Of a stretch of DNA of 64,000 bases, positions 1 to 64,000 are shown in pieces. The notes beneath the pieces were generated by a model, which ran no database searches, was not told where the DNA came from, and saw nothing but the letters and a program-made list of their open reading frames with translations. The DNA is from Desulfobacteraceae bacterium. Its GTDB lineage: Bacteria; Desulfobacterota; Desulfobacteria; Desulfobacterales; UBA5852. The stretch covers positions 64,756 through 128,755 of the forward strand of contig JABZFP010000019.1 in NCBI GenBank assembly GCA_014237395.1. Direction: 5' to 3'. Position 1 is the first letter of the stretch. Each line of letters starts with the position of its first letter. The position numbers were made by a program, and so were the translations under genes.

Positions 1-569
1 CCGACTGGATACCGGCACGAACGATTTCCGTGATATAGGCGCCTTCAAACAGGGAGAGGGTGATCAGGGCCGATAGAAAGGCCGGCAGCGTCGACGGTGG
101 CGCCAGGAGGACGGTCAGCAGTTCCTGGACGGCAGGTGGTGCTTTTTCGGCCAGTGCCTGAACCCCCAGCACCGGCATCAGTTGATCGCTGACAAAAAAA
201 TAGAAAATAAAAATGAGGACCAGCGGCGGTGTGTTGCGGATCAATTCGACGTAAGTGCCTCCCAGCATGCGTCGAAAAGGCCGTTGACTGATGCGTGCCA
301 GCCCCATGACCACGCCGATGATGGAGGCCATTAGCGTTCCCCAGACGCTGAGCCGAATGGTATTCAGGAAACCGCGGGTCAGTGTATTCAGAACCCAGCG
401 GTCCTCGGTGGTGTCAAATCGGAAAAGATACTGGGGAATCAACTCCCAGCGCCATTTGTACTGAAGACCCGATGACAAACGGTGGAAAATGTAGAGGGCC
501 GTCGCAGCCAACAGCAGACCGAGCACGACATCCAGAAGCGATATGCGGCGATTAAATATGATCAACGGG
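1..569 (-). CDS. Polar amino-acid ABC transporter permease, partial (3' end beyond window edge)
   Basis: Absent from the ORF track because it is open at the edge. My reverse-complement translation from TTG 569-567 reads LIIFNRRISLLDVVLGLLLAATALY...NTIRLSVWGTLMASIIGVVMGLARIS...VELIRNTPPLVLIFIFYFF...LSLFEGAYITEIVRAGIQS. This is a clear paralogue of the permease at 1563-2369 (LSLFEGAYASEIFRAGIVS). The start is tentative: no in-frame ATG and a weak RBS. Confidence 0.7.
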
Positions 570-670
570 CGGCGTCTGCATTGAGGGTTGTCCTTGACCC
601 GGCCGCTTGATGGCGGCCGGGCCGTGAGAAAATCTTCGCGTTTGGCACTAATGGCAAACAGCGTCGGGAT

Positions 671-1501
671 CTATTGCAGTTTTTCCTTCCAGTCCTGGGT
701 ATTGAACCAGTAGGCTTTGCGTTCTGCCAGCCAGCCTTCGGCGGTGACATACTGAATCCAGTTGTTGAAATAATTCAGGGTGTCGGCGTCGCCCTTGCGG
801 ACGGCAAAGCCGATGGGCTCTTTGGTAAAGGTTTCCTCGATCGGCAGGAAAAGCGTATCCGGATGTTCGATGGCCTGAAAGGCCGGTGTGGGTGCGGAAG
901 CCACCGCCGCGTGGGCCTTGCCGTTGATCACTTCCTGGAAAATTTGAGCCTCGCCGTCAAACTGTCTGAGGGTGGCTTTGGGGAGGTATTTTTTGGCCGC
1001 CATGACCGAGGTCGACCCCAGTTTGACGGCTAAAACCACATCGGGACGGTTGAAGTCATCCAGGGATGCAAAGCCGGCCGCAAGCTTTTTATTGGCCACG
1101 AGCGACATGCCGGAATAATCATACGGCTGGGTGAAATTCACCTTCAGATTGCGGCTGGGAATGATCCCCATTCCGCCGATGATGACGTCGAATTTACCGG
1201 TCAGCAGGGCCGGAATAATGCCGGACCACTTCGTGGGAACGAATTCCACCTTGACATCCATGTCGGCGGCCAAGCGTGTGGCAACGTCGATTTCAAATCC
1301 GATCAACTGGCCGGTTTTATCCCGCATGGCCCAGGGGACGAAGGTGTCCATACCGACGCGCAGGACGCCCTTTTGCAAGACTTTTTCGATGGTGCTTTCC
1401 TGAACCAGTTGTTGCTGCAGCTCGCCGGCCGAGGCGATGCCGGCGAGCATGAGCAGGATGATAACGACAGGCAGCATCTTGTAAACGATGGTTTTGTTCA
1501 T
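671..1501 (-). CDS. Amino-acid ABC transporter periplasmic substrate-binding protein (family 3)
   Basis: ORF 671-1576 trimmed to ATG 1501, which has an AAGGAG RBS just upstream. The product starts MNKTIVYKMLPVVIILLMLAGIASAG (signal peptide). It carries typical family-3 SBP blocks: GVLRVGMDTFVPWA, GFEIDV, KFDVIIGGM, YDYSG. Confidence 0.85.
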   Translation of the reverse strand: MNKTIVYKMLPVVIILLMLAGIASAGELQQQLVQESTIEKVLQKGVLRVGMDTFVPWAMRDKTGQLIGFEIDVATRLAADMDVKVEFVPTKWSGIIPALLTGKFDVIIGGMGIIPSRNLKVNFTQPYDYSGMSLVANKKLAAGFASLDDFNRPDVVLAVKLGSTSVMAAKKYLPKATLRQFDGEAQIFQEVINGKAHAAVASAPTPAFQAIEHPDTLFLPIEETFTKEPIGFAVRKGDADTLNYFNNWIQYVTAEGWLAERKAYWFNTQDWKEKLQ

Positions 1502-1562
1502 GCGGTGCTCCTTTGTTTTCAGAGGGTGGCTGTCAATGGTTTTAGGTTTAAGACGAAACGGG

Positions 1563-2369
1563 TTATCCGGCCACACGGAGGCGTCGTTCCAGCAGGTTGA
1601 TCAACAGCGAAAGCGACACCGTCAGGACAAGATAGATGGCCGCGACCAGGAACCAGATTTCAAACACCAGATAGGTTTCCGCTATGATGGATTGTCCCTG
1701 CATCGACAAATCGTAAATCGCAATCGTACTGACCAGGGCGGAGTCCTTGATAAGGGAGATGGCCTGGCTGGCCAGCGGTGGCAGTATCCGGCGTGTGGCT
1801 TGGGGCAGAATGATGTGGCGGTAAGTTTGGGGCATGCTGAGGCCCAAACTGTAGGCGGCTTCCCATTGACCGCGATGAATGGAAACAATACCGGCCCGGA
1901 AAATCTCCGAGGCATAGGCCCCTTCGAACAGGCTGAGCGCCAACACCGCCGAAGTAAACCGGCTGATGTCAAATACCGGGGCCACCACAAAATAGATGAA
2001 AAACAGCTGCACCAGCAAAGGGGTATTGCGGATGCTTTCCAGATAACCGCGGGCAATGAGATTTCCCAGAAAAGATCGCGACAACCGGAGGAAAGCGGCC
2101 GTCAGGCCAATCAGGGTGGCCAGAACAAGGCTGATGGCCGTAATGTGCAGGGTCACGGCGAGTCCCTGAAACAGCGGTCCGGCGATAAAGTGGCCGTCCT
2201 CCATCGTGAACAGATAGCGCGGTACGCGATACCATTGCCAATAGTAGCCCAGCTTTTCCGATCCCCGGAACAAGGTGAAGACCAGCAGGCCGGACAGCAG
2301 GAGAAATTTTGTTCCGTCCAACCAGGGAAAACGCCGGATCCCCGAGCTGATATTTTCCAAATACGTCAT
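1563..2369 (-). CDS. Amino-acid ABC transporter permease (His/Glu/Gln/Arg/opine family)
   Basis: 268-aa multi-TM protein with an EAA-type loop (FEGAYASEIFRAGIVSIHRGQWEAAYSLGLSMPQTYRHIILPQA). Co-directional with the SBP gene at 671-1501. Confidence 0.9.
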   Translation of the reverse strand: MTYLENISSGIRRFPWLDGTKFLLLSGLLVFTLFRGSEKLGYYWQWYRVPRYLFTMEDGHFIAGPLFQGLAVTLHITAISLVLATLIGLTAAFLRLSRSFLGNLIARGYLESIRNTPLLVQLFFIYFVVAPVFDISRFTSAVLALSLFEGAYASEIFRAGIVSIHRGQWEAAYSLGLSMPQTYRHIILPQATRRILPPLASQAISLIKDSALVSTIAIYDLSMQGQSIIAETYLVFEIWFLVAAIYLVLTVSLSLLINLLERRLRVAG

Positions 2370-2514
2370 TTCAGGCGTGTCGTTCGAGGTCGCAATGCAA
2401 TCGGGTGATTAAGGTTCGGGCAAGAAATACTTATGACACCATCCGGCGGGCATCTGTCTGGAATCGTAATCCCAGCCGGAGGAGGGTGTGCCGTTTCGTA
2501 ACGGATTGCGTTCC

Positions 2515-2543
2515 CATATAACAGCATTGCCTGGGAATGTAAA
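2515..2543 (-). promoter_or_regulatory. Candidate sigma-70 promoter for the amino-acid ABC operon (TTTACA-N17-TATATG on minus strand)
   Basis: Read on the reverse complement: TTTACA (2543-2538), a 17-nt spacer, then TATATG (2520-2515). It lies about 140 nt upstream of the permease start at 2369. Sequence match only. Confidence 0.3.
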
Positions 2544-2568
2544 GTTGTCGGCCGGCTTGAAATCACCG

Positions 2569-4308
2569 TCAACTCCTTTTCTTCCGGGGCCGCGCTTTCT
2601 TCCTGAACGCTTTGCCGGGGGCACGCCCGGGGAGTATTTCTTCTTTCTGGCGCAGTTTTTTCCGCCGGTCTTTTTCCACGAAGAGTGGCGTGCCATCAAA
2701 CGGATCCTGTTCCGTATGATACATCAGGGCGCCGTATGTGCAAGGCGTCGGGGTAAAAATCTGGATTTGTTCGGGAGCCGCCTGGAGCTTGGTGCGCGTG
2801 TAGTGGCGCAGCCGCTGCATGTCCTTCTGGGTGCATCCGGGATAGGCGGCCATCAGGTAATAGCTGAGGAACTGATTGAGGCCGGCGGCATGGGTGATCT
2901 GGTAAAACCGTTGCCGGAAAAGGGTGCAGGCCTCGATGGCGGGTTTGCCCATCCGGGCCAGAACATGGGGTTCGCTGTGTTCGGGGGCGATTTTGAGTTG
3001 GCCCGAAACATGATGGCGAATGAGATCTTCAAGGTAGGCGTCGCCCAACTTTTGATCGGCAAAAATCAGGTCCGGTCGCAGGCCGGAGGCCACGAAAATT
3101 TTACGGATGCCCGGAATACGGCGTATCTTCTGCATCAACCGGCGCAGGTGGCCGTGGTCCACCGGCAGGTGGGGGCATACCTTGGGATATAGGCAGCGTT
3201 TTTGGGGGCAGGCGCCTTTTTCCAACTTGCGGGCACACTCGTATCCATACATGTTGGCGGTTGGTCCCCCCAGGTCACTGATGATGCCCTTGAATTGCGG
3301 GTGGGCGGTCATCCGGCGCGCCTCCCGTATGAGGGAGGCTTCACTGCGGCCATAGACCCGGCGCCCCTGGTGAACGGCAATGGCACAGAAATGACACTCG
3401 CCATAACAGCCGCGGTGGGTCGTCAGGGCAAACCGAATGGTATCCAACGCGCGAACGCTTCCCTGCGTTTCATAAAAAGGGTGCTGGGCATGTGTGTAAG
3501 GCAACTCGTACACCGCATCCAGTTCCTCGGTGGTCGGTGGAAAAGCCGGTGGATTCTGCACCAGCCAGCGGGTGTCCTGCTGCTGACAAAGCCCGCTGGC
3601 GCTGACCGGATCGTTGTTGCGGTAGAACGCATGAAACATTTGGGTAAACGCCCGGGGATCGCTGGCGACGGTCGGGTGCGCGGGGAGCATCAGGTAGTCC
3701 GTAATAGGCTGGGGGGCAATGTAGCACAGGCCGCGCAGGGGGCGCCAATCGGTTTGTTCATCCAAAGCGGCCGCCAGGGCCAACACCGTCTGCTCGCCCA
3801 TGCCGTAGACCAGGATGTCGGCCCGGGCGTCGAACAGGATCGACCGCCGGATGCAGTTGGCCCAGAAATCATAGTGGGAGATGCGGCGCAGGCTGGCTTC
3901 GATACCGCCAAGCACGATGGGCGCGGTTGATTTGGCATGGCGTCGGATCAGGTTGGCATAGGCAATCACGGCCCGATCGGGTCGCCGGTTGTTCTCCCCA
4001 CCGGGCGTGTAGTCATCCTTCTGGCGCCGTTTGCCGAGAGCGGTGTAGTTGGCGACCATGGAATCCACGCTGCCGGCGGTAATGCCCCAGAAAAGGCGTG
4101 GCGAGCCCAGGCGAAGAATGTCGCTGTCGCTGCGGATATCGGGTTGGGCGATAATGCCCACGCGGTAGCCGGCCTTTGACAATACGCGGCCGATGACGGC
4201 GGCGCCGATATGGGGGCTGTCGATGTAGCTGTCGCCCGTGACCAGGATGATGTCGAGGCGCTGCCAGCCGCGTTCGCGGACTTCTGCCTGGGTTGTGGGG
4301 AGAAACAC
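2569..4308 (-). CDS. ygiQ: YgiQ/UPF0313 family radical SAM protein
   Basis: Radical-SAM CxxxCxxC motif in [13 protein letters not shown]. Family-typical N-terminus [32 protein letters not shown] and a Lys/Arg-rich C-terminal tail. The ORF-track ATG at 4398 would overlap the ileS start, so I prefer GTG 4308-4306 (product MFLPTT...), which has AGGAAA 7 nt upstream. Confidence 0.85.
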
Positions 4309-4328
4309 GGATAATTTCCTATCGCATC

Positions 4329-4357
4329 TTGACACGATTTCCAATACTCTGTATCTG
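4329..4357 (+). promoter_or_regulatory. Candidate sigma-70 promoter of ileS (TTGACA-N17-TATCTG)
   Basis: Perfect -35 TTGACA at 4329-4334, a 17-nt spacer, and TATCTG at 4352-4357, about 40 nt upstream of the ileS ATG. It sits in the 88-bp divergent ygiQ/ileS region. Confidence 0.4.
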
Positions 4358-4396
4358 TCAGCGTTTAACACGTTTATTGAATTCCCGGAGGAATCC

Positions 4397-7216
4397 ATGG
4401 ATTATAAGAAGACCCTGAACCTGCCGCAAACCAAGTTTCCCATGAAGGCCAATCTCACCCAGCGTGAACCGCAGCTCCTGGAGGAATGGGAGCAGCATCA
4501 TCTATTCGACGAGATCCGGAAACTTTCCCATGGACGTCCCCGGTTTATTCTGCACGACGGTCCGCCCTACGCCAACGGCCATATCCACATTGGTACCGCA
4601 CTGAACAAGATTTTAAAAGATATCATTGTCCGATCCCGTCAGATGATGGGGTTCGATGCGGTTTATGTGCCGGGCTGGGACTGCCATGGCCTGCCGATTG
4701 AACACAATGTGGACAAGGAGCTGGGATCGAAAAAAAAGGCGTTGAGCCTCACCCAGGTCCGGCAGTTGTGCCGGAAATATGCCGAAAAATTCATCGATAT
4801 TCAGCGGTCCGAATTCAAACGTTTGGGCGTTGTCGGCGATTGGGAAAACCCGTATCTCACCATGAGCTACGGCTACGAAGCCACGATTGCCGCGGAATGC
4901 TGCCGCTTTGCCCTCGATGGCAGTCTGTTCCGAAGTAAAAAACCCATTCACTGGTGCTGCAGCTGCCAGACGGCCCTGGCTGAAGCGGAGATCGAATACG
5001 AAGACGAAGCATCGCCGTCGATTTTCGTCAAATTTCCTTTCATCGACGACCTGGGCGATGTCGATCCCGTTCTCAAGGGACGCCGTGTCAGCTGTGTCAT
5101 CTGGACGACCACGCCCTGGACCCTGCCGGCCAACCTGGCCATCGCACTGCACCCGGAATTTGGATACGCCGCGGTCGAAAGCGATGATGGTGACATCTAC
5201 GTGCTGGCCAAGGATTTGGTGGCGTCCTGCATGACCCGTTTCGGCATGACCGACTACCGCATCGTGAGTGAATTGACGGCGGCATCGCTGGAGAAGAAGC
5301 GATGCCGCCATCCCTTCTATGACCGCGAGTCCCTCATTGTGCTGGGCGAGCACGTCACGCTGGACGCCGGCACGGGGTGTGTTCATACGGCGCCGGGGCA
5401 TGGCCGTGAAGACTATGATGTCGGATTGGCGTACGGTCTTGATGCCTATTCACCGGTGGATGATCGGGGCGTGTTCACCGACGACGTGGCGTTGTTCAAC
5501 GGGCAGTTCGTTTTCAAAGCCAATCAGGCGATTATCGATCATTTGAAGGCCACCGGCGCGCTGTTGGCCCAGGAAGATCTGTCCCACAGTTATCCCCACT
5601 GCTGGCGATGTAAAAAACCGGTCATTTTCAGAGCAACCCCCCAGTGGTTTATCTCTATGGAAAAAACCGGGCTGCGCCAAAAAACACTGAAAGCGATCGA
5701 CCAGGTACAGTGGGTGCCGCGCTGGGGGCGGGAGCGAATCTATGGCATGATCGAGAACCGTCCCGACTGGTGTGTTTCCCGCCAGCGGGCCTGGGGCGTG
5801 CCGATCGCTATTTTTTATTGCGCCGATTGCGGCAAACTCCATGTCGACGACGCCATGATCGATCGTGTGCAAGCCCTGTTCGAGGCCCACGGGGCTGATG
5901 TGTGGTTCACGGAGGAAGCCGACAAACTGCTTCCCGCGGATGCCACCTGCGCCGGATGCGGGGGGCACGCGTTTACCAAAGAGACGGATATTCTGGACGT
6001 TTGGTTCGATTCCGGTGTCAGTCATGCGGCGGTGCTGGAAAAACGCGACAACCTCCGCTGGCCGGCCGATCTCTATCTGGAAGGCAGCGACCAGCACCGC
6101 GGATGGTTTCACAGCTCTCTTCTGACCGCCGTGGGGCTCCGCGGGACAGCGCCTTACCGGGCGGTCCTGACGCATGGTTTTGTGGTCGATGCCTCTGGAC
6201 GGAAAATGTCCAAATCCATCGGGAACGTGATTGCGCCGAAGACCGTTATCGACAAGTTCGGGGCGGAGATTCTCCGGTTGTGGGTTTCAGCGGCAGATTA
6301 CCGCGATGATATCCGGATATCGGATACCATTCTCAAACAGCTCAGTGATGCCTATCGCCGAATTCGCAACACCAGTCGCTTCGTGCTGGGCAACCTGTCG
6401 GATTTCAATCCGGACGAGGATACGGTGCCGTATGCCGATCTTCATGATATCGACCGGTATCTCCTGCACCGGCTCCAGGAACTGGTGCGGCGGGCCCGCA
6501 AGGCCTATGAAACCTATGAATTTCATATCATCTATCATGCCCTGCACAACTTTTGCGTACTGGACCTTTCCGCCTTTTATTTGGATATCCTCAAGGACCG
6601 GCTGTATACTTCGCCGGCCGCGTCGCTTGCCCGGCGCTCCGCCCAGACCGTCATGCTTGCCCTGCTGAGTGCCATGGCGCGCATGATGGCGCCTATCATG
6701 GCTTTTACCGCCGATGAAATCTGGCAGCACCTGCCATCCTGGCAAGGTAAGACCGCCAATGTCCATTTTACGGCCCTTCCCGAGGTCGATCCGGCATGGA
6801 TTGACGAAACGCTGGATGAAAAATGGGGGCAGATTCTGATCATCCGAGGCGAGGTGACCAAAGCACTGGAAAAGGCGCGCGGCGACAAGTTGATCGGTCA
6901 CCCCCTGGATGCCGCCGTGACGCTGGTCGCAGCGGGGAAGGCGTATGACGTGCTGCAGGAATACCGCCATCAACTGGGACATATTTTCATCGTATCCCAG
7001 GCGGTCCTGGCCGAGGCGGGCGCCTCCCTGGCTGATGCCTACCACAGTGAAGAAATCGAGGGATTGCAAATCAAGGTGGCACGCGCCGACGGCGACAAGT
7101 GCGACCGGTGCTGGATCCACGATCCCACCGTGGGGGAAGACGACGAGCATCCGACGGTATGCCTGCGCTGCCGGACCCATCTGGCGGAAATCGGCACCGC
7201 GATGATCGACGCATGA
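4397..7216 (+). CDS. ileS: Isoleucine--tRNA ligase
   Basis: Starts [20 protein letters not shown] with a GGAGG RBS at 4387-4391. HIGH motif ([15 protein letters not shown]), KMSKS motif, and C-terminal zinc knuckles CDRCW...CLRC. The ORF-track N-terminal extension (4238-4396) was rejected. Confidence 0.97.
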
Positions 7217-7752
7217 AAAGGGGTGACGGGCCAAAGCAGGGCGCCTCGCCGGTCTTTGAACCGGAACCGCCCTGGGTGAAATACCGGCGTCTGGGGTGGA
7301 TTGCGGGAAGTGTGATCCTGTTGGATCAAATCACCAAATGGATCATTCTGGAGCGGCTGGATCTCTATCACGCGATCCCCGTCGTGCCCGGATTATTCAA
7401 TATTACCCATGTCCAGAACCCCGGCGGTGCTTTCGGTTTTCTGGCCCAACAGAGCCCAGTGGTGCGGGGCATTGTTTTTCTCCTGATGTCGTTTCTGGCG
7501 GTATGCCTTATTTTCTGGTTTTACCGGAAAACCCCATCGACCCACCGCTGGCTGGCGGTTGGTTTCGCGCTGATATTCGGCGGGGCTATCGGCAATTTGA
7601 TCGATCGGGTGCGCTTCGGGCGCGTGGTCGATTTTCTGGATTTCTATATCGGCACCTGGCACTGGCCGGCATTCAATGTGGCGGACAGCGCCATTACAAC
7701 CGGCATTGCGATTTTCCTCTTGTACGTCGTTTCCGGTCGGATGCCGGAATAG
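7213..7752 (+). CDS. lspA: Lipoprotein signal peptidase (signal peptidase II)
   Basis: ATGA overlap with the ileS stop (7213-7216), which is the classical ileS-lspA linkage. Motifs [18 protein letters not shown] and FNVADSAI. Confidence 0.93.
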
Positions 7753-7876
7753 CGCCACCTTTCTGTTAACGGATCGATAGCCGGTTTTCCGGCGGCAGGC
7801 AGTACCGGCTGGTTTTGCAATGCCAAACCGTCCTGATCCGTTAACGATTCCTCGACGCCTCTTGTGCGGACAGACC

Positions 7877-9406
7877 ATGACAGATATCCATTATCAGGAT
7901 TTGGCGCGCTTTCTCCAGAAAGAGGGGACCCGAAGGGCCCCGGCCTGGCCGTCGGTGTGGCTTCTGTTCGGTGAGGAGATGCTTTACAAAAAAGCGCTGG
8001 AGAAAGTGTTGGCCGCCATTCTCGGCGATGCCCCGCGCCATACGACCTACGAGGCCATCGACGGGCTGAATGAGAATGTGCGTGGCGCGTTGGAACGTAT
8101 CAATACCTTTTCGCTTCTGTCCGACCGTAAAATTGTGGCCCTCACGGATGCGCGCATTTTCCATTCCCGGCAAAACCTCGACCGCTTGTGGGACCAGGCA
8201 GCCCGTGCCGGCAAAGCGGGTGAAATGAAAAAAGCGGCCCGTCTTTTTCTGGATTTTCTGAACATCCACCGTTTGGCGCTTGATGATCTGGGCGGGGCGT
8301 CACCCGAGACCGTGTTGAAGCAGTCCGGTGCCGGCGACGATATGGAGTGGGTTCCGGCCGTGTTGGACTATTGCCGGCAGAGGGGTCTCGATGTCCCTTC
8401 CGCCGCCAACCCGCAACAGGAATTGCAGGATGCCGTTGAGCGGGGCTTCCCCGCCGGACATCATCTGATGATCACGACAGACCTGGTGGATAAACGCCGG
8501 ACCCTTTACAAAACCATTCGTGAAAACGGGCTGGTGGTGGACTGTGCCGTTCCCAAGGGAGACCGCAAGGCCGACCGCACGGTCCAGGACGCCGCGTTGG
8601 ATGCGGCGGTGGAGGACGTCCTGCGGGATAGCGGCAAACGGATGGATCCGGCGGTCCGCCGCGTGATGTATGACATGACGGGTTTCGATTTGCGAACCGT
8701 TGCCGCCAGCGTGGAAAAACTGGTGAATTTCATCGGCGACCGGCATGCGATCGAAACGGCGGATGTGCGACATGCCCTTGAGCGGACGCGCCGCGACCCG
8801 TTGTATGAACTGACCGAGGCGGTCTCCAATCGCAATTTGAGCCAATCCCTTTTCTTTCTTCAATCCCTGCTGACCGGTGGCGAGTTCGATCATCCCTTGC
8901 CGCTTTTGGCGGCGATCACCAACCAGATGCGGCGTCTGTTGGTGGCCAAAGATTTTGCGACCAGCACGTTTGGCCGCGTCTGGCATGCCGGATGCGCATA
9001 CCCGCAGTTTCAATCCCAGGTGATGCCGGCCATCAAGGCCTTTGATGATGATTTGCTGGCCAAGATCGATGCCTGGGATCAGGCATTGACACCCGTCCCG
9101 TCGTCGGCGGGCAAAAAAAAACGCGCCGGCAAAAAGAAAAGTACGGCCCGCTCGGATCTCTTCCTGGCGGGGAAAGGCCGCAGTCCTTATCCGATTTACA
9201 AGACACTCCAGAAAGCGGAACGGTTTACGCACTTGGAATTGACCGAAGCCGTGCGGCAGCTCAGCGAAGCGGATCGTCAAATGAAGCGCTCCGGCCTGTC
9301 GGGCCAGTTAATCCTGGAAAAGGTCATTTTTTCGATTTGCCAGGCGGAACAATCCGCCAAACCATCGGGGAAAGCAGGACCTCATCGGCCATCAAGCCGG
9401 CGCTGA
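7877..9406 (+). CDS. holA: DNA polymerase III delta subunit-like protein (long form, about 509 aa)
   Basis: The N-terminus (VWLLFGEEMLYKKALEKVL) and C-terminus (PYPIYKTLQKAERFTHLELTEAVRQLSEADRQMK) match the HolA pattern from memory. It is longer than typical HolA and carries a Lys-rich insert. Start set at the MTDIHYQDL ATG. Confidence 0.65.
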   Translation: MTDIHYQDLARFLQKEGTRRAPAWPSVWLLFGEEMLYKKALEKVLAAILGDAPRHTTYEAIDGLNENVRGALERINTFSLLSDRKIVALTDARIFHSRQNLDRLWDQAARAGKAGEMKKAARLFLDFLNIHRLALDDLGGASPETVLKQSGAGDDMEWVPAVLDYCRQRGLDVPSAANPQQELQDAVERGFPAGHHLMITTDLVDKRRTLYKTIRENGLVVDCAVPKGDRKADRTVQDAALDAAVEDVLRDSGKRMDPAVRRVMYDMTGFDLRTVAASVEKLVNFIGDRHAIETADVRHALERTRRDPLYELTEAVSNRNLSQSLFFLQSLLTGGEFDHPLPLLAAITNQMRRLLVAKDFATSTFGRVWHAGCAYPQFQSQVMPAIKAFDDDLLAKIDAWDQALTPVPSSAGKKKRAGKKKSTARSDLFLAGKGRSPYPIYKTLQKAERFTHLELTEAVRQLSEADRQMKRSGLSGQLILEKVIFSICQAEQSAKPSGKAGPHRPSSRR

Positions 9407-9428
9407 CCAACGTTTGGGAGGAGATCGC

Positions 9429-10832
9429 ATGCCAAAGACGAAAATCGTATGTACGATCGGACCGGCCAGCAGTTCCCCCGACACGATACGGGCGATGATC
9501 CAAAACGGCATGAATGTGGCCCGGCTCAATTTCTCCCACGGCACCCATGCGGATCACGCGGATAAAGTTGCCTTGATAAGGGCCATCGCGGCTGAGCTCA
9601 ATCAGCCGGTTGCCATTTTGCAGGATCTGTGCGGCCCCAAAATCCGGGTCGGCAGGATACCGGATCCGGGGATTGAGCTCAAGCCCGGTGAAACCTTCAC
9701 CCTGACCAGTGACGATGTGATGGGGAATCATCGCCGGGTCGCTGTTTCGTATCGAGGCCTGCCCGCCGATGTCAATGTCGGCGACCGTCTGCTCCTGGCG
9801 GATGGCATGATGGAATTGGAAGTCATGCACAGCGCCGGATCCGATATCACGACCCGTGTCGTTACCGGCGGTCTGCTGACATCCCACAAAGGCGTCAACC
9901 TGCCGACCGGAAGCATACGGATCAAGGCGCTGACCGACAAAGATCGAACGGATCTTGCGTTTGGACTGGCGCATGACGTGGACTATGTGGCCCTGTCTTT
10001 TGTGCGCTCGGTGGACGATATTCATGAAATCAAGGCCCTGATTGCCGACCAGGGACGCCGGACGCCCGTTGTTGCCAAAATCGAAAAACACGAGGCGTTG
10101 GACCACATCGATGCGCTTATCGACGCAGCGGACGCGGTCATGGTGGCCCGGGGCGATCTTGGGGTTGAAATTCCGCTGGAAAAAGTACCCAACATCCAGA
10201 AAATGATCATCAACAAGGCCAACCGGCGCGGCCGTATGGTCATTATCGCGACTCAGATGCTGCGGTCCATGGTGGATGCCCCCCGTCCTACCCGGGCCGA
10301 AGCCGCGGATGTGGCCAACGGGGTGCTCGACGGCGCCGATGCCGTCATGCTGTCCGAGGAAACCGCCACCGGGCTTTACCCCGTGGCGGCAGTCCACTAT
10401 ATGACCAATATTATCCGGGCCGCCGAGGAACAGTTTCCTTACCAGCGCTATCGGAATAAACTTCAGGATCTCGATATTTCGCAATCGGTGGCTGCCGCTG
10501 CCTGCAGTCTGGCCGACAGTCTGAATGCGGCCGCCATTGTCGCCACCACCCGATCCGGGGCCACGGCCCGGCATGTGGCCCGGTTTCGGCCGCGCGGACT
10601 GATTATTGCCTTGTCTCCCAGCGAAAAAACCGTTCGCCGGCTGACCATGTGCTGGGGGTGCATCCCATGTTATTTGCCCCTTACCGATGACACCGATGAA
10701 ATCATTGAAAAAGCGGCCGAGTCGGCCCTGAAGACCGGCCATGTGAAGGCCGGCGATGTGGTGGTGATCACCGGCGGGCGTCCCCTCTATGCCGCCGGCA
10801 CCACCAATATGCTGTGGGTCAAGCGGCTTTGA
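9429..10832 (+). CDS. pyk: Pyruvate kinase
   Basis: MPKTKIVCTIGPAS..NVARLNFSHG..MVARGDLGVEIP..ATQMLRSM..EETATG motifs. GGAGG RBS upstream of ATG 9429. Confidence 0.95.
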   Translation: MPKTKIVCTIGPASSSPDTIRAMIQNGMNVARLNFSHGTHADHADKVALIRAIAAELNQPVAILQDLCGPKIRVGRIPDPGIELKPGETFTLTSDDVMGNHRRVAVSYRGLPADVNVGDRLLLADGMMELEVMHSAGSDITTRVVTGGLLTSHKGVNLPTGSIRIKALTDKDRTDLAFGLAHDVDYVALSFVRSVDDIHEIKALIADQGRRTPVVAKIEKHEALDHIDALIDAADAVMVARGDLGVEIPLEKVPNIQKMIINKANRRGRMVIIATQMLRSMVDAPRPTRAEAADVANGVLDGADAVMLSEETATGLYPVAAVHYMTNIIRAAEEQFPYQRYRNKLQDLDISQSVAAAACSLADSLNAAAIVATTRSGATARHVARFRPRGLIIALSPSEKTVRRLTMCWGCIPCYLPLTDDTDEIIEKAAESALKTGHVKAGDVVVITGGRPLYAAGTTNMLWVKRL

Positions 10833-10895
10833 TGACACGATGGGTTTTGCGGCAGGAGTTTTTATTCTCAAACCCATTCGAAATGAAGGACCGTC

Positions 10896-11105
10896 ATGGG
10901 ATTCATACGACGTCAGGAAGAAAAACTGGCCGCCCGGCTGATTCAGTGGCACCAGCAACAGCAGGCCGATGCGTCTCTCTCACCGGAGGAATTGTCCCAA
11001 AAAGCATCCCTGCTGGTTGATGAGGCCCATCGGGTCGCCCGTCATCGCGGCCAAAACGTGTTGACCATCATGAAGGAAATGGTTGCCGACGTATTGAAAA
11101 AATAA
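10896..11105 (+). CDS. Small hypothetical protein (69 aa)
   Basis: ATG ORF 60 nt after pyk with a plausible helical, non-repetitive sequence (MGFIRRQEEKLAARLIQWHQQQ...). No family recognised. Confidence 0.4.
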   Translation: MGFIRRQEEKLAARLIQWHQQQQADASLSPEELSQKASLLVDEAHRVARHRGQNVLTIMKEMVADVLKK

Positions 11106-11286
11106 GGCGCCTGCTTAAGGGAAAACAGTTTCGAACTGAACGACCATGCAGTTTCCGAGGCCGAGTTATATATTGAAATCTGACCGATGGCATGCTATGC
11201 ACCCAAGCTTGAGTTGATGGGGTCCGCACGAATGGATTTCGCTCATCGCTTCATCCACCGAAGAGACAAACTAAAAGGAGGTTGTC

Positions 11287-12459
11287 ATGCGAAAAGGCTT
11301 TCTGGCACTTGTAGCAGTCCTTGTTTTGGGGTTGGCCCTGGCACCCTGCGGCTTGGCCGCACAGAAAACGATCAAGATTGGGATCAATGCACCGATTACC
11401 GGGGATATTCCCAAGGTTGGTGAAGGTTCCAAATACGCCGCGGAAATGTGGTTGGAAGATATCAAAGCGGCCGGCGGCCTTGACGTTGGTGGCGTCAAGT
11501 ACGATGTCGAAGTGATCATCGAAGACAATGAATCCAAACCCGAGTCGGCTGCCAAAGCGGCGACCAAGCTGATCACCGAGGATGAAGTGCTGGCCATCGT
11601 GGGGCCGCAATCTTCCGCCCAGGCCATTCCGGCCGGTGAAATGGCCAACAACTTCGGCACACCCATGATCAGCCCCTGGTCCACCAATCCGGATACGACC
11701 AAAGACCGTCCCTTCGTTTTCCGGGGCTGTTTCCTGGATCCTTTCCAGGGACCGGTGGTGGCAAACTTTATCAAGGAAGAGTTCGGCTTCACCAAGGCGG
11801 CGGTTCTTTACGACGTCGCCAGCGACTATCCCAAAGGGCTGGCGGAAGTTTTCAAAGAAGCCTGGGAAAAAAACAACGGGCCTGGTTCCGTGGTGGCTTT
11901 TGAGAGCTTCACAACCAAGGATGCCGACTTCAGCTCCCAGCTGACCAACATCATCAACTCCGGCGCGGAAGTCCTGTTTACGCCCCAGTACTACAACGAA
12001 GTGGCCCTGATCGTTCAGCAGGCCCACGAGTTGGGCTGGAAGAACCCGATTGTTGGCAGCGACAGCTGGGGATCGGCGGAAACGGTCAAACTCTGTGGTG
12101 AAGAGTGCTACGGTCTGTTTTTCACCACTCACTATGCCGCGGCCGGTGCCACGGGCGCTACCAAGGCATTCATCGATCGCTATAACCAGAAGTATGGCTA
12201 CGTTCCGGACGATGTCGGTGCATTGACCTGGGATTCCCTTCGCATCGTGCAGGCCGCTATCCAGGGCACGGGCGGATTGAGCGGCGATTTGAAAAAAGAC
12301 CGTGAAGCTGTCAAGGATGCGATGGCCAACATCAAAGAGTTCGATGGCATCACTGGTAAAATGACCTTTACGCCTGACGGCGATCCGATCAAGTGTGCCG
12401 TCATCGTTCGTATCAGCGACAAGGGTGAATTCGAGTTTTATAAATCAGTTTGCCCGTAG
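11287..12459 (+). CDS. Branched-chain amino-acid ABC transporter substrate-binding protein (LivK/LivJ-like)
   Basis: AAAGGAGG RBS and signal peptide MRKGFLALVAVLVLGLALAPCGLAA. Type-1 periplasmic binding fold pattern (IKIGINAPITGD..., VLAIVGPQSS). Followed by livHMGF-type genes. Confidence 0.9.
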   Translation: MRKGFLALVAVLVLGLALAPCGLAAQKTIKIGINAPITGDIPKVGEGSKYAAEMWLEDIKAAGGLDVGGVKYDVEVIIEDNESKPESAAKAATKLITEDEVLAIVGPQSSAQAIPAGEMANNFGTPMISPWSTNPDTTKDRPFVFRGCFLDPFQGPVVANFIKEEFGFTKAAVLYDVASDYPKGLAEVFKEAWEKNNGPGSVVAFESFTTKDADFSSQLTNIINSGAEVLFTPQYYNEVALIVQQAHELGWKNPIVGSDSWGSAETVKLCGEECYGLFFTTHYAAAGATGATKAFIDRYNQKYGYVPDDVGALTWDSLRIVQAAIQGTGGLSGDLKKDREAVKDAMANIKEFDGITGKMTFTPDGDPIKCAVIVRISDKGEFEFYKSVCP

Positions 12460-12553
12460 ATTAGTCTGTTCGTCGTGGTCGGTCGTCGGAATTCAGACGC
12501 CGACCGCGACACCATATGTGAGATTACGCTTTCCGCACGGGAAAGCGAATGAC

Positions 12554-12585
12554 GGGCGCAGCGATTCACCTGCGCCCGCCTTTTT
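12554..12585 (+). terminator. Intrinsic terminator/attenuator between the SBP gene and the permease genes
   Basis: GGGCGCAG (12554-12561), an 8-nt loop, CTGCGCCC (12570-12577), then GCC TTTTT (12581-12585). Two further hairpins lie upstream at 12478-12550. Confidence 0.7.
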
Positions 12586-12609
12586 GAGAGAAGACGAGGA
12601 GTTCACTCG

Positions 12610-13533
12610 ATGCAGTTATTTCTCCAGAATCTGATCAATGCCCTGCAGTGGGGCAGTTTTTATGCCTTGATCGCCTTGGGGTATTCGATGGTCTACGGTA
12701 TCCTGATGCTGTTCAATTTCGCCCACGGTGATATTTTCATGGTCGGCGCCTATATCGGCTTCGGCGTGGCCACGGGGTTGACGGCACTGGCCGCCATGGG
12801 GACGCTGGCGTTGCCCAACTGGGTCATTCTGGTATTGACCATTCTGATTTCCATGTTCCTGACATCGTTTGTGGGCATGCTGGTGGAGCGCATCGGCTAC
12901 CGCCCGCTGCGTGAAGCACCACGGGCGTCGGCGGCCATTACCGGACTTATGATCGGTATCATCCTGGAGACCGGCAACCTGGCGATATTGGGAGCCGAGC
13001 GCATTCGATTTCCATCTCTGATCAAATCGACCACCTACGATTTGGGCGGGGTCTTTGTCACCAATAAAAAGATCATGATCGTGGTGGTTTCACTGGTCTT
13101 GATGCTGGCCTTGAATGAGTTTATTCGCCGCACACGCTGGGGCATGGCCATGCGCGCCATGGCCTTTGACTATGTGGTGATTCCGCTGATGGGGGTGCCG
13201 CTGAATACGATTGCCAGTCTGACCTTTGCGCTGGGGTCGGGGTTGGCGGCGGCAGCCGGCATCATGTTTGCCATCGCCTATCCCGTGCTGGATCCTTATA
13301 TCGGAATCATATATGGTTGGAAGGCTTTTGTGGCCGCCATTCTGGGAGGGAGAGGGTCTGTCAAAGGGGCTTGTCTGGCAGGGTTTCTCCTGGGGTTTAT
13401 CGAGATCTTTGTGGGCGCCTACATGCCGTCCTCGGTCCGTGATCTGATCGCCTATTCCATCATCCTCTTGATCCTGGTTTTTCGGCCCCATGGCTTTTTC
13501 GGGGAGCCACACAGCGCAAAGCTGCGGCTATAG
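12610..13533 (+). CDS. livH: Branched-chain amino-acid ABC transporter permease (LivH-like)
   Basis: 307-aa polytopic membrane protein. N-terminus MQLFLQNLINALQWGSFYALIALGYSMVYG is typical of LivH. Operon context. Confidence 0.9.
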   Translation: MQLFLQNLINALQWGSFYALIALGYSMVYGILMLFNFAHGDIFMVGAYIGFGVATGLTALAAMGTLALPNWVILVLTILISMFLTSFVGMLVERIGYRPLREAPRASAAITGLMIGIILETGNLAILGAERIRFPSLIKSTTYDLGGVFVTNKKIMIVVVSLVLMLALNEFIRRTRWGMAMRAMAFDYVVIPLMGVPLNTIASLTFALGSGLAAAAGIMFAIAYPVLDPYIGIIYGWKAFVAAILGGRGSVKGACLAGFLLGFIEIFVGAYMPSSVRDLIAYSIILLILVFRPHGFFGEPHSAKLRL

Positions 13534-13594
13534 AGCGACATGCGGTGAGTGTTCGATATAAGTTTCTGTTACTGCGATTGAACGAGGGTTCACT

Positions 13595-14902
13595 ATGGTA
13601 GAAAAAAATAGCGCATCGCCGGGCAACCCGCCGAAACGCTTTCTTCGGTTAAGGCAGTTTTTAGGTGATGTCCCCCTGCTGGCCTGGCTGTTTGGCGGGT
13701 TGATTTCCGTGTTGATTGAACAACAGGTTGGCGAGCGTTTGGCAAACCTCCTGGGGCTGCCCAAGATTCCCGTTCTGTTCGGATTCATGCTGGCCATGAA
13801 AGAACCGTTATTGTTGCCCGGTGCGCTGGCGTATGTTCTGGTGCTTTACATTTTAACGATTGTACTGATTGGAAAAATTACGGCGCGACCCTTCAACCTG
13901 ATGGCGGCCAAGATGATCCAGTGGCCCATCGCGATCCCGGTCATCCTGCACCTCGTCGTTTTATACGCGATAATGCATTTCTGGGCCGATATCAGTCTGT
14001 ACCGCGAGCTTACGCTCAAACTGACACTGATCGCCATCATGCTGACCCTCAGCTTGAACATTATCAACGGATACATGGGGGAATTTTCCTGCTCGCATCC
14101 CGGATTTATGTCGCTTGGCGCTTACGGGGCCTCCGCCGTCATGGTTCTGTTCTTTGTCAATGACCGGCTGTTCGGTGACGCCATCCTGCCGGAGGTCTTG
14201 GGCCCCTTTCTTTTTCCGTTGGCGTTGATCCTGGGAGGGATTGTGGCGGCCCTGGGGGCACTCTTGATCGCGATCCCGTCCTTTAAAACCCGCGGGGATT
14301 ATCTGGCCATTATTTCGCTGGCGTTCATGTTCATCGTTAAAAGCCTGTTCGAAAATTTGCAGTTCCTGGGAGGCGCACGAGGTCTTAAAGGGCAACCGGA
14401 TTTGGCGAACCTGCCAACGGTGTTCATCTGGTTGGTCATCTGCGTGTGGGTGATCAACAATTTCGTGCGCTCCACCATGGGGAAAGCCTTGAATGCGGTA
14501 CGGGATGACGAGTTGGCGGCCGAAGCCATGACGGTGAATACCCGCCGCACTAAAATGGTGGCCTTTCTTTTTGCCGCTTTCTGGGCCGGGGTGGCCGGCG
14601 GGCTCTTCGCCCATACCGTCCGTTTCATCAACCCCAACACCTTCGGGGTGCAGCGCCTGGCGGAAATCCTGGCCATGGTGTATTTCGGCGGATTGAACTC
14701 GGTTTACGGCTCGATCGTGGGCGCGGTGAGTCTCAACCTGCTCGGCGAAATGCTGCGTCCTCTGGCCCTGTTCAAATGGATCATCATTCCGCTCCTGCTT
14801 ATTTTGATCATGATCTATCGACCCACCGGACTGGTGGCGTTTAAGGAATTTGATGTCCGCAAACTGATTCAACCCAAGCGGAAACCGGAAAAAGAGGTAT
14901 AG
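13595..14902 (+). CDS. livM: Branched-chain amino-acid ABC transporter permease (LivM-like, with N-terminal extension)
   Basis: Core motifs LSLNIINGYMGEFSCSHPGFMSLGAYG and RGDYLAIISLAF are LivM-like. About 100 extra N-terminal residues containing TM helices. Confidence 0.88.
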   Translation: MVEKNSASPGNPPKRFLRLRQFLGDVPLLAWLFGGLISVLIEQQVGERLANLLGLPKIPVLFGFMLAMKEPLLLPGALAYVLVLYILTIVLIGKITARPFNLMAAKMIQWPIAIPVILHLVVLYAIMHFWADISLYRELTLKLTLIAIMLTLSLNIINGYMGEFSCSHPGFMSLGAYGASAVMVLFFVNDRLFGDAILPEVLGPFLFPLALILGGIVAALGALLIAIPSFKTRGDYLAIISLAFMFIVKSLFENLQFLGGARGLKGQPDLANLPTVFIWLVICVWVINNFVRSTMGKALNAVRDDELAAEAMTVNTRRTKMVAFLFAAFWAGVAGGLFAHTVRFINPNTFGVQRLAEILAMVYFGGLNSVYGSIVGAVSLNLLGEMLRPLALFKWIIIPLLLILIMIYRPTGLVAFKEFDVRKLIQPKRKPEKEV

Positions 14903-14903
14903 C

Positions 14904-15674
14904 ATGCCGTTGCTTCAAGTGGAGAATATGACCCATTATTTTGGGGGACTGCGGGCAGTTCACAATTTCAATCTGGAAATCGAACCGGGGCAGATCCGGG
15001 CCCTGATCGGACCGAACGGTGCCGGCAAAACCACCATTTTCAACCTGATGACGGGGATCTATACCCCCACGGAGGGGCGCATCATTCTGGACGGCCAAAA
15101 CATCGTCGGCCTGCAGCCCCATTCCGTGGCGTCCCGAGGATTGGGGCGGACATTCCAGAACCTGTGTCTCTGGCGCCACATGACCGTTCTGGAGCACGTC
15201 ATGATGGCGCGATACTCGCGTCTGACCTACGGCCTGGTTGGCGCTTTTTTTGGTACAGCGTTGCGTAATCGCGAAGAAGCGGCCAGCAAGGCCAAAGCCA
15301 TGGAATTGCTGGATCTGATGGATATCGCCCATCTGGCGGATCAAACCGTTACCAATCTTCCTTACGGCGCCCAGCGCCGGGTCGAGATGGCCCGTGCTCT
15401 GGCCAGCGAACCCAAGATTCTTTTTCTGGACGAACCGACGGTCGGCATGACCCCCGAAGAACTGGACCAGATGCTGGGGATTATCCGCACACTTCATCGG
15501 GACCTGGGATTGGCGATCTATCTCATCGAACACCGGTTGAAAATTGTCATGGAACTTTGCGAAAGAATCCAGACCCTCGTTTTCGGTGAGGTGATCGCGG
15601 AAGGAACCCCGGAGGAAATCCAGAAAAACCCCAAGGTGATTGAAGCCTATTTGGGCAAGGAGGCGGTGCATTAA
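14904..15674 (+). CDS. livG: Branched-chain amino-acid ABC transporter ATP-binding protein (LivG-like)
   Basis: Walker A GPNGAGKTT, signature LPYGAQRRVE, Walker B ILFLDEP. Confidence 0.93.
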   Translation: MPLLQVENMTHYFGGLRAVHNFNLEIEPGQIRALIGPNGAGKTTIFNLMTGIYTPTEGRIILDGQNIVGLQPHSVASRGLGRTFQNLCLWRHMTVLEHVMMARYSRLTYGLVGAFFGTALRNREEAASKAKAMELLDLMDIAHLADQTVTNLPYGAQRRVEMARALASEPKILFLDEPTVGMTPEELDQMLGIIRTLHRDLGLAIYLIEHRLKIVMELCERIQTLVFGEVIAEGTPEEIQKNPKVIEAYLGKEAVH

Positions 15675-16387
15675 TGCTAACGGTCGAGAATCTGAAAGTA
15701 TCCTATGGCAATATCAAGGCCCTGCACGGAATCGACTTCACCATTGATGCGGGCGAAATCATCTGTATCATCGGTGCCAATGGCGCCGGCAAAAGCACCA
15801 CCCTTTGGGCCATATCACGGTTGGTCAAAGTTGAAGACGGCACCCGGATGACTTACGACGGTAAAAACCTGTTGGAATATCCGGCGGACAAAGTCGTCAG
15901 CGAGTTGGGGATCACGCACGTTCCGGAAGGACGTCGTCTGTTCGGCAATCTGACCGTCATGGAAAACTTGAGATTGGCAACCTTTGCGCGGCGGGATGCG
16001 GAGCAGATCGAAAAAGACCTGGATCGGATGTTCGGCATTTTCCCTCGTTTGAAAGAACGTGAAAGCCAGAAATCCGGGACGCTGAGCGGCGGGGAACAGC
16101 AGATGCTGGCCATTGCCCGGGCCTTCATGAGCGGGCGTAAGATCATGCTCCTGGATGAGCCATCCATGGGGTTGGCACCCCTTCTCATGATGGATGTTTT
16201 TGACGCCCTCAAAGAAATCAACCAGCAGGAGGGCACGGCCATTATGCTCGTGGAGCAGAATGCCCGCCTGGCACTGCAGTTTTCAACGCGCGGATACGTG
16301 CTGGAAAACGGAAATCTTGTTCTGGAAGGTAAATCTTCGGAATTGCTGAACGACCCCGAGGTGCAGAAAGCCTACCTCGGCGGATGA
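15674..16387 (+). CDS. livF: Branched-chain amino-acid ABC transporter ATP-binding protein (LivF-like)
   Basis: TAATG overlap with livG. Walker A GANGAGKST, signature LSGGEQQML, Walker B IMLLDEPS. Confidence 0.93.
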   Translation: MLTVENLKVSYGNIKALHGIDFTIDAGEIICIIGANGAGKSTTLWAISRLVKVEDGTRMTYDGKNLLEYPADKVVSELGITHVPEGRRLFGNLTVMENLRLATFARRDAEQIEKDLDRMFGIFPRLKERESQKSGTLSGGEQQMLAIARAFMSGRKIMLLDEPSMGLAPLLMMDVFDALKEINQQEGTAIMLVEQNARLALQFSTRGYVLENGNLVLEGKSSELLNDPEVQKAYLGG

Positions 16388-16415
16388 CCCGTATGGATTG
16401 CTGCTGATGCAACTA

Positions 16416-16452
16416 CCGCCCGTGTGCTGAAGGCCCCGGGCGGTTTCTGTTT
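16416..16452 (+). terminator. Probable intrinsic terminator after livF
   Basis: CCGCCCG (16416-16422) pairs with CGGGCGG (16437-16443) and is followed by TTTCTGTTT. The loop is rather long at 14 nt. Confidence 0.5.
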
Positions 16453-16589
16453 GGGGAGCAGGACTTGCCAAGTCATCGGCGGTTCCTATTATTGGATGGA
16501 CGACTCAAACCAGGCACGGCCTCAAGACGACCACAACGATACGACGGGATGACGTGATCTCGTTCCAACCGATTTTTCAGGAGAATAGC

Positions 16590-17513
16590 ATGGAGTTTCA
16601 ACATGGCGCTATCGTATTCGCATCCCTGGCCGCAGATGCACTCGCGCTCGGTGCCCACTGGATTTACGATACCGGTCAAATTGATGCCCAGGTCGGGCGG
16701 GTGGACACCTTACGGGCACCGTTGCCCACGTCATTTCACAAGACCAAGACCAGGGGTGACCTGACCCATTACGGCGATCAAACCGTTGTCTTGCTGAACG
16801 CTCTGGCCGAATCCGGTGGTTTCTCAGAGGACGTCTTTGCCCGGATGTGGCGAGAGCTGCTTGCCGCTGATTACAACGGGTATCGCGATCACGCGACCAA
16901 GGAAACGCTGAAACAATTTGAAGAGGGGCGTCTCTTGGCGGATATCGGTTCATCCTCCTCGGATCTTGGTGGGGCGGCGCGCATTGCGCCCCTGGTCTAT
17001 TTTTACAGGAACGACACGGATGCCATGGTGGCCGCCGCAAGGCGGCAGACCGCCATGACACACCGCAACACGGACGTGATCGACAGTGCCGCTTTTTTTG
17101 CGCAGGTGACGGCGGCTGTTCTGGGGGGACAGGAACCAACAGCCGCGCTGCAGGATGTGGCCCGCTTGGGTTTTGATCGCCCCCCCTTTAAGCACTGGGT
17201 CTCCGAAGGCCTGGGCAGTCATACGCGCGACACCCGGGCCGCCATAGGACAATTCGGACAGGCGTGTGACGTATCGGCCGGATTCCCTGGTGTCGTCCAT
17301 TTGATTGCCAAGTATCAGGATAATCCGCGTGACGGGCTGGTTGAAAACGTTATGGCAGGGGGAGATTCCGCTGCCCGCGGTTTGCTTGCCGGGATGGTCT
17401 TCGGGGCTTATTGCGGGATGGATGCGATCCCCCAAGAGTGGGTGGCCGACTTAAACAGCAGGGGGGTGATCGAACGCTGTCTCAAGGGGCTGGAGCATCC
17501 ACAAGCGGAATGA
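16590..17513 (+). CDS. ADP-ribosylglycohydrolase family protein
   Basis: CAGGAG RBS. N-terminal GAIVFASLAADALALGAHWIYD and C-terminal GGDSAARGLLAGMVFGAYCGMDAIPQEW match the ARH family pattern. Confidence 0.8.
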   Translation: MEFQHGAIVFASLAADALALGAHWIYDTGQIDAQVGRVDTLRAPLPTSFHKTKTRGDLTHYGDQTVVLLNALAESGGFSEDVFARMWRELLAADYNGYRDHATKETLKQFEEGRLLADIGSSSSDLGGAARIAPLVYFYRNDTDAMVAAARRQTAMTHRNTDVIDSAAFFAQVTAAVLGGQEPTAALQDVARLGFDRPPFKHWVSEGLGSHTRDTRAAIGQFGQACDVSAGFPGVVHLIAKYQDNPRDGLVENVMAGGDSAARGLLAGMVFGAYCGMDAIPQEWVADLNSRGVIERCLKGLEHPQAE

Positions 17514-17682
17514 TGCTGGGATGGTGAACAGGTTTTCCAGATTCACATCATACATACCACAAGACCGCTGTGATCTTCTACGGTATAGCGATGATTCAAG
17601 TTGGAAACGGTGTGAAAAAGGAGGGCATTGTGGCGGCATCGAATGACCTGAACTGCCGGAATATGGTCTGAGGTCACGCGAT

Positions 17683-18105
17683 ATGAAATGGCTTCTTGCA
17701 GCTCTGGCGCTTTTGTATGCGGTGAGTCCCTATGACCTGTTTCCCGACCTGATTGTTGGCTGGGGGTGGCTGGATGACATTATTGTGCTGGGTTTGATCT
17801 GGCACCTGTTTTTCAGGCGCCAGGGGGAAACTTCCGGACAGCCGGCATCAGACGGAAATCGCGATTCAGAAGGAGCACAGGATCGTTCGCAACGGTTTGC
17901 ATCGGATCAGACCGCGGATCCTTATACGATTCTGGGGGTACCGGAAGGGGCCAGCCAAGAGGATATCCGGGCGGCCTATCGGCAATTGGCCGCCCAGTAT
18001 CACCCGGACAAATTGGCGCATTTAGGGGAAGAATTTCAGATCTTGGCCGAACAAAAATTCAAGGCCATCCAGTCGGCCTACGATACGCTGCGGCATCGCC
18101 GGTAA
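17683..18105 (+). CDS. Membrane-anchored J-domain protein (DUF1232/YkvA-like N-terminus + DnaJ domain)
   Basis: The N-terminus (YAVSPYDLFPDLIVGWGWLDDIIVLGLIW) resembles DUF1232. The C-terminal J domain is DPYTILGVPEGASQEDIRAAYRQLAAQYHPDK, with an HPD motif. Confidence 0.8.
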   Translation: MKWLLAALALLYAVSPYDLFPDLIVGWGWLDDIIVLGLIWHLFFRRQGETSGQPASDGNRDSEGAQDRSQRFASDQTADPYTILGVPEGASQEDIRAAYRQLAAQYHPDKLAHLGEEFQILAEQKFKAIQSAYDTLRHRR

Positions 18106-18118
18106 TTCCCGCAAGGTA

Positions 18119-18820
18119 TTATTCGGGTTCGTTTATAAGCATCGTGGCCGGGTCAAAACGGACCGCCGTGTCGCGGGGCGGCGTCTCAAGGCCCTTTAGA
18201 ATGCGGATATGGATGTCCTCGCCGTCCGGCACCAGTTGAACGGACACATCGAAAAGGTCCTGCAACGATGCCATCTGGGGCGGCATGCCATCCGGCGTAG
18301 GCGCTTCATGGCGGTGCGTGCGAACGGTGAACCAGCAGCGTACACCGGTGGCCGCGCTCAGATCCTTCAAGTCCTTGATCAGATCACGGACATCGTTATC
18401 GAAGGGGACGCCGTCCACGATAAGGGTGTGGGGACGGAAAATGTTTTGCTCGATCAGGTCTGTCATACGCTCTTTAAGCTTCGGCACACTGAAGCCCTCC
18501 ACCTTGAACGTCATGATGAACCGGCGGGGCAGCAGATCGTCCCAAAGGGGCGCGGAGACTTGCACATTACGTTTTTCAGCCAGAAGGTTAAAAACTTCCC
18601 GATACCAGAGCGTGACTTTTTCAACGGGATCGTCCAGGCTGATGTGCAGGATGTTGCGGTCCCGAAGCATGGTATGCAGTGCAATCTGAACCAGGAAGGC
18701 GGTTTTGCCGATGCCCGCCCGGGCCAGGACGGCGCCAAACGATCCGTCCGGCAAGCTGTCTTCCGAAGTCAGCCCCAACTGATGGAGGGGATTTCTTAGA
18801 AGCAAATCTTTTTTCATCAT
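18119..18820 (-). CDS. Small RecA-superfamily (KaiC/RadA-like) ATPase
   Basis: ORF trimmed to the ATGATG at 18820, which has an AAAGGA RBS. Walker A LARAGIGKTAF, Walker B-like HTLIVDG. 234 aa, single domain. Confidence 0.65.
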   Translation of the reverse strand: MMKKDLLLRNPLHQLGLTSEDSLPDGSFGAVLARAGIGKTAFLVQIALHTMLRDRNILHISLDDPVEKVTLWYREVFNLLAEKRNVQVSAPLWDDLLPRRFIMTFKVEGFSVPKLKERMTDLIEQNIFRPHTLIVDGVPFDNDVRDLIKDLKDLSAATGVRCWFTVRTHRHEAPTPDGMPPQMASLQDLFDVSVQLVPDGEDIHIRILKGLETPPRDTAVRFDPATMLINEPE

Positions 18821-19052
18821 GGTCAGGTTCCTTTCCCTGATGGAGATGACCTGCCCGACCGATTCCCATAACGGGTGCTGACTGCCTTCGGATGCTGATG
18901 TCGGTCCGGCGGGTGGCATCCGACGACCCTTGGCCGGTCGGATGATGTTTGATCCTATAACTTTAACCAATAATTTCTCCACGGAACATAAGCAACACCG
19001 GAAACCCCGTCATCGGATCGCCACTTCTCCCATGCGCCGCACGTCGGAGTCC

Positions 19053-21140
19053 TCAGGCAACGTTTTTCTTTTCTGCCTGACGCTGTTTCTCGAGCTCTTC
19101 AGCGACCGATTGCGGCACCTGACGGTAGGTGGCAAATTCCATGGTGAACTGGGCCTTACCCTGGGTCAGTGAGCGCAGCACAGTAGAATAACCAAACATC
19201 TCCGCGAGGGGTACCTGGGATTCGATGGCGCATTGGGTGCCTTCATCCTGGGAGCCTACAATCATGCCGCGCCGCTGGTTCAGCGACCCCATGGCAGACC
19301 CCTGGAATTCGGTGGGTGTTTCGACGACGACCTTCATGACCGGTTCCTGGATAACCGGTTTGGCCTTGAGATAGCCTTGCCGGAAAGCACCTCGGGCGGC
19401 CGCCTGAAACGCCATATCGGATGAATCCACCGCATGGGAGGCACCGTCGTTGATAACAACTTTGACGCCGGTGACCGGAAATTCCATTTTGGGTCCTTTA
19501 GACAGGCAGTTGCGGAATCCCTTTTCGCAGGCCGATATATACTGCGTGGGAATGGAGCCCCCCACGACCTTGCTTTCGAATTCAAAGTCGCCCTCGCCCA
19601 GGGGTTCCATATAACCGGCTATTCGAGCGAACTGGCCGGAACCGCCGGTTTGCTTCTTGTGTAAATAATCGAATTCCGCCTGGGCGGTGATGGTTTCGCG
19701 ATAGGCCACCTGAGGCTTACCGGTGGTGACGGCGGCCGCGTATTCACGTTTCATGCGTTCGACATAGACTTCGAGGTGAAGTTCACCCATGCCGGAAATG
19801 ATGGTGTCGCCGGTTTCTTCGCTGACAAACGTTCGGAAAGTGGGATCTTCCTTGGTGAAGCGGTTCAACGCCTTGGACATGTTGATTTCGGCTTTGTGGT
19901 CATTGGGCTTGATGGCCAGGGATATGACGGGTTCAGGGACATACATGGACGTCATGGTCAGGCTTTGGCCGGGAGCGACGAAAGTGTCTCCGGAAGCACA
20001 ATCGACGCCAAACAGCGCGCCAATGTATCCCGCCGGAATGATGTCGATTTCTTCCATCTGATTGGCGTGCATCCGTGCCAGTCGGCCGATTTTGACTTTT
20101 TTGCCCGTTCGAACGTTGACCACCGTATCACTTTTAGCCAACCGCCCCTGATAGACGCGGATATAGGTCAACTGACCATACTGTCCGTCTTCCAGTTTGA
20201 ACGCTAGCGCCACCAGCGGATCATCCTGTTTGACACTCAGGGTAATGGGGGTTTCATCGTGTTCGGTGTCCAGTGCGGTATTCTCGACGTCGGCGGGGCA
20301 GGGCAGGTAGCGGGTCACGGCATCCAGCAGGGGTTGAACCCCCTTGTTTTTATAGGCGGAACCGATAAGAACGGGGGTGATTCCCCGTTGCAGTACGCCT
20401 TCCCGTAGCGCTGTATAAATGAGTTCGACCGGAATATCCTGCTCTTCAAGGACCGCTTCCATCAAATCGTCTGAATACAAGGTGGCGGCATCAATGAGTT
20501 CCTCACGCCGCTGTGTGGCCTCTTCCCGCAATGCTTCGGGGATATCTTCAACGCGGAGCGTTTCACCGTTGTCACCATCAAAGTAAATGGCCTGCATGCG
20601 AACCAGATCGACAACGCCTTTAAAGTCGGCTTCCAAACCGATTGGGATTTGTAGGGGCACAGGTTTATGGCCAAGCTTTTCCTGCAACTGCCGAATCACG
20701 CGAAACGGGTTGGCACCACTGCGGTCACACTTGTTGATAAAGGCGATTGAGGGCACTTTGTAGCGCTTCATCTGCTGATCGACGGTGATCGACTGGGATT
20801 GGACACCGCCGACGGCGCACAGCACAAGAATACCGCCGTCGAGCACACGCAGGGAGCGCTCCACTTCAATGGTGAAATCCACGTGGCCGGGGGTGTCGAT
20901 GATGTTGATTTCGTGCCCCAACCATTCACAGTAGGTTGCCGCAGACGCAATGGTAATGCCCCGTTCCTTTTCCAACTCCATGGAATCCATGGTGGCGCCC
21001 ACGCCATCTTTTCCTTTGACGTCATGGATGGCATGAATGCGTTGGGTGTAGAACAGAATGCGTTCTGTCAGTGTGGTTTTACCGGAATCAATATGGGCAC
21101 TGATACCGATGTTTCTAACCTTTTGGATATCCGTTTTCAT
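19053..21140 (-). CDS. fusA: Elongation factor G paralogue (EF-G2-like), not in an rpsL-rpsG-fusA-tuf operon
   Basis: [35 protein letters not shown], and full five-domain length (695 aa). GAGGA RBS upstream of ATG 21140. Confidence 0.93.
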
Positions 21141-21285
21141 GGTGCGATCCTCTAAGATAATAATCTGGAAGCAATTGCCAGGGTTCGATAGCCAGCACAT
21201 AGCGTTGCTGATGAAGCCATAAAAAAATCACCCGGACCATTGACCCGAGTGACATATATCTACAATGCTATAGTTGAAATAGGTA

Positions 21286-21313
21286 AATATATAATATTGT
21301 CATTGTTTGTCAA
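21286..21313 (-). promoter_or_regulatory. Candidate sigma-70 promoter for the EF-G paralogue (TTGACA-N16-TATATT)
   Basis: On the reverse complement: TTGACA (21313-21308), a 16-nt spacer, TATATT (21291-21286). It lies inside a very AT-rich divergent region and predicts a leader of about 140 nt. Confidence 0.5.
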
Positions 21314-21410
21314 CCAAAATATTGACTTAATCGGCATATTTTGATTTACCTGCGATGATAATCAACATGGATTTCATCTCGTTAACCTGTTGTCACGACA
21401 GAAAATAAGT

Positions 21411-22112
21411 ATGCGCCAAGCGCGATTTGCATCAGTATGGCGGCGCGGCCTGAGCGCGGCCTGGCCGATTTGCCTGGGGTATCTGCCTATCGGTATGGCC
21501 TTGGGCGTTCTGGGTCAAAAAGCCGGTTTGCATCCTCTGGCCATCGGCTTTATGTCGCTGATCGTATTCGCCGGGAGTTCCCAGTTTATTGCCGTGTCCA
21601 TGATAAGCAGTGGTATACCGGCACTGACCATTGTGTTGACCACGCTCGTCGTCAACCTTCGCCACCTTCTGATGAGTTCCGCTTTGGCCATACCCTTTCG
21701 CGGACGGTCACGCAGACTGCTGACGCTGTTCGCTTATGGCGTGACCGATGAAAGTTTTGCCGTCAACTATCCTAGATTGCTCGACGGCAACTGGCAGATT
21801 GAGCATGCCCTGGTGGTCAATCACGCGGCTAATCTTACCTGGATTGCCAGCACCATCATTGGCGGTTATGGCGGGCAATATATCCCTGAGGGCGCATTCG
21901 GTATCGATTATGCCCTGATCGCCATGTTCATCTGCCTGCTCATTTTTCAGTTGCGTGGAAGGGTCTATCTGTTCACAGCCCTTGTGGCCGGTGTTCTGGC
22001 CGTCGGGCTCTCTCTTGTACTGCCCGGCAATTGGCACATTATTGCGGGATCCATGATAGCGGCAACCATCGGAACGATCATCAAACGACGCCACATGCGG
22101 TCCCCGCTATGA
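21411..22112 (+). CDS. azlC: AzlC family branched-chain amino-acid exporter subunit
   Basis: WPICLGYLPIGMALGVLGQKAGL...FAGSSQF motifs. ATGA-coupled to the azlD-like gene. An alternative TTG start exists at 21390. Confidence 0.85.
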   Translation: MRQARFASVWRRGLSAAWPICLGYLPIGMALGVLGQKAGLHPLAIGFMSLIVFAGSSQFIAVSMISSGIPALTIVLTTLVVNLRHLLMSSALAIPFRGRSRRLLTLFAYGVTDESFAVNYPRLLDGNWQIEHALVVNHAANLTWIASTIIGGYGGQYIPEGAFGIDYALIAMFICLLIFQLRGRVYLFTALVAGVLAVGLSLVLPGNWHIIAGSMIAATIGTIIKRRHMRSPL

Positions 22113-22444
22113 TGCCTTTCTGGCCGGAATATGCTTTTATGATCGTTGGCATGGGGATTGTCACCTATTTGCCCCGTTGGCTGCCACTCATTTTACTAAG
22201 CCGACGGCAATTGCCGGAGTGGCTGGTGGACTGGCTCGATTTTATTCCGGTGGCGATTTTAAGCGCGCTGCTGGCCCCATTGCTGTTGACATCGGGGCCG
22301 GTGCCCCATCTGGACATTGGGCGTGCGGAACTTTTTGCGGCATTGCCAACGTTTGGGGTTGCCTTCTTGACCCGCTCGCTAGGGGGCACCGTGTTGGCGG
22401 GCATGCTGGCTTTCTGGCTCATTCAGATTTATTGGCTGGGTTAA
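22109..22444 (+). CDS. azlD: AzlD family protein
   Basis: 111-aa hydrophobic protein MMPFWPEYAFMIVGMGIVTYLPRWLPLILLSRR. ATGA overlap with the azlC stop. Confidence 0.85.
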   Translation: MMPFWPEYAFMIVGMGIVTYLPRWLPLILLSRRQLPEWLVDWLDFIPVAILSALLAPLLLTSGPVPHLDIGRAELFAALPTFGVAFLTRSLGGTVLAGMLAFWLIQIYWLG

Positions 22445-22611
22445 GCAGGGCCTGTCCATATACGGTCAATTTTCTCGGCAACGGCGTTGCGAGAAAAATT
22501 GAAACCCTTTATTGTCAACGATATGTCTGCTGTTTAATTATTCGCCCGCCCTTATCTCAGCCAGATGCCCATATCCGCCGCGCCGTCATAACTCGATATC
22601 GACCTTGTTTT

Positions 22612-22962
22612 TTAAAGTTCAGGCGCGCCTGCCGGAATCAGACACACGAATACCAGTTTTTGAGAACCGCGATTGCGAATCTGGTGCACTTCATTGCCGG
22701 GAATAAATGCCACGGACCCCGCGCTAACGGCGTTCCATTGACCGTTCTGATACACCTCGCCATCACCGGCATGGAAAAAAATCTCATGTTCCCATTCATG
22801 CTGATGCTGCGGTGTATGACCTTCGGGTAAAAGTTCGAATACACGCATGCAGAAATTATCGGCACCGTCGGCCTTGCCTATGGCGACGCGACCTGTCACA
22901 CCTTGAACGGTGTTTCCGTTAAACACTTGCGGGGCCGCATCCGAGTAGTGCATTATTTTCAT
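22612..22962 (-). CDS. Cupin domain protein
   Basis: Trimmed to MKIMHYSD (ATG 22962). Cupin motifs GHTPQHQHEWEHEIFFHAGDG and VAFIPGNEVHQIRN. Confidence 0.8.
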   Translation of the reverse strand: MKIMHYSDAAPQVFNGNTVQGVTGRVAIGKADGADNFCMRVFELLPEGHTPQHQHEWEHEIFFHAGDGEVYQNGQWNAVSAGSVAFIPGNEVHQIRNRGSQKLVFVCLIPAGAPEL

Positions 22963-23368
22963 CGTCGAATCCTTGCTGAAGTTCTGCCCAATGTCGGGCA
23001 ATGATATGTCATCGTGCCTTGTCGTCTTGCATCGTCGAGGTGATGCCGTTTCCCCTATCGAATGATGGATTGGTGGTATTGATGGGGGCCTTTTGACCTG
23101 CCTTTCCGGTTCACCATCTGCCATGTGAATTTAATGCATCGTCGCATAATAGCAATGAAAAATGGTGCGACGCACTGAAAATATGCTCAAGTCTCAAGCA
23201 ATTGTGCCCGAAATAGAGCTTTGCCATTTCGCTATCTCCAATGGTCGGTCCGAGGGCGATGGTCAACGAATGTTGAATTTTGAACCATCGACGTCGCTTG
23301 ACTAAGCCGCGAATTTGGGATGAAATAAAGTGCCACATTGCGTTGAAAAGGTTTTTAAGGAGTCCGAA

Positions 23369-25276
23369 ATGGATATCAATGTTTGCTGCTCCCAAAAAGT
23401 GGTCTCGGCCGAGGCGGCCATTGCACGGATCAAGCGGGGTAGCCGTGTTTTTATTGGTACCGGATGCGGTGAGCCCCAGCATCTGATCCGGGCCATGGTT
23501 AAAAATGAACAGCTGCAGGATATCATGCTTTACCAGATGATGTCTTCCACCTTTGCGGATTACGTGGATGATCCGGCCTTTGTGAATCGATTCAATCTCA
23601 AGCTGTTTTTCATCAGCAAGGCCATGCGAAAAGCGGCTTTTGAGGGAAAAATAGACTACATTCCGGCCTACCTGTCGAAAATTCCACGACTATTTTCCAG
23701 TCATCGCATTGGTTTGGATGTGGCCTTGGTGCAGGTCAGTCCACCGGATCACTTTGGGTATTGCAGCTTAGGGGTATCGGTCGATATCACGCGCTCGGCC
23801 ATGGAACATGCCCAACTGGTCATTGCCCAGGTCAATTCTTCAATGCCCCGAACGTGGGGTGACAGTTTTGTGCATGTGGACGAAATCGATTACTTGGTTC
23901 CGCAAGATGAAGCCCTTGTCGAAACCATGACCTATCTCGAAGACAATCAAATCTCAATGCGAATCGGGCATTTCGTTGCGCAACTGGTGGAGGACGGGGC
24001 GACGTTGCAAATTGGTTTCGGGTATTTGCCCAATGCCATATTGCGCTACCTGGACCAGAAACACGATCTTGGCATTCATACCCAGCTTATCACGGATGGT
24101 TTGTTGCCGTTGTTTGAAAAGGGCGTCATCACCAACAAAAAGAAAACCCTGCTTCCCGGTCGGGTCGTCGCATCCTTGTGTATGGGGACCGAAAGGCTAT
24201 ATCGTTTCGTCGACAATAATCCGGCTTTCTATTTCCGATCATCAGAATTTGTAAACGATCCTACCGTCATCGCCCGTAACGACAATCTTATTTCAATCAG
24301 TAGCGCCCTCGAAGTTGATCTGACGGGGCAGGTTTGCTCGGATTCAATGGGACAGTTGTTTTACAGCGGCATCGGGGACCAGGTAGATTTTCTGCGGGGG
24401 AGTGCCATGTCGAAGGGCGGGTTTTCGATTATTGCCATGCCATCAACCGCGTGTAACGGGAATGTTTCCCGGATCGTTCCTTATCTCAGCGAGGGCGCAG
24501 GGGTGGCGACCACGCGCGCGGATGTGAATTTTGTGGTGACGGAATACGGGATTGCCGAACTGCAGGGAAAGAGCATATTTCAACGCGTGATGGAGTTGAC
24601 GCAGATCGCTCACCCGAAATTTCGGGACCAGCTAATCCAGACCGCAAAAAACCGACATTACATTTTTTCGGATCAACTGCCGCCGGCACAAGAAGATCTC
24701 CTGTTTCTCGAAGGATATAAAACAACATTGGAGCTTAAAAGCGGTAAAACACTGCATTTTAGACCGTTGTTGCCGTCGGATGAATTCGCCTATCGAAATT
24801 TTTTTTACTCGCTCCAAGAGGATACCATTTATTATCGGTTTTTCTATCAGATGAAGTTGTTTTCACACGAGGTTATCCAGAAACAATGGGCCAGCGTCGA
24901 CTATCGCAAAAACATGTCCATGATCGGGCTGGTTCAGAAAGCAGGACATCAGGAAATTGTCGCCATCGGGACGTACGCCCAAGAAGACGATACCAACGCC
25001 GAAGTGGCGTTCGTGGTCCGTGAGGATTTTCAGGGAATGGGAATTGCATCCTATCTTCTTGAAATCCTGGAAGGAATTGCCAGGGAGAATGATTATCGGC
25101 GATTTACGGCCACTGTATTGAAAGACAATCAAGCCATGTTGAATGTTTTTCGTAAACATTACCCAAATGCGCATATGACCATTACCGGCGGGAGCGAAGT
25201 GTCCGTTGTAATGGAATTCGATCCTGATAGGCCCCATGCGACCAACATGTCCACCGAGCCCCCTGCCAGGGAATAA
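23369..25276 (+). CDS. Acetyl-CoA hydrolase/transferase family protein fused to a C-terminal GNAT acetyltransferase domain
   Basis: AAGGAG RBS. The N-terminus (SAEAAIARIKRGSRVFIGTGCGEPQHL) and the middle block (GIGDQVDFLRGS) are typical of acetyl-CoA hydrolase/CoA-transferases. The C-terminal about 170 aa carry the GNAT motif VVREDFQGMGIASYLLE. Confidence 0.85.
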   Translation: MDINVCCSQKVVSAEAAIARIKRGSRVFIGTGCGEPQHLIRAMVKNEQLQDIMLYQMMSSTFADYVDDPAFVNRFNLKLFFISKAMRKAAFEGKIDYIPAYLSKIPRLFSSHRIGLDVALVQVSPPDHFGYCSLGVSVDITRSAMEHAQLVIAQVNSSMPRTWGDSFVHVDEIDYLVPQDEALVETMTYLEDNQISMRIGHFVAQLVEDGATLQIGFGYLPNAILRYLDQKHDLGIHTQLITDGLLPLFEKGVITNKKKTLLPGRVVASLCMGTERLYRFVDNNPAFYFRSSEFVNDPTVIARNDNLISISSALEVDLTGQVCSDSMGQLFYSGIGDQVDFLRGSAMSKGGFSIIAMPSTACNGNVSRIVPYLSEGAGVATTRADVNFVVTEYGIAELQGKSIFQRVMELTQIAHPKFRDQLIQTAKNRHYIFSDQLPPAQEDLLFLEGYKTTLELKSGKTLHFRPLLPSDEFAYRNFFYSLQEDTIYYRFFYQMKLFSHEVIQKQWASVDYRKNMSMIGLVQKAGHQEIVAIGTYAQEDDTNAEVAFVVREDFQGMGIASYLLEILEGIARENDYRRFTATVLKDNQAMLNVFRKHYPNAHMTITGGSEVSVVMEFDPDRPHATNMSTEPPARE

Positions 25277-25644
25277 AGAATGGACCGATTGGTATGAAGC
25301 AGATTGCCCCTGTGTTTTCAGGGATATCCAGCAGAGGGTTTTGAGTTTTTCCTTGATAAAACAGTATTTTTTCTGCTATTTATGAAAAGTTATCATTCAT
25401 CGGGGCGTTTGTGGCGGCATAAAAATCGGGCAACGATGCGCTTGCGACATTACCGTATAAACCCTCAGTGGCGGCATTCACCTAAACGGGCTTGGGGCTG
25501 GGATGACCCATGGGGTGATGGAATTTACGATGATAAGCTTCCATCAGCTTAATATGATTATAAAATATTGCCGATAGACGATCATTTGACATGATGTAAA
25601 GACGGTATGCGCTCGACCTAAATATATTCAGGGAGGTATTTCAA

Positions 25645-26049
25645 TTGTCTTATACGCTTGGCCAGAAACAGCTTGATAGTATTGATGAAATTCTTCAGAC
25701 CGATCTGGTCGACATTGGCGTCCATTGCGTTTTCCTCATCGATATGTCGGGCAATATCATTGCCAGTCTTGATGATGGAGAGAATAAACACGATATTTAT
25801 TCCCTGGCGGCACTGGCAGCCGGTAATTTCGGGGCGGTAAGCGCAATGGCCAAAATCGTGGGGGAAGGTGAGTTTTCCCTGCTGTTTCATAAAGGGAAAA
25901 AAGAGAATATTCATTTCAGCAAGGTTCTCACGGAATTTTTGCTGATCACGCTTTTTGGCAACGATCTTTCATTGGGCTTCCTTCGATTGAAAGTTGCTGA
26001 ATCCGTAGAAAAAATCAAAAAAATATTGGAACCTATCCACACCCCATAA
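25645..26049 (+). CDS. mglB: MglB (Roadblock/LC7 family GTPase-activating protein)
   Basis: TTG start with a GGGAGG RBS. CVFLIDMSGNIIASL...SLAALAAGNFGAVSAMAKIVGEGEF..LLFHKGKKENIHF...LSLGFLRLKV aligns block for block with Myxococcus MglB as I remember it (VVFLVDKNGQLISS...SLASLTAGNVAAMGGLAKLIGENEF..QFHEG...TSLGLVRLRI). Confidence 0.9.
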   Translation: MSYTLGQKQLDSIDEILQTDLVDIGVHCVFLIDMSGNIIASLDDGENKHDIYSLAALAAGNFGAVSAMAKIVGEGEFSLLFHKGKKENIHFSKVLTEFLLITLFGNDLSLGFLRLKVAESVEKIKKILEPIHTP

Positions 26050-26109
26050 TCGCCAGCTGGCCACGGGTGTTTTAATGATCATCGACTGAAGACGATAGGT
26101 GATATTTCA

Positions 26110-26715
26110 ATGGCATTTGTAAATTTGAAAAAGAAGGAAGTCCAAGTAAAAATCGTCTACTATGGACCGGGCCGTGGCGGTAAGACCACCAACCTCGAAT
26201 ATATCTACAACAAGTTCAACGAGCGCATTCAAACTGAGATGGTCACCGTTAAAACGCACGGGGATCGGACGTTGTTTTTTGACTTTCTCCCCATCGATAT
26301 CGGGAAAATCAATGGATATACAGCCAAGATGCAATTGTACACCGTACCTGGACAGGTAAAATACAATGCAACGCGCCGTCTCGTTCTGAGAGGTGCGGAT
26401 GGCATTGTATTTGTGGCGGACTCGATGGCGGTCCGAAGAGAAAAAAATATCCTTTCATTAAAAAATTTACATGAAAATCTTAAGAACTATAAAAAAAGCA
26501 TCTTTGCCATCCCGCTGGTATTTCAATACAACAAAGTCGATCTCACGGAGCAGGGAATTCCCCTGCTACCCTTTGCAACGATGGAGAAGGACCTCAACAG
26601 CCAACTGAAACGTCCGGCCTTTGAGGCCAGTGCCGTGACCGGTACAAACGTGGTTTCGACCCTCAAAAAAATTATCACCATGACCATGGCCTCTATCAAG
26701 GATGAATTAAAATAG
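26110..26715 (+). CDS. mglA: MglA family Ras-like small GTPase
   Basis: KIVYYGPGRGGKTTNLEYIY (P-loop, nt 26164-26187), switch I DRTLFFDFLP, MglA-specific switch II LYTVPGQV, GADGIVFVADS, G4 QYNKVDL. Near-colinear with M. xanthus MglA from memory. Immediately downstream of mglB, as in Myxococcus. Confidence 0.93.
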   Translation: MAFVNLKKKEVQVKIVYYGPGRGGKTTNLEYIYNKFNERIQTEMVTVKTHGDRTLFFDFLPIDIGKINGYTAKMQLYTVPGQVKYNATRRLVLRGADGIVFVADSMAVRREKNILSLKNLHENLKNYKKSIFAIPLVFQYNKVDLTEQGIPLLPFATMEKDLNSQLKRPAFEASAVTGTNVVSTLKKIITMTMASIKDELK

Positions 26716-26718
26716 GAG

Positions 26719-27423
26719 ATGTCTGTGAACAACGACGCCAAAAAAAGCAAAGTTGACAGCGATCTGGAAAACCGACTCGACACGCTTTTTGATGATGACG
26801 ATCAGGCGGAAAAACCCCTTGTTAGTCATGGTCCCTCAGAAGATCCATTGGATGAATTAAAGTCATTGGTGATGTCCATCGAGTGGGAAATTACGGACGA
26901 CGTGATGGCGCGTTTTATCTCTCAGATCGATTTACTCAAAACACGCTTTGAGGAAGATCGAATTTTAGTCATGTTTCTTCAATTGCTGGGCTCTTTGGGA
27001 CTTTACGTAAAAACAAATAAAGGCAAAGCACATCCTATCTCGTTCAAGCTCCTTAACTCCGTCTATAATAGCTTTGAAACTGCCGTGTCACCGGGGAAAA
27101 TTTCACCTTCCGAAAAGAAAAAATTGTTGTATGTCGAGTTGAACAAATACAAAGAGTTAAAAGAGCAAATTGATGCTACCCGTGGTGGCGAAACCGAACC
27201 ACCGCATGGTCCTGCCGCGCCAGTTGGGTTGGCAACCGGCCAGGAAAAAAAGGATCGTGCCTCACGCGAAGCTGCTGCAACGGGCAATCCTTCATCGGCC
27301 AGCGCTATCGTGACCCAGAAACATTTCGATGAGGTCATGGACGCCTTTAAGTCTCTGCTCAGGAAGGAACTCAATAGCATCCGTGAAGACATAGCGCGTC
27401 TGGCAAAAAAAAATAGGACATGA
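26719..27423 (+). CDS. Hypothetical protein (acidic N-terminus, helical core, coiled C-terminus)
   Basis: 234-aa ORF starting 3 nt after mglA. No family recognised. The start could instead be GTG 26725, which has better spacing to the AGGAG at 26714-26718. Confidence 0.7.
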   Translation: MSVNNDAKKSKVDSDLENRLDTLFDDDDQAEKPLVSHGPSEDPLDELKSLVMSIEWEITDDVMARFISQIDLLKTRFEEDRILVMFLQLLGSLGLYVKTNKGKAHPISFKLLNSVYNSFETAVSPGKISPSEKKKLLYVELNKYKELKEQIDATRGGETEPPHGPAAPVGLATGQEKKDRASREAAATGNPSSASAIVTQKHFDEVMDAFKSLLRKELNSIREDIARLAKKNRT

Positions 27424-27524
27424 ATGTTCCGAGCGGTTTAGGGAGAGCCCGTGGTAAGCGGGTGCTTGCGCCATTGGCCGACGATCGCATACGAATTCGG
27501 TAAAAAATTTGGGGGAGGTAAGCG

Positions 27525-27995
27525 ATGGATTTGTCGTCCGGTGATATTTCGGAACTCGTCTTCAAACCCGTTGTACGTGACGATCTGGGTAACTTTTCTC
27601 TTGACGGCCATATGTTAAGCGTTCTCATGGCATTGGATGGGAAAAGCACGATCGGGAAGGTTGCCCAACAATCGGGTCTGAACATGGCGACCATGCGGGA
27701 TGCCACAAAAAAACTGGTTGAATTGAAGCTAATCGAAAGAATTGAAGGTTCCGGAAGTGTCCTGGACCATGATTTTATATCATTTCTGATTTCTGAATTA
27801 TCACTTGCCATCGGTCCTTTAGGCGAGGTGATTGTAGAGGATGGCGTTGAAGACCTCGGTTTCACAAAAGCCAATTTTCCCACGCATCGTGCTGCGGAAC
27901 TGGTCAATTTACTTGCGCAAGAAATTCAGAGAGATGAAAAGCGCACTGAATTTAAGCAGCGCATGGTGAAGAAAATACGAGAGAAAAGATACTGA
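27525..27995 (+). CDS. Hypothetical protein with N-terminal winged-helix-like segment
   Basis: GGAGG RBS. LSVLMALDGKSTIGKVAQQSGLNMATMRDATKKLVELKLIERIEG looks like a wHTH (MarR-like or DUF742/CvnC-like). The C-terminal half is unassigned. Confidence 0.7.
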   Translation: MDLSSGDISELVFKPVVRDDLGNFSLDGHMLSVLMALDGKSTIGKVAQQSGLNMATMRDATKKLVELKLIERIEGSGSVLDHDFISFLISELSLAIGPLGEVIVEDGVEDLGFTKANFPTHRAAELVNLLAQEIQRDEKRTEFKQRMVKKIREKRY

Positions 27996-28134
27996 GTCGA
28001 TCAACGAGGAAACGCAAAGCATTAGGCTGATTTTATCCGTTCGACCATGTTTCTGAGATGAATGGTTTGAGCGTAATTACCGGCTATTGAGATATGCTAG
28101 CAAACTGGCGATATCGCAGACAAGGAGTGCGGCT

Positions 28135-29490
28135 ATGATCGTTATTTGTGAAGAATGTGGCAAAAAATACAAAATCGACCCCGGGAAAATCAAGGGGGAA
28201 CAAGCCCGCTTTAAATGCAAAGCCTGTTCTCACATCATCACCGTGAATAAGGTTGAAAACAGGCGCGAACCGGAACCGACTGTGGAACCCGAGACCATGG
28301 ATTCTGCTGTTGCTGATTCCACCGAGGTGCCGGAAGAAACCATCGATAAATCCGAGCCGCCTTCCCAGGTCGTTGAACCATCAGCCCCTCCTGTGGCCGA
28401 CCGCATTGATCGTCGTAAAAAGAAAGCGGGCATGGGGCTGACCACCAAGGTGATTCTTCTTATGCTGCTTGTTAGTCTGCTGCCGGGAACGATTTATTTT
28501 ATTCTTTCGTTTAAGCAGGCCAATGACCGTATCGTCAGTGATACAACTCAGATGGGCATGCAAACCGCCGGGGTGCTCGCCGATGAAGTCGATGAGTGGC
28601 TTGATAAAAACATCCGTGTCCTTAACACCGTGGCGCAAATGCCGGGTATTCAATCAATGAATCGTTTTGAACAGGAAATTCTTTTGCAAACGGTTCAGAA
28701 AGAATATCCTTGGATGTATCTTGTTTTTACGACGGATATCAATGGGATGAATGTGGCCCGAAATGATGGGAAAGAATTAAAAGATTACTCGGATCGCCAA
28801 TACGTCCAGGATATTACTTCAGGAAAAGACCTCACCTGGCAAAATTTGATTGGTAAAACATCGAAACAACCCGCGTTGGTTATTGCGGTGCCTATCCGGA
28901 AAAACAATCAGACCATCGGGGTGATGGCCGCGGCCATGACACGTGATGCGATCAGCCAGCGAATTGCAAATTGGCGCCAGGGAAAAACAGGATACGCATT
29001 TCTGGTCGATCAATACGGGAAGGTTGTGTCCCATCAATTGAAAGAGTTCGTTGAGGAACAAAAGGATCTAAGCAATCATCCGCTGGTCAAGGCCGCTAAT
29101 GCCAATAAGAATAGCATGATTGAATTTAAAAATGACAATGGGCGTGATGAGATCGGTTTCTCCAAAACAACCCAACTGGGATGGGCGCTTGCGATCCAAC
29201 AGGAAAAAAATGAAGCATTTGCCATTCTCAAAGAATCGCAAATGTTCGCTTTCGCTTTGATGGGCGCAACTTTTATCGTTGTCCTTATCATTGCCTATAT
29301 CGCAAGCCGCGCAATTGTTACACCAATACGCAAATTGACGGATGCGGCCAACCGCATCAGCGTCGGCGAACTCGGTGTTGAAATTGAAAACAAGTCCAAG
29401 GATGAAATCGGCGACCTCGCAGAGGCCATTACGAGAATGCAAGACAGCATAAGGTTGTCCATTGAAAGGCTTAGACGTCGGCGAAGATAG
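28135..29490 (+). CDS. Membrane sensor: MJ0042-type zinc ribbon + TM + Cache-like periplasmic domain + TM + HAMP, no output domain
   Basis: AAGGAG RBS with ATG 28135. Domains in order:
- Zn ribbon MIVICEECGKKYKIDPGKIKGEQARFKCKACSHIITV.
- P/E-rich linker.
- TM1 VILLMLLVSLLPGTIYFIL.
- About 230-aa extracytoplasmic region with a Cache-like pattern (YLVFTTDINGMNVARND...YSDRQYV...IAVPI...GYAFLVDQYGKVVSH).
- TM2 FAFALMGATFIVVLIIAYIA.
- HAMP IVTPIRKLTDAANRISVGELGVEIENKSKDEIGDLAEAITRMQDSI.
The stop follows 12 aa after HAMP. Confidence 0.85.
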   Translation: MIVICEECGKKYKIDPGKIKGEQARFKCKACSHIITVNKVENRREPEPTVEPETMDSAVADSTEVPEETIDKSEPPSQVVEPSAPPVADRIDRRKKKAGMGLTTKVILLMLLVSLLPGTIYFILSFKQANDRIVSDTTQMGMQTAGVLADEVDEWLDKNIRVLNTVAQMPGIQSMNRFEQEILLQTVQKEYPWMYLVFTTDINGMNVARNDGKELKDYSDRQYVQDITSGKDLTWQNLIGKTSKQPALVIAVPIRKNNQTIGVMAAAMTRDAISQRIANWRQGKTGYAFLVDQYGKVVSHQLKEFVEEQKDLSNHPLVKAANANKNSMIEFKNDNGRDEIGFSKTTQLGWALAIQQEKNEAFAILKESQMFAFALMGATFIVVLIIAYIASRAIVTPIRKLTDAANRISVGELGVEIENKSKDEIGDLAEAITRMQDSIRLSIERLRRRRR

Positions 29491-29597
29491 GACCGGCACC
29501 CTTCCGGAATTTTGGGCTTTCGGGCAGCCGTTGGGAAATATGCCGCCAACCTTTTTGATTACCGAAACTGTCATTTTGATGACTAGGAACGATTTGA

Positions 29598-30599
29598 ATG
29601 TTTGTTACACCTAAAGAAAATCCAATCTTTGCAAGTTTAAATAGCTATTATGTCAACATTGAACGGTTGATTGAACATTTTCAAGGTGAAGTTGGTTGCG
29701 GTGCTTTGTCTTTTAAATCTTCATCTTCGGAAGGGATATTATTTTTTGACAAAGATGAAATCCTCAATGGTATTTACTTTCAAAAAAATAATGAGTTAAC
29801 CGGATCTGAAGCGGTAGATCAACTCATTCAATTATCGGAATCCACCAATTTTTCATTGAATGTCTACCTTCTCCGGGCAGAAGATATTTACTTTTGGTCA
29901 ACGATGCCAAATGCTCAGCGCATCTATCAGGATCTTACCACGGAGTTTACCGATCTTGAAGGTTTGATCAAAAAAATGAAATCTGAAGGACTCACGGGGT
30001 TCATTGAAGTCGTCATCGGAGATGCCAATGGGGAAGGCCTGATCTTCTTCAACAATGGTCAAGTATCGGGAGGATCTTATTCTTGGGGTAGTGGTGACAG
30101 TCGGCGAGAAGAGGAAGATCAAGAAAAACTCGTTCAATTGACGAAAGACCATGGGGGCGCATTTCATGTCAGTCGCATCCCGATGGACGAAAAGAATATC
30201 GCCAGTGAAACAGATGACGATCTGAATCCAGAGGAAGTTTTAGAGAAGCCATCAACACGCATTGTTACGGCAATGGAAGAAATGATGGCTATTTTCGAAC
30301 GAACCGTTAGCGCACAAAAAAACATTCCGTCTGATTTTGCGACATTGTTAAATCGAAAATTTGTTGAGAAGGCTGACCGCTATCCCTTTTTGGATCCTTT
30401 TGCCGCTGAATTCAAATATGCCGAGGAAAAAATTAAGTTCGATGGCGATACGACGGATAAAGAACTGACACAGGGCGTTTTAGAGTCCATTAAGGAGCTT
30501 GCTGCTGAACTAGATGCGTTGACGCAATTCAAAAGCAACCTTGTGACCTGGATGAAAAAATATAGCGAAGAAGTTAAATTATTTGACATAAAGCTTTAA
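29598..30599 (+). CDS. Hypothetical protein with two PATAN/DUF4388-like segments
   Basis: Two internally similar segments: GCGALSFKSSSSEGILFFDKDEILNGIY...GSEAVDQL and LTGFIEVVIGDANGEGLIFFNNGQVSGGSY. Both resemble the TG.L.....G.I.F..G.I pattern of DUF4388. The assignment is from memory and tentative. Confidence 0.7.
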   Translation: MFVTPKENPIFASLNSYYVNIERLIEHFQGEVGCGALSFKSSSSEGILFFDKDEILNGIYFQKNNELTGSEAVDQLIQLSESTNFSLNVYLLRAEDIYFWSTMPNAQRIYQDLTTEFTDLEGLIKKMKSEGLTGFIEVVIGDANGEGLIFFNNGQVSGGSYSWGSGDSRREEEDQEKLVQLTKDHGGAFHVSRIPMDEKNIASETDDDLNPEEVLEKPSTRIVTAMEEMMAIFERTVSAQKNIPSDFATLLNRKFVEKADRYPFLDPFAAEFKYAEEKIKFDGDTTDKELTQGVLESIKELAAELDALTQFKSNLVTWMKKYSEEVKLFDIKL

Positions 30600-30795
30600 C
30601 GAATGCTGCTTGATTATGAATGTGGCTTATTGACCCCCCTAACCGTAATGAATTTATGTTGTCTCAATCGAATATCGCACGAACCTGTGCCGATAAATTT
30701 AGTCCGCGTGATGTAAGATTGAAAAGAGAGTCGTGGATAAATAACATTTCAAGACGCGGTTTAGCCGGAAAAGCAACATATGAGGCCTTGCGGTC

Positions 30796-31827
30796 ATGGA
30801 CAGTGCACATTTTTCAAGCATGGATGCTTCTTTACGCAGCTACTCAGAATTTGTAGGAAATTTACCGGTTGCTGTTTATCGCGTCACGGTTGAAGGTAAA
30901 ATCGCTTTTTGCAACGACCCCTTTGCACGAATTTTTGGTTTTGCATCAGTCAAAGATGCTATCGGTTTTCCGGAAATTAAACTTTATCGCAACAAAAAGG
31001 ATCGCGGCACATTAGTCCAAACCGTTTTGCAACATGGCCTTATTAGCGAAATGCCGGTTCCGTTCTATAAAAGGGACCGCACGCCCATATGGTGCTCGAT
31101 GACCACCAAGGCCGTATTTGATGATGACGGTGAAGTGGTATCTCTCGATGGACTTGTCCGAGATATTTCTGGCGAAATCGAAGAAGCCGATCTCAATGGC
31201 GACTTGATTGGTCGTCTCAATAGAATTGAAGACGCTGTTTTTCTGCTAGATCCACAGGGACGAATTATTCAGGCCAACGAAGTTGCTGCGGAAATTACCG
31301 GATGTCATATCGTCGACCTGCCGGGGCGCTTGTTTTCCGAATTGCTGGCTAACGAAGATCGACAGTTATTCTTTCTTTTCATTGGCGATACCAACCGAAT
31401 TGGTCGAGAAGAAATCATACTGAAATTAAAGGCTGATTCTTCGAAAGATAAATTTATTCGCATTCAAGCCGCCGTCATAAAATCTGAGGGGCGATCCCGG
31501 ACAATAAGTTGCGTTATTAGTGATGTGACGGATCGCGTCAACCAGATAAGGGAAAAAGCAAACAGGGATAAATTCCAAGGCGTACTTGAAATGGCAGGCG
31601 GTGTGGCCCATCGCTTTAACCAGCCATTGACCATTGTGACCAACATCATCAGTGAAATGCTATCCGATATCGATCCCGATGATCGACTCTACGCCAGTAT
31701 TTCCAAAGTACAGGATCAAATACACAAATTAAACGATATTGCCCGGAAAGTGGGCAATATCAAAAAATATGAAGCCATTGACTATGTCGCTGGTATAAAA
31801 ATTGTGGATATTGACCGAGCGTCATAG
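30796..31827 (+). CDS. PAS-PAS-DHp(HisKA-like) protein lacking an HATPase_c domain
   Basis: PAS1 is VAVYRVTVEGKIAFCNDPFARIFGF...IWCSMTTKAVFDDDGEVVSLDGLVRDIS. PAS2 is DAVFLLDPQGRIIQANEVAAEITG. The H-box is EMAGGVAHRFNQPLTIV. The protein then ends about 70 aa later (..KKYEAIDYVAGIKIVDIDRAS) with no N/G1/G2 boxes. Confidence 0.8.
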   Translation: MDSAHFSSMDASLRSYSEFVGNLPVAVYRVTVEGKIAFCNDPFARIFGFASVKDAIGFPEIKLYRNKKDRGTLVQTVLQHGLISEMPVPFYKRDRTPIWCSMTTKAVFDDDGEVVSLDGLVRDISGEIEEADLNGDLIGRLNRIEDAVFLLDPQGRIIQANEVAAEITGCHIVDLPGRLFSELLANEDRQLFFLFIGDTNRIGREEIILKLKADSSKDKFIRIQAAVIKSEGRSRTISCVISDVTDRVNQIREKANRDKFQGVLEMAGGVAHRFNQPLTIVTNIISEMLSDIDPDDRLYASISKVQDQIHKLNDIARKVGNIKKYEAIDYVAGIKIVDIDRAS

Positions 31828-31848
31828 GGCGGCTCAGAGGATTTATCA

Positions 31849-32877
31849 ATGATACGCAATGCTCTTTTTGTAGACGATGACCGCGAAATGCTTCAGGCTT
31901 TGAAAGAAGGCCTGGAAAAATATCGAGAGACCTTCAATGTCGTCCTGGCTGAGGATGGATTTGACGCTGTCAATAAACTCAAAAAGAATTCGATTTCTCT
32001 GGTGGTCACCGATCTCAAAATGCCGAACATGGATGGTTTCAGTTTGCTGGCCCATATCATGGAAACATATCCAGAGATCCCCGTCGTGATCATTACCGGC
32101 TATAGCACCTCCGAGATGAAACGGTTGGCCCAGGAAGGGGGCGCGGTTGGATATATAAGCAAGCCGTTCCTGATTGAAGACTTGGCCAAACACATCATGA
32201 AAACGTTGCGCAAAGAGTCGGACGGGGGAACATTGCACGGTGTTTCTTCCGGTATGTTTTTGCAGTTAATGGAAATGGAAGAAAGAACCTGCACGATTCG
32301 ATTGGTGGATAAGGCCAGCAAAAAAGGCGGTGTTCTTTTTTTCAGGGAAGGCGCCTTGTTGGACGCCCGTGTCGGTTCGATACAAGGGATTGAAGCCGCC
32401 TACATAATCTTTTCGTGGGAGGAGGTCACCCTCTCCATCCAGAACGAATGCCCACAGAAAGACAACAAGATCAATAGCGATCTTCAGCCGATTATTTTAG
32501 AAGCCATGCGGCTGAAGGATGAAGCGGATGACAATGAAGACGAAACAATCGAGGGCGACGAAGAAACGATTGAACAAATCACCTTGGATGAAAACCATGC
32601 ATCCCCGATTGAAAGAATCAAGTCGCGCCTGGATATCGAAATTGGAGAACGTTGCGGACTTGAGGATATATACCAAGACAACAGTATGAATGGTTTGGTC
32701 GAAACCCTCTCTGCGTTGGGTAGCGCCTTCAGCTTCGGTGCCATGAGACTTGGTTACATTGATCGAGGGGCGGCAACAGATACGATTTTATTGCCGGGTA
32801 ATCCATCGACCATCATAGCGGTGGACCCGAAATGTCCACGGGATAAAATTATCCAGGTATTGAGCGACACCATTTGA
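31849..32877 (+). CDS. Response regulator: receiver + PATAN/DUF4388 domain + acidic linker + unassigned C-terminal domain
   Basis: The receiver has all key residues: FVDDD, LVVTDLKMPNMDG, VVIITGYS, ISKPF. The DUF4388-like part is GTLHGVSSGMFLQLMEMEERTCTIRLVDKASKKGGVLFFREGALLDARVGSIQGIEAAYIIFSWEEVTL. It is followed by an acidic tract DEADDNEDETIEGDEETIE. Confidence 0.88.
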   Translation: MIRNALFVDDDREMLQALKEGLEKYRETFNVVLAEDGFDAVNKLKKNSISLVVTDLKMPNMDGFSLLAHIMETYPEIPVVIITGYSTSEMKRLAQEGGAVGYISKPFLIEDLAKHIMKTLRKESDGGTLHGVSSGMFLQLMEMEERTCTIRLVDKASKKGGVLFFREGALLDARVGSIQGIEAAYIIFSWEEVTLSIQNECPQKDNKINSDLQPIILEAMRLKDEADDNEDETIEGDEETIEQITLDENHASPIERIKSRLDIEIGERCGLEDIYQDNSMNGLVETLSALGSAFSFGAMRLGYIDRGAATDTILLPGNPSTIIAVDPKCPRDKIIQVLSDTI

Positions 32878-32934
32878 AATTGTTACGATCGTCATGATTG
32901 AATTGAAAAATAGATAGCTTCCGGTGCAAGGTGA

Positions 32935-33294
32935 ATGAAAAATATGAAAGACCTTTTCAATGATGTTATGGATATCAACGGCGTAAAAGGCATTGTATTG
33001 CTTTCAGGAGAAGGTAAAGTCGTTTATGATACGGATGCGAACAACAAGACCAATGCGGGAAAACCATATGCCAACTGGAATAAACTGCTTGTTTCATTAG
33101 GGGATGCGCGGGAGGCCGAATTTTTATTTGAAAAGGGTCGCCTCTATCTTCGAAAAACACATGACGGCTTTATGATCGTACGCATGCAGTTGATTGCATC
33201 CATTGCGATGGTCAAACTAAATTGTGATATTTTATTGCCACAACTTAAAAGTACAGGAAACAGCAAGGGTCTGAAGGGATTTTTTAAGCGCTAA
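32935..33294 (+). CDS. Second Roadblock/LC7-like protein (MglC-like candidate)
   Basis: AAGGTG RBS. 119 aa. INGVKGIVLLSGEGKVVYDT...EAEFLFEKGRLYLRKTHDGFMIVRMQLIASIAMVKL fits the Roadblock alpha-beta-alpha pattern. Much more diverged than the mglB product. Confidence 0.6.
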   Translation: MKNMKDLFNDVMDINGVKGIVLLSGEGKVVYDTDANNKTNAGKPYANWNKLLVSLGDAREAEFLFEKGRLYLRKTHDGFMIVRMQLIASIAMVKLNCDILLPQLKSTGNSKGLKGFFKR

Positions 33295-33432
33295 TCATGT
33301 TATGACGTTGTGTGTCCAGGAAAGTGATTTGGATGCGCGTCAGAACATGGCAATGGACGAGGTTCTAACCCAAATAAAATTATTAAATCCAGGCATTGCG
33401 TAAGCCTGATCCATCTGATTGAGAGTGAACTC

Positions 33433-35814
33433 ATGGCAAAACCGGAACAAACTGTGAAATCAGATCTTGATGCAAAAATAAACGAGGCAGAAGTTTGTCT
33501 TTCGATGGGCCTCTATGATGAAGCATTGTCGATATTTAATCAAGTGATCGATGAATATCCCGATATAGAAGAAGATAAAAAGAAGACCATAACGGAAAAA
33601 ATCGATAGTATCAAAAAAGAATTGGCGGATCAGGAGGTCAGCGAGGCGGGGAGTGTTTCTACTGAAGAAATATCAATGCTTAAAAAGTCACTCTCGGGAC
33701 AGGAAGATGCGCCGGCCATCATCGATAGTGCCTCGGCATTTAAAGATTTAGGGTTATTTGAAGAAGCACTGGCCGAATATGAAAAAATACTGGTATTGGA
33801 TCATCCCCCCGAAAGCGTTGTTCCGGATATTGTCGACTGTCTGCTCAAATTATTTTCTCCCAATGATTTGTTTGATAAAATACACAAAATTGTTGGCGAT
33901 CAACGCTTGGACACCGAAAAACGCGGCGCTTTAAAATTCCATTTCGGGCTAGAAATGGAAAAACGAGATTATCGGGATCTGGCACTTGACTTGTACGAAG
34001 AGGCGGAAAAAGAAACGCCGGATTACCCCGATTTGCAAAAACGCATTGAGACGCTTCGGTCACGACTGTCAAGCGGATCGAAGTATGACTATCTGTTGCG
34101 GCAGAAGCTAGTATCGACGGAACAGCTGCAGAAATCAGCCGCGATGTCGAAACAAACCAGGAAAAGCGTTGAAACCGTTCTCATTGAAAATTTTGGAATC
34201 AACAAAGAGGATATCGGGAAATCGTTTTCACAGTTTTATGGTTGTGCCTTCCGGTCATACGAAGAAGATCTCCAAACGCCATATGAATTGTTAGGCAATC
34301 TTAAAAAAGCCTTTCTTCTGCACGAACAATGGGTTCCCTTGAATTGGGGAAAAGATGGCGTCGTTGTTCTGGTTGCCGATCCCCGCGACCTGAACAAAAC
34401 CGATAACATCAAAGCCTTGATGAAGACCGGTAAAATTAATTTTTGTGTGGCCATTCGAGAAGATATCGAAGCCTATATCAAACGATTCTATGCAACAGAC
34501 CAGTATGGGGATATGTCCCAAGGCAGCGAGGGCCTCGATAATTTCGACGATATCCTTGACGTATCGTTTGAAGAAGAAGAAGATTTAGATGAAGCCATTG
34601 ATGAACTCGATGAAAGTTCCAGTAAGGTCGTAAAGTTAGTGGATCAGTGTCTCATTGCCGCTTATCGAAAAAATGCATCCGATATTCATATCGAACCTTC
34701 ACCGCAGACCAAATCCACCAATATTCGGTTCCGAATGGACGGCGTGTGCCAGGATTACATCAAGGTTCCCAACTCACTCGCTCGCGGCATCATTTCGCGC
34801 ATTAAAATCATGTCAAACCTGGACATTGCGGAACGCCGGTTGCCTCAAGATGGAAAAATCAAGTTCAAACGAAAGGGGATACCGCCCTTTGAACTTCGTG
34901 TGGCAACGTTGCCCACCGCCGGAGGTTTTGAAGACGCCGTGATGCGGATATTGGCTACCGCAGGCGCCATGAAGCTTGAAGATATGGGGTTGAACGACCG
35001 CAACTACAAAGTTTTAACCCAGGCCATCGACAAACCATACGGCTTGATCCTCTGTGTGGGACCCACTGGGTCCGGAAAAACAACAACCCTGCATGCCGCC
35101 CTCGGCCATATCAACAAGCCTGGCATCAAAATATGGACCGCGGAGGATCCGGTTGAAATCACCCAGTTGGGCTTGCGCCAAGTGGAAGCAAAACCCAAAA
35201 TCGGTCTTGATTTTGCACGGATAATGCGCGCTTTTTTGCGTGCTGATCCAGACGTCATCATGATCGGTGAGATGCGTGACGAAGAAACGGCATCCATCGG
35301 CGTGGAGGCATCGCTGACAGGCCACCTTGTATTTTCAACATTGCATACCAATAGTGCACCTGAAACCGTAACGCGTCTGCTGGACATGGGCCTAAACCCG
35401 CTGAACTTTTCAGATGCCTTTTTAGGTGTTCTTGCGCAACGACTTGTCAGGCGACTTTGCTCATGTAAAAAGGAATATCATCCCACGCAGGAGGAGTTTG
35501 ACCAGATTGTCGAAGATTACGGCTCTGAGTATTTTAAACATTCCGGCATCGAATATACCGCTGATTTAAAGATTGCACGTGCTGGCAGTTGCGAAAAATG
35601 TTCCGGAACGGGGTACAAGGGACGTATGGGGATCCACGAACTCATGAATGGCTCCAAAACCATTAAAAAATTGATCAAGCAGGCGGCGCCGACAGATCAA
35701 CTTTTTGCGCAGGCGATCGAGGAGGGGATGTCAACCTTGAAACAAGATGGTATTCACAAAATGTTCAAGGGCGTTACGGACATCGCGGAAGTTAAACGCG
35801 TTTGTATTGTGTAA
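33433..35814 (+). CDS. GspE/PilB-family secretion ATPase with N-terminal TPR-like region and T2SSE_N domain
   Basis: Domains in order:
- aa 1 to about 215: TPR-like helical repeats (GLYDEALSIFNQVIDEYPD, GLFEEALAEYEKILVLD, DLALDLYEEAEKETPDYPD).
- T2SSE_N-like region (LVSTEQLQKSAAMSKQTRKSVETVLIENFGI).
- Acidic linker.
- ATPase core with Walker A GPTGSGKTTT (about nt 35058-35087), Asp box DPDVIMIGEMRD, His box TGHLVFSTLHTN, and a CSC...CEKC tetracysteine. Confidence 0.92.
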   Translation: MAKPEQTVKSDLDAKINEAEVCLSMGLYDEALSIFNQVIDEYPDIEEDKKKTITEKIDSIKKELADQEVSEAGSVSTEEISMLKKSLSGQEDAPAIIDSASAFKDLGLFEEALAEYEKILVLDHPPESVVPDIVDCLLKLFSPNDLFDKIHKIVGDQRLDTEKRGALKFHFGLEMEKRDYRDLALDLYEEAEKETPDYPDLQKRIETLRSRLSSGSKYDYLLRQKLVSTEQLQKSAAMSKQTRKSVETVLIENFGINKEDIGKSFSQFYGCAFRSYEEDLQTPYELLGNLKKAFLLHEQWVPLNWGKDGVVVLVADPRDLNKTDNIKALMKTGKINFCVAIREDIEAYIKRFYATDQYGDMSQGSEGLDNFDDILDVSFEEEEDLDEAIDELDESSSKVVKLVDQCLIAAYRKNASDIHIEPSPQTKSTNIRFRMDGVCQDYIKVPNSLARGIISRIKIMSNLDIAERRLPQDGKIKFKRKGIPPFELRVATLPTAGGFEDAVMRILATAGAMKLEDMGLNDRNYKVLTQAIDKPYGLILCVGPTGSGKTTTLHAALGHINKPGIKIWTAEDPVEITQLGLRQVEAKPKIGLDFARIMRAFLRADPDVIMIGEMRDEETASIGVEASLTGHLVFSTLHTNSAPETVTRLLDMGLNPLNFSDAFLGVLAQRLVRRLCSCKKEYHPTQEEFDQIVEDYGSEYFKHSGIEYTADLKIARAGSCEKCSGTGYKGRMGIHELMNGSKTIKKLIKQAAPTDQLFAQAIEEGMSTLKQDGIHKMFKGVTDIAEVKRVCIV

Positions 35815-35843
35815 TCGATAGGAACGTCATAGCTGCTGAAACG

Positions 35844-35888
35844 GGCGAAGGTATTTTTCATCCTTGAAAAACCTTCGCCATTTTTATT
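35844..35888 (+). terminator. Strong intrinsic terminator closing the mglBA-to-ATPase gene block
   Basis: GGCGAAGG (35844-35851) pairs with CCTTCGCC (35872-35879). An inner TTTTTCA/TGAAAAA pairing extends the stem. Followed by ATTTTTATT. Confidence 0.8.
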
Positions 35889-36005
35889 GAAGCGTATCAC
35901 GGCAACGCGCATCACAATTTTTCCTCTTTGGAAAATACGAAAAGCAGAGATGCGGTCGCAACGGCGATCGCTGAATAAATCCAATCCAGGGCCTAAGCAA
36001 ACACG

Positions 36006-36707
36006 ATGACGCATGTAAATGAGGCGGAAACAGATATCGTATTTGACCAGTGGGAACGTATTCTTCGGAAAGGTGCCGCTTCGTTTGGTTTAATCTTGAC
36101 CGATCAACAGATCAAACATTTTTACGATCATGCCGTCGCCTTGTTGCAATGGTCGAAGAAGATCAACCTTACCGCCATCAAAGATCCACAAAGTGTGGCC
36201 ATCAAACATTTTGTCGATTCATTGGGGCCCGCATCCTTTGCGATCCCCATGCAACGCGTTCTCGATGTCGGCTCGGGCGGCGGGTTTCCCGGTCTGCCCC
36301 TCAAGGTGTGGAATCCATCGCTTGACCTGACCCTGATTGATGCCGTCAGGAAAAAAATAAGCTTTATCCAGCATGTCATTCGCATCCTGAAACTCACGGA
36401 CACACGAGCCATTCATGGACGGATCCAGGATCTGTCGCGCCAGGGCGGTTTCAGGCCATTTGACACAATCCTCTGCCGAGCGTTCAGTGATTTGTCCTTT
36501 ATCGTTACGCATGGGTTGCCCCTGTTGTCAAAAAATGGAAAACTCATTGTGTGGAAAGGCAAGCTGCCGGAAAAAGAAATCGAAGCGGTTCGGTTTCAGT
36601 TTCAAAATGAAAAAAGGGGTCTGGAAATAGAAACTAAACCATACCGATTGCCCATTCTCGATGCTGAGCGAACCATTGTTATCATCACAGCGCATAGGGG
36701 GAAATGA
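36006..36707 (+). CDS. rsmG: 16S rRNA (guanine527-N7)-methyltransferase RsmG
   Basis: LLQWSKKINLTAIKDPQSVAIKHFVDSL and the SAM motif VLDVGSGGGFPGLPLKV are typical of GidB/RsmG. No mnmG is adjacent. Confidence 0.88.
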   Translation: MTHVNEAETDIVFDQWERILRKGAASFGLILTDQQIKHFYDHAVALLQWSKKINLTAIKDPQSVAIKHFVDSLGPASFAIPMQRVLDVGSGGGFPGLPLKVWNPSLDLTLIDAVRKKISFIQHVIRILKLTDTRAIHGRIQDLSRQGGFRPFDTILCRAFSDLSFIVTHGLPLLSKNGKLIVWKGKLPEKEIEAVRFQFQNEKRGLEIETKPYRLPILDAERTIVIITAHRGK

Positions 36708-36710
36708 CGC

Positions 36711-37665
36711 ATTGAAACGGGATCTGCCGATAGAAAATTCCAATAAAAAACCTACCCGTTCTGCGAGAGGGCCAAAGGAAATTTTGGCCCTTTTCACAAA
36801 AGGGTTCTGTATGGGCGCTTCCGACGTGGTTCCCGGGGTCTCGGGAGGCACAATGGCCCTTATTCTCGGCATCTACGAGGAACTCATTCTATCCATTAAA
36901 GCGTTCGACTATGATTGCCTCCGCCTCGTCTTGCGCGGGCGCTTCTCACAACTCATGGATAAGGTGCCTTTGGGCTTTTTATTACCCCTTGGGATGGGCA
37001 TTCTGACGGCCATATTTTCGTTGGCGAGAGGTCTCAGCTGGCTGCTAAACGAATATCCCGTCGCGGTCTGGTCTTTCTTTTTCGGACTCGTTTTGGCATC
37101 GGCCTTTGTGGTCGGGCGTCGTATCGAAAAATGGAACTGGTCCACGCTTCTCGGTATCGTACTTTCGGCTATCGGGGCCTACGTATTGGTTGGCCTCGTG
37201 CCGATCAACACCCCCGAAACCCTTTCATTTATCTATCTCTGTGGGGCGGTGGCCATCTGCGCTATGATTTTACCGGGTATTTCAGGGTCATTTATATTGG
37301 TCCTGCTGGGAAAGTACCAATACGTGCTCGACGCCGTCGGTCGATTGGACGTGGTGGTTTTGGGGGTGTTTACGGCGGGCACGGCAACCGGTATTCTCTT
37401 GTTTGTGCGTCTTCTCAGTTGGCTTTTGAACAAGTATCATCAACTGACCATGGCGGGGTTGACCGGACTCATGATCGGTTCGTTGAGGAAAATCTGGCCC
37501 TGGAAATCCATGACAGAACTTGTCACCAATGATGCGGGAAGTGGTGTAACGTTGGCCCGCAACATGTTGCCCCACCAGATGACCGCGGAGGTTTATGTCG
37601 CAATTGGATTGGCACTGTTGGGGGGGCTTGCGGTTGTATTGCTCCAACGCCTTGCCGAGAAATAA
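36711..37665 (+). CDS. DUF368 family membrane protein
   Basis: KGFCMGASDVVPGVSGGTMALILGIYEEL is the DUF368 signature, and the protein is polytopic. The start is uncertain: I chose TTG 36711 just after the rsmG stop, whereas the ORF-track start 36661 overlaps rsmG. Confidence 0.8.
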
Positions 37666-37753
37666 TGCCAATAGAATTAATATGATGCAGCGGTGTTAAG
37701 GCAATGCTGGCATTGGCCAGTTTGGGAACGACGGCATCTGCCTTCAGGCCGAC

Positions 37754-38302
37754 CTATCCATTGCGCCGGTCTCTTTTACGGCTATATCTGCGGATTTCGT
37801 TGACATGCTCAAATTCGGCAATCTGTTGCTGTCCGATGTCGTTTAACCTGGGAACGGCCAGGACAGGTCGTATACGACGCGACCAGCGTTTGAAAACACC
37901 GGGACTGCCACGATCTTCAATTTCCAAAATGCCAAGAAGGGAATACGCGGTCGGCGAAGATGCGATCAATGCGAGGATGTCGGGTGAACACCGGAGTGCG
38001 TTAATGAAAAGATCCATTTCATTCCGTGTCCACCGCGGGCTAAAAACGAGTTGGCTGATTTTGCGGGCATATCCCTTGAGCAGCCATTGGGTTGCCCGGC
38101 GGTTGTTAATCAGGGCGACGGCGGAAAAGGTTTTGATGGCCCCGTCTTCCTGAATCGTCTGGCGATTGAAACTCAGGTAGCGAAGATTTTGTGTTTCTTC
38201 TGGCATACCACTGATGATCAGAATTTCTTTCAGAGCAGAAATGTCTGATGCAAAATTCCGGGAAACGGCTTCAAGGAGGTCGTCGATAAAATCAGTGCTC
38301 AT
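37754..38302 (-). CDS. Hypothetical protein (182 aa)
   Basis: Last gene of a co-directional minus-strand block. The sequence looks protein-like, while the antisense ORF 37704-38153 is Arg/Ser/Leu-rich junk. No family recognised. Confidence 0.6.
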   Translation of the reverse strand: MSTDFIDDLLEAVSRNFASDISALKEILIISGMPEETQNLRYLSFNRQTIQEDGAIKTFSAVALINNRRATQWLLKGYARKISQLVFSPRWTRNEMDLFINALRCSPDILALIASSPTAYSLLGILEIEDRGSPGVFKRWSRRIRPVLAVPRLNDIGQQQIAEFEHVNEIRRYSRKRDRRNG

Positions 38303-38381
38303 GGATTGAACCTTCCTTCTCCTCGTCCGGGAGCAGGTGTTCCCTCATCATATTCACCGTCACACGCCATGACAACCGCTA

Positions 38382-38834
38382 TTAAACGGCGATATGCCGG
38401 CAAACGATTGTCCCCTCCCTGATATCGACCAGTGCAACGCTGGCGGCTGTGCCTCCCCGTGGAAAAGACGCACTCCCCGGGTTGAGATACAGCACGCCTG
38501 CTTTTTCCATGCAAACAGGGCGGTGTGTGTGGCCGCTGATGACGATTCGAATATCGGCTGCTGCCGGGTCCAGGCTGATCTGATTCACATCGTGGATCAT
38601 ATAGACCAACAGGCCGCCGGCTTCCACAAATTCTTCCCGTGGGATATGGCGCGACCACACGCCATAATCCATATTGCCGCGAACAGGGACGACCGTTCCG
38701 ATTTTTTCCAACTTAGCAAGGACCTCGGGTTTGTCAATGTCGCCGGCATGGAGAATGAGATCCGTATCGCTTAGAATATCTATCGCATGTTTGTCAAGCT
38801 GGCCATGCGTATCGGATATCACGCCGATTGTCAT
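38382..38834 (-). CDS. YfcE/MJ0936-type metallophosphoesterase
   Basis: MTIGVISDTHG, ILHAGDI, VRGNMD, MIHD and ISGHTHRP metallophosphoesterase motifs. Trimmed to ATG 38834. Confidence 0.88.
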   Translation of the reverse strand: MTIGVISDTHGQLDKHAIDILSDTDLILHAGDIDKPEVLAKLEKIGTVVPVRGNMDYGVWSRHIPREEFVEAGGLLVYMIHDVNQISLDPAAADIRIVISGHTHRPVCMEKAGVLYLNPGSASFPRGGTAASVALVDIREGTIVCRHIAV

Positions 38835-38871
38835 GACATCACAGTGTCCCGAAGGTTCCGCGGTCGGATCG

Positions 38872-39990
38872 CTATCGAGCATGGTACAAATTGTCTGCAA
38901 AAACGAGCAGTAAACCGCTTAGATTGGGGGACATGACGTTAAATTGAACGCCGATGGCCTGGGCGTCTCCGGCTTCCGTCGCAAGGATCTGTGACCAGAT
39001 AATGGCCCCTCTGATGTTCAGGGTCATGGCGTCGTTTGGCGGGCTCATCATAATTTTGACGGATTTTCCGATAAGCTGCCTCGATTGCGACGGCTGGGCA
39101 TTCCCGTCTAACACGAGACAGGCGCCACCGATGGAGAGATCTCTGGCAAAGCCCGTCAATTTAAGAAGGGGGGTCAATTCATCGACCTCGAATACGTCCA
39201 GGGCGACTCTTACCGGAATCGTATGGCGACGGATTTTGCGGTTGACATGCGGCTTGGGGTTCAGCTTGCGCTGGGATTCGTAAAGGTCCATCACGGCTGG
39301 CCCGATGGACGGAAAACTTTTTCCGATTTCGATAAGATTGTCGCGTGAAATCTTGACCAATTCAACCCGGGTTGCCGTTTCGGTGTAGGATTGAGAGAAT
39401 TGTTCTTTGTCGAAAGGGCAAACGTCTCCAAATATTTCCGCCTCGACACTTTCCAGGAGGTGTTCCTGATGGCTGGATTGACGGACCGACGGGTAGGTCC
39501 GGCGGCGCAGTTGGCCGGAAACAACCATGTACAGATTATTCTCGGGGTCTCCGAATTTCTTGACCATTTTTCCGGGGGGAAGCACAATGCGCTCCAACCG
39601 GGTGATCAAAGCGATAAGCTCGCGAAACGAAAGCCCGGCAAAGAACATGTTGAGGGGGGTCGCCCGGGGATTGTTTTCGATCAGACGATGATAGAATTCT
39701 TTGATGGCTTTGAAGGAGGGTTTGACAATCTGCCATTGGAGCATTTTAGCGACGACCGCTTGCAGTACGAATCCGGATTCGATGAACGAGGCGGCGGTTT
39801 TGTCAAAATATTCCGCAGCGGCCGCAAAGGATTTACGTTTTACCAGCAGATCCGCCAGCGCGCGGTGCAGATGGGGATTCCCCGGGAATATTTTGAGCAT
39901 GCTTTGAAATTCGCCGATTGAGTCGATGGTGATCGATCCATCGATAATCTGGTTGACGATGCTGCTCTGGAGTTTGGCGGGTTCGGTCAA
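38872..39990 (-). CDS. Helical N-domain + cyclic-nucleotide-binding-like domain + PilZ domain protein
   Basis: PilZ motifs RKIRRH (RxxxR) and DLSIGG (DxSxxG). The central beta-roll is CAP-ED-like (KFGDPENNLYMVVSGQL...EIFGDV...TETATRVELVKISRDNL) but has no obvious RS/TA phosphate-binding Arg. The N-terminus is TPR-like. Confidence 0.8.
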   Translation of the reverse strand: MTEPAKLQSSIVNQIIDGSITIDSIGEFQSMLKIFPGNPHLHRALADLLVKRKSFAAAAEYFDKTAASFIESGFVLQAVVAKMLQWQIVKPSFKAIKEFYHRLIENNPRATPLNMFFAGLSFRELIALITRLERIVLPPGKMVKKFGDPENNLYMVVSGQLRRRTYPSVRQSSHQEHLLESVEAEIFGDVCPFDKEQFSQSYTETATRVELVKISRDNLIEIGKSFPSIGPAVMDLYESQRKLNPKPHVNRKIRRHTIPVRVALDVFEVDELTPLLKLTGFARDLSIGGACLVLDGNAQPSQSRQLIGKSVKIMMSPPNDAMTLNIRGAIIWSQILATEAGDAQAIGVQFNVMSPNLSGLLLVFADNLYHAR

Positions 39991-40005
39991 GGAAATCTCT
40001 CTGAT

Positions 40006-40587
40006 CTATCGACGGTTTGTCTTTTTCTTCTTCTTGGGCGGTTTCTTGCGTTTTAGTTTATTGGCAAGTGTCGCCTTCTTCGCTTCGATTTTGAGGCGGA
40101 TGGATTCACGGTACTCCGTTATCGCCTTGATTGCGAAATAATAGCCAATAGCGGCCACCGGCAGGCCGACGACAATACCACCCACCGTGAGAATTCCGAT
40201 AATTCCGGGTGCTTTTTGAAGGCTGTAGATAAGGGCATCCAGACTGAATTCTGTCGGCAGTTGGTAGCCATTTTCAATAAAAAGAACTTTTTTCCCGACG
40301 TAATACGTGACGCCATAGATAACCGGTGCCGAAAGCGGGTTGGATATCCAAACCGCCAAGGCGGCGGAAAACTTGTTCCATTTGAAAAGCGCGGCCAAGG
40401 GGACGGCGATCGCCATATGCAGCCCCATGAAAGGGCTCATGCCGACAAACAGTCCCAAAGCAAACCCAAGGGCGATTTCCTTTGGGTTTCCACGGATTTT
40501 GAGGAATCGGTAATAGGCCTTTCGAAAAGGCGTTATCCAGCGACGGCGTGAACCGCCGGGTTCATTCTGAGGAAATTCGTCTGGCAT
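40006..40587 (-). CDS. DUF2062 family membrane protein
   Basis: RGNPKEIALGFALGLFVGMSPFMGLHMAIAVPLAALFKWNKFSAALAVWISNPLSAPVIY matches the DUF2062 pattern. Lys-rich C-terminal tail. Confidence 0.8.
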   Translation of the reverse strand: MPDEFPQNEPGGSRRRWITPFRKAYYRFLKIRGNPKEIALGFALGLFVGMSPFMGLHMAIAVPLAALFKWNKFSAALAVWISNPLSAPVIYGVTYYVGKKVLFIENGYQLPTEFSLDALIYSLQKAPGIIGILTVGGIVVGLPVAAIGYYFAIKAITEYRESIRLKIEAKKATLANKLKRKKPPKKKKKTNRR

Positions 40588-40822
40588 AAACCGTTCGCTA
40601 CGCCTATTACATCAGTCCCCATGCCGGCCGCATTTGAGACAAAATGGTGTTTGAAGAACATGGCCCATTGCCGCAGTTAAGATCGACGCGTCCATATGGA
40701 TCCATTGCCGAACCAACTGTTTTATTGAATCATTTCGCTTTGAATTTGTAAAGCGATTCCACCAAAATATTCCCTTTGCAAACAAGTTTTATTCGAACGG
40801 CCAACACGCGCCGCGCAAGGCT

Positions 40823-41878
40823 TTATTGTGGATGGCGCCGATGGTCGGAAAGGGCGGGCAGCGGTCTGGTGACAGTGGGTGTGATCCGCATCACCACCAG
40901 GCGGGTAAAAAGCCAAAACAGGACCAAGGGAATTAAAATGGTTTGGAAAATAAAGACCACCATCAGGCGGATGGTATCTTCGGTAAAGTGTTCGATCTTA
41001 TCCCCCAAACGCTCGAATGTCGCCCGAATATCGATCAAATTCCTGGTTTCCGCTATCCATTGTCGAAATGTCTGCAGCGTGCTTTCGGATTGCATCTGGT
41101 CTTTTTGGGGAACCGCCGGAACAACGTTTTCGAGCTCATGGCTCATGGCCGTCACGGTTTGTGTGGCTTCCTGGTAGTGACGGTCCAGAAAACGGTCGTA
41201 AACAGCCTCGCTCACCACGGCAAGGGCGGGAATGAAAAGGCGCACGGTTAGTGCCACCAGGACCAGACGTGTCGCTGACGACTGTAGATCCCAACCCACC
41301 CAGAAACGCTTCCAGGGGGTTATGGCCAGCAGCACCATGGCCATGGTCAGCAGCACGCGCAGACCCAGCCAGTCGCCCATTTCCATTAGAATGCGCTGCA
41401 CGCCAAGCGAAGCCGTGCTGGCCAGCATGATCCAGGAAAACCGTTCGGCCAGATCATTGATCGGGTCCAGCACCTCCCCGACGCTCAGGTTCAGCCCGAT
41501 GCCGGCCGGCGATACCGCAATCTCGGTCCCCTGGATTACGGAAATCATGCCATTGAGTCCCCTGACGATGGCAAACGTATAGGCCGCCCGCGCCATGGTG
41601 GTTTCCACATAGGTGGTCGCGCGCTGGTCCATGTACGCGAGCGGCGTTTTTTCAATAAGAGAACTCAAAAGCGAGCTGAAGCATAGGATCGCCATGAGCA
41701 GGGCAATGATCGAGGCGGCACTTTTTCGTTGAACAGATGAAATGGTCAACAATGGATCACGTCCTTTCCAGGCCGGTGTTTGATCGTTTCTTCGAAATGT
41801 CACGCGATGCGACAGGACTTGAGTATATGAGAGTTGTTCGGCGTTCGTCAAACGGGAGTTGGGGCATGACCCCGTCAC
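40823..41878 (-). CDS. Hypothetical polytopic membrane protein
   Basis: 351-aa ORF with several hydrophobic helices, first in the minus-strand block. No family recognised and the start is uncertain. Confidence 0.6.
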   Translation of the reverse strand: MTGSCPNSRLTNAEQLSYTQVLSHRVTFRRNDQTPAWKGRDPLLTISSVQRKSAASIIALLMAILCFSSLLSSLIEKTPLAYMDQRATTYVETTMARAAYTFAIVRGLNGMISVIQGTEIAVSPAGIGLNLSVGEVLDPINDLAERFSWIMLASTASLGVQRILMEMGDWLGLRVLLTMAMVLLAITPWKRFWVGWDLQSSATRLVLVALTVRLFIPALAVVSEAVYDRFLDRHYQEATQTVTAMSHELENVVPAVPQKDQMQSESTLQTFRQWIAETRNLIDIRATFERLGDKIEHFTEDTIRLMVVFIFQTILIPLVLFWLFTRLVVMRITPTVTRPLPALSDHRRHPQ

Positions 41879-42031
41879 ATTAAGGGATGGATAGGCTATG
41901 CGTTTTATGGTATGACCCGTGAACGTTTCCGTGTACCAATCGTTTTGGTCTTGTCATATTGCCGGTTATAAAAATGGGGTTTGTGCGAAGCGGTTTTGAG
42001 GGTTCGGCCGCATCGACGAAAGGGGAGGCAT

Positions 42032-42424
42032 ATGAAAATTCTCGTCGCGTTTGAAGGATCGAATGTCGCCAAGGCGGCCATGGAACTGGCCGTTAAACAT
42101 GCCCGGGCCTTCAACGCTGAACTGGTGTTGGTATGGTCCATGGTCAAAGGGGATGAAGATCAGCAGGAAACCATTCAAAATGCCGAAAATACACTGGCCT
42201 ACTGGAAAGATCAGTTGGAGCAAAAGGGCCTGACGTGTCAGACCCATCTCCTGATTCGGGGGGTCGAGCCCGGAGAAGATGTGGTTCGTTTTGCAACCGA
42301 TCTGGATGTGGAAGAAATTGTCATCGGTGTCCGGCGCCGTTCGAAAGTGGGGAAATTGTTATTCGGCTCCACGGCCCAATATGTCATCTTGAATGCCCCC
42401 TGCCCGGTGGTTACGGTTCGATAG
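42032..42424 (+). CDS. Universal stress protein (UspA family)
   Basis: GGGGAGG RBS. MKILVAFEGSNVAKAAMELAV...IVIGVRRRSKVGKLLFGSTAQYVILNAPCPVVTV has the typical Usp ATP-binding C-terminus. Confidence 0.88.
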   Translation: MKILVAFEGSNVAKAAMELAVKHARAFNAELVLVWSMVKGDEDQQETIQNAENTLAYWKDQLEQKGLTCQTHLLIRGVEPGEDVVRFATDLDVEEIVIGVRRRSKVGKLLFGSTAQYVILNAPCPVVTVR

Positions 42425-42557
42425 CGCCACTTTTCGCATCGCATAAACCATGGCGCAATGAGCGCGCCCAACGTGTTTGGAATTTGCCGAACGACATGCT
42501 GTCGATTCGGCATTTTTTAAGGCCTAAAGTGCAGCAGTCGATGGAGGGTTTGCTATC

Positions 42558-43523
42558 ATGAAAAAGATTTGGATCGTGTTTTTATTGGGCTGTCTGATGA
42601 TGGCACCGGGGATGGCCACGGCCCAACCCTATCGGATTTCGGTAAGCCAATTTGTGGAACACCCCGCTCTGGATGCTGTTTTAAATGGGTTTCAAGACTA
42701 CCTGGCCGAAGAAGGTGTTGATGCCCGTTATCAAGTTCATATCGCCCAGGCGAACATGGCCACGGCCGGCCAAATCGGCACCCAGATCATGGGTGAAGAC
42801 CCTGATTTGATCCTGGCCATTGCAACGCCCACCGCTCAGGCGGTCGCGCAAGCCTTTAAAAAAGCGTCCCACATGAAAACGACACCGTTCCTGTTCAGTG
42901 CGATTACCGACCCTGTGGAAGCCGGGCTGGTCAATGACCTTCAGCATCCGGGGGGCAACATCACCGGGGTGTCTGATTTGCTGCCACTGGACCAGCATAT
43001 GGGGATGGTCATGCGCTTCTATCCCGACTTGAAGCGCCTCGGTGTCCTGTACAATGCCGGCGAAGCCAATTCCAAATCAACGCTTGAAGGCATCCGCGCG
43101 ATTGGTCTGCAAAAAGGATTCGAGGTGGTTGAAGCCACGGTGTCGAAATCCAGCGATGTCTACCAGGCCACCAAAAGCCTGGTGGGCCAGGTCGATGCGG
43201 TGTTCGTCCCCACGGACAACACGGTGGTATCGGCGCTCGAGTCCGCCGTCAAAGTCTGCACGCAGGCCAAGTTAGCCTTGTTCTGTGCCGATGTGGACAG
43301 TGTCAAACGGGGGGCCGTAGCCGCCATGGGCTTCGATTATTACAAGCACGGCCGCCAGACCGGTGCCATGGCGAAGCGCATTTTCGAAGGCGCCAATCCC
43401 GGCGAGTTGCCGGTTGAATCGCAAAAGGCCCTGGAGTTGCACCTGAATCTGACGTCCGCCCGCGAAATGGGCGTCACCGTTCCCCAGGCCATCATCGATT
43501 CCGCTGATAAAACGTATCAATAA
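42558..43523 (+). CDS. ABC transporter substrate-binding protein (ABC_sub_bind family)
   Basis: Signal peptide MKKIWIVFLLGCLMMAPGMATA. ISVSQFVEHPALDAV..GF and ILAIATPTAQA resemble the ABC_sub_bind (YufN/TrpX-like) family. Confidence 0.8.
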   Translation: MKKIWIVFLLGCLMMAPGMATAQPYRISVSQFVEHPALDAVLNGFQDYLAEEGVDARYQVHIAQANMATAGQIGTQIMGEDPDLILAIATPTAQAVAQAFKKASHMKTTPFLFSAITDPVEAGLVNDLQHPGGNITGVSDLLPLDQHMGMVMRFYPDLKRLGVLYNAGEANSKSTLEGIRAIGLQKGFEVVEATVSKSSDVYQATKSLVGQVDAVFVPTDNTVVSALESAVKVCTQAKLALFCADVDSVKRGAVAAMGFDYYKHGRQTGAMAKRIFEGANPGELPVESQKALELHLNLTSAREMGVTVPQAIIDSADKTYQ

Positions 43524-43548
43524 CCAACGAATGGACCGCTTTTAAAAG

Positions 43549-44436
43549 ATGTCCTGGTATGCTGCCATCGGCGCCGTCGAGCAGGGTCTGCTTTATGGGA
43601 TCATGGTGATCGGTGTTTATCTGACTTTTCGGGTCCTGGATTTTCCCGATCTCACGGTGGACGGCAGCCTGCCCCTGGGCGCCGCCGTTTCCGCGGTGGC
43701 CCTTACGCATGGTTTTCATCCGCTGGCGGCCCTGGGATTGGCCATGTCCGCCGGCTTTTTGGCCGGCATGGTAACGGCGCTGCTCAACACCAAGCTGCAG
43801 ATTCTTCATCTTCTGGCGTCGATTCTAACCATGATCGCCCTGTATTCCATCAATATCCGCATCATGGACGGCCCCAACGTCTCCCTGCTCGGTGTGTCCA
43901 CCATGCTCGATGTGATGCCCGATCTGGGCGTGACCGGCTATTGGTCGGCACCGCTGCTTTTTGGGCTGCTGGCAATCAGTGTGACGGTTTTCATGATCTG
44001 GTTTCTGCACACCGAACTGGGGCTGGCCGTTCTGGCCACCGGGGACAACGCCCGCATGATTACCGCCCAGGGGGTCAATACCCATCACATCATTATGCTC
44101 GGGGTGGGGCTTTCCAACGCCATGGTTGCCCTGAGCGGGGCCCTGGTGGCCCAGAACCAGGGCGCCGCCGATGTTAATATGGGCGTGGGGACCATCATTG
44201 CTGGACTGGCTTCGGTCATTGTCGGCGAAACCTTGTTCGGCCGGGGGGGAATCACGCGGGGATGCATTGCGGCCCTGCTGGGCTCCATTGTCTATCGCGT
44301 GGCCATCGCCCTTGCGCTGGGGATCAAATGGGGGGCCTTTGCCTTTACGCCCAGTGACCTGAATCTCATTACGGCGCTTTTGGTCGTAGGTGCCCTCGTG
44401 ACCCCCATTCTTAAAAAGAAGTGGACGCGGCCATGA
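43549..44436 (+). CDS. ABC transporter permease
   Basis: 295-aa polytopic protein following the SBP gene and ATGA-coupled to the ATPase gene. Confidence 0.85.
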   Translation: MSWYAAIGAVEQGLLYGIMVIGVYLTFRVLDFPDLTVDGSLPLGAAVSAVALTHGFHPLAALGLAMSAGFLAGMVTALLNTKLQILHLLASILTMIALYSINIRIMDGPNVSLLGVSTMLDVMPDLGVTGYWSAPLLFGLLAISVTVFMIWFLHTELGLAVLATGDNARMITAQGVNTHHIIMLGVGLSNAMVALSGALVAQNQGAADVNMGVGTIIAGLASVIVGETLFGRGGITRGCIAALLGSIVYRVAIALALGIKWGAFAFTPSDLNLITALLVVGALVTPILKKKWTRP

Positions 44437-45227
44437 TCCGCATCGAGGGATACACGCAGTATTTTCACCGCGGCGGTGTCAACGAAATCCGTGCGCTCGA
44501 GCAGGTCGATCTGCACCTTGCAAAAGGCGACTTTGTGACCCTGATCGGATCCAACGGCGCCGGCAAATCGACGCTTCTCAATGGATTGGCCGGGGTGCAT
44601 CGGGCGGATGAAGGGCAGATGTGGATTGGTGGCCGTAATGTCACCGACTGGCCGGAGCACCGGCGGGCCGCCTACATCGGCCGGGTATTCCAGGATCCGC
44701 TGGTGGGGACCTGCGCCTCCCTCAGCATCGAGCAGAATATGGCCTTGTCGTTCAAGCGGGGGCAAGGGAGGGGATTGAGCCTCGGCGTCAAACAGCAGGA
44801 TCGCGGGTTTTTCAGGGAGCAGCTGCAGATCCTTGGACTGGGGCTCGAAGACCGTTTAAAGGCGTCGGTGGGACTCCTTTCGGGAGGACAGCGGCAAGCC
44901 TTGACCATGGTCATGGCCACCCTGATCGAGCCGGAGGTGCTGCTGCTGGATGAACACACGGCGGCCCTGGACCCGAAAACCGCGCGGCAGATTCTTGAAT
45001 TGACCGGGCAGATCGTCGCCATCAAACAGCTGACCACGATGATGGTCACCCACAACATGGCCCAGGCCCTGGCCTACGGGAACCGTTTGGTGATGCTCCA
45101 CCAGGGCGGCATTATCCTGGATGTCAGCGGTGAAGAGAAAAAGAATTTGACCGTCGAGGATTTGCTGGCGCAGTTTTACACGGCCCAGGGCGAGGCCTTT
45201 GCTTCGGATCGCGCCCTGTTGTGCTAA
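44433..45227 (+). CDS. ABC transporter ATP-binding protein
   Basis: Walker A GSNGAGKST, signature LSGGQRQAL, Walker B LLLDEHTAALD. Confidence 0.9.
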   Translation: MIRIEGYTQYFHRGGVNEIRALEQVDLHLAKGDFVTLIGSNGAGKSTLLNGLAGVHRADEGQMWIGGRNVTDWPEHRRAAYIGRVFQDPLVGTCASLSIEQNMALSFKRGQGRGLSLGVKQQDRGFFREQLQILGLGLEDRLKASVGLLSGGQRQALTMVMATLIEPEVLLLDEHTAALDPKTARQILELTGQIVAIKQLTTMMVTHNMAQALAYGNRLVMLHQGGIILDVSGEEKKNLTVEDLLAQFYTAQGEAFASDRALLC

Positions 45228-45264
45228 AGGCGCGATCCGCGATGGGCGTGTGCCGGCGGTCGAT

Positions 45265-46638
45265 TCAGTTTTTCATGCTGTGAATGGGGGCGGGAATCCG
45301 GCCACCGTGCAACACAAACGGGTTGTCGCCCTGGGCGTTGTTGACCGGCATGATCACCGAATGTCCCAGCAATCCTCCGAAAAAAGCGTTTTCGCCGGCC
45401 TTCTTGCCGGGCACCGGGATCAGTCGTGTGGCCGTTGTTTTGGCGTTGATGACCCCGATGGCCATTTCGTCGGCGATCATGGCGGCAATGGTTTCCGTCG
45501 TGGTGTCGCCCGGTATGGCCACCATGTCGAGCCCGACGGAGCAAACACTCGTCATGGCCTCCAGCTTTTCGATCGTCAGGTATCCGTTGCGCGCCGCCTC
45601 GGCAATGTTGAGGTCTTCACTGACCGGAATAAAAGCCCCGCTCAGCCCCCCCACATGCGAGCTGGCAAAGGCGCCGCCTTTTTTGATGGCATCGTTCAAC
45701 ATGGCCAGGGCGGCCGTGCTGCCGGGAACCCCGATGCTGCGCAGGCCCAGGCTCTGGAATATCTCTCCAACACTGTCCCCGACGTTGGGGGTCGGCGCCA
45801 GGCTGAGATCGACGGCCCCGAATTCAATCCCGATACTGTCCGCCACCTCCCGTCCGATCAATTCCCCCACGCGGGTGACTTTATAGGCGGTGCGTTTGAT
45901 CAGTTCGGAAATTTGTCCCAGATCCCAGCCCGGGTGCTGCTCCAGGGCGCGATCGATGGCTTTGCGAACGACCCCGGGGCCGCTGACGCCCACATTGATG
46001 ACCGCGTCCGGTTCGCCGATGCCCAGATAGGCACCGGCCATGAAGGGCACGTCCTGGGGGATATTGGCAAAGACGCAGAGTTTGGCGGCGGCCAGGCCGT
46101 CCTTTTCAGCGGTTTTTTCCGCCGCCGCTTTGACGACTTCACCCATCATCAGCACCGCGTCCATATTGATGCCGGCCCGGGTGCTGGCGACATTCACCGA
46201 GGCGCAGACCCGCTCGGTCTGGGCCAGGGCGTCCGGAATGGCCTCGATCAGGGAGCGGTCCCCGTTGGCCAGGCCTTTTTCGACCAGTGCGGAAAAGCCA
46301 CCGATGAAATCCACATTGACCTCGGCCGCCACATCGTTCAGGGTTTGCGCCACCGTCGTCATCTGGCGGGAATTGAACGGCGCCGCGACGATCGCGATGG
46401 GGCTGACGGAAATGCGCTTGTTGACGACGGGAATGCCGTACTTGTCGCTGATCTGATTGCAGGCCGGCACTAGGTTGCGCGCCAGTGTCTTGATCTTGTG
46501 GCGGATATTACGGCATAATTTTTCAAGATCGTCACTGACGCAGTCCATCAGGTTGATGCCCAATGTGACGGTCCGCAGATCGAGGTGTTCGCTTTGAAGC
46601 ATTTCCAGCGTGGCTACGATTTCTCTACTTGTCAGCAT
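45265..46638 (-). CDS. UPF0210 (DUF711, PFL-like fold) family protein
   Basis: MLTSREIVATLEMLQSEHLDLRTVTLGINLMDC...KYGIPVVNKRISVSPIA is the characteristic UPF0210 N-terminus. Confidence 0.88.
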   Translation of the reverse strand: MLTSREIVATLEMLQSEHLDLRTVTLGINLMDCVSDDLEKLCRNIRHKIKTLARNLVPACNQISDKYGIPVVNKRISVSPIAIVAAPFNSRQMTTVAQTLNDVAAEVNVDFIGGFSALVEKGLANGDRSLIEAIPDALAQTERVCASVNVASTRAGINMDAVLMMGEVVKAAAEKTAEKDGLAAAKLCVFANIPQDVPFMAGAYLGIGEPDAVINVGVSGPGVVRKAIDRALEQHPGWDLGQISELIKRTAYKVTRVGELIGREVADSIGIEFGAVDLSLAPTPNVGDSVGEIFQSLGLRSIGVPGSTAALAMLNDAIKKGGAFASSHVGGLSGAFIPVSEDLNIAEAARNGYLTIEKLEAMTSVCSVGLDMVAIPGDTTTETIAAMIADEMAIGVINAKTTATRLIPVPGKKAGENAFFGGLLGHSVIMPVNNAQGDNPFVLHGGRIPAPIHSMKN

Positions 46639-46714
46639 ATGGTTTCTCTTCCGCGTTCAGCGGAAGCCTATCCTGTTTGGGGGGCGGTTAACGGCATGGG
46701 CGCTGCCGGCGTCG

Positions 46715-47269
46715 TCAAATGCGGTTCAGGGTCATAAAAATATCACGGTGCTGAATGCTCACCTGAAGGTTCAGTTCAGCCCCTTTTTCTCTGAGATCCA
46801 GGAACAGGGCCTGCTGATCGGCCCGGGGCGGTATGTCCACCTCATAGATCATGATGTTGCTGTTGGGATCATCACCGCCTTTGAACACGGCCTGGCAATT
46901 GGTGATATTGACCTCGTGATTGGCGATGATTTCCGTGACGCGGGCCACGAGGCCTTTCTGGTCTGGGCCACGGGTGGTGATGACAAAGGATTCGCCCAGC
47001 AAGCCATTGACGGCCTCATGGCGGGGCTCCATCGGTTTGACATGGACCTGGAGTCCCATGGGACTTAAAATGTCCGTCATCTTGCCTTCCAGCGTGGGCA
47101 GCGCCATGGCGGCCGGCACGGTGGCGATGAAAATACCGGCGAACTCGGACTGCAGGCTGGTCTGGCTGACGTTCTCGATATTACTGTCGTTTTCATACAG
47201 CAGCCGTGAGACCGCGGCAATGATGCCGGGGCGATCATTGCCGAGAACCGAAATGATGACTTTTTTCAT
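46715..47269 (-). CDS. Tandem ACT-domain protein (GcvR/UPF0237-like)
   Basis: MKKVIISVLGNDRPGIIAAVSRLLYENDSNIENVSQ and a second copy FVITTRGPDQKGLVARVTEIIANHEVNITN. ACT proteins classically precede UPF0210 genes. Confidence 0.8.
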   Translation of the reverse strand: MKKVIISVLGNDRPGIIAAVSRLLYENDSNIENVSQTSLQSEFAGIFIATVPAAMALPTLEGKMTDILSPMGLQVHVKPMEPRHEAVNGLLGESFVITTRGPDQKGLVARVTEIIANHEVNITNCQAVFKGGDDPNSNIMIYEVDIPPRADQQALFLDLREKGAELNLQVSIQHRDIFMTLNRI

Positions 47270-47297
47270 GGTGTAATTCCTAACCGCCGGAGGCCAT

Positions 47298-48317
47298 TCA
47301 ACCGCCAGTGGGTCGCAAAATGTCCCGGTCAATGGATCCGATATCGCGGCAACCGGTAAGGACCATGGCCGATACGAATTCGGTTTTAATCTGATCGATA
47401 TAGGCCGTGACGCCGTCCAGGCCGCCGCCGACGGTGGCCACCGAAAACGGCCGTCCGATCAGGACGGCATCCGCCCCCAGCGCGATCATTTTGAGAACAT
47501 CGACACCGGACCGGATGCCGCCGTCGGCCAGGATGCCGATCTGCCCATTGACGGCCGCCGCGATTTCCGGCAGCACTTCGGCCGCGCCCGGGGCGTGATC
47601 CAGAACCCGCCCGCCATGATTGGAGACCACGATGGCGGCCGCACCGACATCCACCGCCAACCGGGCCTGATCCGCCGTCATGATCCCTTTGAGAATAAAG
47701 GGAACCGGCACGCTTTCGATGATCGCCTTCATTTTGGCTGGGGACTTCGGGCCGACGGGGTGCCCCATCTGGCGGAGGGTGACCAGTCCGGCGGCATCGA
47801 TGTCCATGCCCACGAGGGGCGCGCCGGTGTCAACAGCCTGCTCCAGTTTGCGGAAGAGCGCTTCGTCTTCCCATGGTTTGATAAAGGGAATGCCCTTGCC
47901 CGCCACGGCCCGGATGGCCGCAAAGGCCGCCTCATGAATGACGGGCGGGACACCGTCCCCGGTGCAGCCCATGATACCCCGTTCCCGGCAGCCTTTGAGT
48001 TTGGCCAGAATGTAGTCGTCTTCCGATAGGGCCCCGCCCATGTTGAAGGAAACGCCCCCGATGGGGGCGGCCATGACCGGAAGATCCAGGGCTTGCCCGA
48101 GGAAGGTGGTTGCCGGATCCGGGGAATCCGCATCATGAATCAGGCGCATGTTGAGGCGCCAGGCGGCCAGTGACGCCAGGTTGGCACGGAAGGCGGCGCC
48201 GGTCCCGAGGCCTCCCATGCCGGGCACTTCGCCGGCACAGGCCACACCGTCGCAGACCGGACAGACCCGGCAGTAGCCCTTCATGTGCTTTCTCGCTGTG
48301 GCGCGAATCGTTTTCAC
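47298..48317 (-). CDS. FMN-dependent alpha-hydroxy-acid dehydrogenase/oxidase family protein with N-terminal Cys cluster
   Basis: FMN_dh-type TIM barrel motifs (ILKGIMTADQARLAVDVGAAAIVVSNHGGRVLD, GGIRSGVDVLKMIALGADAVLIGRP). N-terminal CRVCPVCDGVAC. Start set at GTG 48317 (VKTIRATARKHMKGYC), which has a GGAGAG RBS. Confidence 0.8.
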   Translation of the reverse strand: MKTIRATARKHMKGYCRVCPVCDGVACAGEVPGMGGLGTGAAFRANLASLAAWRLNMRLIHDADSPDPATTFLGQALDLPVMAAPIGGVSFNMGGALSEDDYILAKLKGCRERGIMGCTGDGVPPVIHEAAFAAIRAVAGKGIPFIKPWEDEALFRKLEQAVDTGAPLVGMDIDAAGLVTLRQMGHPVGPKSPAKMKAIIESVPVPFILKGIMTADQARLAVDVGAAAIVVSNHGGRVLDHAPGAAEVLPEIAAAVNGQIGILADGGIRSGVDVLKMIALGADAVLIGRPFSVATVGGGLDGVTAYIDQIKTEFVSAMVLTGCRDIGSIDRDILRPTGG

Positions 48318-48445
48318 GGGTCTTCTCTCCCGGGCGGCTATCCGGTTGTACTGAACAGCAGCCTTATGGTATTGAATCCGATCGGGGCCAATGGCCCACG
48401 GGTGGATCGAAAATGAGCGCTCCATACAACCAGAAGGACACCCAA

Positions 48446-49288
48446 ATGTCAAAAAAAAACCTCATGGGCATCATCAGGGAAAACCGCACCCTGTTTATCG
48501 TGATTGCCGTGGGGCTGCTGCTGATTGAGCTTGAGATTTTCATCCTGGCCGCGATGAAATCCGGCAACAAATCCGTTATTCAGGTGAAAAACGTGGCCGG
48601 CGACGTCATCTACGAATCCGACGGAAACAACCTCAGTCAATTCGACAAATACTATTTCGAACAGAATTTCGGATCGTTGGACCAATACCGGCTCAACCTG
48701 GTGTCGCGTGAGGTGCCGTTTCCGTTTCGGGCCTGGTTTGTCGCCGCTTTCGGGCTGCCGGTGGGCGGTATTCTGCTATTCGCGTTTGTGGTCCGGGTCT
48801 ATCTGGCGGTTTTCTATCCCGAGCAACTGGCCGCCGCCGGCACGGCCGGCGATCCGGAAGGGGGCAGCCGGCTCGAGCGGTTCTTGCTGCGGGTCAGCCG
48901 CTACAACATTTTTATCATCGGCTTTTTACTGCTGATGGGGATTTTGGCCTACTGGGTCGTACCCAACGTGATCGTGTATGTCGGGCGCCTGAGTATCGAC
49001 ACCCTCATCCGCTATAAATGGTTTTTTCTGGCCGCCGTGGCCATATCTTTAGGGCTGCTGATCTGGGTCATTTACCTGCGCTACCTTCTGGCCCGCAAGC
49101 ATATCGAGAGCCAGACGGAAGTCGAGAAACACCGCCTGGAGCTCGAATTCAAGCATGGCGCGATCCTGCCCAAAAAACTCGCCCAGGGTGAGAATGGCGG
49201 GTTGGTGACCTGGGAAGGCGACATCATTCCGGAAGCATCACCGCCATCCGACCGGGAGCGATCGACGGATTCCTCTTTGAATTCATAA
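48446..49288 (+). CDS. Hypothetical membrane protein
   Basis: ORF trimmed to ATG 48446 (GAAGGA RBS) because the upstream part overlaps the divergent FMN-dehydrogenase gene. Four or five predicted TM helices. No family recognised. Confidence 0.6.
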   Translation: MSKKNLMGIIRENRTLFIVIAVGLLLIELEIFILAAMKSGNKSVIQVKNVAGDVIYESDGNNLSQFDKYYFEQNFGSLDQYRLNLVSREVPFPFRAWFVAAFGLPVGGILLFAFVVRVYLAVFYPEQLAAAGTAGDPEGGSRLERFLLRVSRYNIFIIGFLLLMGILAYWVVPNVIVYVGRLSIDTLIRYKWFFLAAVAISLGLLIWVIYLRYLLARKHIESQTEVEKHRLELEFKHGAILPKKLAQGENGGLVTWEGDIIPEASPPSDRERSTDSSLNS

Positions 49289-49308
49289 CCCTCTGGAAAT
49301 CGTTCAGG

Positions 49309-50607
49309 GTGCAAATTGTAACGACCCATAAAAATAGTGATTTCGACGGTCTGGCGTCGGTTGTGGCGGTAACGCTCCTGCATCCCGGCACCCTTGCGGT
49401 GCTGCCCAAGGCGCTCAATCCCAATGTGAAAGCCTTCCTGTCGGTGCACAAGGATGTTTTCGATACGCACATCGCGGCGGACATCGACCTGGACGCGGTC
49501 CGCCGGCTGTTCGTGGTCGATGTGGCCCAATGGAAGCGCTTGGAGGGCCTTGCCGCCTTAGAGGAACGCGAAGATCTCGCGATCCGCATCTGGGATCATC
49601 ATCCGGGGCAGGGCGATATCGAAACGCCGGAAATCTGCCAGGAAACCATCGGCGCCTGCATCACGCTGCTGGTGCGGGAGCTGCAGGCCAACGGTGTCGC
49701 CCTGACGCCGATCCAGGCGACCTTGTTTCTTACGGGGCTATACGAAGACACCGGCCGGTTGACCTTTCCCTCCACCACGGCCGAAGATGCCCGGGCGGCC
49801 GCCTATCTGCTGGAAAACGCCGCTGATTTGACGATCGTCGGACGGGTTCTGCGACCGGCCTACCGGGAAAAGCAGAAAAAGATACTTCACGCCATGCTGG
49901 AGAGCGCGCAGCGTGTGAAGGTCAGCGGCTATTCCATCGGTATCGCGCATATCGAAATCCGCGGACACGTGGACAGCCTGGCGCTCGTGGTGCGGTTGAT
50001 CCGGGAAGTATTGAACGTGGATGCCGCGGTGGGTTTTTTTTACAATCCGGAGCGGGATCAATGCATGGTGATCGGGCGCAGCGGGCTGGAGGAACTGAAC
50101 ATCGGTTCCGTCATGCGCCATCTCGGCGGCGGCGGTCATCCGGGGGCCGGATCGGCCCTGATGAAAGGGGTCAAGCCCGCCGCCATCGAGGAAATGGTGC
50201 TGGGTCTGATCGAAGGCAATCAGCAGGCCTCGGTCCGGGTAAGCGACCTGATGTCTTTTCCGGTGGTGAGCGTCACATCGCAAACCCCAATGGAGGATGT
50301 TGCCCAACTGCTTCGCAAGAAAGGCTGCACCGGCCTGCCGGTGATCGATGACGGCGAGTTGAAGGGCGTGATTTCCCGGCGGGATTTCAAGCGCGTCCGC
50401 AAAAAAAAGCAGCTCGAGGCACCCGTCAAAGCATTTATGACCACGACGGTACTGACCATTACGCCGGACAAGAGTCCGGCCCAGGCGGTCGGCCTGATGG
50501 TCAAACACGATGTCGGGCGGCTGCCGGTGGTGGCAGAGGGCAAGGTGATCGGCATCGTGACCCGCTCGGACGCCATGCTGTATTTCTACGACCTGCTCCC
50601 CGAGTAA
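49309..50607 (+). CDS. DHH/DHHA1 phosphoesterase-like protein with C-terminal CBS pair
   Basis: VTTHKNSDFDGLAS (DHH motif I region), GGGGHPGAGSA (DHHA1 GGGH), then two CBS repeats (VSDLMSFPVVSV..., VKAFMTTTVLTI...). GTG start. Confidence 0.8.
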   Translation: MQIVTTHKNSDFDGLASVVAVTLLHPGTLAVLPKALNPNVKAFLSVHKDVFDTHIAADIDLDAVRRLFVVDVAQWKRLEGLAALEEREDLAIRIWDHHPGQGDIETPEICQETIGACITLLVRELQANGVALTPIQATLFLTGLYEDTGRLTFPSTTAEDARAAAYLLENAADLTIVGRVLRPAYREKQKKILHAMLESAQRVKVSGYSIGIAHIEIRGHVDSLALVVRLIREVLNVDAAVGFFYNPERDQCMVIGRSGLEELNIGSVMRHLGGGGHPGAGSALMKGVKPAAIEEMVLGLIEGNQQASVRVSDLMSFPVVSVTSQTPMEDVAQLLRKKGCTGLPVIDDGELKGVISRRDFKRVRKKKQLEAPVKAFMTTTVLTITPDKSPAQAVGLMVKHDVGRLPVVAEGKVIGIVTRSDAMLYFYDLLPE

Positions 50608-50625
50608 CAGACGAAAGGGGATCCC

Positions 50626-50994
50626 ATGCGTTATCTGATTTTCGCTTGCCTGCTTGGCCTGTTGCTTGTCACCCCGGCGGCGGCCGGCCCGGCGGATGTG
50701 GTATCCGTATCCGTTGCCGTGAGCGGGCCCGGGCAGTATCGTTTCAGCGTCACGGTCCGCCATGCCGACGAGGGCTGGGACCACTACGCGGACCGGTGGG
50801 AGGTGCTGCATCCCGACGGAACCCTGCTGGGGACGCGCACCCTTTACCACCCCCATGTCGATGAACAACCGTTCACGCGCGACCTTTCCGGCGTTTCGAT
50901 CCCGGACGATATCACCACCGTCGTGGTCCGCGCCCATGATGCCGTGCACGGCTTTTCCGGTGTCACGCAAACCGTAACGCTGCCCGGTCGATAG
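50626..50994 (+). CDS. Small exported hypothetical protein
   Basis: Signal peptide MRYLIFACLLGLLLVTPAAAG. Mature part is His/Asp-rich (VRHADEGWDHYADRWEVLHPDG...YHPHVDEQPF). No family recognised. Confidence 0.6.
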   Translation: MRYLIFACLLGLLLVTPAAAGPADVVSVSVAVSGPGQYRFSVTVRHADEGWDHYADRWEVLHPDGTLLGTRTLYHPHVDEQPFTRDLSGVSIPDDITTVVVRAHDAVHGFSGVTQTVTLPGR

Positions 50995-51041
50995 ATACCT
51001 TTCAGGCATACAACCAACACAGAGATTGGTGAGGAGTTTCC

Positions 51042-51650
51042 ATGGAAAAAGAAATGTACCCCCTCTATGAAATCGTTGAATTTCCGACCATCCTGCTGGA
51101 GACCCCCGGCTTCCAGGAAACACTGGACCGTTTGATCGAGTTCTGCCAACTGCCGCGCTTTCTGGCCGGCAGCGGGCTGACCCTCGAACCGGCAGCGGAA
51201 AAGCGGTTGAGCTTGAAACTGGTGGCCCATCTCCTCGACCAGATGACCACCGACCGGGTGGATGCGCCCTATATTTCCATCTGGGAGCGCGGCTGCCACC
51301 AGGAAGTCAAAATGGTGTATGTAAATCCAGCCATCGAGAAAATCACCGGTTTTTCGGCCCAGCAGGTGCTCAAGGTGGGGTTCAGCATCTTTGTCCCGGA
51401 CGACATGATCACCAGGATCGACCAGAAAGACGGCGCCATGGAGAAGGTGGGGGTGCCCATCGAACGCGCCCGGCAGGAGCGGCAGCGGGAGCAGATCGAG
51501 GGCCGCTGGGAGCGCGTTTACGAAATCCTTAAAAAGGATGGGACCGCATTTGTCCGGGATGTGGCCGTGATCGAAGAAATCGGCAACCTGTGCATTTCCA
51601 CCGGCACCTTGACGGACGCCACGCTGGAGTTCAAGCCCGATGGGCTATAA
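51042..51650 (+). CDS. Hypothetical protein with PAS-like segment
   Basis: 202-aa ORF. MVYVNPAIEKITGFSAQQVL...KKDGTAFVRDVAVIEE is PAS-like. Otherwise unassigned. Confidence 0.55.
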   Translation: MEKEMYPLYEIVEFPTILLETPGFQETLDRLIEFCQLPRFLAGSGLTLEPAAEKRLSLKLVAHLLDQMTTDRVDAPYISIWERGCHQEVKMVYVNPAIEKITGFSAQQVLKVGFSIFVPDDMITRIDQKDGAMEKVGVPIERARQERQREQIEGRWERVYEILKKDGTAFVRDVAVIEEIGNLCISTGTLTDATLEFKPDGL

Positions 51651-51667
51651 TCCGGCAGCGCCGTATT

Positions 51668-51898
51668 CTACGCGGCTGTGGATTTTTGTAATCGCTCCGC
51701 AAGCCAAATCTTAATGATCGATTGCCGGGGAACACCCAGACGTTTGGCCTCTTTGTCCAACGACTGAATCATCCAGATCGGAAAATCGACATTGACCCTT
51801 TTTTGCTCCTGATTCGGCCGTTTCGCCTTTGAAAGGTCCAGATGCTCCAAAATGCTTTGGCCTTCGTCAAACTTTTTGTCTAATGCTTTAGCTTTCAT
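51668..51898 (-). CDS. brnA: BrnA-type antitoxin (RHH/CopG-like)
   Basis: KRVNVDFPIWMIQSLDKEAKRLGVPRQSIIKIWLAERL is the BrnA signature. The start ATG 51898 overlaps the brnT end by 11 nt. Confidence 0.8.
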   Translation of the reverse strand: MKAKALDKKFDEGQSILEHLDLSKAKRPNQEQKRVNVDFPIWMIQSLDKEAKRLGVPRQSIIKIWLAERLQKSTAA

Positions 51899-52148
51899 AA
51901 AGCTCAATTTCCTCATTTCTGGCACGCCGTACAGAGATAATTCGGATATTATCACTGCGATAGGTGATAATGCCCGTCCAGTGTTTTTCACCTATCTTGC
52001 CAATCACCAGAAATCTCGGCTCATCGGTTGTTTTCGCCGGGATCTCCAATAAATCGGCATCATTCCAAAGCCCTTGGGCCTCAACAAAATCAATCCCATG
52101 CTTAATGCTATTGGTGTCCGACTTTTCCGGGTCAAATTCAAAATCCAT
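51888..52148 (-). CDS. brnT: BrnT-type toxin (DUF497 ribonuclease)
   Basis: MDFEFDPEKSDTNSIKHGIDFVEAQGLWND...RIISVRRARNEE matches the BrnT/DUF497 pattern. 86 aa. Confidence 0.85.
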   Translation of the reverse strand: MDFEFDPEKSDTNSIKHGIDFVEAQGLWNDADLLEIPAKTTDEPRFLVIGKIGEKHWTGIITYRSDNIRIISVRRARNEEIELYES

Positions 52149-52175
52149 GGTATCTTCAATATACCTATTAGGTAT
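52149..52175. promoter_or_regulatory. Inverted-repeat operator candidate upstream of brnTA
   Basis: GGTAT(52149-52153)-N7-ATACCTA-T-TAGGTAT(52161-52175). This gives three GGTAT/ATACC half-sites including a perfect 7+7 palindrome. It overlaps TATATT/TATAAT-like hexamers directly upstream of the brnT ATG. Confidence 0.5.
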
Positions 52176-52576
52176 AATATGTCAATATTTTGGAATTGTT
52201 TCGCTGGAATTTGCATTTATCAGTTATCGCGATGGATATTTTGTCTCACAAGCGTCAAGAGCGACACCCTTCAAAAATTGCTTTTTCGGTCAGGCATTAT
52301 AGAACAAACTGGATAAACGGCCGCCACCTTCATTGCCGCCGCAAATGTTATGGCCGGCTTGACAACGCAAACCGCGGCGCCATCTTGACCCATTAAGGCT
52401 GTGCCGTCGAGGTGGGCCGTCCATCCGTGCGTCCCTCCGTTTCGGTACCTGCTGCCGACTTCCTTTGGTTTGCTGCCCGTCCTCTGATTTCCTATCGGCA
52501 CGGCCGACCCGCCCGACATCAGGTAACACCGGTTTACATGACGGCCTATTGCCGTAAGAAAAAGGGAGTGACAGCC

Positions 52577-54226
52577 ATGGGTACCCCAGCTCTCGATATA
52601 AAACGCATCCATGACGAGAACATTGTTCTGCGCAACATTCTGGAAGGCACGGCAACGGCCACGGGCGAGCATTTCTTCAGAGCCCTGGTGGAAAACCTGG
52701 CCAAGACGATTCAAACCCACAGTGCCTGGGTTACCGAATACGTTCCCGCAAAGCGTCAACTGCATGCTCTTGCGTTCTGGTCCGACGGCCAGGTTTACGA
52801 AAACTTCTTCATCGACGTGGACGGCACCCCCTGCCAGAAAGTGATCGAAAGCACCGACATCATCCACTACCCCGACAATGTCCTGCGGCTCTATCCCCAG
52901 AATGCGACGTTTAAAGAGTTTCGCGCCAGAAGCTACCTGGGGATCCCCCTCCTGGACAATGCCGGCCGCGTTCTCGGGAATCTGGCGGTGTTCGACACCC
53001 GCCCCATGCCCCGGGAACCGCAATTGCTGGTGGTCTTCAGAATCTTTGCGGCCCGGGCTTCCGCCGAGCTGCAGCGGCTGCATGCCGAGGACAAGTTGCG
53101 CAAGAGCGAGGAAACCTTCCGGCGCATCATCGAGACCACGGGTGAAGGGTTCGTCCTGATGGACGAGGATATGACCATTTCCCGCGCCAACGAGGCCTTC
53201 TGCCGGATGATCGGCTATGGCCTGTCCGACATCGTGGGCCGTTCGCCCATGGATTTCGCAACCCAGGATTTCCGTCAATTTTTAACCGTCAACCGGGAGA
53301 ACCTGTTCGCCGAGCAGCACAAGGAGTTCGAGGGCCGCCTTCTGTCGAAAGCCGGCCGCGAAATACCGGTTCGCATCTATGGCGATATCCTCAAGGACGA
53401 TCTCGGCAAAACCATCGGCTACATGAACTTTGTCAGCGACCTGACCCTGCAGAAACGCTCGCTGGTGCTGGCCGGCGAGGTCCAGCGCAGCCTCATGCCC
53501 CAAAGCAGCCCCAAGCTGAAAGGCTACGACATTGCCGGCAAGACCCTGAGCTGCGACGAAATCGGGGGGGACTATTTCGACTATTGGGTGGCCCCGAACA
53601 AGTCCCGGGACGCGATCACCATCGTGGTGGGCGACGTTACCGGCCACGGGGCCGAGGCGGCCCTGTTGATGACCACCGCGCGGGCCATATTCCGGATGAA
53701 GGCCCTGCAGATGGACGACATGGCCGAAATAATAAACGCCATGAATCGCCAACTGGTCCTCGATGTGCACGATACCGGACGCTTTATGACGCTTTTCTGC
53801 CTGCGTTTGGAGACCTGGGACAAGGGGGCCCAGTGGATCCGGGCCGGTCACACCCCGGCCTTGCTCTATCAACCCGACCAGGACCGATTTGCGGAACTCA
53901 AGGGAGAGGGCCTGGCCCTGGGCGTGGATGCCGACTATCGCTACCAGGTGCAGCGGTCCCGCGAGATTGCGGCGGGCCACATCATCGCCCTTGGAACCGA
54001 CGGCATCTGGGAAACTTTCGACCGCAACGGCCGGCCCTACGGCATGCGCCGCTTTCGCAATGTTATCCGCCGCAATGCTCACAAAGGCGCAACGGCCATC
54101 CTGGAAGCCGTCTACGCCGACGTGCAGCGCTTTGCCTACGGCACCAAGCAGGAAGACGACATCAGCCTTGTGATCGTCAAGGCCGTGCCGGACCAAGCGC
54201 CGCCCCCGCTGGACTGGAGCATATGA
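52577..54226 (+). CDS. GAF-PAS-PP2C (SpoIIE-type) protein phosphatase
   Basis: AGGGAG RBS with ATG 52577. N-terminal GAF-like module, then PAS (GEGFVLMDEDMTISRANEAFCRMIGY), then PP2C motifs GGDYFDYW and VGDVTGHGAEAALLM...DDISLVIVK. Confidence 0.88.
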   Translation: MGTPALDIKRIHDENIVLRNILEGTATATGEHFFRALVENLAKTIQTHSAWVTEYVPAKRQLHALAFWSDGQVYENFFIDVDGTPCQKVIESTDIIHYPDNVLRLYPQNATFKEFRARSYLGIPLLDNAGRVLGNLAVFDTRPMPREPQLLVVFRIFAARASAELQRLHAEDKLRKSEETFRRIIETTGEGFVLMDEDMTISRANEAFCRMIGYGLSDIVGRSPMDFATQDFRQFLTVNRENLFAEQHKEFEGRLLSKAGREIPVRIYGDILKDDLGKTIGYMNFVSDLTLQKRSLVLAGEVQRSLMPQSSPKLKGYDIAGKTLSCDEIGGDYFDYWVAPNKSRDAITIVVGDVTGHGAEAALLMTTARAIFRMKALQMDDMAEIINAMNRQLVLDVHDTGRFMTLFCLRLETWDKGAQWIRAGHTPALLYQPDQDRFAELKGEGLALGVDADYRYQVQRSREIAAGHIIALGTDGIWETFDRNGRPYGMRRFRNVIRRNAHKGATAILEAVYADVQRFAYGTKQEDDISLVIVKAVPDQAPPPLDWSI

Positions 54227-54297
54227 GGGGCGCCTTCCCGTCTGGCAGACCCTCTTTTGAGGACAACGTCCATCCTAAAGAAGAAAAGAGCGGTGCA

Positions 54298-55167
54298 ATG
54301 AAAATCGACGTGCAAGTGGTCAATGCGTTCATCGAAGGCGGCCAGGGCGGCAATCCCGCCGGGATCGTGCTGGACGCCGATCATCTGACCGCGTCCCAGA
54401 AACAACGGATCGCCGCCGGCGTGGGGTTGTCCGAAACGGCTTTTGTTTCATCTTCGACCGCGGCGGACTTCAAGCTCGAGTTTTACACGCCGACGCGCCA
54501 GATTGCCCATTGCGGCCATGCCACGATTGCGGCTTTCAGCTATTTGCATCAGCTGAAGCGTATCCCGTCGGCCGCCACCTCCAAGGAAACCATCGACGGC
54601 AACCGCAATATTTTCATGGACGGCGACATGGCGTTCATGGAGCAGTTGGCCCCCCGTTACCGCCCGATCGAGGAAGCCGTGCCCCGAATCAGGGCCTCCC
54701 TCGGGCTATCCGCGGAGGCGTTTCCGCCCGACACCAGGCCGCTGATCGTCGATACCGGAAATGCCTTCCTGATGGTTCCGCTGGCAAGCATCCCAACCGT
54801 AGCGGGTGCCAAACCGGATTTCGAAGCGATCGAGGCGATCAGCGAGGCTTGGGATTTGATCGGCTATTACATTTTCTCCGGTACGCCGCTAACGCCGGGC
54901 CGGGATGCGGGCGCGCGCATGTTCGCGCCGCGCTTCGGCATCGCTGAAGAGGCCGCCACCGGAATGGCCGCCGGCCCCCTGGGGTGTTATCTCTACGACA
55001 AGATGGGGGTTCACAAGGAGGTTTTCCACATCGGCCAGGGCCACCTCATGCAGCCGCCGTCGCCCAGCGTGATCGAGGTGCGTCTAACGGTTGCCGACGG
55101 CCGCATCTCGGGCCTGCTGGCCGGCGGGAAGGCGAAACACATGTCGACGATTACCATAACCCTTTGA
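54298..55167 (+). CDS. PhzF family isomerase-like protein
   Basis: MKIDVQVVNAFIEGGQGGNPAGIVLDAD...GLSETAFV...FYTPTRQIAHCGHATIA is the typical PhzF N-domain. The ORF-track upstream extension (53584-) overlaps the phosphatase gene and was rejected. Confidence 0.85.
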   Translation: MKIDVQVVNAFIEGGQGGNPAGIVLDADHLTASQKQRIAAGVGLSETAFVSSSTAADFKLEFYTPTRQIAHCGHATIAAFSYLHQLKRIPSAATSKETIDGNRNIFMDGDMAFMEQLAPRYRPIEEAVPRIRASLGLSAEAFPPDTRPLIVDTGNAFLMVPLASIPTVAGAKPDFEAIEAISEAWDLIGYYIFSGTPLTPGRDAGARMFAPRFGIAEEAATGMAAGPLGCYLYDKMGVHKEVFHIGQGHLMQPPSPSVIEVRLTVADGRISGLLAGGKAKHMSTITITL

Positions 55168-55243
55168 CGCATAGCCGCATGATGACGAACAGGATAGCAT
55201 GCGGGGGTGTTGCGACATATCCTCGCATAAAGGGAAGCGCCCT

Positions 55244-57187
55244 ATGGTTAGCCATGCAGAATGGTTCTCCTGCGAACTGGATCAGCACACCACGTTAAGG
55301 ACGGTTCTGGAGGGAACCGCCACCGAAACCGGTACGGGCTTTTTCGACGTTCTGGTCCAAAGCCTTTCGCAGGCCCTGCAGACTCGCTACGCCTGGGTCA
55401 CGGAGTATATGGCCGGGCTGCGGCGTCTGAAGACCTTGGCCTTTTGCGCGGACGGCGAGCTGGAGCCTCCTTTTGAAATCGACATTGAAGACACCCCCTG
55501 TCAGAAGATCATCGATCATTCCCAGTTTGTGCATTACCCCGACAACATCCGGGAGCTTTTCCCCCGCAGCAGCAAGTTGAAAGAGCTGGAGGCGGTCAGC
55601 TACATGGGCGTTCCCTTGAGCAATTTGCAGGGCGACGTTCTGGGCCATCTGGCCGTCATCGACAGCCAGCCCATGCCCAAGGCGCCCCGCAATTTGGCCC
55701 TGTTTAAGATCTTCGCCTCCCGTGCCGCGGCGGAACTGCGACGCCTCCGGGCCGAGCAGGATCTCCAGGAGCGGGAAATCGAGCTGCGGTCGCTTGTGGA
55801 CGGCGCCATGGACGGCATCGTCGTGCTGGACGAAAGCTTTCGCATTGCCCGCCTGAACCCGGCGGCCCGCAGCGTTTTCGGGCTGAGCGCGGAGGGCGGC
55901 ACCGGCGACAGCCTGTGGTCTTATCTGGCGCCCGAAAGCCGGGCCAAGCTGAACCGTTTGATCCAGCAGGTGGACACCTTCCCCGAAGGCAAGCGCTTCA
56001 TGTGGATACCCGACGGCCTCCAGGCCCTCGGTCCGGGCCGACGGCCGTTTAAGGCCGAGGCCACCATCTCCCGTTACGAGACCCAGGGGCAACGCCATCT
56101 GGCCCTCATTCTGCGAAATGTCAGCGACCGCATCGAGGCCGAGCGCCGCATCAGCCACCTCCAGCAGGAACGGGATTATCTTCGAGAGGCGATGCGCTCG
56201 GGGGAGGAGATTGTCGGGGCCAGCGATGCCCTTCAGAAAGTTTTGCAGAGTGCCGCCCAGGTGGCCGACACCGACACCACCGTGCTCATTCAGGGCGAAA
56301 CCGGCACCGGCAAGGAACTTATTGCGCGCTACCTGCACCACCGAAGCCATCGTGCCCACGGTGCTTTCATCACGTTGAACTGCGCCGCCCTGCAGCCGAA
56401 CCTGGTGGAAAGCGAACTCTTCGGCCACGAAGCCGGCGCCTTTACCGGCGCCACCCAGAAACGGAAGGGCCGTTTCGAACTGGCCGACGGCGGGACCCTT
56501 TTTTTGGACGAAGTCAGCGAAATCCCGCTGGAGCTCCAGGCCAAGCTGCTGCGGGTGCTGCAGGAAGGGCAATTCGAGCGGATCGGGGGAACCCGGACCC
56601 TCTCCTGCGACGTGCGCGTGGTTGCCGCCACCAACCGCCGGCTCGGCGAGGCCGTGCAGAGCGCTCAATTCCGATCGGATCTCTTCTACCGCCTGAATGT
56701 CTACCCCATCCGGGTACCGCCACTGCGGGAGCGGCGGGAAGACATCCCCCTGCTGGTGGACCACTTTCTGCCCCAGATCAGCCAGCGCATCGGCAAAGCC
56801 ATCACGACGGTGCCCTCAGGGACCCTGCAGTCCCTCCTGGACTACGACTGGCCCGGCAATGTGCGGGAGTTAAAGAATGTCATCGAACGGGCGGCCATCA
56901 CCAGCACCGGTCCCGACCTCCGGCTGCCCGAAACCTTGCGAACCGGCCCGCGTGAAGCGGAAGGGGAGGGAGAGGATTCGCCTTTCGAAGCTCTGGCCAC
57001 GGCGGAGCGCCGCTACATTACCCGGGTGCTGGAAGCTACAGGGTGGCGCATCAGCGGCCCCTCCGGTGCGGCCAAGGTGTTGGATCTGAACCCCTCGACG
57101 CTCCGCTACCGCATGAAAAAGCTTGGCATCCGCAAGCCCTGGCAACGGGCCTCCGAAGCAAACCGTTCCTACCCCCCTTCTTCGTGA
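55244..57187 (+). CDS. Sigma-54-dependent transcriptional activator (GAF-PAS-AAA+-Fis HTH)
   Basis: AAA+ sigma-54 interaction domain: VLIQGETGTGKELIARYLH, the GAFTGA loop (ESELFGHEAGAFTGA), and LFLDEVSEIPLELQAKLLRVLQEGQFERIGG. C-terminal HTH AAKVLDLNPSTLRYRMKKLGI. Confidence 0.93.
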   Translation: MVSHAEWFSCELDQHTTLRTVLEGTATETGTGFFDVLVQSLSQALQTRYAWVTEYMAGLRRLKTLAFCADGELEPPFEIDIEDTPCQKIIDHSQFVHYPDNIRELFPRSSKLKELEAVSYMGVPLSNLQGDVLGHLAVIDSQPMPKAPRNLALFKIFASRAAAELRRLRAEQDLQEREIELRSLVDGAMDGIVVLDESFRIARLNPAARSVFGLSAEGGTGDSLWSYLAPESRAKLNRLIQQVDTFPEGKRFMWIPDGLQALGPGRRPFKAEATISRYETQGQRHLALILRNVSDRIEAERRISHLQQERDYLREAMRSGEEIVGASDALQKVLQSAAQVADTDTTVLIQGETGTGKELIARYLHHRSHRAHGAFITLNCAALQPNLVESELFGHEAGAFTGATQKRKGRFELADGGTLFLDEVSEIPLELQAKLLRVLQEGQFERIGGTRTLSCDVRVVAATNRRLGEAVQSAQFRSDLFYRLNVYPIRVPPLRERREDIPLLVDHFLPQISQRIGKAITTVPSGTLQSLLDYDWPGNVRELKNVIERAAITSTGPDLRLPETLRTGPREAEGEGEDSPFEALATAERRYITRVLEATGWRISGPSGAAKVLDLNPSTLRYRMKKLGIRKPWQRASEANRSYPPSS

Positions 57188-57199
57188 AGGCGATTCACA

Positions 57200-57248
57200 T
57201 TCGCCAAATATTGCACGTCAAATACGGCCATTTTCGCCAATAGTTGCG
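57200..57248 (+). promoter_or_regulatory. Candidate upstream activator sites (direct repeat TTCGCCAA-N3-TTGC, 33 bp apart)
   Basis: TTCGCCAAATATTGCA at 57200-57215 and TTCGCCAATAGTTGCG at 57233-57248 share 12 of 16 positions, and each contains a GCCAA/TTGC dyad. They lie 100-150 bp upstream of the -24/-12 element, with an AT-rich tract (57279-57310) between. Confidence 0.45.
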
Positions 57249-57349
57249 ACTTGCGCAATTGGCCACCCCATTTCACTTCTTTTCTAATATATAAATAAAA
57301 ATAAATAATACAGCATGTTGTCTCCTTAACTGTAAGGATTCGCTCCGGC

Positions 57350-57365
57350 TGGCATGCGATATGCT
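57350..57365 (+). promoter_or_regulatory. Sigma-54 (-24/-12) promoter
   Basis: TGGCATG-CGAT-ATGCT compared with the consensus TGGCACG-N4-TTGCW. GG and GC are at the correct 10-nt spacing. It is directly downstream of the activator gene and upstream of the SBP56 gene. Confidence 0.7.
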
Positions 57366-57606
57366 GAGCATAAATGCAAACCGCCCGGTATGCTCACCTC
57401 GCTTCGCGCTGCCTCCCCTGTCGACGCTGGAAGATTTCTCCTGACACTGAATCCGCAAGGGTCCTTTCAAATTTCGTTTTCACCGGGAAGCATTTCCACA
57501 TGTTTTGGATTTTCAGCAGGGCCGCCCATCTGCCCTTCGTGACCCCGGTCACCGCAGTTGCCGGCGTTGCCATCAAGCACTGCCGTCATTAAATGGAGGT
57601 GCCGTC

Positions 57607-59004
57607 ATGACCTTTCTCAAACCCGATCAGACCTTTTACCCTTCGCCCCGCATGGCCTGCAAAGCGCCGGCGGAACGACTGGGATATGTCGCCACCCTGA
57701 ATACAGGCCACAGCGACCGGCCCGATGCCCTCAGCGTCGTTGATCTGGATCCGGATTCACCGGACTACGGCCGCATTGTCAACACCCTGGAGATGCCCTA
57801 CGCCGGAGACGAACTGCACCACTTCGGCTGGAACGCCTGCAGCTCGGCCCTGTGTCCCTACGCGCCCCATCCCCATCTGGAACGGCGCTACCTGATCGTA
57901 CCGGGGCTGCGCAGTTCGCGGATCTACGTCATCGACACCAAGCCCGATCCACGACGCCCCGCCATTGCCAAGATCATCGAACCGGAAGAGGTCATGAAGC
58001 GTTCGGGCTACAGCCGGCCCCACACGATCCACTGCGGACCCGACGCCATTTACGTCAGCGCCCTGGGCGCCGACAACGGCGGCGGCGGACCCGGGGGGAT
58101 CTTCATGCTCGACCATTTCAATTTCGATGTGCTGGGTCCCTGGGAGATCGACCGCGGACCTCAGCAGTTGGCCTACGACTTCTGGTGGCACATCACCGAA
58201 GACACCATGGTCACCAGCGAGTGGGGCTTTCCCCAACAGTTTGAGAACGGTCTGGTGTTGGAAGACATCCTGGCCGGGCGGTACGGTCACAACCTGCACT
58301 TCTGGGACATGCGCCGCCGCCGGCATCTGCAGACCATCAATTTGGGGGACGAGTACCAGTTCGTCTTCGAACTGCGGCCCGCCCACGAGCCTTCCAAAAC
58401 TTACGGTTTCGCCGGGGTGGTGCTCAGCCTCAAGGACCTGAGCAGTTCCATCTGGACCTGGCATCGGGAAAACGGCAAATGGGCGGCGCGCAAAACCATC
58501 GAAATCCCGGCCGAGCCGGCCGACCCGGATCAACTGCCGCCCCCGCTCAAGGATTTCAAGGCCGTACCGCCTTTCGTGACCGACATCGACCTCTCCCTGG
58601 ACGACCGTTTTCTTTATGTTTCCTGCTGGGGCACGGGTGAGCTTCGCCAATACGACGTGAGCGACCCCATGCAGCCGCGGCTGACGGGCAAGGTCAGTGT
58701 CGGCGGCATAACGCGCCGGGCATCCCATCCCAAGAGCGAGGGGCCCCTCTCGGGCGGACCCCAGATGGTGGAGATCAGCCGGGACGGCCGCCGGGTCTAC
58801 TTCACCAACTCGCTCTACAGCACGGTGGACGATCAGTTCTATCCCGAGCGGATGACCGGATGGATGGCCAAAGTAGACGTTGCGGAAGAGGGCGGCATGG
58901 CCCTGGATCCGCGCTTTTTTATCGACTTCGGCGAAACCCGCACCCATCAGGTGCGACTGGAGGGCGGCGATGCATCCACTGACACCTTCTGCTACCCTTC
59001 CTGA
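57607..59004 (+). CDS. Selenium-binding protein 56 (SBP56) / methanethiol oxidase family protein
   Basis: GGAGG RBS. Colinear with eukaryotic SELENBP1 from memory: DELHHFGWNACSS, SSRIYVIDT, AYDFWW, VTDIDLSLDDRFLYVSCWGTGELRQYDVSDP..PRLTG, GGPQMVEISRDGRRVYFTNSLYS. No signal or Tat peptide is visible. Confidence 0.93.
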   Translation: MTFLKPDQTFYPSPRMACKAPAERLGYVATLNTGHSDRPDALSVVDLDPDSPDYGRIVNTLEMPYAGDELHHFGWNACSSALCPYAPHPHLERRYLIVPGLRSSRIYVIDTKPDPRRPAIAKIIEPEEVMKRSGYSRPHTIHCGPDAIYVSALGADNGGGGPGGIFMLDHFNFDVLGPWEIDRGPQQLAYDFWWHITEDTMVTSEWGFPQQFENGLVLEDILAGRYGHNLHFWDMRRRRHLQTINLGDEYQFVFELRPAHEPSKTYGFAGVVLSLKDLSSSIWTWHRENGKWAARKTIEIPAEPADPDQLPPPLKDFKAVPPFVTDIDLSLDDRFLYVSCWGTGELRQYDVSDPMQPRLTGKVSVGGITRRASHPKSEGPLSGGPQMVEISRDGRRVYFTNSLYSTVDDQFYPERMTGWMAKVDVAEEGGMALDPRFFIDFGETRTHQVRLEGGDASTDTFCYPS

Positions 59005-59007
59005 TCT

Positions 59008-59644
59008 GATGGGCGGCTGGGCGATGATGATCGGCTTCGGGGCCTACCACGGGCTGAACCCGGGCATGGGCTGGCTGTTCGCCCTGGCTTTAGGGCTTCA
59101 GCAGAAGAGCGAACGCGCCATCTGGCGGTCCATGCTGCCGATTACAACGGGGCATGCCGCTTCCATTGTTCTGGTGGCAGCGCTCGTGCTGGCCGCCGGG
59201 AACTGGCTGTCGATTACGCATCTGCGCTACACGGCGGCAACCGTCCTGTTGGTCTTTGCCGTCTTCAAGCTGTTCAACACCTACCGCCATCCCCGCTGGG
59301 TGGGTATGCGGGTCGGCATGAAAGATTTGTTCCTGTGGTCCTTTCTGATGGCGGCCGCCCACGGTGCCGGCCTGATGGTGGCGCCGGTGCTGCTGGAGGT
59401 CGGCCATGCCACCGCCGGTCCGGCAGCCGGATTCATATCGGGGGTGGGGATGCTCATGGCGATTCTGCTCCACACCACAGCCATGCTGATGGTGATGCTG
59501 GTCACCGCCCTGGTGGTATTCCGCAAGTTGGGACTGGCCATCCTGCGCCGCAGATGGGTCAACTTCGACATGATCTGGGCCGTGGCGCTCCTCGTCGTGG
59601 GGTCGACGGCCCTCTACCACGCTGCGCGAATGGCCGCCGCCTGA
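59008..59644 (+). CDS. Hypothetical polytopic membrane protein (His-containing TM motifs)
   Basis: Starts 4 nt after the SBP56 stop, with an alternative ATG at 58970. About 6 TM helices. YHGLNPGMGW and AAAHGAGLM are faintly reminiscent of NicO/RcnA-type metal transporters. This is a very tentative link. Confidence 0.6.
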
Positions 59645-59741
59645 GATGCGGTGCCAATAGGGAAGGGCGGCATTCCCACGAGCGACAAACCGTATGGCAA
59701 CAGCCTGAAAAGGGCTTCATCGGCATCAGGAGGAGAAGACA

Positions 59742-61415
59742 ATGCGTAACATCATCCTATCGATACTGGCGTTATTGCTTATTGTGCCGCCCGCTGCAGC
59801 GCGGATTCACGATCCCATCGCCCTGGCGGCGGATCCGTCCACGGCTGAAACCCCCATTGCGCCGCTCCTCGAGGGGCTGGGCGACCACCATTTCCCGGTC
59901 ACGACCCAGGTGCCGGAGTCCCAGGTTTTCTTCGACCAGGGCCTGCGACTGACCTATGCCTTCAACCATTCGGAGGCGCTCAGGGCTTTCAAGGAAGCTG
60001 CCCGCCTCGATCCCGGCAATGCCATGGCCTACTGGGGCTGGGCACTGGTCCTGGGCCCCAATCTGAACCTGCCCATGGTGCCGGAGGTGGTACCCCAGGC
60101 CTACCGTGCCATCCAGCAGGCGGTAGCACTCAAGAACACGGTTTCCGAGCGTGAGCGCGCTTACATCGAGGCCCTGGCCGAACGATATACAGACGACCCG
60201 TCCGCCGATCGCGCAGCATTTGACCGTGCCTACGCCGAGGACATGGGGGAATTGGCCGCGCACTACTCCGGAGACCTGGATGCCGCCACGCTCTATGCGG
60301 CCTCCCTGATGAACTTGACCCCGTGGGACTATTGGAACCTGGACGGGAGCCCCAAGGCCGGCACGCTCGAAGTCCTCGATGCGCTGCAGTCCGTGATCAA
60401 CCGCAACCCCCGTCATCCCGGGGCGCTGCACTATTACATCCATGCCGTGGAAGCCCGTCATCCCCAAATGGGCGAGCAGCCTGCCGATCAGCTGGCCGGG
60501 CTCATGCCGGGGGCCGGGCATCTCGTCCACATGCCCTCGCACATCTACATGCGCGTCGGCCGCTACGCGGATTCCTACGATGCCAATCGCCGCGCTGTGG
60601 CGGCGGACGAAAACTACATCACCCAGTGCCGGGCCCAAAACATCTATCCCCTGAACTACTACCCCCACAACATCCATTTCATGGCCTGGTCGGCCATGTT
60701 CCAGGGGCGTCCGGAAGAAGCGCTCCAGGCGGCGCGCAAGATCGTGGACAAGGTGCCGCCGGAGCTTTCCGCCGACAAGAACATCTGGGCGCTCTACGAG
60801 ACCTTTCTTTCCCAGCCCATGTTCGTGATGGTGCGCTTCGGCATGTGGGAAGCGATGCTGGCCGAGCCCAAACCCGACATCGACTCTCAATTCATGACCG
60901 GCGTATGGCACTACGGGCGCGCCCTGGCCTATCGCTACACCGATCGATCGGGGGAAGCACGGCAAGAGCTCGGCCAGTTGAGCATCGCCCGGACGGCAAT
61001 GGGCGAAGCTGAGCACTACGTGGGCTTTGCGACGGCGGGAACCCTGCTCACCATTGCCGAGGAGATCGTGAGGGGCGAACTGGCCTACGCCGACGGCCGC
61101 ACCATGGAGGGACTGGCCCATCTCGAGCGGGCCGTAAGGCTGGAAGACAGCCTGCGCTACAACGAACCTCCGGACTGGTACTTCCCGGTGCGGCACTACC
61201 TGGGCGCCATGCTGCTGGATGCGGGCCGTCCGAACGAGGCCGAGGTGGTCTACGCGGCGGATTTGCGCAAGAATCCCAACAACGGCTACGCGCTCTTCGG
61301 CTTGCAGCAGGCCCTGACGCAGCAGGGCAAGCAGGCGGATGCTTCCACCGTCGCCGAGCGGTTCGACCGCACCTGGGCAAGCGCGGATCACGAACTGAAG
61401 ACTTCGCGTTTTTAA
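59742..61415 (+). CDS. Exported TPR-like repeat protein
   Basis: Signal peptide MRNIILSILALLLIVPPAAA. Helical-repeat content (EALRAFKEAARLDPGNAMAYWGWA...). A conserved-looking long ORF. The 572-aa antisense ORF was rejected. Confidence 0.8.
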   Translation: MRNIILSILALLLIVPPAAARIHDPIALAADPSTAETPIAPLLEGLGDHHFPVTTQVPESQVFFDQGLRLTYAFNHSEALRAFKEAARLDPGNAMAYWGWALVLGPNLNLPMVPEVVPQAYRAIQQAVALKNTVSERERAYIEALAERYTDDPSADRAAFDRAYAEDMGELAAHYSGDLDAATLYAASLMNLTPWDYWNLDGSPKAGTLEVLDALQSVINRNPRHPGALHYYIHAVEARHPQMGEQPADQLAGLMPGAGHLVHMPSHIYMRVGRYADSYDANRRAVAADENYITQCRAQNIYPLNYYPHNIHFMAWSAMFQGRPEEALQAARKIVDKVPPELSADKNIWALYETFLSQPMFVMVRFGMWEAMLAEPKPDIDSQFMTGVWHYGRALAYRYTDRSGEARQELGQLSIARTAMGEAEHYVGFATAGTLLTIAEEIVRGELAYADGRTMEGLAHLERAVRLEDSLRYNEPPDWYFPVRHYLGAMLLDAGRPNEAEVVYAADLRKNPNNGYALFGLQQALTQQGKQADASTVAERFDRTWASADHELKTSRF

Positions 61416-61453
61416 GGGAGGGACCGCTGGCACTAACTTGGAGAGATGAACAC

Positions 61454-61497
61454 AAAGGGCGCTTTCCATTCGGATAGCGCCCTTTGTCATTGAAATT
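61454..61497 (+). terminator. Intrinsic terminator after the TPR protein gene
   Basis: Perfect 10-bp stem AAAGGGCGCT (61454-61463) / AGCGCCCTTT (61476-61485) with a 12-nt loop and a T-rich tail GTCATTGAAATTATT. Confidence 0.6.
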
Positions 61498-61587
61498 ATT
61501 CGGCGTCATTTCCAAGCCCTTGCGCCTTCAAGAGTCAAGGGCGGGTTTGACCCCTTTCTTTACGCGAATTCGGTGAAGGAGGCGATG

Positions 61588-62004
61588 ATGAAAACACTTC
61601 GAATACATGCCTATCAGCTGAAACCCTATTTTATAGTTTTTCTTATCTGTATTTTTGGATTGAGCCTGTCACAGACGGCAGGGGCTGCTGAGACAACGTT
61701 GCGATCCCCCGAGTGCTCTGAAATCCAAGAATGGGTGGCTACGATAGATCTTTCCGATCAGTATCAGCCACTCGAATCCGCACCATACGATAAATTGCCA
61801 ACGGCCTATGGGTCAGAAGCCTTTACCGTTTTGTTCGGGAAACCCGCCCTGGAGTGGACGCAAGGGGAACTTCGCCAGATGTACGACCATATCCTCAGCT
61901 GTGGCAAGAATGCAGGCAAGGATTATAGAAAGAAGGTGCGGCCGCTTTCGCGGAATTTGAGAAACATACTCACAATACAAGATCAAAAGACTCGTAAAAA
62001 TTAG
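61588..62004 (+). CDS. Small exported hypothetical protein
   Basis: GAAGGAGG RBS at 61575-61582. MKTLRIHAYQLKPYFIVFLICIFGLSLSQTAGA is a signal peptide. No family recognised. Confidence 0.6.
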   Translation: MKTLRIHAYQLKPYFIVFLICIFGLSLSQTAGAAETTLRSPECSEIQEWVATIDLSDQYQPLESAPYDKLPTAYGSEAFTVLFGKPALEWTQGELRQMYDHILSCGKNAGKDYRKKVRPLSRNLRNILTIQDQKTRKN

Positions 62005-62086
62005 GCTGCTGTCTGTCTCTTTTCCAGGGTCTCCCCGTCCGGCCCCTTCGTCCCCGGACAGGGAGCCCTATTGCTGCCGGGTGCTT

Positions 62087-62566
62087 CTAATCCCTTTTAT
62101 AGCGTCCCATCAGCCGGTTCATCCCGATCAGGTGGGGTTCGATCTTTTCCAGAAGCTGCCACATGGTCAGTCCCGGTTCAAGCGCCACCGCTTCATTCAG
62201 TGCCAGCACCCAGAAATAATAGTTGTGCAGGCCATGTCCGTTGGGGGGCATGGGGCCGTTGTAACAGGCTTGACCAAAATCAGTGACACCGTTGGTATAC
62301 AATTTGGTGGCTTCATCCAGGCCTGATATATCTCCCGGAATATTGTAAAGCACCCAGTGAACAAAACCGTAGGTGCCCCGGCTGCTGACAAGGGGGGCAT
62401 CCGGGTCGTGGCAGATGACGGCAAATGCTTTTGTCCCCTCCGGCGGGTTTGTCCAGGACAACGCCGGTGAAACATCTTCTCCCTCGCCGGTGAATCGAGA
62501 CGGTATCAGACCATCTTGATCAAATGCATTGCTTTTAACCTGCATCTTCGTTGGTGCAAATCCCAT
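62087..62566 (-). CDS. YbhB/YbcL family Raf-kinase-inhibitor-like (PEBP) protein
   Basis: SPALSWTNPPEGTKAFAVICHDPDAP...FVHWVLYNIP...PPNGHGLHNYYFWVLAL are the bacterial PEBP signature blocks. Confidence 0.88.
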   Translation of the reverse strand: MGFAPTKMQVKSNAFDQDGLIPSRFTGEGEDVSPALSWTNPPEGTKAFAVICHDPDAPLVSSRGTYGFVHWVLYNIPGDISGLDEATKLYTNGVTDFGQACYNGPMPPNGHGLHNYYFWVLALNEAVALEPGLTMWQLLEKIEPHLIGMNRLMGRYKRD

Positions 62567-62810
62567 GATTTTATCTCCTCTTTAATGGGTTATCGTACAA
62601 AGGAATCATAGAACGATAGATCGCGGATATGTTTTTTAAATGGCAAGTACGGATCATAGCGTTGGCTTGGCAGGCTCAAGCGCTTGTTCGGCGCCCCCCT
62701 GACACCCATGATCGCCACACGATTCCATCCTGCGGGATCGATCTGCACGCCGGAAAAAATGGTCGTCTGCCTTATCAGCCACAGGGGCAAGATCAACGTT
62801 CATCAGAATA

Positions 62811-63488
62811 TCAATGCCGACCCTTCGCGATTAAAACCAGCACTTCTGAAGGTACCCCGAATGGGGTCACTATGTTTCGATGTTCCCGTTTCCAGCGATC
62901 CCAATCTATATAATTATCCATGAGAACAGGACGGCATCCCCCCACAATAGCAGGCCGTATGCGGAACGCTGCCATCCAGACGGAAGACACAATCCGCGAC
63001 AGCAGGGTGGCCCCTTTCGTCAGGCTTGCCAGACAAATCCTGCCACCCGGCACGAGGACACGATGCGCTTCCGCAAAAAAGGTCCGGATATCCTCTTCCG
63101 ACAGAAGATCCAGCACATAGCTGGAAATGACACGATCAGTCGAATGGTCGGGTAACGGAAAATACACGGTGCCATCCGTCTGGAGCACTTTGGCACGATT
63201 GGAATACTTTTTCAGACGCTGTGCAGCAAGGCCGACCATTACAGGGCTGACGTCGCAGCCAAAATAGGTTGCAGCGGCCGGCAGATGTTCACTCAAGAGC
63301 CGTGCGGCAACCTTGCCCGTGCCGCAGCCAAACTCGAAAATCCTTTCGGCGTTTTCGAAGTTGGCATGGGCAATCACAGCATTCAGTGCGGGATCTTCAT
63401 AGAATCCCTGGCTGTCCTGTTTTTTTCCGAAGCGATCGTAGTATGCTTCAGCTTCGGACGCAGTCATGGTCCTGTGTCTATCAGCCAT
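62811..63488 (-). CDS. Class I SAM-dependent methyltransferase
   Basis: Motif I IFEFGCGTGKVAARL, then acidic motif II YFGCDVSP, and post-I/III blocks. Confidence 0.85.
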   Translation of the reverse strand: MADRHRTMTASEAEAYYDRFGKKQDSQGFYEDPALNAVIAHANFENAERIFEFGCGTGKVAARLLSEHLPAAATYFGCDVSPVMVGLAAQRLKKYSNRAKVLQTDGTVYFPLPDHSTDRVISSYVLDLLSEEDIRTFFAEAHRVLVPGGRICLASLTKGATLLSRIVSSVWMAAFRIRPAIVGGCRPVLMDNYIDWDRWKREHRNIVTPFGVPSEVLVLIAKGRH

Positions 63489-63499
63489 GCATTGCCCAT

Positions 63500-63832
63500 T
63501 TACTCAATAAATTCTCCGAGTATACTATGCTTGCGTTTGATTTCATGAATAAAACGATCATAGTGTTTCATCCGAATAATTGAGCGGATAATCAGGTAGA
63601 CACCGAAAAAAATTAAAACAAGATTGAGCACTCCCAATGGGACAAGAAAATGCAAAACATGGAGGACATCATAATACTTTGATGTCGCTATCAGGACACT
63701 CATGACGGATAGCGGCAGGGCTAAGACCGCTATACCCGTCCGCATCACGGCTAAAGATGTCCGTTTCTCTGCTAAAATCAGTTGCACTTCATTGATGGCG
63801 ATTGCGTCCGTATTTTTTGTATCGTCGATCAA
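63500..63832 (-). CDS. DUF202 (YidH-like) membrane protein
   Basis: LAEKRTSLAVMRTGIAVLALPLSVMSVLI is the DUF202 signature. The TTG start overlaps the upstream ORF stop (GTTTGATC). Confidence 0.75.
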   Translation of the reverse strand: MIDDTKNTDAIAINEVQLILAEKRTSLAVMRTGIAVLALPLSVMSVLIATSKYYDVLHVLHFLVPLGVLNLVLIFFGVYLIIRSIIRMKHYDRFIHEIKRKHSILGEFIE

Positions 63833-64000
63833 ACCTTATCCTCTTGGATAATTACATTGCTTTCTTCATGAGCAGCATAGGTTGCATTATTGCCGAAGAA
63901 TTTGGTGAGCTCGGATTCGATTTTACGTATTTGTTTATATTTTCGTGCCGAATCAACCGATTCGCATTTGTAAAAAGACAGGAATTTCAATTTGCATTTC
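63829..64000 (-). CDS. Hypothetical protein, partial (5' end beyond window edge)
   Basis: My reverse-complement translation gives ...KCKLKFLSFYKCESVDSARKYKQIRKIESELTKFFGNNATYAAHEESNVIIQEDKV*. The TGA overlaps the DUF202 start. No family recognised. Confidence 0.4.
   Translation of the reverse strand, partial: KCKLKFLSFYKCESVDSARKYKQIRKIESELTKFFGNNATYAAHEESNVIIQEDKV

Follow-up and report, generated by a model that had tools for sequence, protein, structure and literature searches.

An operon conserved in Desulfobacterales that most likely couples a sensory MglA/MglB switch to a type IV pilus-type motor

The DNA analyzed (64,000 nt, here called the window) contains ten open reading frames at positions 25645-35814, all on the + strand and transcribed in one direction, and a terminator hairpin closes the block. 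Domains were assigned by Pfam, NCBIfam and PDB sequence searches of the ten products (g1 to g10). The features are:

25277..25644, + strand: upstream intergenic region, presumed from its sequence to be the promoter region
25645-26049, + strand: g1, MglB-type Roadblock/LC7 protein
26110-26715, + strand: g2, MglA-type small GTPase
26719-27423, + strand: g3, protein without assigned family
27525-27995, + strand: g4, winged-helix-like domain and conserved C-terminal domain (DUF8082 in orthologues)
28087-29490, + strand: g5, Zn-ribbon/dCache/HAMP membrane sensor
28135-28242, + strand: g5 Zn-ribbon (Pfam)
28528-29196, + strand: g5 periplasmic dCache (Pfam)
29305-29454, + strand: g5 HAMP (Pfam)
29598-30599, + strand: g6, tandem PATAN-like protein
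30796-31827, + strand: g7, PAS-PAS-DHp protein
31849-32877, + strand: g8, response regulator, receiver and PATAN
32935-33294, + strand: g9, second Roadblock-like protein
33433-35814, + strand: g10, PilB-like hexameric-ATPase-family protein with TPR, MshEN-type and T2SSE parts
33433-34077, + strand: g10 TPR region, aa 1-215 (Pfam TPR)
about aa 216-360 of g10, + strand: MshEN-type domain (Pfam MshEN, 44.8 bits)
aa 394-789 of g10, + strand: T2SSE ATPase (Pfam T2SSE, 380 bits)
35843..35890, + strand: intrinsic-terminator-like hairpin, GGCGAAGG ... CCTTCGCC, then ATTTTTATT

From g1 to g10 the intergenic gaps are 60, 3, 101, 91, 107, 196, 21, 57 and 138 nt, g3 beginning 3 nt past the g2 stop codon. 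The first gene has a TTG start with a ribosome-binding site, GGGAGG, 8 nt upstream. The region 25277..25644 gave no Rfam match, and no sigma-54 motif was found in it or in the upstream regions of orthologous loci. The hairpin (35843-35881), which is followed by a T-run, folds as RNA at -28.6 kcal/mol (z -3.48), and 0 of 200 shuffles folded as well as the native sequence. The first-pass annotation, which had described ten co-directional genes with short gaps and a terminator after the last, was thus correct on these points. A simple terminator scan did not pick up this hairpin.

The GC content of the block is 41-48%; it rises to 49-53% in the DNA directly alongside and to about 53-65% at greater distance. 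Together with gaps of 100-200 nt, such as the 196 nt preceding g7, this lower GC would suit several unrelated transcription units lying side by side, or a recently acquired AT-rich island. Either explanation is hardly credible in view of the conservation of the locus. All 80 species-level Desulfobacterales loci show g1 to g10 in colinear order, at 35-80% protein identity, so that the synteny proposed earlier as a test was indeed observed. The complete set is present in 31 loci and all genes except g7 in another 6; in the other loci contig ends cut the operon. The same housekeeping flanks recur: of the 36 loci that extend 3 kb or more upstream of g1, 31 have fusA or an acetyl-CoA hydrolase gene on that side, and of the 53 loci holding g10, 35 have rsmG on the downstream side. 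The gene set also reappears, in rearranged order, in distant modules. A lower GC of the block is common to 32 of 34 genomes, with a mean deficit of only 2.7 points, and neither flanking repeats nor a tRNA gene marking the block were found. The AT-richness noted at first pass is therefore real relative to the flanks, but it is a mild lineage-wide trait and not the mark of an island, and the hint of foreign origin falls away. The operon is vertically inherited in Desulfobacterales as one conserved unit and occurs in at least 80 species of these sulfate reducers.

Conservation is highest for MglA and MglB (median identity 80%, and 78% for g1 over 51 species), while g3 and g9 evolve fastest. g10 is kept behind g9, with overlapping or short junctions, in nearly all loci reaching that far; it does not directly follow g9 in four species (L038, L054, L064, L077). 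No pilin, PilC, PilT, PilMNOPQ or secretin genes were found within 10 kb on either side of the inspected orthologous Desulfobacterales loci. Pilin, PilC-type platform, PilT, PilMNOPQ and secretin were likewise missing from the 25 commonest of the 59 Pfam families in the rest of the window, in agreement with what had been noted for the window before.

The two first genes encode the core of a GTPase switch. g1 matched Pfam Robl_LC7 (27.8 bits), the NCBIfam MglB model (E 1e-13, under the model's cut-off) and, in the PDB, Myxococcus xanthus MglB (6H5B, E 1.7e-19). g2 aligned over its full length with MglA 3T12 (E 3.9e-52) and shares 46% identity with the Thermus thermophilus MglA of known structure. 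Across 51 orthologues, conservation of its motifs GPGRGGKT, DRTLFFDF (with the Arg finger), TVPGQ and NKxD reaches 90% or more, and R53 is conserved as well. These alignments identify g2 as an MglA GTPase and g1 as its MglB-type partner, presumably the GTPase-activating protein for g2. A family profile was needed for g9, where Pfam had missed Roadblock in the window protein: all ten PDB matches of the profile were Roadblock/LC7 proteins, although weak (best E 0.014), and hhalign aligned g9 with the g1 family over 93 columns (E 0.02). The g9 proteins carry a conserved basic C-terminal tail, KGxxRFFKK.

Similarly, g6 escaped Pfam in the window protein; DUF4388 (PATAN) was detected weakly in 9 of 17 members, and more distant members exceed the DUF4388 cut-off in the first or second half. 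The PATAN-like domains lie at about aa 10-101 and 120-193 and are followed at the C-terminus (about aa 220-328) by a conserved domain that is mainly helical. The AF2 model (pLDDT 76) has two similar alpha/beta units, for which no similar solved structure was found, and the family counts 706 representatives at 50% clustering. Nearly all domain calls of the first-pass annotation, with MglA/MglB at the center and PATAN adaptors present, agreed with the Pfam, NCBIfam and PDB searches, including the second Roadblock and the tandem PATAN once family evidence was used. By alignment, g3 carries an acidic motif (RLDxLF) at its N-terminus, and its conserved helical core (about aa 43-150, containing SI(D/E)WEIT) is joined through a variable linker to a C-terminal helix; it had no match in Pfam, NCBIfam or PDB.

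The membrane sensor g5, for which ATG at 28135 is probably the true start, is arranged as Zn-ribbon, a disordered linker of roughly 65 aa, TM1, periplasmic dCache, TM2 and HAMP. Pfam detected Zn_ribbon_4, dCache_1 and, as the last domain, HAMP, and found no kinase (HisKA/HATPase) or MCP output domain. The Zn-ribbon, linker, two TM segments and HAMP are retained in 59 of 60 species, whereas the length of the periplasmic domain ranges between about 70 and 260 aa. The best PDB match of the Zn-ribbon was 7ZOK (E 0.0012), deposited as adventurous gliding motility protein X (AgmX), which we take to be GltJ. GltJ of Myxococcus contacts MglB through its Zn-ribbon and MglA-GTP through its linker (PMC11135422). 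The earlier description of a sensor lacking an output is correct in that nothing follows HAMP, but by this analogy the N-terminal GltJ-type Zn-ribbon is a candidate output.

A Roadblock protein, a Ras-like GTPase, a winged-helix-like protein and a HAMP sensor superficially mirror CvnB, CvnD, CvnC and CvnA of the conservon (architecture described in PMC4316618). If the operon were conservon-like, its output would be transcription or differentiation through g4 and the GTPase, the ATPase being a neighbor or minor target, and the four species without g10 beside g9 would fit. We consider this very unlikely. HTH_47 and other winged-helix families matched weakly in 24 of 29 g4 orthologues, and orthologues carry precomputed PF26309 (DUF8082), but g4 had no DUF742 match in Pfam at E<=0.01, nor was DUF742 among the 25 families listed in a scan of the g4 orthologues at E<=1. 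The sensor has no HisKA or HATPase, g2 is MglA proper rather than group 2 CvnD-like, and g10 stays behind g9 almost throughout. Moreover, alignment shows that g4 counterparts in the sister modules described below are fused to an N-terminal PATAN, a protein-protein domain. The conservon analogy drawn at first pass was accordingly abandoned.

Two products resemble phosphorelay components. In Pfam g7 is a PAS-PAS protein that matches HisKA weakly and lacks HATPase. Its phospho-acceptor His is invariant or nearly so, and the H-box GGVAHxFNQPLT is at least 90% conserved (52 orthologues). g7 matched the complete PAS-HisKA-HATPase kinases of the sister modules (E 1e-11) and also the PAS-HisKA part of hybrid kinases encoded between g9 and g10 in four loci (L016, L026, L050, L059); in L016 and L059, the two with an intact kinase that ends inside the contig, the kinase stop codon overlaps the g10 start. 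Judged by these homologies, g7 is a derivative of a kinase present in relatives, minus the ATP-binding catalytic domain, so it is kinase-less as had been stated, but keeps the phospho-acceptor. It is missing from one sub-lineage (L054, L064, L070, L071, L073, L074, L078-L081). g8 combines Response_reg (92 bits) with DUF4388 (46 bits) and an uncharacterised C-terminal region beyond PATAN. The receiver residues DD, D55, T83 and K105 are conserved in 66 orthologues, the Asp being invariant or nearly so.

In g10 the ATPase has Walker A, Walker B, His box and tetracysteine motifs. Its best PDB match was M. xanthus PilB (3JC8, aa 215-787, 370 bits). Scores against the NCBIfam models were 504.7 for PilB (TIGR02538, cut-off 675.65) and 467.3 for GspE (cut-off 630.25). 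On these matches g10 is a PilB-like ATPase; since it falls below the curated PilB cut-off, it could be a paralogue that works for a different type IV filament system. Read against the classic c-di-GMP-binding motif of MshEN, the corresponding residues of g10 look degenerate. Orthologues of about 790 aa form more than 100 clusters at identity of at least 62%. When the N-terminal (TPR) profile was searched against 5,520 ORFs, the only matches beyond g10 orthologues were free-standing TPR proteins neighboring the sister modules (E 6e-14, 1e-12, 1e-10), compared with 1e-4 at most for a generic TPR protein. A region fused to the ATPase in g10 is thus a separate neighboring protein in 3 of 5 sister contigs.

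The sister modules were found on five contigs from four metagenomes (L084, L087, L090, L091, L092) and contain homologues of six operon genes and weaker matches to two more. Their order is g9-like, PATAN+DUF8082 (g4-like), REC-PATAN (g8-like), g6-like, MglB, MglA, a CheW-domain protein and a PAS-HisKA-HATPase kinase, followed by a sigma-54 response regulator in L087, L090, L091 and L092 but not in L084; kinase and regulator form a PilS/PilR-like pair. Window-family profiles matched the sister genes (L084, L085, L087) at E 1e-8 to 1e-85, with 1e-26 to 1e-29 for g4 and 1e-10 for the g9 homologues of 145 aa. g3 weakly resembles the N-terminal part of the CheW-domain protein encoded behind mglA in the sister modules (blastp E 7e-4; hhalign E 0.004 over 99 columns). 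All five contigs run on into pilM-N-O-P-Q downstream, and in L091 genes for MshEN-T2SSE (pilB) and T2SSF (pilC) lie upstream of the module. Profile comparison thus assigns g4, g6, g8 and g9 to a module family embedded elsewhere in type IV pilus clusters, and because the sister modules lie within such clusters, a set of regulators for a pilus motor is the best reading of the block.

The same regulatory logic could instead gate another machine, the operon being a GTPase-gated controller of an MSHA-like, T2SS-like or uncharacterised filament (e.g. for aggregation or syntrophic contact) powered by this ATPase. In favor of a machine other than a type IVa pilus (T4aP), g10 is under both curated cut-offs, has a lineage-specific TPR extension, travels without pilus genes and is no closer to the sister-cluster PilB-like ATPase (38.5% identity, 342 bits) than to M. 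xanthus PilB. However, its best family and structure matches are PilB and not GspE, the homologous modules lie inside T4aP clusters, and the published precedents for MglA-TPR and PATAN outputs are all T4aP; such a machine appears rather unlikely. We favor, at a probability of roughly 0.6, a sensory MglA/MglB module controlling a T4aP-type extension motor. A PilB/GspE-type ATPase as output, as first proposed, is likely, whereas a free-standing secretion-motor system is not supported. The first-pass annotation had also allowed for an ordinary pilus regulator set: the genes do look like a pilus-motor set, but not an ordinary or described one, and no description of such a system was found in the searched literature. 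Most likely the operon is an undescribed variant of the machinery that sets the time and place of type IV pilus building.

On the best reading, an MglA/MglB module gated by a ligand and a phosphorelay would govern the polarity and activation of a type IV pilus motor. A periplasmic ligand would signal in g5 through HAMP to the cytoplasmic Zn-ribbon and linker, which, modelled on GltJ, may contact MglB and MglA-GTP, respectively. MglB would turn MglA off, and the MglC-like g9 may tether or sequester the switch at the membrane. A phosphorelay would terminate at the g8 receiver, with g7 as DHp phosphotransferase or phosphatase and the kinase presumably encoded elsewhere in the present genome and within the operon in some relatives. 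Binding of MglA-GTP to the g10 TPR region would recruit or activate the motor, and the g8 PATAN, tandem-PATAN g6 and g4 may touch the motor or platform.

Both proposed contacts with the motor have counterparts in known systems. The MglA-GTP/g10 TPR contact would parallel that in Myxococcus, where MglA-GTP binds SgmX TPR12-14 and SgmX probably acts upstream of PilB (PMC7668184). The PATAN-motor contact would resemble that in cyanobacteria, in which PilB1 binds a PATAN domain, and regulators of the PatA type bind both PilB1 and PilC (bioRxiv 10.1101/2021.06.11.447907); g8, however, has the order REC-PATAN, the reverse of that in the studied cyanobacterial PatA-type regulators.

Ten open reading frames were found on the plus strand between 25645 and 35814, separated by spacers of 3 to 196 nt. 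The first-pass annotation had described ten co-directional genes closed by a terminator, with a largest gap of about 200 nt, and this layout was confirmed: a hairpin followed by a T-run is present after the last gene (35843-35881; fold of -28.6 kcal/mol, z -3.5). The ten products were assigned by sequence searches against Pfam, NCBIfam and PDB. Most of the earlier domain calls were recovered in this way, and g6 and g9 needed more sensitive tests.

Genes of the ten-gene operon: position, strand and content
g1, 25645-26049, plus strand, Roadblock/MglB
g2, 26110-26715, plus strand, MglA
g3, 26719-27423, plus strand, matches nothing in any library
g4, 27525-27995, plus strand, winged helix (weak match); DUF8082 found on orthologues
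g5, 28087-29490, plus strand, Zn-ribbon, dCache and HAMP, no output domain
g6, 29598-30599, plus strand, tandem PATAN-like (PATAN is DUF4388)
g7, 30796-31827, plus strand, PAS-PAS and DHp, catalytic domain absent
g8, 31849-32877, plus strand, receiver and PATAN
g9, 32935-33294, plus strand, Roadblock-like
g10, 33433-35814, plus strand, TPR, MshEN and T2SSE ATPase

Regulatory elements were sought around these genes. No Rfam family matched between 25000 and 36300 at E<=1, a sigma-54 promoter motif was absent upstream of g1 in 47 of 48 genomes, and a sigma-70 scan returned no more sites than shuffled sequence did. Two small plus-strand ORFs, one in the upstream region (25304-25552, 82 aa, no Pfam match) and one in the gap between g6 and g7 (30620-30856, 78 aa), are probably not genes.

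The proposal of a GTPase switch at the centre of the block, with an ATPase as its likely output, was upheld. The g2 product matches solved MglA structures over its full length (E 4e-52; 46% identity to the T. thermophilus protein) and has the G domain of MglA with an intrinsic Arg finger, TVPGQ (with the catalytic Gln of switch II) and NKxD, all at least 90% conserved among 51 orthologues. The g1 gene ends 60 nt before the start of g2, and its product gave matches to Robl_LC7 and to MglB of M. xanthus (E 2e-19). By these features g1 and g2 are identified as an MglB/MglA pair, in which MglB is the predicted GAP.

At the output end, g10 carries MshEN and T2SSE in Pfam, which is the domain architecture of PilB (MshEN-type N-domain, N2 and C-terminal ATPase), and its residues 215-787 align with residues 3-557 of M. 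xanthus PilB. The motifs GPTGSGKTT, DPDVIMIGEMRD, TGHLVFSTLHTN and CxC...CxxC (Walker A/B, His box, tetracysteine Zn site) can be read in its translation. PilB was the best-scoring family; however, g10 reached 504.7 bits with TIGR02538 (PilB; cut-off 675.65) and 467.3 bits with the GspE model (cut-off 630.25). Because both scores are below the curated cut-offs, g10 was not certified as either PilB or GspE and we describe it as PilB-like. What we take to be the canonical RLG...G residues of the c-di-GMP-binding motif are missing from its MshEN domain, and therefore control of g10 by c-di-GMP appears doubtful. Neither T2SS nor pil genes were seen near g10, either in the window (among the 25 commonest of its 59 Pfam families) or within 10 kb on each side of the orthologous loci inspected.

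A connection with type IV pili emerged when members of the g6 family at 20-35% identity were traced to their contigs. Related gene sets, here called sister modules, were found on five contigs from four metagenomes. Their genes are co-directional and lead into a pil cluster.

Gene order in the sister modules
1, g9 homologue, 145 aa
2, PATAN and DUF8082 protein (g4 homologue)
3, REC-PATAN protein (g8 homologue)
4, g6 homologue
5, MglB
6, MglA
7, protein of 430-484 aa
8, complete PAS-HisKA-HATPase kinase, which matches g7
9, sigma-54 response regulator in four of the five; in contig L084 an unannotated 461-aa protein instead
10, pilM, pilN, pilO, pilP and the secretin gene pilQ

The correspondence with the window families was supported by profile matches to genes of L084, L085 and L087, with E from 1e-8 to 1e-85. 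A C-terminal CheW domain of the 430-484-aa protein was confirmed in L084, and in L091 genes for a PilB-like ATPase and a PilC-like platform protein are located a few genes upstream. Beside three of the sister modules a free-standing TPR protein is encoded in the divergent direction, and it is matched by the TPR region at the N-terminus of g10 (E 6e-14, 1e-12 and 1e-10); other TPR proteins among the 5,520 ORFs of all loci gave no match or only 1e-4. The specificity of this match indicates that the ATPase of Desulfobacterales has, to judge by sequence, captured the TPR protein of the module.

Two other arrangements were observed. Locus L085 is a compact third version, in which the module includes a HAMP sensor and two Roadblock genes but lacks an ATPase. 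In another lineage (L086, 6116-11092, and L089, 4808-9877) a g6-like tandem-PATAN protein accompanies a g5-like protein with Zn-ribbon, HAMP and in some cases sCache; this pair adjoins three phosphonate-binding-type periplasmic proteins, and MglA and MglB are absent. Only a part of the set is seen in L088 (213-2165), because that locus begins at a contig end. The occurrence of the pair in loci lacking MglA and MglB points to g5 and g6 as a sensor and adaptor that can be separated from the rest of the set.

For g9, a profile of 30 orthologues searched against PDB returned Roadblock/LC7 proteins in 10 of 10 matches (best E 0.014), and the assignment is based on this search; direct alignment of g9 and g1 with hhalign was suggestive (E 0.02). 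The tail of g9 is basic. The g3 profile gave no credible PDB match, and its single-sequence structure prediction had a pLDDT of 40 and was unusable. In the sister modules mglA is followed by the gene for the CheW-domain protein, and weak matches of g3 to the N-terminal region of this protein (E 7e-4 and 0.004) indicate that g3 may be the counterpart of that region. The g4 product and 28 orthologues match generic wHTH families. DUF742 did not match g4 of the window at E<=0.01, nor did it appear among the 25 (of 50) families that were listed when orthologues were scanned at E<=1.

The g5 sensor ends after HAMP according to Pfam. Its Zn-ribbon, linker, two TM segments and HAMP are kept in 59 of 60 species, and its periplasmic domain varies from about 70 to 260 residues; g5 is defined by its conserved cytoplasmic parts and not by the sensor domain. 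The best match of the Zn-ribbon to a solved structure is 7ZOK (E 0.0012), an AgmX entry, which we take to be GltJ. In one species (L082) only 120 nt separate g4 from g6, and therefore the g5 sensor is wholly absent there.

With 15 bits, g6 is below the gathering score of PF14332, whereas members of its family score 30-38 bits in either half. Its assignment as a PATAN protein is based on the Pfam matches of distant members, which pass the DUF4388 gathering score in one half or the other. In an AlphaFold model (pLDDT 76) two alpha/beta units that resemble each other precede a helical domain; with this model Foldseek returned only noise from PDB (TM about 0.1), and hhalign of g6 with g8 was suggestive (E 0.005). 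A profile search of 1.8 billion representative proteins extended the family to 706 members. In the representative library we also observed a 591-aa protein (P0318) in which a g8-like REC-PATAN region is naturally fused to a full-length g6-like region. This fusion adds to the evidence for joint action of g8 and g6.

The g8 product contains a receiver (aa 6-116) followed by DUF4388 (aa 127-226; 46 bits with PF14332). It was considered as a PatA-type regulator, which has an N-terminal PATAN domain and a C-terminal receiver; with its domains in the opposite order, it does not strictly belong to that type. Every residue of the phospho-acceptor pocket is kept in the g8 receiver. The g7 gene is absent from one sub-lineage; where it occurs, conservation of the H-box, with its His, is at least 90%. 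Only about 25 residues follow DHp and HATPase_c is absent, so that g7 does not qualify as a histidine kinase. The earlier description of this protein as lacking the kinase ATPase domain holds; the H-box is kept, and the g7 relatives in the sister modules are complete kinases. The protein is also related to the PAS-HisKA part of hybrid kinases which are encoded between g9 and g10 in four other species.

Hybrid kinases between g9 and g10 (locus and position)
L016, 14131-17808
L059, 8242-11205
L026, 13636-16704
L050, 13754-16281

These contain PAS and GAF, HisKA, HATPase and a receiver; in L016 and L026 a further receiver is present at the N-terminus. The stop codon of the kinase gene overlaps the start of g10 in L016 and L059; the L050 kinase appears split into two ORFs, and the L026 copy runs past the contig end. 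Taken together, the conserved His of g7 and the intact pocket of g8 argue that the phosphorelay is real. When the 64 kb were searched for a kinase that could serve g8, no relative of the operon kinases with a HATPase domain was detected; the kinase for g8 must be encoded elsewhere in this genome, outside the window.

A scan covering one genome per species identified g6 relatives in 139 species, and the best 80 loci were used for analysis of synteny. All 80 come from MAGs, three of them binned as Gammaproteobacteria or Bacteroidales and nearly all carrying the label Desulfobacterales, Desulfobacteraceae or Deltaproteobacteria. One Desulfobacteraceae MAG encodes a hypothetical protein identical to the g6 product. 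The synteny check proposed in the first-pass annotation was carried out by tblastn of the ten products, and gene order was the same in all 80 loci. The complete set was present in 31 of them and all genes but g7 in six; contig ends cut the rest. MglA and MglB are the most conserved products (median identity 80% and 78%), and g3 and g9 the least. In four species (L038, L054, L064 and L077) g1-g9 are kept and unrelated genes occupy the position of g10. Of 36 informative loci, 31 have fusA or a gene for acetyl-CoA hydrolase as the upstream neighbour, and rsmG lies directly downstream in 35 of 53.

The AT-richness of the block, observed in the first-pass annotation, could hint at an island. GC in the block is indeed below that of the flanks in 32 of 34 other genomes, and at third codon positions it is 0.39-0.56 in operon genes compared with about 0.6-0.8 in most surrounding genes. 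However, the deficit is common to the lineage and averages only 2.7 points; AT-richness is therefore a trait of the operon and not evidence of recent transfer. Neither tRNA genes nor flanking repeats were found bordering the block and its chromosomal context is kept, and the island hypothesis was rejected. Weak codon bias or low expression are possible reasons for the low GC.

A protein with TPR, cNMP-binding and PilZ domains is encoded 3 kb downstream of the operon (38872-39990, minus strand), and many close relatives keep this gene in the same position. PilZ proteins bind c-di-GMP and some regulate PilB, and because of this the protein could be functionally linked to the operon.

Several published contacts bear on how the operon might work. 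In Myxococcus, MglA-GTP binds TPR12-14 of SgmX, which probably acts upstream of PilB; the authors left the route from MglA to PilB as 'directly or indirectly' (PMC7668184). In cyanobacteria the PATAN domain is the output through which PixE contacts PilB1, and complete PatA-type regulators bind both PilB1 and PilC (bioRxiv 10.1101/2021.06.11.447907). The N-terminal Zn-ribbon of GltJ binds MglB and raises its GAP activity, and the adjacent linker binds MglA-GTP (PMC11135422). From these contacts and the match of the g5 Zn-ribbon to 7ZOK we infer the following scheme. MglA-GTP would dock on the TPR region of g10 and thereby recruit or activate the motor, and MglB would end the signal. A periplasmic signal received by g5 would expose its Zn-ribbon and linker, which would tune MglB or MglA at the membrane. 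The phosphorelay would set the state of g8, with g7 serving as a DHp phosphotransferase or phosphatase, and the PATAN domain of g8 would, with g6 and g4, contact the ATPase or the platform. The g9 protein, with its basic tail, would act as MglC does, as a membrane- or pole-bound partner of MglB.

The block had been interpreted as a candidate GTPase-switched signalling/secretion-motor system, and this interpretation is supported in part. The switch and its probable ATPase output stand; a categorically new secretion system does not, given that the sister modules adjoin pilMNOPQ, and the block fits best among the MglA/MglB systems for pilus polarity, as a variant of them. The most far-reaching interpretation, to which we give a probability of about one in three, is that the TPR-PilB fusion is a Rosetta stone, indicating that a TPR effector of MglA-GTP acts directly on the extension ATPase. 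In that case the operon, with its Zn-ribbon sensor, PATAN adaptors and DHp phosphotransferase lacking the ATP-binding catalytic domain, would be a polarity system complete in itself and under the control of a ligand and a phosphorelay, distinct and widespread, present in most Desulfobacterales and occurring unfused inside type IVa pilus clusters of another lineage.

Direct contact between TPR protein and ATPase is predicted by the natural TPR-PilB fusion, taken with the free-standing TPR proteins of the same family that adjoin this module in pil clusters. The fusion offers a simpler two-protein system for the MglA-to-PilB question raised by Myxococcus, and with the sister modules it makes this connection directly testable. 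The DUF8082/wHTH protein, the tandem-PATAN family (about 700 representative clusters), the Zn-ribbon/HAMP sensor with its variable periplasmic domain and the DHp protein without a catalytic domain are candidate new parts of bacterial Ras-like signalling. As to ecology, marine sulfate reducers, which are abundant and for the most part uncultured, would on this evidence regulate behaviour that depends on pili (surface motility, aggregation or contact with partners).

Consistent with the earlier impression of a system without previous description, the literature searched on DUF8082, on MglA with PATAN and PilB, and on MglA in Desulfobacterota yielded no description of the operon, of DUF8082 or of a TPR-PilB fusion. 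Two surveys had already recorded PATAN-domain genes as occasional neighbours of mglB or mglA (Makarova et al. 2006; Wuichet and Sogaard-Andersen 2014, PMC4316618). In the accessible parts of these surveys the ten-gene architecture, the TPR-PilB fusion, the DUF8082 protein, the tandem-PATAN family, the Zn-ribbon sensor and the embedding in pil clusters are not described.

A parallel with the actinobacterial conservon (CvnA-D) had also been drawn. The conservon likewise combines a Roadblock protein, a Ras-like GTPase, a small wHTH-like protein and a HAMP membrane sensor, but the operon adds PATAN proteins, a response regulator and an ATPase. Membership was rejected: g5 lacks HisKA and HATPase (no CvnA), g4 gave no DUF742 match at E<=0.01 (CvnC not recognised) and the GTPase is MglA proper. 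Cyanobacterial PatA-type (PATAN-REC) regulators such as PixG and PixE share a PATAN domain and a receiver with g8, which differs in its REC-PATAN order, in an extra C-terminal region and in having MglA/MglB as partners instead of a Che-like system; receiver-less PATAN proteins are also present (g6, and g4 in the sister modules). GltJ (AgmX) of Myxococcus gliding resembles g5 as a membrane protein with a predicted N-terminal cytoplasmic Zn-ribbon and long flexible linker. However, g5 has no GYF domain, dCache and HAMP replace parts of the Glt machinery, and sequence similarity is limited to the Zn-ribbon of roughly 36 residues. Like GltJ, g5 may bind MglA or MglB.

A close comparison is also with the polarity module of Myxococcus xanthus and its type IVa pilus branch (MglA, MglB, MglC, RomR/RomX, SgmX, FrzS, PilB), which likewise has an MglA-type GTPase with an adjoining MglB Roadblock partner. 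Its Roadblock paralogue MglC may have a counterpart in the second Roadblock-like protein g9, and a response regulator would feed the switch here too, although as a REC-PATAN protein with no RomR-like output. No gene of the block was assigned to RomX, FrzS or Frz chemosensory proteins, and input is instead through a Zn-ribbon/Cache/HAMP sensor and a PAS-DHp protein. The position of SgmX TPR12-14 upstream of PilB is paralleled by a TPR element tied to a PilB-type ATPase; in g10, unlike Myxococcus, this element is fused to the ATPase itself, and all components are gathered in a single operon that lies away from the pil genes.

Follow-up and report, generated by a model that had tools for sequence, protein, structure and literature searches.

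A two-PAS DHp sensor that lacks an ATPase domain and ends in a conserved hairpin tail is paired with a REC-PATAN regulator in a Desulfobacteraceae MglA/PATAN/PilB operon

Within the window analysed here, a 64-kb stretch (64,000 nt) of a Desulfobacteraceae contig, one gene of a ten-gene operon encodes a cytoplasmic two-PAS sensor whose output part is a CA-less dimer, folded as a DHp four-helix bundle with a beta-hairpin tail as its cap. We describe the architecture and conservation of this PAS-DHp protein, its membership of a large family, the absence of a kinase from its surroundings and the intact receiver of the REC-PATAN regulator encoded next to it. Judged from sequence, the sensor probably controls the phosphate on this regulator of a pilus-type motor ATPase, most likely by removing it. 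The specific reading that we prefer, with a probability of roughly 0.4, is that it would serve as a PAS-regulated phosphatase or phosphate sink for REC-PATAN, with docking, chemistry and downstream target all putative. The features are listed in Table 1; both frames carry the domains that an earlier note on this DNA had assigned to them (ORF list, Pfam).

Table 1. Positions of the operon, the two proteins and their parts in the window.
Feature	Position	Strand	Basis
Ten-gene operon	25645..35814	+	Pfam domains; synteny
PAS-PAS-DHp-tail protein, 343 aa, sensor without CA domain	30796..31827	+	ORF list, Pfam domains, orthologues
PAS domain 1 (residues ~16-124)	30841..31167	+	Pfam PAS/PAS_9; AF2 PAS-like alpha/beta fold
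PAS domain 2 (residues ~141-247)	31216..31536	+	Pfam PAS_4/PAS_8; AF2
DHp (HisKA-type) helical hairpin (residues ~245-321)	31528..31758	+	Pfam, profile, AF2, Foldseek
His272 codon	31609-31611	+	H-box AH272-R273-F-N275-Q276-P277-L
Family-defining C-terminal tail (residues 322-343), IKKYEAIDYVAGIKIVDIDRAS	31759..31824	+	Conservation; AF2 predicted beta-hairpin
REC-PATAN response regulator, 342 aa	31849..32877	+	Pfam; directly 3' of PAS-DHp gene
Receiver domain	31864..32196	+	Response_reg E 2.6e-26
Phospho-acceptor D55 codon	32011-32013	+	VVTDLKMP motif
PATAN (DUF4388/PatA_N, PF14332) domain	32227..32526	+	Pfam E 6.4e-12, 46 bits against a cut-off of 25
C-terminal ~115 residues of the regulator	32527..32874	+	No family match

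A Pfam scan of the PAS-DHp protein identified two PAS domains and a weak HisKA match at residues 265-316 (E 0.0086, below the gathering score), with no HATPase_c. The H-box, GGVAH272RFNQPLTIV, lies as close to the end of the protein as the earlier note had estimated (about 70 aa), with 71 residues from His272 to the C-terminus. AF2 modelled the DHp as two helices (residues 250-291 and 297-320, pLDDT 93) whose best Foldseek matches were kinase DHp domains, and the family profile aligned with the DHp of the solved kinases LvrB, ThkA, YF1/FixL and CckA over positions 2-76 only (E 6.6e-9). Beyond the second helix the protein continues for 22 residues, in which AF2 placed two strands (327-329 and 335-337, pLDDT at least 91); this model used a diverse 75-sequence alignment and gave the hairpin region a pLDDT of 93. 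A first AF2 run using 33 close orthologues had left the tail unstructured (pLDDT 31-44) because that alignment was shallow and invariant. No solved structure and no Pfam or NCBIfam model that we searched covers the tail, nor does the alignment of canonical kinases from the same genome extend over it. A degenerate ATPase domain hidden in the C-terminus is ruled out by the 22-residue length of the segment past the DHp, by the two helices and hairpin of the AF2 model, and by PDB and Pfam searches of the C-terminus that returned no match past the DHp. The suggestion that the last 70 aa form a novel domain needs correcting: some 50 of them are ordinary DHp helices, and the last ~20 make up a distinct conserved tail. 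We infer that the region past helix 2 is the positional counterpart of the DHp-CA linker and first CA strand of a kinase.

More than 120 orthologues were found, of about 343 aa (335-382 aa), none with HATPase_c. His272 is kept in all 120 of those compared and in 79/79 genomic orthologues, and N275 (+3), Q276 (+4) and P277 (+5) are likewise invariant across these 199, at overall identities down to 37%. The C-terminus is the best-conserved part of the protein, with a tail that is close to invariant among orthologues. These observations support a real, conserved protein in which the DHp occurs without a CA domain. A decayed or truncated kinase remnant is refuted by the hundreds of orthologues of the same length, by the conserved C-terminus and by the next gene, which starts 21 nt after the stop at an ATG preceded by a GAGGA ribosome-binding site. 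The truncated pseudogene that the earlier note had entertained is further countered by the wider family, in which the C-terminal module ends 0-28 residues before the C-terminus in 145 of 146 related proteins, and by the gene pair with REC-PATAN, present in 79 of 80 orthologous loci. The missing domain itself is the sole point in favour of a remnant.

The last 95 residues constitute a distinct module comprising a HisKA-type helical hairpin and a 20-residue tail, KYExxDYVAGxKIVDIDKAS, with the pattern (V/I)LEMAG-x-x-x-H-x-x-N-Q-P-L ... K-Y-E-x-x-D/E-Y-x-x-G-x-K-I-(I/V)-D-I-D/E-K-A-S at the very C-terminus. An HMM of this module scored the window protein at 130.5 bits and three paralogues at 115-120 bits; the canonical kinases of the genome, which are tail-less, all scored 44 bits or less. 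HisKA was matched in 71 of 76 members of the wider family. Joined to PAS, REC, HAMP, dCache, CHASE or 7TM inputs, the module forms the end of sensors from hundreds of families, most of them in Desulfobacterales, and none of these has an ATPase domain. The module family counts at least 320 clusters at 50% identity and more than 480 loci at species level. The tail is the hallmark of a very large CA-less sensor family and not of the window protein alone.

The "HisKA, no HATPase" class is already known, and it resembles the window protein in its N-terminal PAS, its C-terminal HisKA-like domain with conserved His and its lack of an ATPase. That class is defined by architecture and occurs mainly in Archaeoglobi and Methanomicrobia; its function has been guessed, with phosphatase or phospho-acceptor roles proposed by Galperin et al. 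(PMC5847659), and P2CS labels such proteins "possible incomplete histidine kinase" or "phosphotransfer protein" (PMC2716373). In contrast, the family described here is homologous, mainly Desulfobacterales and marked by a specific 20-residue beta-hairpin tail, and its window subfamily has no acid after the His and a fixed place in an MglA/PATAN/PilB operon. Literature searches on CA-less and DHp-only proteins returned remarks on the architecture class only, with no study or description of the tail-bearing family.

The operon encodes, in order, an MglB-like roadblock protein, an MglA-like GTPase, a 234-aa protein, a DUF8082-like protein of 156 aa, a Zn-ribbon-dCache-HAMP sensor without output, a 333-aa protein, the PAS-DHp protein, REC-PATAN, a 119-aa protein and a TPR-MshEN-PilB-type ATPase. 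This synteny is kept in loci L001, L002 and most of the 80, and the spacing of the PAS-DHp and REC-PATAN genes, measured between open frames across the 80 loci, is mostly -60 to +45 nt. Neither a sigma-54 promoter nor sigma-70 promoters or terminators were detected above chance in the block. By Pfam, the ten proteins hold a single receiver. Its catalytic residues (D9, D10, D55, T83 and K105), which the earlier note had found intact, are invariant in 80/80 receivers, even in the clade that has no kinase in the cluster, which indicates that phosphorylation is still used. The C-terminal part of the regulator had no Pfam match at E ≤0.01. Cyanobacterial regulators such as PatA, PixG/PixE and PilG/Rre6 also combine a receiver and PATAN in one protein; unlike these, the order here is REC-PATAN rather than PATAN-REC, and the input is a CA-less DHp sensor rather than a CheA-type kinase. 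Genes for MglB and MglA are known as neighbours of PATAN genes (PMC4316618), and binding of PATAN regulators to the motor ATPase PilB is reported (bioRxiv 10.1101/2021.06.11.447907).

The search for a kinase partner agreed with the earlier note, which had seen no HATPase_c in the block: Pfam gave no match in the ten proteins, and all 93 matches of a whole-genome scan lay outside the window, the nearest (C11:13924-14295) about 50 kb ahead of its start. The domain, with its N, G1, F and G2 boxes, was also absent from the PAS-DHp protein, 120 orthologues, 76 wider-family members and 81 genomic ORFs, and neither a kinase nor a hybrid kinase was found in the block or window. An orphan CA-only protein was not found among the HATPase_c matches of the genome. 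Two short frames (C30:200860-201333 and C28:481100-481591) were considered as CA-only partners and rejected, as they look like RsbW/SpoIIAB-type anti-sigma kinases; the remaining short HATPase_c proteins each have their own H-box. Operons of a sister clade contain a separate DHp+CA kinase of ~235-250 aa without a sensor domain, and the PAS-DHp protein lacks a CA domain in both clades; since that kinase is a separate gene, kinase and sensor have always been separate polypeptides, a point in favour of the phosphatase or sink reading. Orthologues of the sister-clade operon kinases were not found in this genome, where the best scores (100 bits for the small kinase and 390 bits for the hybrid kinase) were both to generic proteins. 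No donor of the D55 phosphate could be named from the HATPase_c scan and orthologue search of this genome.

These results bear on a split kinase, in which a CA domain on another polypeptide would phosphorylate His272 in trans, the small kinase doing so in the sister clade and some other kinase here. The sensor-less DHp+CA protein and the CA-less sensor do look like complementary halves, and the split CheA pairs CheA3/CheA4 and Hik36/Hik43 are precedents; pilus control is one setting in which such split kinases act (PMC7656254). We nevertheless regard this arrangement as quite improbable. The small kinase does not occur in the cluster of any of the 52 species of the window clade and is absent from the entire genome in 15 of 17 sampled cluster-bearing genomes, and this genome offers neither its orthologue nor a CA-only protein. 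Moreover, an H-box of its own (LRHELGNS) is present in the small kinase, whose DHp is dissimilar to that of the PAS-DHp protein; the latter also lacks the acidic residue required for ATP-dependent His phosphorylation. The small-kinase gene adjoins those for MglB and MglA, as in actinobacterial conservons, so its product may not target the receiver at all, which counts against the phosphatase or sink reading.

The chemistry expected of His272 depends on its neighbours. The residue at +1 is R273 here, R, S or Q in 120/120 orthologues, and R, S, K, H, N, T or Q, never D/E, in 79/79 genomic orthologues; in the wider family it is E in 90 of 96. The H-box is of FixL type (HELNQPL), with H-R-F-N-Q as the window motif. 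FixL/YF1-type HisKA kinases (4gcz, 3a0r ThkA, 8vc9 LvrB, 5idj CckA) have homologous DHp helices, the NQPL motif and an upstream PAS, but differ in having a CA domain and E where the window protein has R, and in lacking a free-standing conserved hairpin past helix 2. Of the features of a canonical HisKA kinase, the window protein thus has the DHp with its His, and neither HATPase_c nor the acidic +1 residue. Loss of that acid in the whole subfamily argues against ordinary kinase-type chemistry at His272, without excluding it. The H-R pair is also found in HWE/HisKA_2 kinases, and phospho-acceptance may therefore have survived the loss of the acid.

Without an ATP-binding domain or an acidic residue beside His272, the PAS-DHp protein cannot autophosphorylate. 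As H-box mutants that are kinase-minus and phosphatase-plus indicate, kinase activity requires the acid at +1, but phosphatase activity does not. The acid of HisKA kinases activates the His for autophosphorylation, the polar +4 together with the His does the phosphatase reaction, and HK853 retains phosphatase activity in vitro without its CA domain (PMC7005713). With EnvZ and HK853, DHp constructs that lack the CA domain dephosphorylate the regulator in vitro, so the DHp can suffice for this reaction, but these cases are laboratory truncations or mutants. HisKA phosphatases follow the motif H-(D/E)-x-x-(T/N), in which the literature showed the T/N at +4 to be necessary, whereas the natural, sensor-regulated version here would have an invariant Q, likewise polar (with N at +3). 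The strict and tight gene pairing (79/80 loci; 21 nt here) resembles that of a cognate kinase and regulator and counts in favour of a phosphatase or sink. Against it, a phosphatase with no nameable kinase in this genome makes an incomplete circuit. APC-corrected mutual information over 80 gene pairs gave scattered top pairs and no signal of DHp-REC covariation, an outcome of little information. Of the three options in the earlier note, a phosphatase or phosphotransfer module was the best fit, although the kinase encoded elsewhere that was to serve it found no support here; no positive evidence emerged for a kinase inhibitor or decoy.

Passage of phosphate in the opposite direction is also conceivable, with a kinase or receiver from another locus supplying His272, which would hand the phosphate to D55 under PAS control as a forward histidine phosphotransferase akin to Spo0B or ChpT. 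The invariance of His272 in 199 orthologues fits such a role, as does the phosphorelay-like context of wider-family REC-DHp-tail proteins, whose genes show translational coupling to those of HK-REC-REC hybrid kinases and lie beside those of single-domain receivers; P2CS, too, files HisKA-only proteins under phosphotransfer proteins. Spo0B (Bacillus) and ChpT (Caulobacter) are likewise DHp dimers with a His that never autophosphorylates and that act on receivers. They keep, however, the acidic residue after the His that kinases also keep and that the window subfamily has lost. They also have a full CA-like pseudo-domain, no sensor domains and a place between two receivers, none of which applies here: no CA-like pseudo-domain is present, SPOB_a, SPOB_ab and HPTransfase had no match in the PAS-DHp protein at E ≤0.1, and the operon, with one receiver and no kinase or hybrid kinase in block or window, provides no upstream D1. 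We consider a forward phosphotransferase unlikely.

Comparably unlikely is a non-catalytic sensor or scaffold, in which the DHp dimer and hairpin tail would bind REC-PATAN, a roadblock or PATAN protein, or the PilB-type ATPase in a signal-dependent manner and His272 would be structural. The most conserved, family-defining element is the tail, with its confident hairpin fold in AF2, and modules for protein-protein interaction (roadblock, PATAN, TPR) abound in the operon. Two cluster representatives of the subfamily, P0153 (His to Pro) and P0201 (His to Gln), retain the tail without the histidine and fit a non-catalytic role better. A purely structural role hardly explains the invariant His, N, Q and P of the H-box in 199 orthologues, however, and the receiver has fully kept its phospho-chemistry.

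Under the preferred phosphatase or sink reading, the DHp would dock on the receiver of the co-transcribed REC-PATAN much as a kinase DHp does with its cognate regulator, and the signal sensed by the PAS domains would lower REC-PATAN phosphorylation. This could proceed by a phosphatase route, with His272 and N275/Q276 positioning an attacking water, or by a sink route, with back-transfer of the phosphate from the regulator to His272. The phosphorylation state of REC-PATAN would then set the action of PATAN on the MglA/MglB switch and the PilB-type ATPase. The donor to D55 would lie outside the block, as another kinase or acetyl phosphate in the window clade, and would probably be the separate sensor-less kinase at the operon head in the sister clade. 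A comparable division of labour exists in the Caulobacter polarity circuit, where the kinase DivJ and the phosphatase PleC exert opposed activities on DivK from separate proteins; PleC, however, is a complete bifunctional kinase, CA domain included, and there is no homology beyond the DHp.

More broadly, and more doubtfully, the 95-residue module may be a distinct and widespread two-component output domain that acts directly on receivers, as a signal-regulated phosphatase or minimal histidine phosphotransferase, with the hairpin as a novel element for docking or for capping the dimer; the kinase and sensor roles in the MglA/PATAN/PilB operon would be permanently divided between two polypeptides, and the window clade would also have dropped the dedicated kinase. 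If this is true, genome censuses count such sensors as kinases or skip them, and a layer of phosphatase or relay wiring is missed. Operon types with and without a dedicated kinase would offer a natural experiment on a minimal phospho-switch and, if the sensor is the input, its action would account for signal input to a conserved MglA/MglB-PATAN-PilB operon found in sulfate reducers.

The sensor and regulator genes run in the same direction with a gap of 21 nt, and a GAGGA ribosome-binding site precedes the second start. By Pfam, the PAS-DHp protein contains two PAS domains and a weak HisKA match at residues 265-316 (E 0.0086, under the gathering score), and the REC-PATAN protein combines Response_reg (E 2.6e-26) with DUF4388/PatA_N (E 6.4e-12). 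The earlier note had described an H-box protein ending about 70 residues later without any HATPase_c (CA) domain in the ten-gene block, and the HMM scan that it proposed bears this out: the C-terminus lies 71 residues past His272 of the H-box (GGVAH272RFNQPLTIV), 0 of the 10 block proteins match HATPase_c, and none of the 93 matches from a whole-genome scan falls inside the window. The block (window 24001-36000) has a G+C content of 0.44-0.47 compared with 0.51-0.63 in both flanks. Directly upstream of the operon lies a gene for an acetyl-CoA hydrolase/transferase fused to a GNAT acetyltransferase, which holds the same position in a 64%-identity relative. The operon also encodes a second output-less sensor (Zn-ribbon, TM, dCache_1, TM, HAMP) that ends about ten residues past HAMP; its 382-aa relative at locus L002 consists of Zn-ribbon plus HAMP only, without the Cache part.

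Locations of the genes discussed (L, related loci; C, contigs of the window's own genome, G000; all others, window positions)
Feature	Location	Strand	Description
Acetyl-CoA hydrolase/transferase-GNAT gene	23330-25276	+	648 aa; relative at L001:2500-4371
Zn-ribbon-dCache_1-HAMP sensor gene	28087-29490	+	output-less
PAS-DHp gene	30796-31827	+	343 aa
REC-PATAN gene	31849-32877	+	342 aa
Module paralogue	C38:123623-124552	+	CA-less HisKA-plus-tail sensor
Module paralogue	C10:854451-855788	-	CA-less HisKA-plus-tail sensor
Module paralogue	C2:247954-248832	+	CA-less HisKA-plus-tail sensor; H-E H-box
Small kinase	L122:1452-2156, L118:375-1079, L145:191-904, 11 further loci		start of sister-clade operons
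Hybrid kinase	L133:8391-11810, L157:8409-11606, five further loci		between genes 9 (119-aa) and 10 (PilB-type ATPase)

The kinase-less PAS-DHp protein is real and conserved. Searching 5.8 billion proteins recovered over 120 orthologues with identities as low as 45%; almost all measure 335-360 aa and none is annotated with HATPase_c. The best-conserved stretch in an alignment of 33 orthologues was the C-terminal part, with GVLEMAGGVAH(R/S)xNQPLT and KKYEAxDYVAG(I/V)KIVDI(D/E)KAS. Eighty orthologous loci were compared, each from a species-level genome that belongs to Desulfobacterales or Desulfatiglandales or is an unclassified 'Deltaproteobacteria' MAG; across them the ten-gene order was largely preserved and the REC-PATAN gene came next in 79, at a spacing of mostly -60 to +45 nt from open frame to open frame. 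The orthologue-length survey suggested earlier as a check on truncation thus speaks against it, and the same lengths, conserved C-terminus and 79/80 gene pairing together rule out a truncated pseudogene with near certainty. In one protein, P0155, the DHp tail runs on into the REC-PATAN protein, a possible fusion whose end looks frameshifted.

The last 95 residues (DHp plus a tail of about 20 residues) define a module that, by phmmer against 1.84 billion cluster representatives, gave 1739 matches at E <=1e-3 and 320 at E <=1e-10, ending 0-28 residues from the C-terminus in 145 of the 146 top proteins (90-764 aa). HisKA was found in 71 of 76 members of this wider family, PAS in 51, REC in 22 and HAMP, dCache or CHASE in some; HATPase_c was found in 0 of the 76. 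A genome scan located more than 480 module loci, most in Desulfobacterales and a minority in Nitrospirae, Syntrophales, Calditrichaceae, Raymondbacteria, Eisenbacteria and one Methanotrichaceae archaeon, with no CA domain in 81 module ORFs. Four proteins of the window's genome score 115-130 bits on the module HMM, aligned through the tail and ending there; canonical kinases of this genome all score <=44 bits, align to model positions ~3-76 only and extend at least 150 residues further. The three paralogues have TM-PAS, HisKA_7TM-PAS and unknown-sensor inputs, and a receiver gene adjoins none of them.

The tail came out unstructured when AF2 was given a shallow alignment of close orthologues; given 75 diverse modules, AF2 reached pLDDT 93 and modelled two helices (250-291, 297-320), two strands (327-329, 335-337) and, at the end, a short helix. 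The predicted module is therefore a DHp hairpin plus beta-hairpin. Its best Foldseek matches are kinase DHp domains, and the family profile matches the solved kinases LvrB, ThkA, YF1/FixL, CckA and ZraS over profile positions 2-76 only. No solved structure, Pfam or NCBIfam model covers the tail, which, from comparison with kinases of the window's own genome, we infer to correspond positionally to their DHp-CA linker and first CA strand.

Of 44 orthologous loci that could be judged, 12 have a small kinase (DHp+CA, ~235-250 aa, without sensor domain; H-box LRHELGNS, N box DNA, G1 DNGxGI, PLFTTK/GMGL) immediately before the mglB-like gene, two further kinase-bearing loci being cut off. Seven loci carry a ~1100-aa hybrid kinase, REC-GAF-PAS-PAS-HisKA-HATPase_c-REC. 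In a midpoint-rooted maximum-likelihood tree of 77 PAS-DHp orthologues, a clade of 52 species including the window (support 97/89) has no in-cluster kinase; the remaining lineages are basal under this rooting and have one in nearly every case where the contig is long enough to show it. Because of this tree and distribution, the sensor appears never to have had its own CA domain, and the kinase, where present a separate sensor-less protein, was probably lost in the window's clade under midpoint rooting. The kinase-roadblock-GTPase-unknown order of the sister-clade operons recalls the actinobacterial conservon (CvnA-D), and since the small kinase adjoins the MglB and MglA genes as there, its target may not be the receiver. 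A full-length PAS-DHp orthologue is present in 17 of 151 genomes of the order, only 2 of which also have the small kinase. The window's genome contains no orthologue of either kinase and no CA-only protein other than two RsbW-like anti-sigma kinases, so the proposed search for an orphan partner yielded none; a split kinase with its CA domain supplied in trans is improbable. The earlier suggestion of a kinase encoded elsewhere gained no support from these searches. The intact receiver read earlier from the sequence does stand: D9, D10, D55, T83 and K105 are invariant in 80 of 80 REC-PATAN sequences, and phosphorylation is evidently still used.

The wider-family H-box is of FixL type (H-E-L-N-Q-P-L; E in 90/96). 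An acidic neighbour activates His for autophosphorylation, a polar +4 residue acts with His in the phosphatase reaction, and HK853 remains a phosphatase for its regulator when the CA domain is removed (PMC7005713). In the operon's subfamily the His (120/120 and 79/79) and N-Q-P are kept, and the acidic residue is always swapped for R, S, K, H, N, T or Q. Given these residue roles, the subfamily looks 'kinase-minus, phosphatase-possible', with the caveats that +4 is Q, not T/N, and that the H-R pair also occurs in HWE/HisKA_2 kinases. The best-supported reading, to which we give a probability of roughly 0.4, is that a PAS-regulated DHp dimer would dock the co-expressed receiver and reduce its phosphorylation, by phosphatase activity or through back-transfer onto His272. 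Forward phosphotransfer to the receiver is unlikely: it would suit the relay-like contexts of REC-DHp-tail relatives beside HK-REC-REC hybrids, but the subfamily has lost the acidic residue and the operon has just one receiver. At L014, L039, L041, L080 and L040 (~3550-4330 each), the genes for such relatives (~230-260 aa) begin before the stop codon of a large kinase-REC-REC hybrid gene and overlap it, and at L036, L044, L060, L077 and L079 others adjoin single-domain receiver genes; these contexts look like phosphorelay, in which histidine transfer could fall to a CA-less DHp. Equally doubtful is a non-catalytic scaffold working through the tail; two representatives of the subfamily, P0153 and P0201 (PAS-PAS-DHp-tail), have Pro or Gln for the His and keep the tail. 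DHp/REC covariation did not discriminate between these mechanisms.

A 'HisKA, no HATPase' class has been noted in archaea (Galperin et al. 2018, PMC5847659) and in P2CS (PMC2716373), with functions only speculated upon. Cyanobacterial PATAN regulators bind PilB (bioRxiv 10.1101/2021.06.11.447907), and genes for MglA and MglB are already known to occur next to PATAN genes (PMC4316618). Our literature search found no description of the tail-bearing family or its fixed C-terminal position, of the acid-less subfamily, or of the operon types with and without kinase. The 'HisKA, no HATPase' class is known by architecture but unstudied, and the tail-bearing family appears new; its interest is raised by a widespread module whose function is directly testable in vitro.

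Follow-up and report, generated by a model that had tools for sequence, protein, structure and literature searches.

In Myxococcus xanthus, the C-terminal TPRs of SgmX, a separate 14-TPR protein, bind the small GTPase MglA, and SgmX, by means that are not known, brings the PilB ATPase to the pole, with direct contact between SgmX and PilB not being detected in a 2024 study (PMC11580455). The polarity module of this organism also contains the GTPase-activating protein (GAP) MglB and a second Roadblock paralogue, MglC (MglB_orphan1 subfamily), which binds MglB and RomR and carries a F25-D26-x-I28 surface. In cyanobacteria, regulators of the PatA type (PixE, PixG, LsiR) act on the PilB1/PilC pilus proteins, and PATAN domains bind PilB1 in its N-terminal part as well as PilC's N-terminal domain (bioRxiv 10.1101/2021.06.11.447907). 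Other ATPases of this family, namely MshE, PilF and PilB2, bind c-di-GMP. The actinobacterial conservons (CvnA-D) cluster a membrane sensor, a Roadblock protein, a small HTH-like protein and a GTPase of MglA group 2 (PMC4316618), with the M. xanthus MglA being placed in group 1. Neighbourhoods with MglA or MglB and PATAN proteins have also been noted earlier (PMC4316618).

Components of the ten-gene cluster

Within the window (the whole 64-kb stretch of DNA analysed), a conserved cluster of ten genes on the same strand was found at 25645-35814. The original prediction treated a Roadblock gene and the ATPase gene following it as a two-gene unit; this pair is in fact the 3' end of the ten-gene module. 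In order, the genes and the domains of the ATPase are:

25645..26049, + strand: mglB, Roadblock-type GTPase-activating protein, 134 aa (PDB, Pfam)
26110..26715, + strand: mglA, small Ras-like GTPase, 201 aa (PDB, conserved residues)
26719..27423, + strand: g3, uncharacterised, 234 aa, with a conserved core of ~100 aa, a variable linker and a C-terminal helix (homologues, linkage)
27525..27995, + strand: DUF8082 protein, 156 aa (precomputed Pfam PF26309)
28087..29490, + strand: Zn-ribbon - dCache - HAMP membrane sensor without output domain (Pfam Zn_ribbon_4, dCache_1, HAMP)
29598..30599, + strand: g6, uncharacterised, 333 aa, possibly PATAN-like (sub-threshold DUF4388, hhalign)
30796..31827, + strand: PAS-PAS protein having a DHp region (histidine-kinase dimerisation) and no ATP-binding domain (two Pfam PAS matches, weak HisKA)
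31849..32877, + strand: g8, REC-PATAN (DUF4388) response regulator, 342 aa (Pfam Response_reg 92 bits; DUF4388 46 bits, cutoff 25)
32944..33294, + strand: g9, second Roadblock/LC7-fold protein, 116 aa (AlphaFold2, Foldseek, hhalign)
33433..35814, + strand: ATPase, 793 aa, an ORF present as originally described, with:
33433..34074, + strand: TPR-like helical repeat extension, residues 1-214 (TPR profiles, AlphaFold2, structural neighbours)
34075..34500, + strand: MshEN/N1 domain with degenerate c-di-GMP motifs, residues 215-356 (Pfam MshEN, motif alignment)
34612..35814 including the stop codon, + strand: N2 and the catalytic domain, as in hexameric ATPases of the PilB/GspE family, residues 394-793 (Pfam T2SSE, PDB PilB)

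PDB matches identify a genuine mglB-mglA pair upstream of the ATPase gene. MglB matches the M. xanthus MglB structure 6h5b (E 1.7e-19) and Pfam Robl_LC7 (27.8 bits, cutoff 23), while MglA matches 3t12 and 6hjh over its full length (E ~1e-52) with an identity of ~57% to the crystallised MglAs. The features expected of an MglA are present next to mglB, namely the P-loop, R53 as intrinsic Arg finger, Thr78 where Asp would otherwise stand and the catalytic Gln82. Of 44 orthologues, 42-44 have kept each of these residues and the NKxD motif unchanged.

No family was assigned to g3 by Pfam and profile comparisons, and its more than 1000 homologues, found in Desulfobacterales and Desulfatiglans, are annotated as hypothetical. 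For the DUF8082 protein, the local Pfam scan gave weak HTH matches only, in line with weak winged-helix-like signals. The membrane sensor may start at 28135, with gene callers giving 451 aa for it in the identical locus L001. The g6 protein showed DUF4388 matches only below threshold (in 3 of 11 orthologues, best E 0.0025) and a similarity by hhalign to the PATAN region of g8 (E 0.011). In the PAS-PAS-DHp protein, all of 39 sequences have the H-box His272 and the residues N, P and L. The REC-PATAN protein has kept all of its phospho-acceptor residues (D9, D11, D55, T83 and K105 being conserved) and thus combines a PATAN domain with a phosphorylatable receiver as PatA-type regulators do, with the domain order reversed relative to PatA.

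The Roadblock gene directly upstream of the ATPase gene, g9, had been read as an ORF at 32935-33294. Its homologues are 115-116 aa long and begin at the second Met, and the ATG at 32944 is preceded, at a distance of 9 nt, by a Shine-Dalgarno sequence (AAGGTG); for these reasons the true extent is most likely 32944-33294, 116 aa. Pfam Robl_LC7 (PF03259) covers only residues 6-32 at E=0.03, with 14.5 bits against a cutoff of 23, and is not a significant sequence match. The AlphaFold2 model (pLDDT 78, pTM 0.73) has the order alpha-beta-beta-alpha-beta-beta-beta-alpha, and a Foldseek search of the PDB with it gave nothing but Roadblock/LC7 proteins among the top 50 matches (MglB, MglC, LAMTOR and archaeal Roadblock, TM 0.5-0.7), by which the Roadblock/LC7 fold is confirmed at the level of the predicted structure. 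An hhalign comparison with the MglB family gave E 0.0017 over 96 columns. The protein was originally called MglC-like, of which the Roadblock part stands, while the likeness to MglC appears only at the level of the fold: MglC (7ct3) ranks seventh by fold, no better than MglB, and a PDB search with the g9 family profile gave no match to either protein at E<=10. It should be noted that a [FY]-[DE]-[ST]-[ILV] motif occurs in g9 at a place similar to that of the MglC surface motif.

Promoter and terminator scans of 25000-36300 returned no more sites than shuffled sequence and do not inform on the operon structure, and no RNA family was found with Rfam at E<=1 in 23000-37000. As originally stated, the window contains no prepilin-type N-terminus, platform protein or secretin; neither were platform, pilin or secretin genes found within +/-10 kb of the related loci examined, nor gsp genes near the ATPase gene. 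PilC, PilM-Q and PilT were likewise looked for in the window and in these related loci and not found.

The ATPase and its N-terminal domains

From sequence comparison, residues 215-793 of the ATPase are a complete PilB-type ATPase with the N1(MshEN)-N2-CTD architecture of PilB. Pfam T2SSE matches residues 394-789 (1e-113), and a search of the PDB gave end-to-end alignments with PilB of Myxococcus and Geobacter (3jc8 at 1.9e-109 and 5tsg at 5.9e-107; residues 3-557 of M. xanthus PilB covered) and weaker matches to GspE. All of the catalytic boxes and the tetracysteine site of type II secretion and type IV pilus ATPases are present, as had been claimed: Walker A (GPTGSGKT), the Asp box, Walker B (DPDVIMIGEMRD) and the His box (TGHLVFSTLHTN), which are nearly invariant in an alignment of 30 relatives, and the zinc-site cysteines C676, C678, C720 and C723, with the first pair being spaced CxC rather than CxxC in this subclade. 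The protein scored 504.7 bits with the PilB equivalog TIGR02538 (cutoff 675.65) and 467.3 bits with TIGR02533 for GspE (cutoff 630.25), and neither the family representative nor any of 10 relatives checked reached either cut-off. Since the ATPase and its nearest relatives fall under these thresholds, by that sequence criterion it is not a housekeeping PilB.

Phylogenetic placement of the core was proposed together with the original prediction. A neighbour-joining tree of the core, built without bootstrap, is a star-like radiation in which the ATPase family forms one tight clade near two distant TPR-type representatives, and its resolution is too coarse for a sister group to be named.

The claim that about 215 TPR-like residues are fused to the N-terminus of the ATPase agrees with both profiles and structure prediction. 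Pfam TPR_14 matches the isolated N-terminus with 30.8 bits (cutoff 23.5), TPR_14 and TPR_2 match the N-termini of 10 of 10 relatives, and AlphaFold2 predicts 11 helices across residues 12-212 with a pLDDT of ~80-87, consistent with 34-residue helix-turn-helix repeats. In a structural search against a viral library, TPR, SNAP and Sel1 repeat proteins ranked below the ATPase matches, with weak E values of ~4e-3. The TPR consensus fits well in three repeats only, visible by eye at ~12-45, 93-126 and 165-198; the hairpins that separate these repeats are less regular. The PilB chains of the PDB have no such extension, and their alignment begins at residue 215.

The domain between these two parts, originally described as a T2SSE_N-type domain, of a type which binds c-di-GMP in MshE-like proteins, was confirmed as to its family but not its binding motifs. 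Pfam MshEN matches residues 278-356 (1e-11), that is, the alpha/beta part of the domain, and the N1 fold, the Pfam family and the ATPase core are the same as in MshE, PilF and PilB2. The c-di-GMP motif sought consists of two tandem copies, each of 24 residues, of RLGxx(L)(V/I)xxG(I/F)(L/V)xxxxLxxxLxxQ. An alignment of the four-helix part to M. xanthus PilB showed RLG replaced by S-K-Y and RIG by S-V-E, so that the Arg and Gly of both motifs are gone, and these replacements are invariant across the family. A relaxed form of the published motif matched 0 of 70 family members while matching control PilBs, and NCBIfam NF053729 (c-di-GMP_motif) gave 17.2 bits against a cutoff of 38. The motif check put forward with the original prediction thus shows both motifs lost in every member examined, unlike in MshE, PilF and PilB2. 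An MshE-like gate through this domain would have the Pfam match in its favour, together with a gene for a cNMP-binding/PilZ protein 3 kb downstream. Given the lost motifs and a match limited to the alpha/beta part, such c-di-GMP gating is very unlikely on sequence grounds and was rejected.

Conservation in relatives and comparison with described systems

The neighbourhood was compared in 80 one-per-species loci from GTDB, with each count being limited to the loci with enough upstream DNA; all of the relatives are uncultured metagenome-assembled genomes (MAGs). The linkage of MglA to the ATPase is strongly conserved, with mglA found upstream of the ATPase gene in 41 of 42 loci, mglB in 38 of 40 and g3 directly after mglA in 41 of 42. 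The other members were present in 33/43 (DUF8082), 40/46 (Zn-ribbon-dCache-HAMP sensor), 44/52 (g6), 42/57 (PAS-PAS-DHp) and 64/71 (g9 Roadblock) loci, and REC-PATAN was found two genes upstream of the ATPase gene in 58/62. Gene order is identical in relatives whose ATPases are 63-73% identical and whose flanking genes are different. Chance adjacency is ruled out by these neighbourhood counts, and the cluster is conserved in sulfate-reducing Desulfobacterales. Four reduced clusters (L042, L077, L081 and L085) have kept mglB-mglA-g3-ATPase and have lost REC-PATAN and the Roadblock gene, both of which are therefore accessories that some lineages can dispense with. In single MAGs, what look like second copies were also seen (99% and 86.5% identical), which are as likely to be strain or assembly redundancy as paralogues.

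Outside this family, a distant TPR-type ATPase (48% core identity) is accompanied by mglB, mglA, REC-PATAN and DUF8082 in a different order, and a second one, at a contig end, adjoins DUF8082 and HAMP genes. Four relatives of the non-TPR type (three with GAF, one with an unclassified extension) had no Mgl or PATAN genes nearby. The closest neighbours by core (45-52% identity) are unnamed, mostly metagenomic 'orphan' ATPases of the GAF-MshEN-T2SSE type, which have the same overall length, an N-terminal extension of ~200 residues and scores likewise under the PilB and GspE cut-offs; they differ in having GAF in place of TPR and, in the examples examined, in lacking linkage to mglA/mglB or PATAN genes.

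Compared with M. xanthus, the MglA GTPase and MglB GAP are common to both, a second Roadblock protein is present in each (MglC there, g9 here), and by analogy a TPR element may be interposed between GTPase and PilB-type extension ATPase in both cases. The locus differs in that ~214 TPR residues are fused to the ATPase itself, that all parts lie in one cluster, that genes of the RomR/RomX/FrzS type were not recognised in it and that the ATPase is a paralogue scoring under the PilB equivalog cut-off. As in cyanobacteria, a regulator with PATAN and receiver domains is paired with a PilB-type ATPase. Here, however, the order is REC-PATAN instead of PATAN-REC, the regulator is encoded beside the ATPase together with MglA and MglB, and the host is a non-phototrophic member of the Desulfobacterota.

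The cluster also resembles the conservons in that an MglA-family GTPase is grouped with a Roadblock protein, a membrane sensor and a small HTH-like protein. A conservon-like system was nevertheless ruled out: there is no CvnA-type histidine kinase (no HATPase_c in the cluster) and no match to DUF742 (CvnC) at E<=10 in the 156-aa DUF8082 protein. The GTPase, moreover, matches the crystallised MglA of M. xanthus and T. thermophilus and has its own MglB adjoining. To our knowledge, conservons contain no PilB-like ATPase.

Possible mechanism and its meaning

The locus is best explained if the ATPase serves as enzymatic output to a signalling module conserved in the Desulfobacterales and is not a stray motor. 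The reading preferred here, with a probability of roughly 0.55, is that of a PilB paralogue controlled by MglA/MglB and the PATAN regulator and acting on a pilus-type platform encoded elsewhere. The module combines a polarity-type GTPase switch (MglA, its GAP MglB and the second Roadblock protein) with a sensory or phosphorelay branch (the Cache-HAMP sensor, PAS-PAS-DHp and the phosphorylatable REC-PATAN), with g3, DUF8082 and g6 as uncharacterised members. The motor would be a paralogue of the type IVa extension ATPase PilB that gained TPRs at its N-terminus and whose MshEN domain is unfit for c-di-GMP. Most probably, MglA-GTP would engage the fused TPR region directly, a contact suggested by gene linkage and analogy, and the PATAN domain of the response regulator would engage the N1/MshEN region as with PilB1 in Synechocystis. 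These inputs together would set the time and place of docking of the hexamer on a platform of the PilC/PilM type whose genes lie in another part of the genome, with MglB as off switch and the second Roadblock protein as adaptor; the binding partners and the machine driven are inferred.

It is also possible, and put forward tentatively, that a small Ras-like GTPase gates a PilB-family ATPase directly via a TPR adaptor within the motor polypeptide, in which case the fusion could serve as a 'Rosetta stone' for the MglA-SgmX step of Myxococcus and point to direct TPR-PilB coupling. As a candidate for the direct gate, REC-PATAN is at least as good as MglA, because this type of protein binds the N-terminal part of PilB in cyanobacteria, where the PATAN domain on its own binds PilB1 in the N-terminal half and suffices for switching pilus-based phototaxis (bioRxiv 10.1101/2021.06.11.447907). 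The gate might then be phosphorylated REC-PATAN with a Roadblock partner, the TPR region binding the platform, a polar landmark, g3 or another partner other than MglA, and MglA/MglB acting in parallel. The phosphorylatable receiver, the position of its gene two upstream of the ATPase gene and the sensory branch within the cluster are consistent with this arrangement, yet the reduced clusters have dropped REC-PATAN and the Roadblock gene while keeping mglB-mglA-g3-ATPase, and linkage to Mgl tracks the TPR-type N-terminus, with GAF-type relatives lacking it; on balance it is considered doubtful.

A motor unrelated to pili is the less probable still. The ATPase would here belong to a large radiation of 'orphan' PilB/GspE-like ATPases with sensor fusions and, under MglA control, would drive some other process, for example another secretion or fibre system or a purely regulatory ATPase cycle. 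Consistent with such a radiation, the nearest relatives in a library of 1.84 billion representatives are mostly GAF-MshEN-T2SSE proteins of ~770 aa (GAF in 32 of 60 scanned), and those examined are encoded away from pilus and secretion genes and share the low equivalog scores. The full PilB architecture with its intact catalytic boxes and zinc site, and the fact that the best solved matches are true PilBs, speak against it. So does the established picture of the PilB/GspE family, in which every characterised ATPase works on a platform of the PilC/GspF type.

Within the literature collection searched, no description of the TPR-ATPase fusion or of the cluster was found, which does not prove that none exists. 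The question in Myxococcus is how MglA and SgmX get PilB onto the pilus machine, and the three players are joined genetically here, with TPRs fused to a PilB paralogue that is clustered with mglA, mglB, a second Roadblock gene and a PATAN regulator. The locus therefore offers a small, defined set of proteins for testing contacts from GTPase to motor and from PATAN to motor. It further shows that a whole clade of PilB-like ATPases has given up sensing c-di-GMP in favour of other inputs at the N-terminus (GAF, TPR), and that MglA-type polarity control may extend past Myxococcota, Bdellovibrio and Thermus into the sulfate-reducing Desulfobacterales. A small GTPase may control a pilus-type motor much more directly in these organisms than in Myxococcus and, if direct gating of the ATPase by the GTPase through its TPR region is true, the ten genes would together form a module leading from polarity to motor that is both compact and transferable.

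Composition and conservation of the cluster

The actual unit is a cluster of ten genes on the same strand, which ends in a small Roadblock gene (g9) and the PilB-type ATPase.

Genes of the cluster at window positions 25645-35814, in order
25645-26049, +, mglB (PDB MglB, E 1.7e-19)
26110-26715, +, mglA (PDB MglA, E ~1e-52; R53, T78 and Q82 invariant)
26719-27423, +, g3, third, after mglA; uncharacterised protein of 234 aa
fourth, +, DUF8082 protein
28087-29490, +, fifth, Zn-ribbon-dCache-HAMP sensor without output domain
sixth, +, g6, uncharacterised protein of 333 aa with sub-threshold PATAN signals
30796-31827, +, seventh, PAS-PAS and DHp protein with invariant His and no ATP-binding domain
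eighth, +, REC-PATAN response regulator, all phospho-acceptor residues present
32944-33294, +, ninth, g9, Roadblock protein
33433-35814, +, tenth and last, ATPase of 793 aa

Identical gene order was found in metagenomic contigs with different flanks whose ATPase is only 63-73% identical. A neighbourhood survey, in which one genome per species was scanned with an N-terminus-specific alignment, gave 80 loci, nearly all labelled as Desulfobacterales, Desulfobacteraceae or Deltaproteobacteria MAGs. Carriers of the cluster include the complete MAG chromosomes CP070652.1, CP070697.1, CP070746.1 and CAXXEA010000003.1. Among loci with sufficient upstream DNA, genes found on the same strand and upstream of the ATPase were mglA (41/42), mglB (38/40), g3 (41/42), the REC-PATAN gene (58/62) and the Roadblock gene g9 (64/71). 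One reduced cluster (locus L042) consists of mglB-mglA-g3-ATPase, the remaining gap being without an ORF, and further reduced clusters retain the first three genes (g1-g3) and vary in whether the sensor, PATAN and Roadblock genes are present. Because g3 consistently comes after mglA and persists even in the smallest clusters, its product may work as a partner of MglA, for instance as a GEF, a co-GAP or an effector. The g3 family comprises more than 1000 'hypothetical' proteins from Desulfobacterales and Desulfatiglans that belong to no Pfam family, and its homologues are sometimes labelled H-NS by JGI.

Two products of the cluster are 'incomplete' signalling proteins, namely the PAS-PAS-DHp protein (30796-31827) and the Zn-ribbon-Cache-HAMP protein (28087-29490). 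The phospho-acceptor His of the former is invariant (39/39) and the catalytic ATP-binding domain is absent. In the related locus L004, a HATPase_c-only gene lies just 5' of mglB (1829-2521) and MCP-CheW-CheA genes lie just 3' of the ATPase (12780-15741), flanks which hint at a split kinase and chemosensory input.

It should also be noted that the G+C content of the cluster (25645-35814) is 45.0%, against 55.2% upstream and 57.0% downstream (region 24000-36000). Close relatives show this dip too, but in distant ones it is faint or missing, with cluster G+C below both flanks in 20/32 loci; it could stem from a transfer of the module or from a constraint on composition. In most of the related loci, distant ones included, the ATPase is followed by rsmG (gidB, 16S rRNA methyltransferase; 36006-36707), which probably represents lineage synteny and not function.

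A PilB-like ATPase with a TPR extension

The ATPase matched Pfam T2SSE (1e-113, residues 394-789) and MshEN (1e-11, residues 278-356). Its Walker A, Asp box, Walker B and His box are almost unchanged in 30 relatives and the four zinc-site cysteines are present, in agreement with the original prediction of a full set of ATPase boxes and a tetracysteine site. The first cysteine pair, C676-C678 (window 35458-35466), is CxC through a one-residue deletion in the subclade of the window and CxxC elsewhere in the family, with the second pair being CxxC throughout. Against the PDB, the PilB structures 3jc8 (Myxococcus, E 1.9e-109) and 5tsg (Geobacter) were aligned over their own full length to the ATPase from residue 215 to its end, with GspE and PilF giving weaker matches than PilB and PilT far weaker ones. 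As these full-length PilB structures align only from residue 215, residues 215-793 correspond to a complete PilB and residues 1-214 to an added extension.

The extension had been described as N-terminal TPR-like repeats, a description upheld by both profile and predicted structure. The isolated N-terminus scored 30.8 bits against TPR_14 (cutoff 23.5), and TPR_14 and TPR_2 matched the N-terminus in 10/10 relatives tested. Eleven helices were predicted between residues 12 and 212 (pLDDT ~80-87), and the structural neighbours of the extension in a viral library, after ATPase matches, were proteins of the TPR, SNAP and Sel1 types, at weak E-values. On visual inspection, the TPR consensus is matched by three repeats (approximately residues 12-45, 93-126 and 165-198), with less regular hairpins between them.

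An exhaustive search with the PilB-like part against 1.84 billion cluster representatives returned nearest relatives of 45-52% identity, mostly of ~770 aa and carrying a different N-terminal extension of ~200 residues. In a domain scan of 60 of these relatives, GAF was found in 32/60 and REC or PilZ in a few. The PilB and GspE equivalog cut-offs were reached by none of the ten relatives tested. A TPR-type extension was present in only three full-length representatives, namely the family's own and two distant ones (P0195 and P0212), and a rough neighbour-joining tree showed the family of the ATPase as one tight clade within the radiation of these relatives. The gene for P0195 (48% core identity) is part of a cluster of altered order that also encodes mglB, an MglA-like GTPase, an unknown protein, REC-PATAN and DUF8082, and P0212, at a contig end, adjoins DUF8082 and a HAMP protein. 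In four non-TPR relatives (three of GAF type, one whose extension is unclassified), the 8-10 kb around the ATPase contained neither Mgl nor PATAN nor pilus genes. Mgl linkage thus tracks the TPR-type N-terminus, a clear contrast although the non-TPR sample is small (n=4).

The small Roadblock protein g9

Both ORFs of the original prediction were present at their coordinates. The start of g9 was placed at 32944 (32944-33294, 116 aa) because its homologues, of 115-116 aa, begin at the second methionine and this ATG is preceded, at 9 nt, by an AAGGTG ribosome-binding site. At the sequence level g9 is nearly unrecognisable: it fell below the cutoff for Pfam Robl_LC7 (E=0.03, 14.5 bits, cutoff 23), an NCBIfam scan gave no match, and a profile of 22 family members found only marginal dynein Roadblock matches in the PDB, with neither MglB nor MglC. 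An AlphaFold2 model built on the 22-member family alignment showed the order alpha-beta-beta-alpha-beta-beta-beta-alpha (pLDDT 78, pTM 0.73). The best 50 Foldseek matches of this model in the PDB were all Roadblock/LC7 (TM-scores 0.5-0.7), including archaeal Roadblock, Thermus and Myxococcus MglB, MglC (rank 7) and LAMTOR, and when the family profile was compared with that of the cluster's MglB family, 96 columns aligned in register (E=0.0017). The Roadblock fold is confirmed by the predicted structure; the more specific designation 'MglC-like' can serve as a label at the level of the fold only.

A family motif, [FY]-[DE]-[ST]-[ILV], was observed at the end of strand beta-2 (residues 28-31, window 33025-33036). 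It is similar to the F25-D26-x-I28 surface that was targeted by mutagenesis in Myxococcus MglC; MglB has L-I-S-S and the cluster's own MglB I-I-A-S at this position.

Possible inputs to the ATPase

Binding of c-di-GMP through the T2SSE_N/MshEN domain had been suggested. The Pfam MshEN match falls on the alpha/beta part of this domain; the c-di-GMP site is located in the four-helix part that precedes it. In alignment with M. xanthus PilB, the cores of the first and second motif, RLG and RIG, are replaced by S-K-Y and S-V-E, respectively. The relaxed 24-residue MshEN motif (PMC5013675) matched both controls, Myxococcus and Geobacter PilB, and none of 70 family members; the [RKPN]hGxxhh core was likewise found in 0/70, and the NCBIfam c-di-GMP motif model scored 17 bits on the ATPase (cutoff 38). 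The suggestion was therefore abandoned, and gating of the ATPase by c-di-GMP is considered highly improbable. As S216, Y218, D219, S245, V246 and E247 are invariant in 30 relatives, the substitutions suggest that the former c-di-GMP surface has been re-used for a different partner.

A cyclic-nucleotide-binding and PilZ protein of 372 aa is encoded 3 kb downstream of the ATPase (38872-39990, -), with synteny confined to close relatives; the protein is a candidate receptor of c-di-GMP near an ATPase without its own c-di-GMP site. In locus L094, two single-domain PilZ genes (7494-8351) follow a GAF-type relative and may represent an alternative c-di-GMP route for ATPases with a degenerate MshEN motif.

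In Myxococcus, MglA-GTP attaches to SgmX at its three C-terminal TPRs, and SgmX recruits PilB to the pilus machine through a mechanism described as unknown, direct SgmX-PilB contact not having been detected (PMC11580455). In cyanobacteria, regulators use their PATAN domains to bind PilB1 (N-terminal half) and PilC (N-terminal domain), and these domains are sufficient for phototaxis switching (bioRxiv 10.1101/2021.06.11.447907). Neighbourhoods of MglA/MglB with PATAN have been noted previously (PMC4316618). On the basis of this literature, and beside the observed domain content, gene linkage and c-di-GMP motif loss, we favour, at a probability of roughly 0.55, a PilB paralogue whose N-terminal half would collect MglA-GTP and REC-PATAN inputs, with its contacts and machine presumed. 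The fused TPR would be the target of MglA-GTP and the N1/MshEN region that of the phosphorylated REC-PATAN regulator, with MglB as off-switch and g9 as adaptor, and the ATPase would work on a PilC/PilM-type platform encoded elsewhere. That PATAN is the sole direct gate, as the cyanobacterial binding data might allow, is a distinctly weaker candidate.

No prepilin-type N-termini were found in the 64-kb window and no pilus or secretion genes in the related loci examined, which bears out the earlier remark that the machine driven by the ATPase cannot be identified locally. Service in some non-pilus process is judged unlikely. Outside the cluster, the large ORFs encode housekeeping or regulatory proteins, among them a radical SAM protein, DNA polymerase III delta subunit, sigma-54 activator and FMN dehydrogenase. 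Genes at 52412-59004 encode a GAF-PAS-SpoIIE phosphatase, a PAS-sigma-54 activator and an SBP56-type selenium-binding protein, and have no relation to the ATPase cluster.

The evidence throughout is comparative, from uncultured genomes. The components and their pairwise links are already known, MglA-TPR-PilB from Myxococcus, PATAN-PilB from cyanobacteria and MglA/MglB with PATAN from gene neighbourhoods; in the literature searched, neither a PilB paralogue fused to TPRs and encoded with mglBA nor the ten-gene cluster was found described. The step from GTPase to motor is here placed in a small and testable set of proteins.
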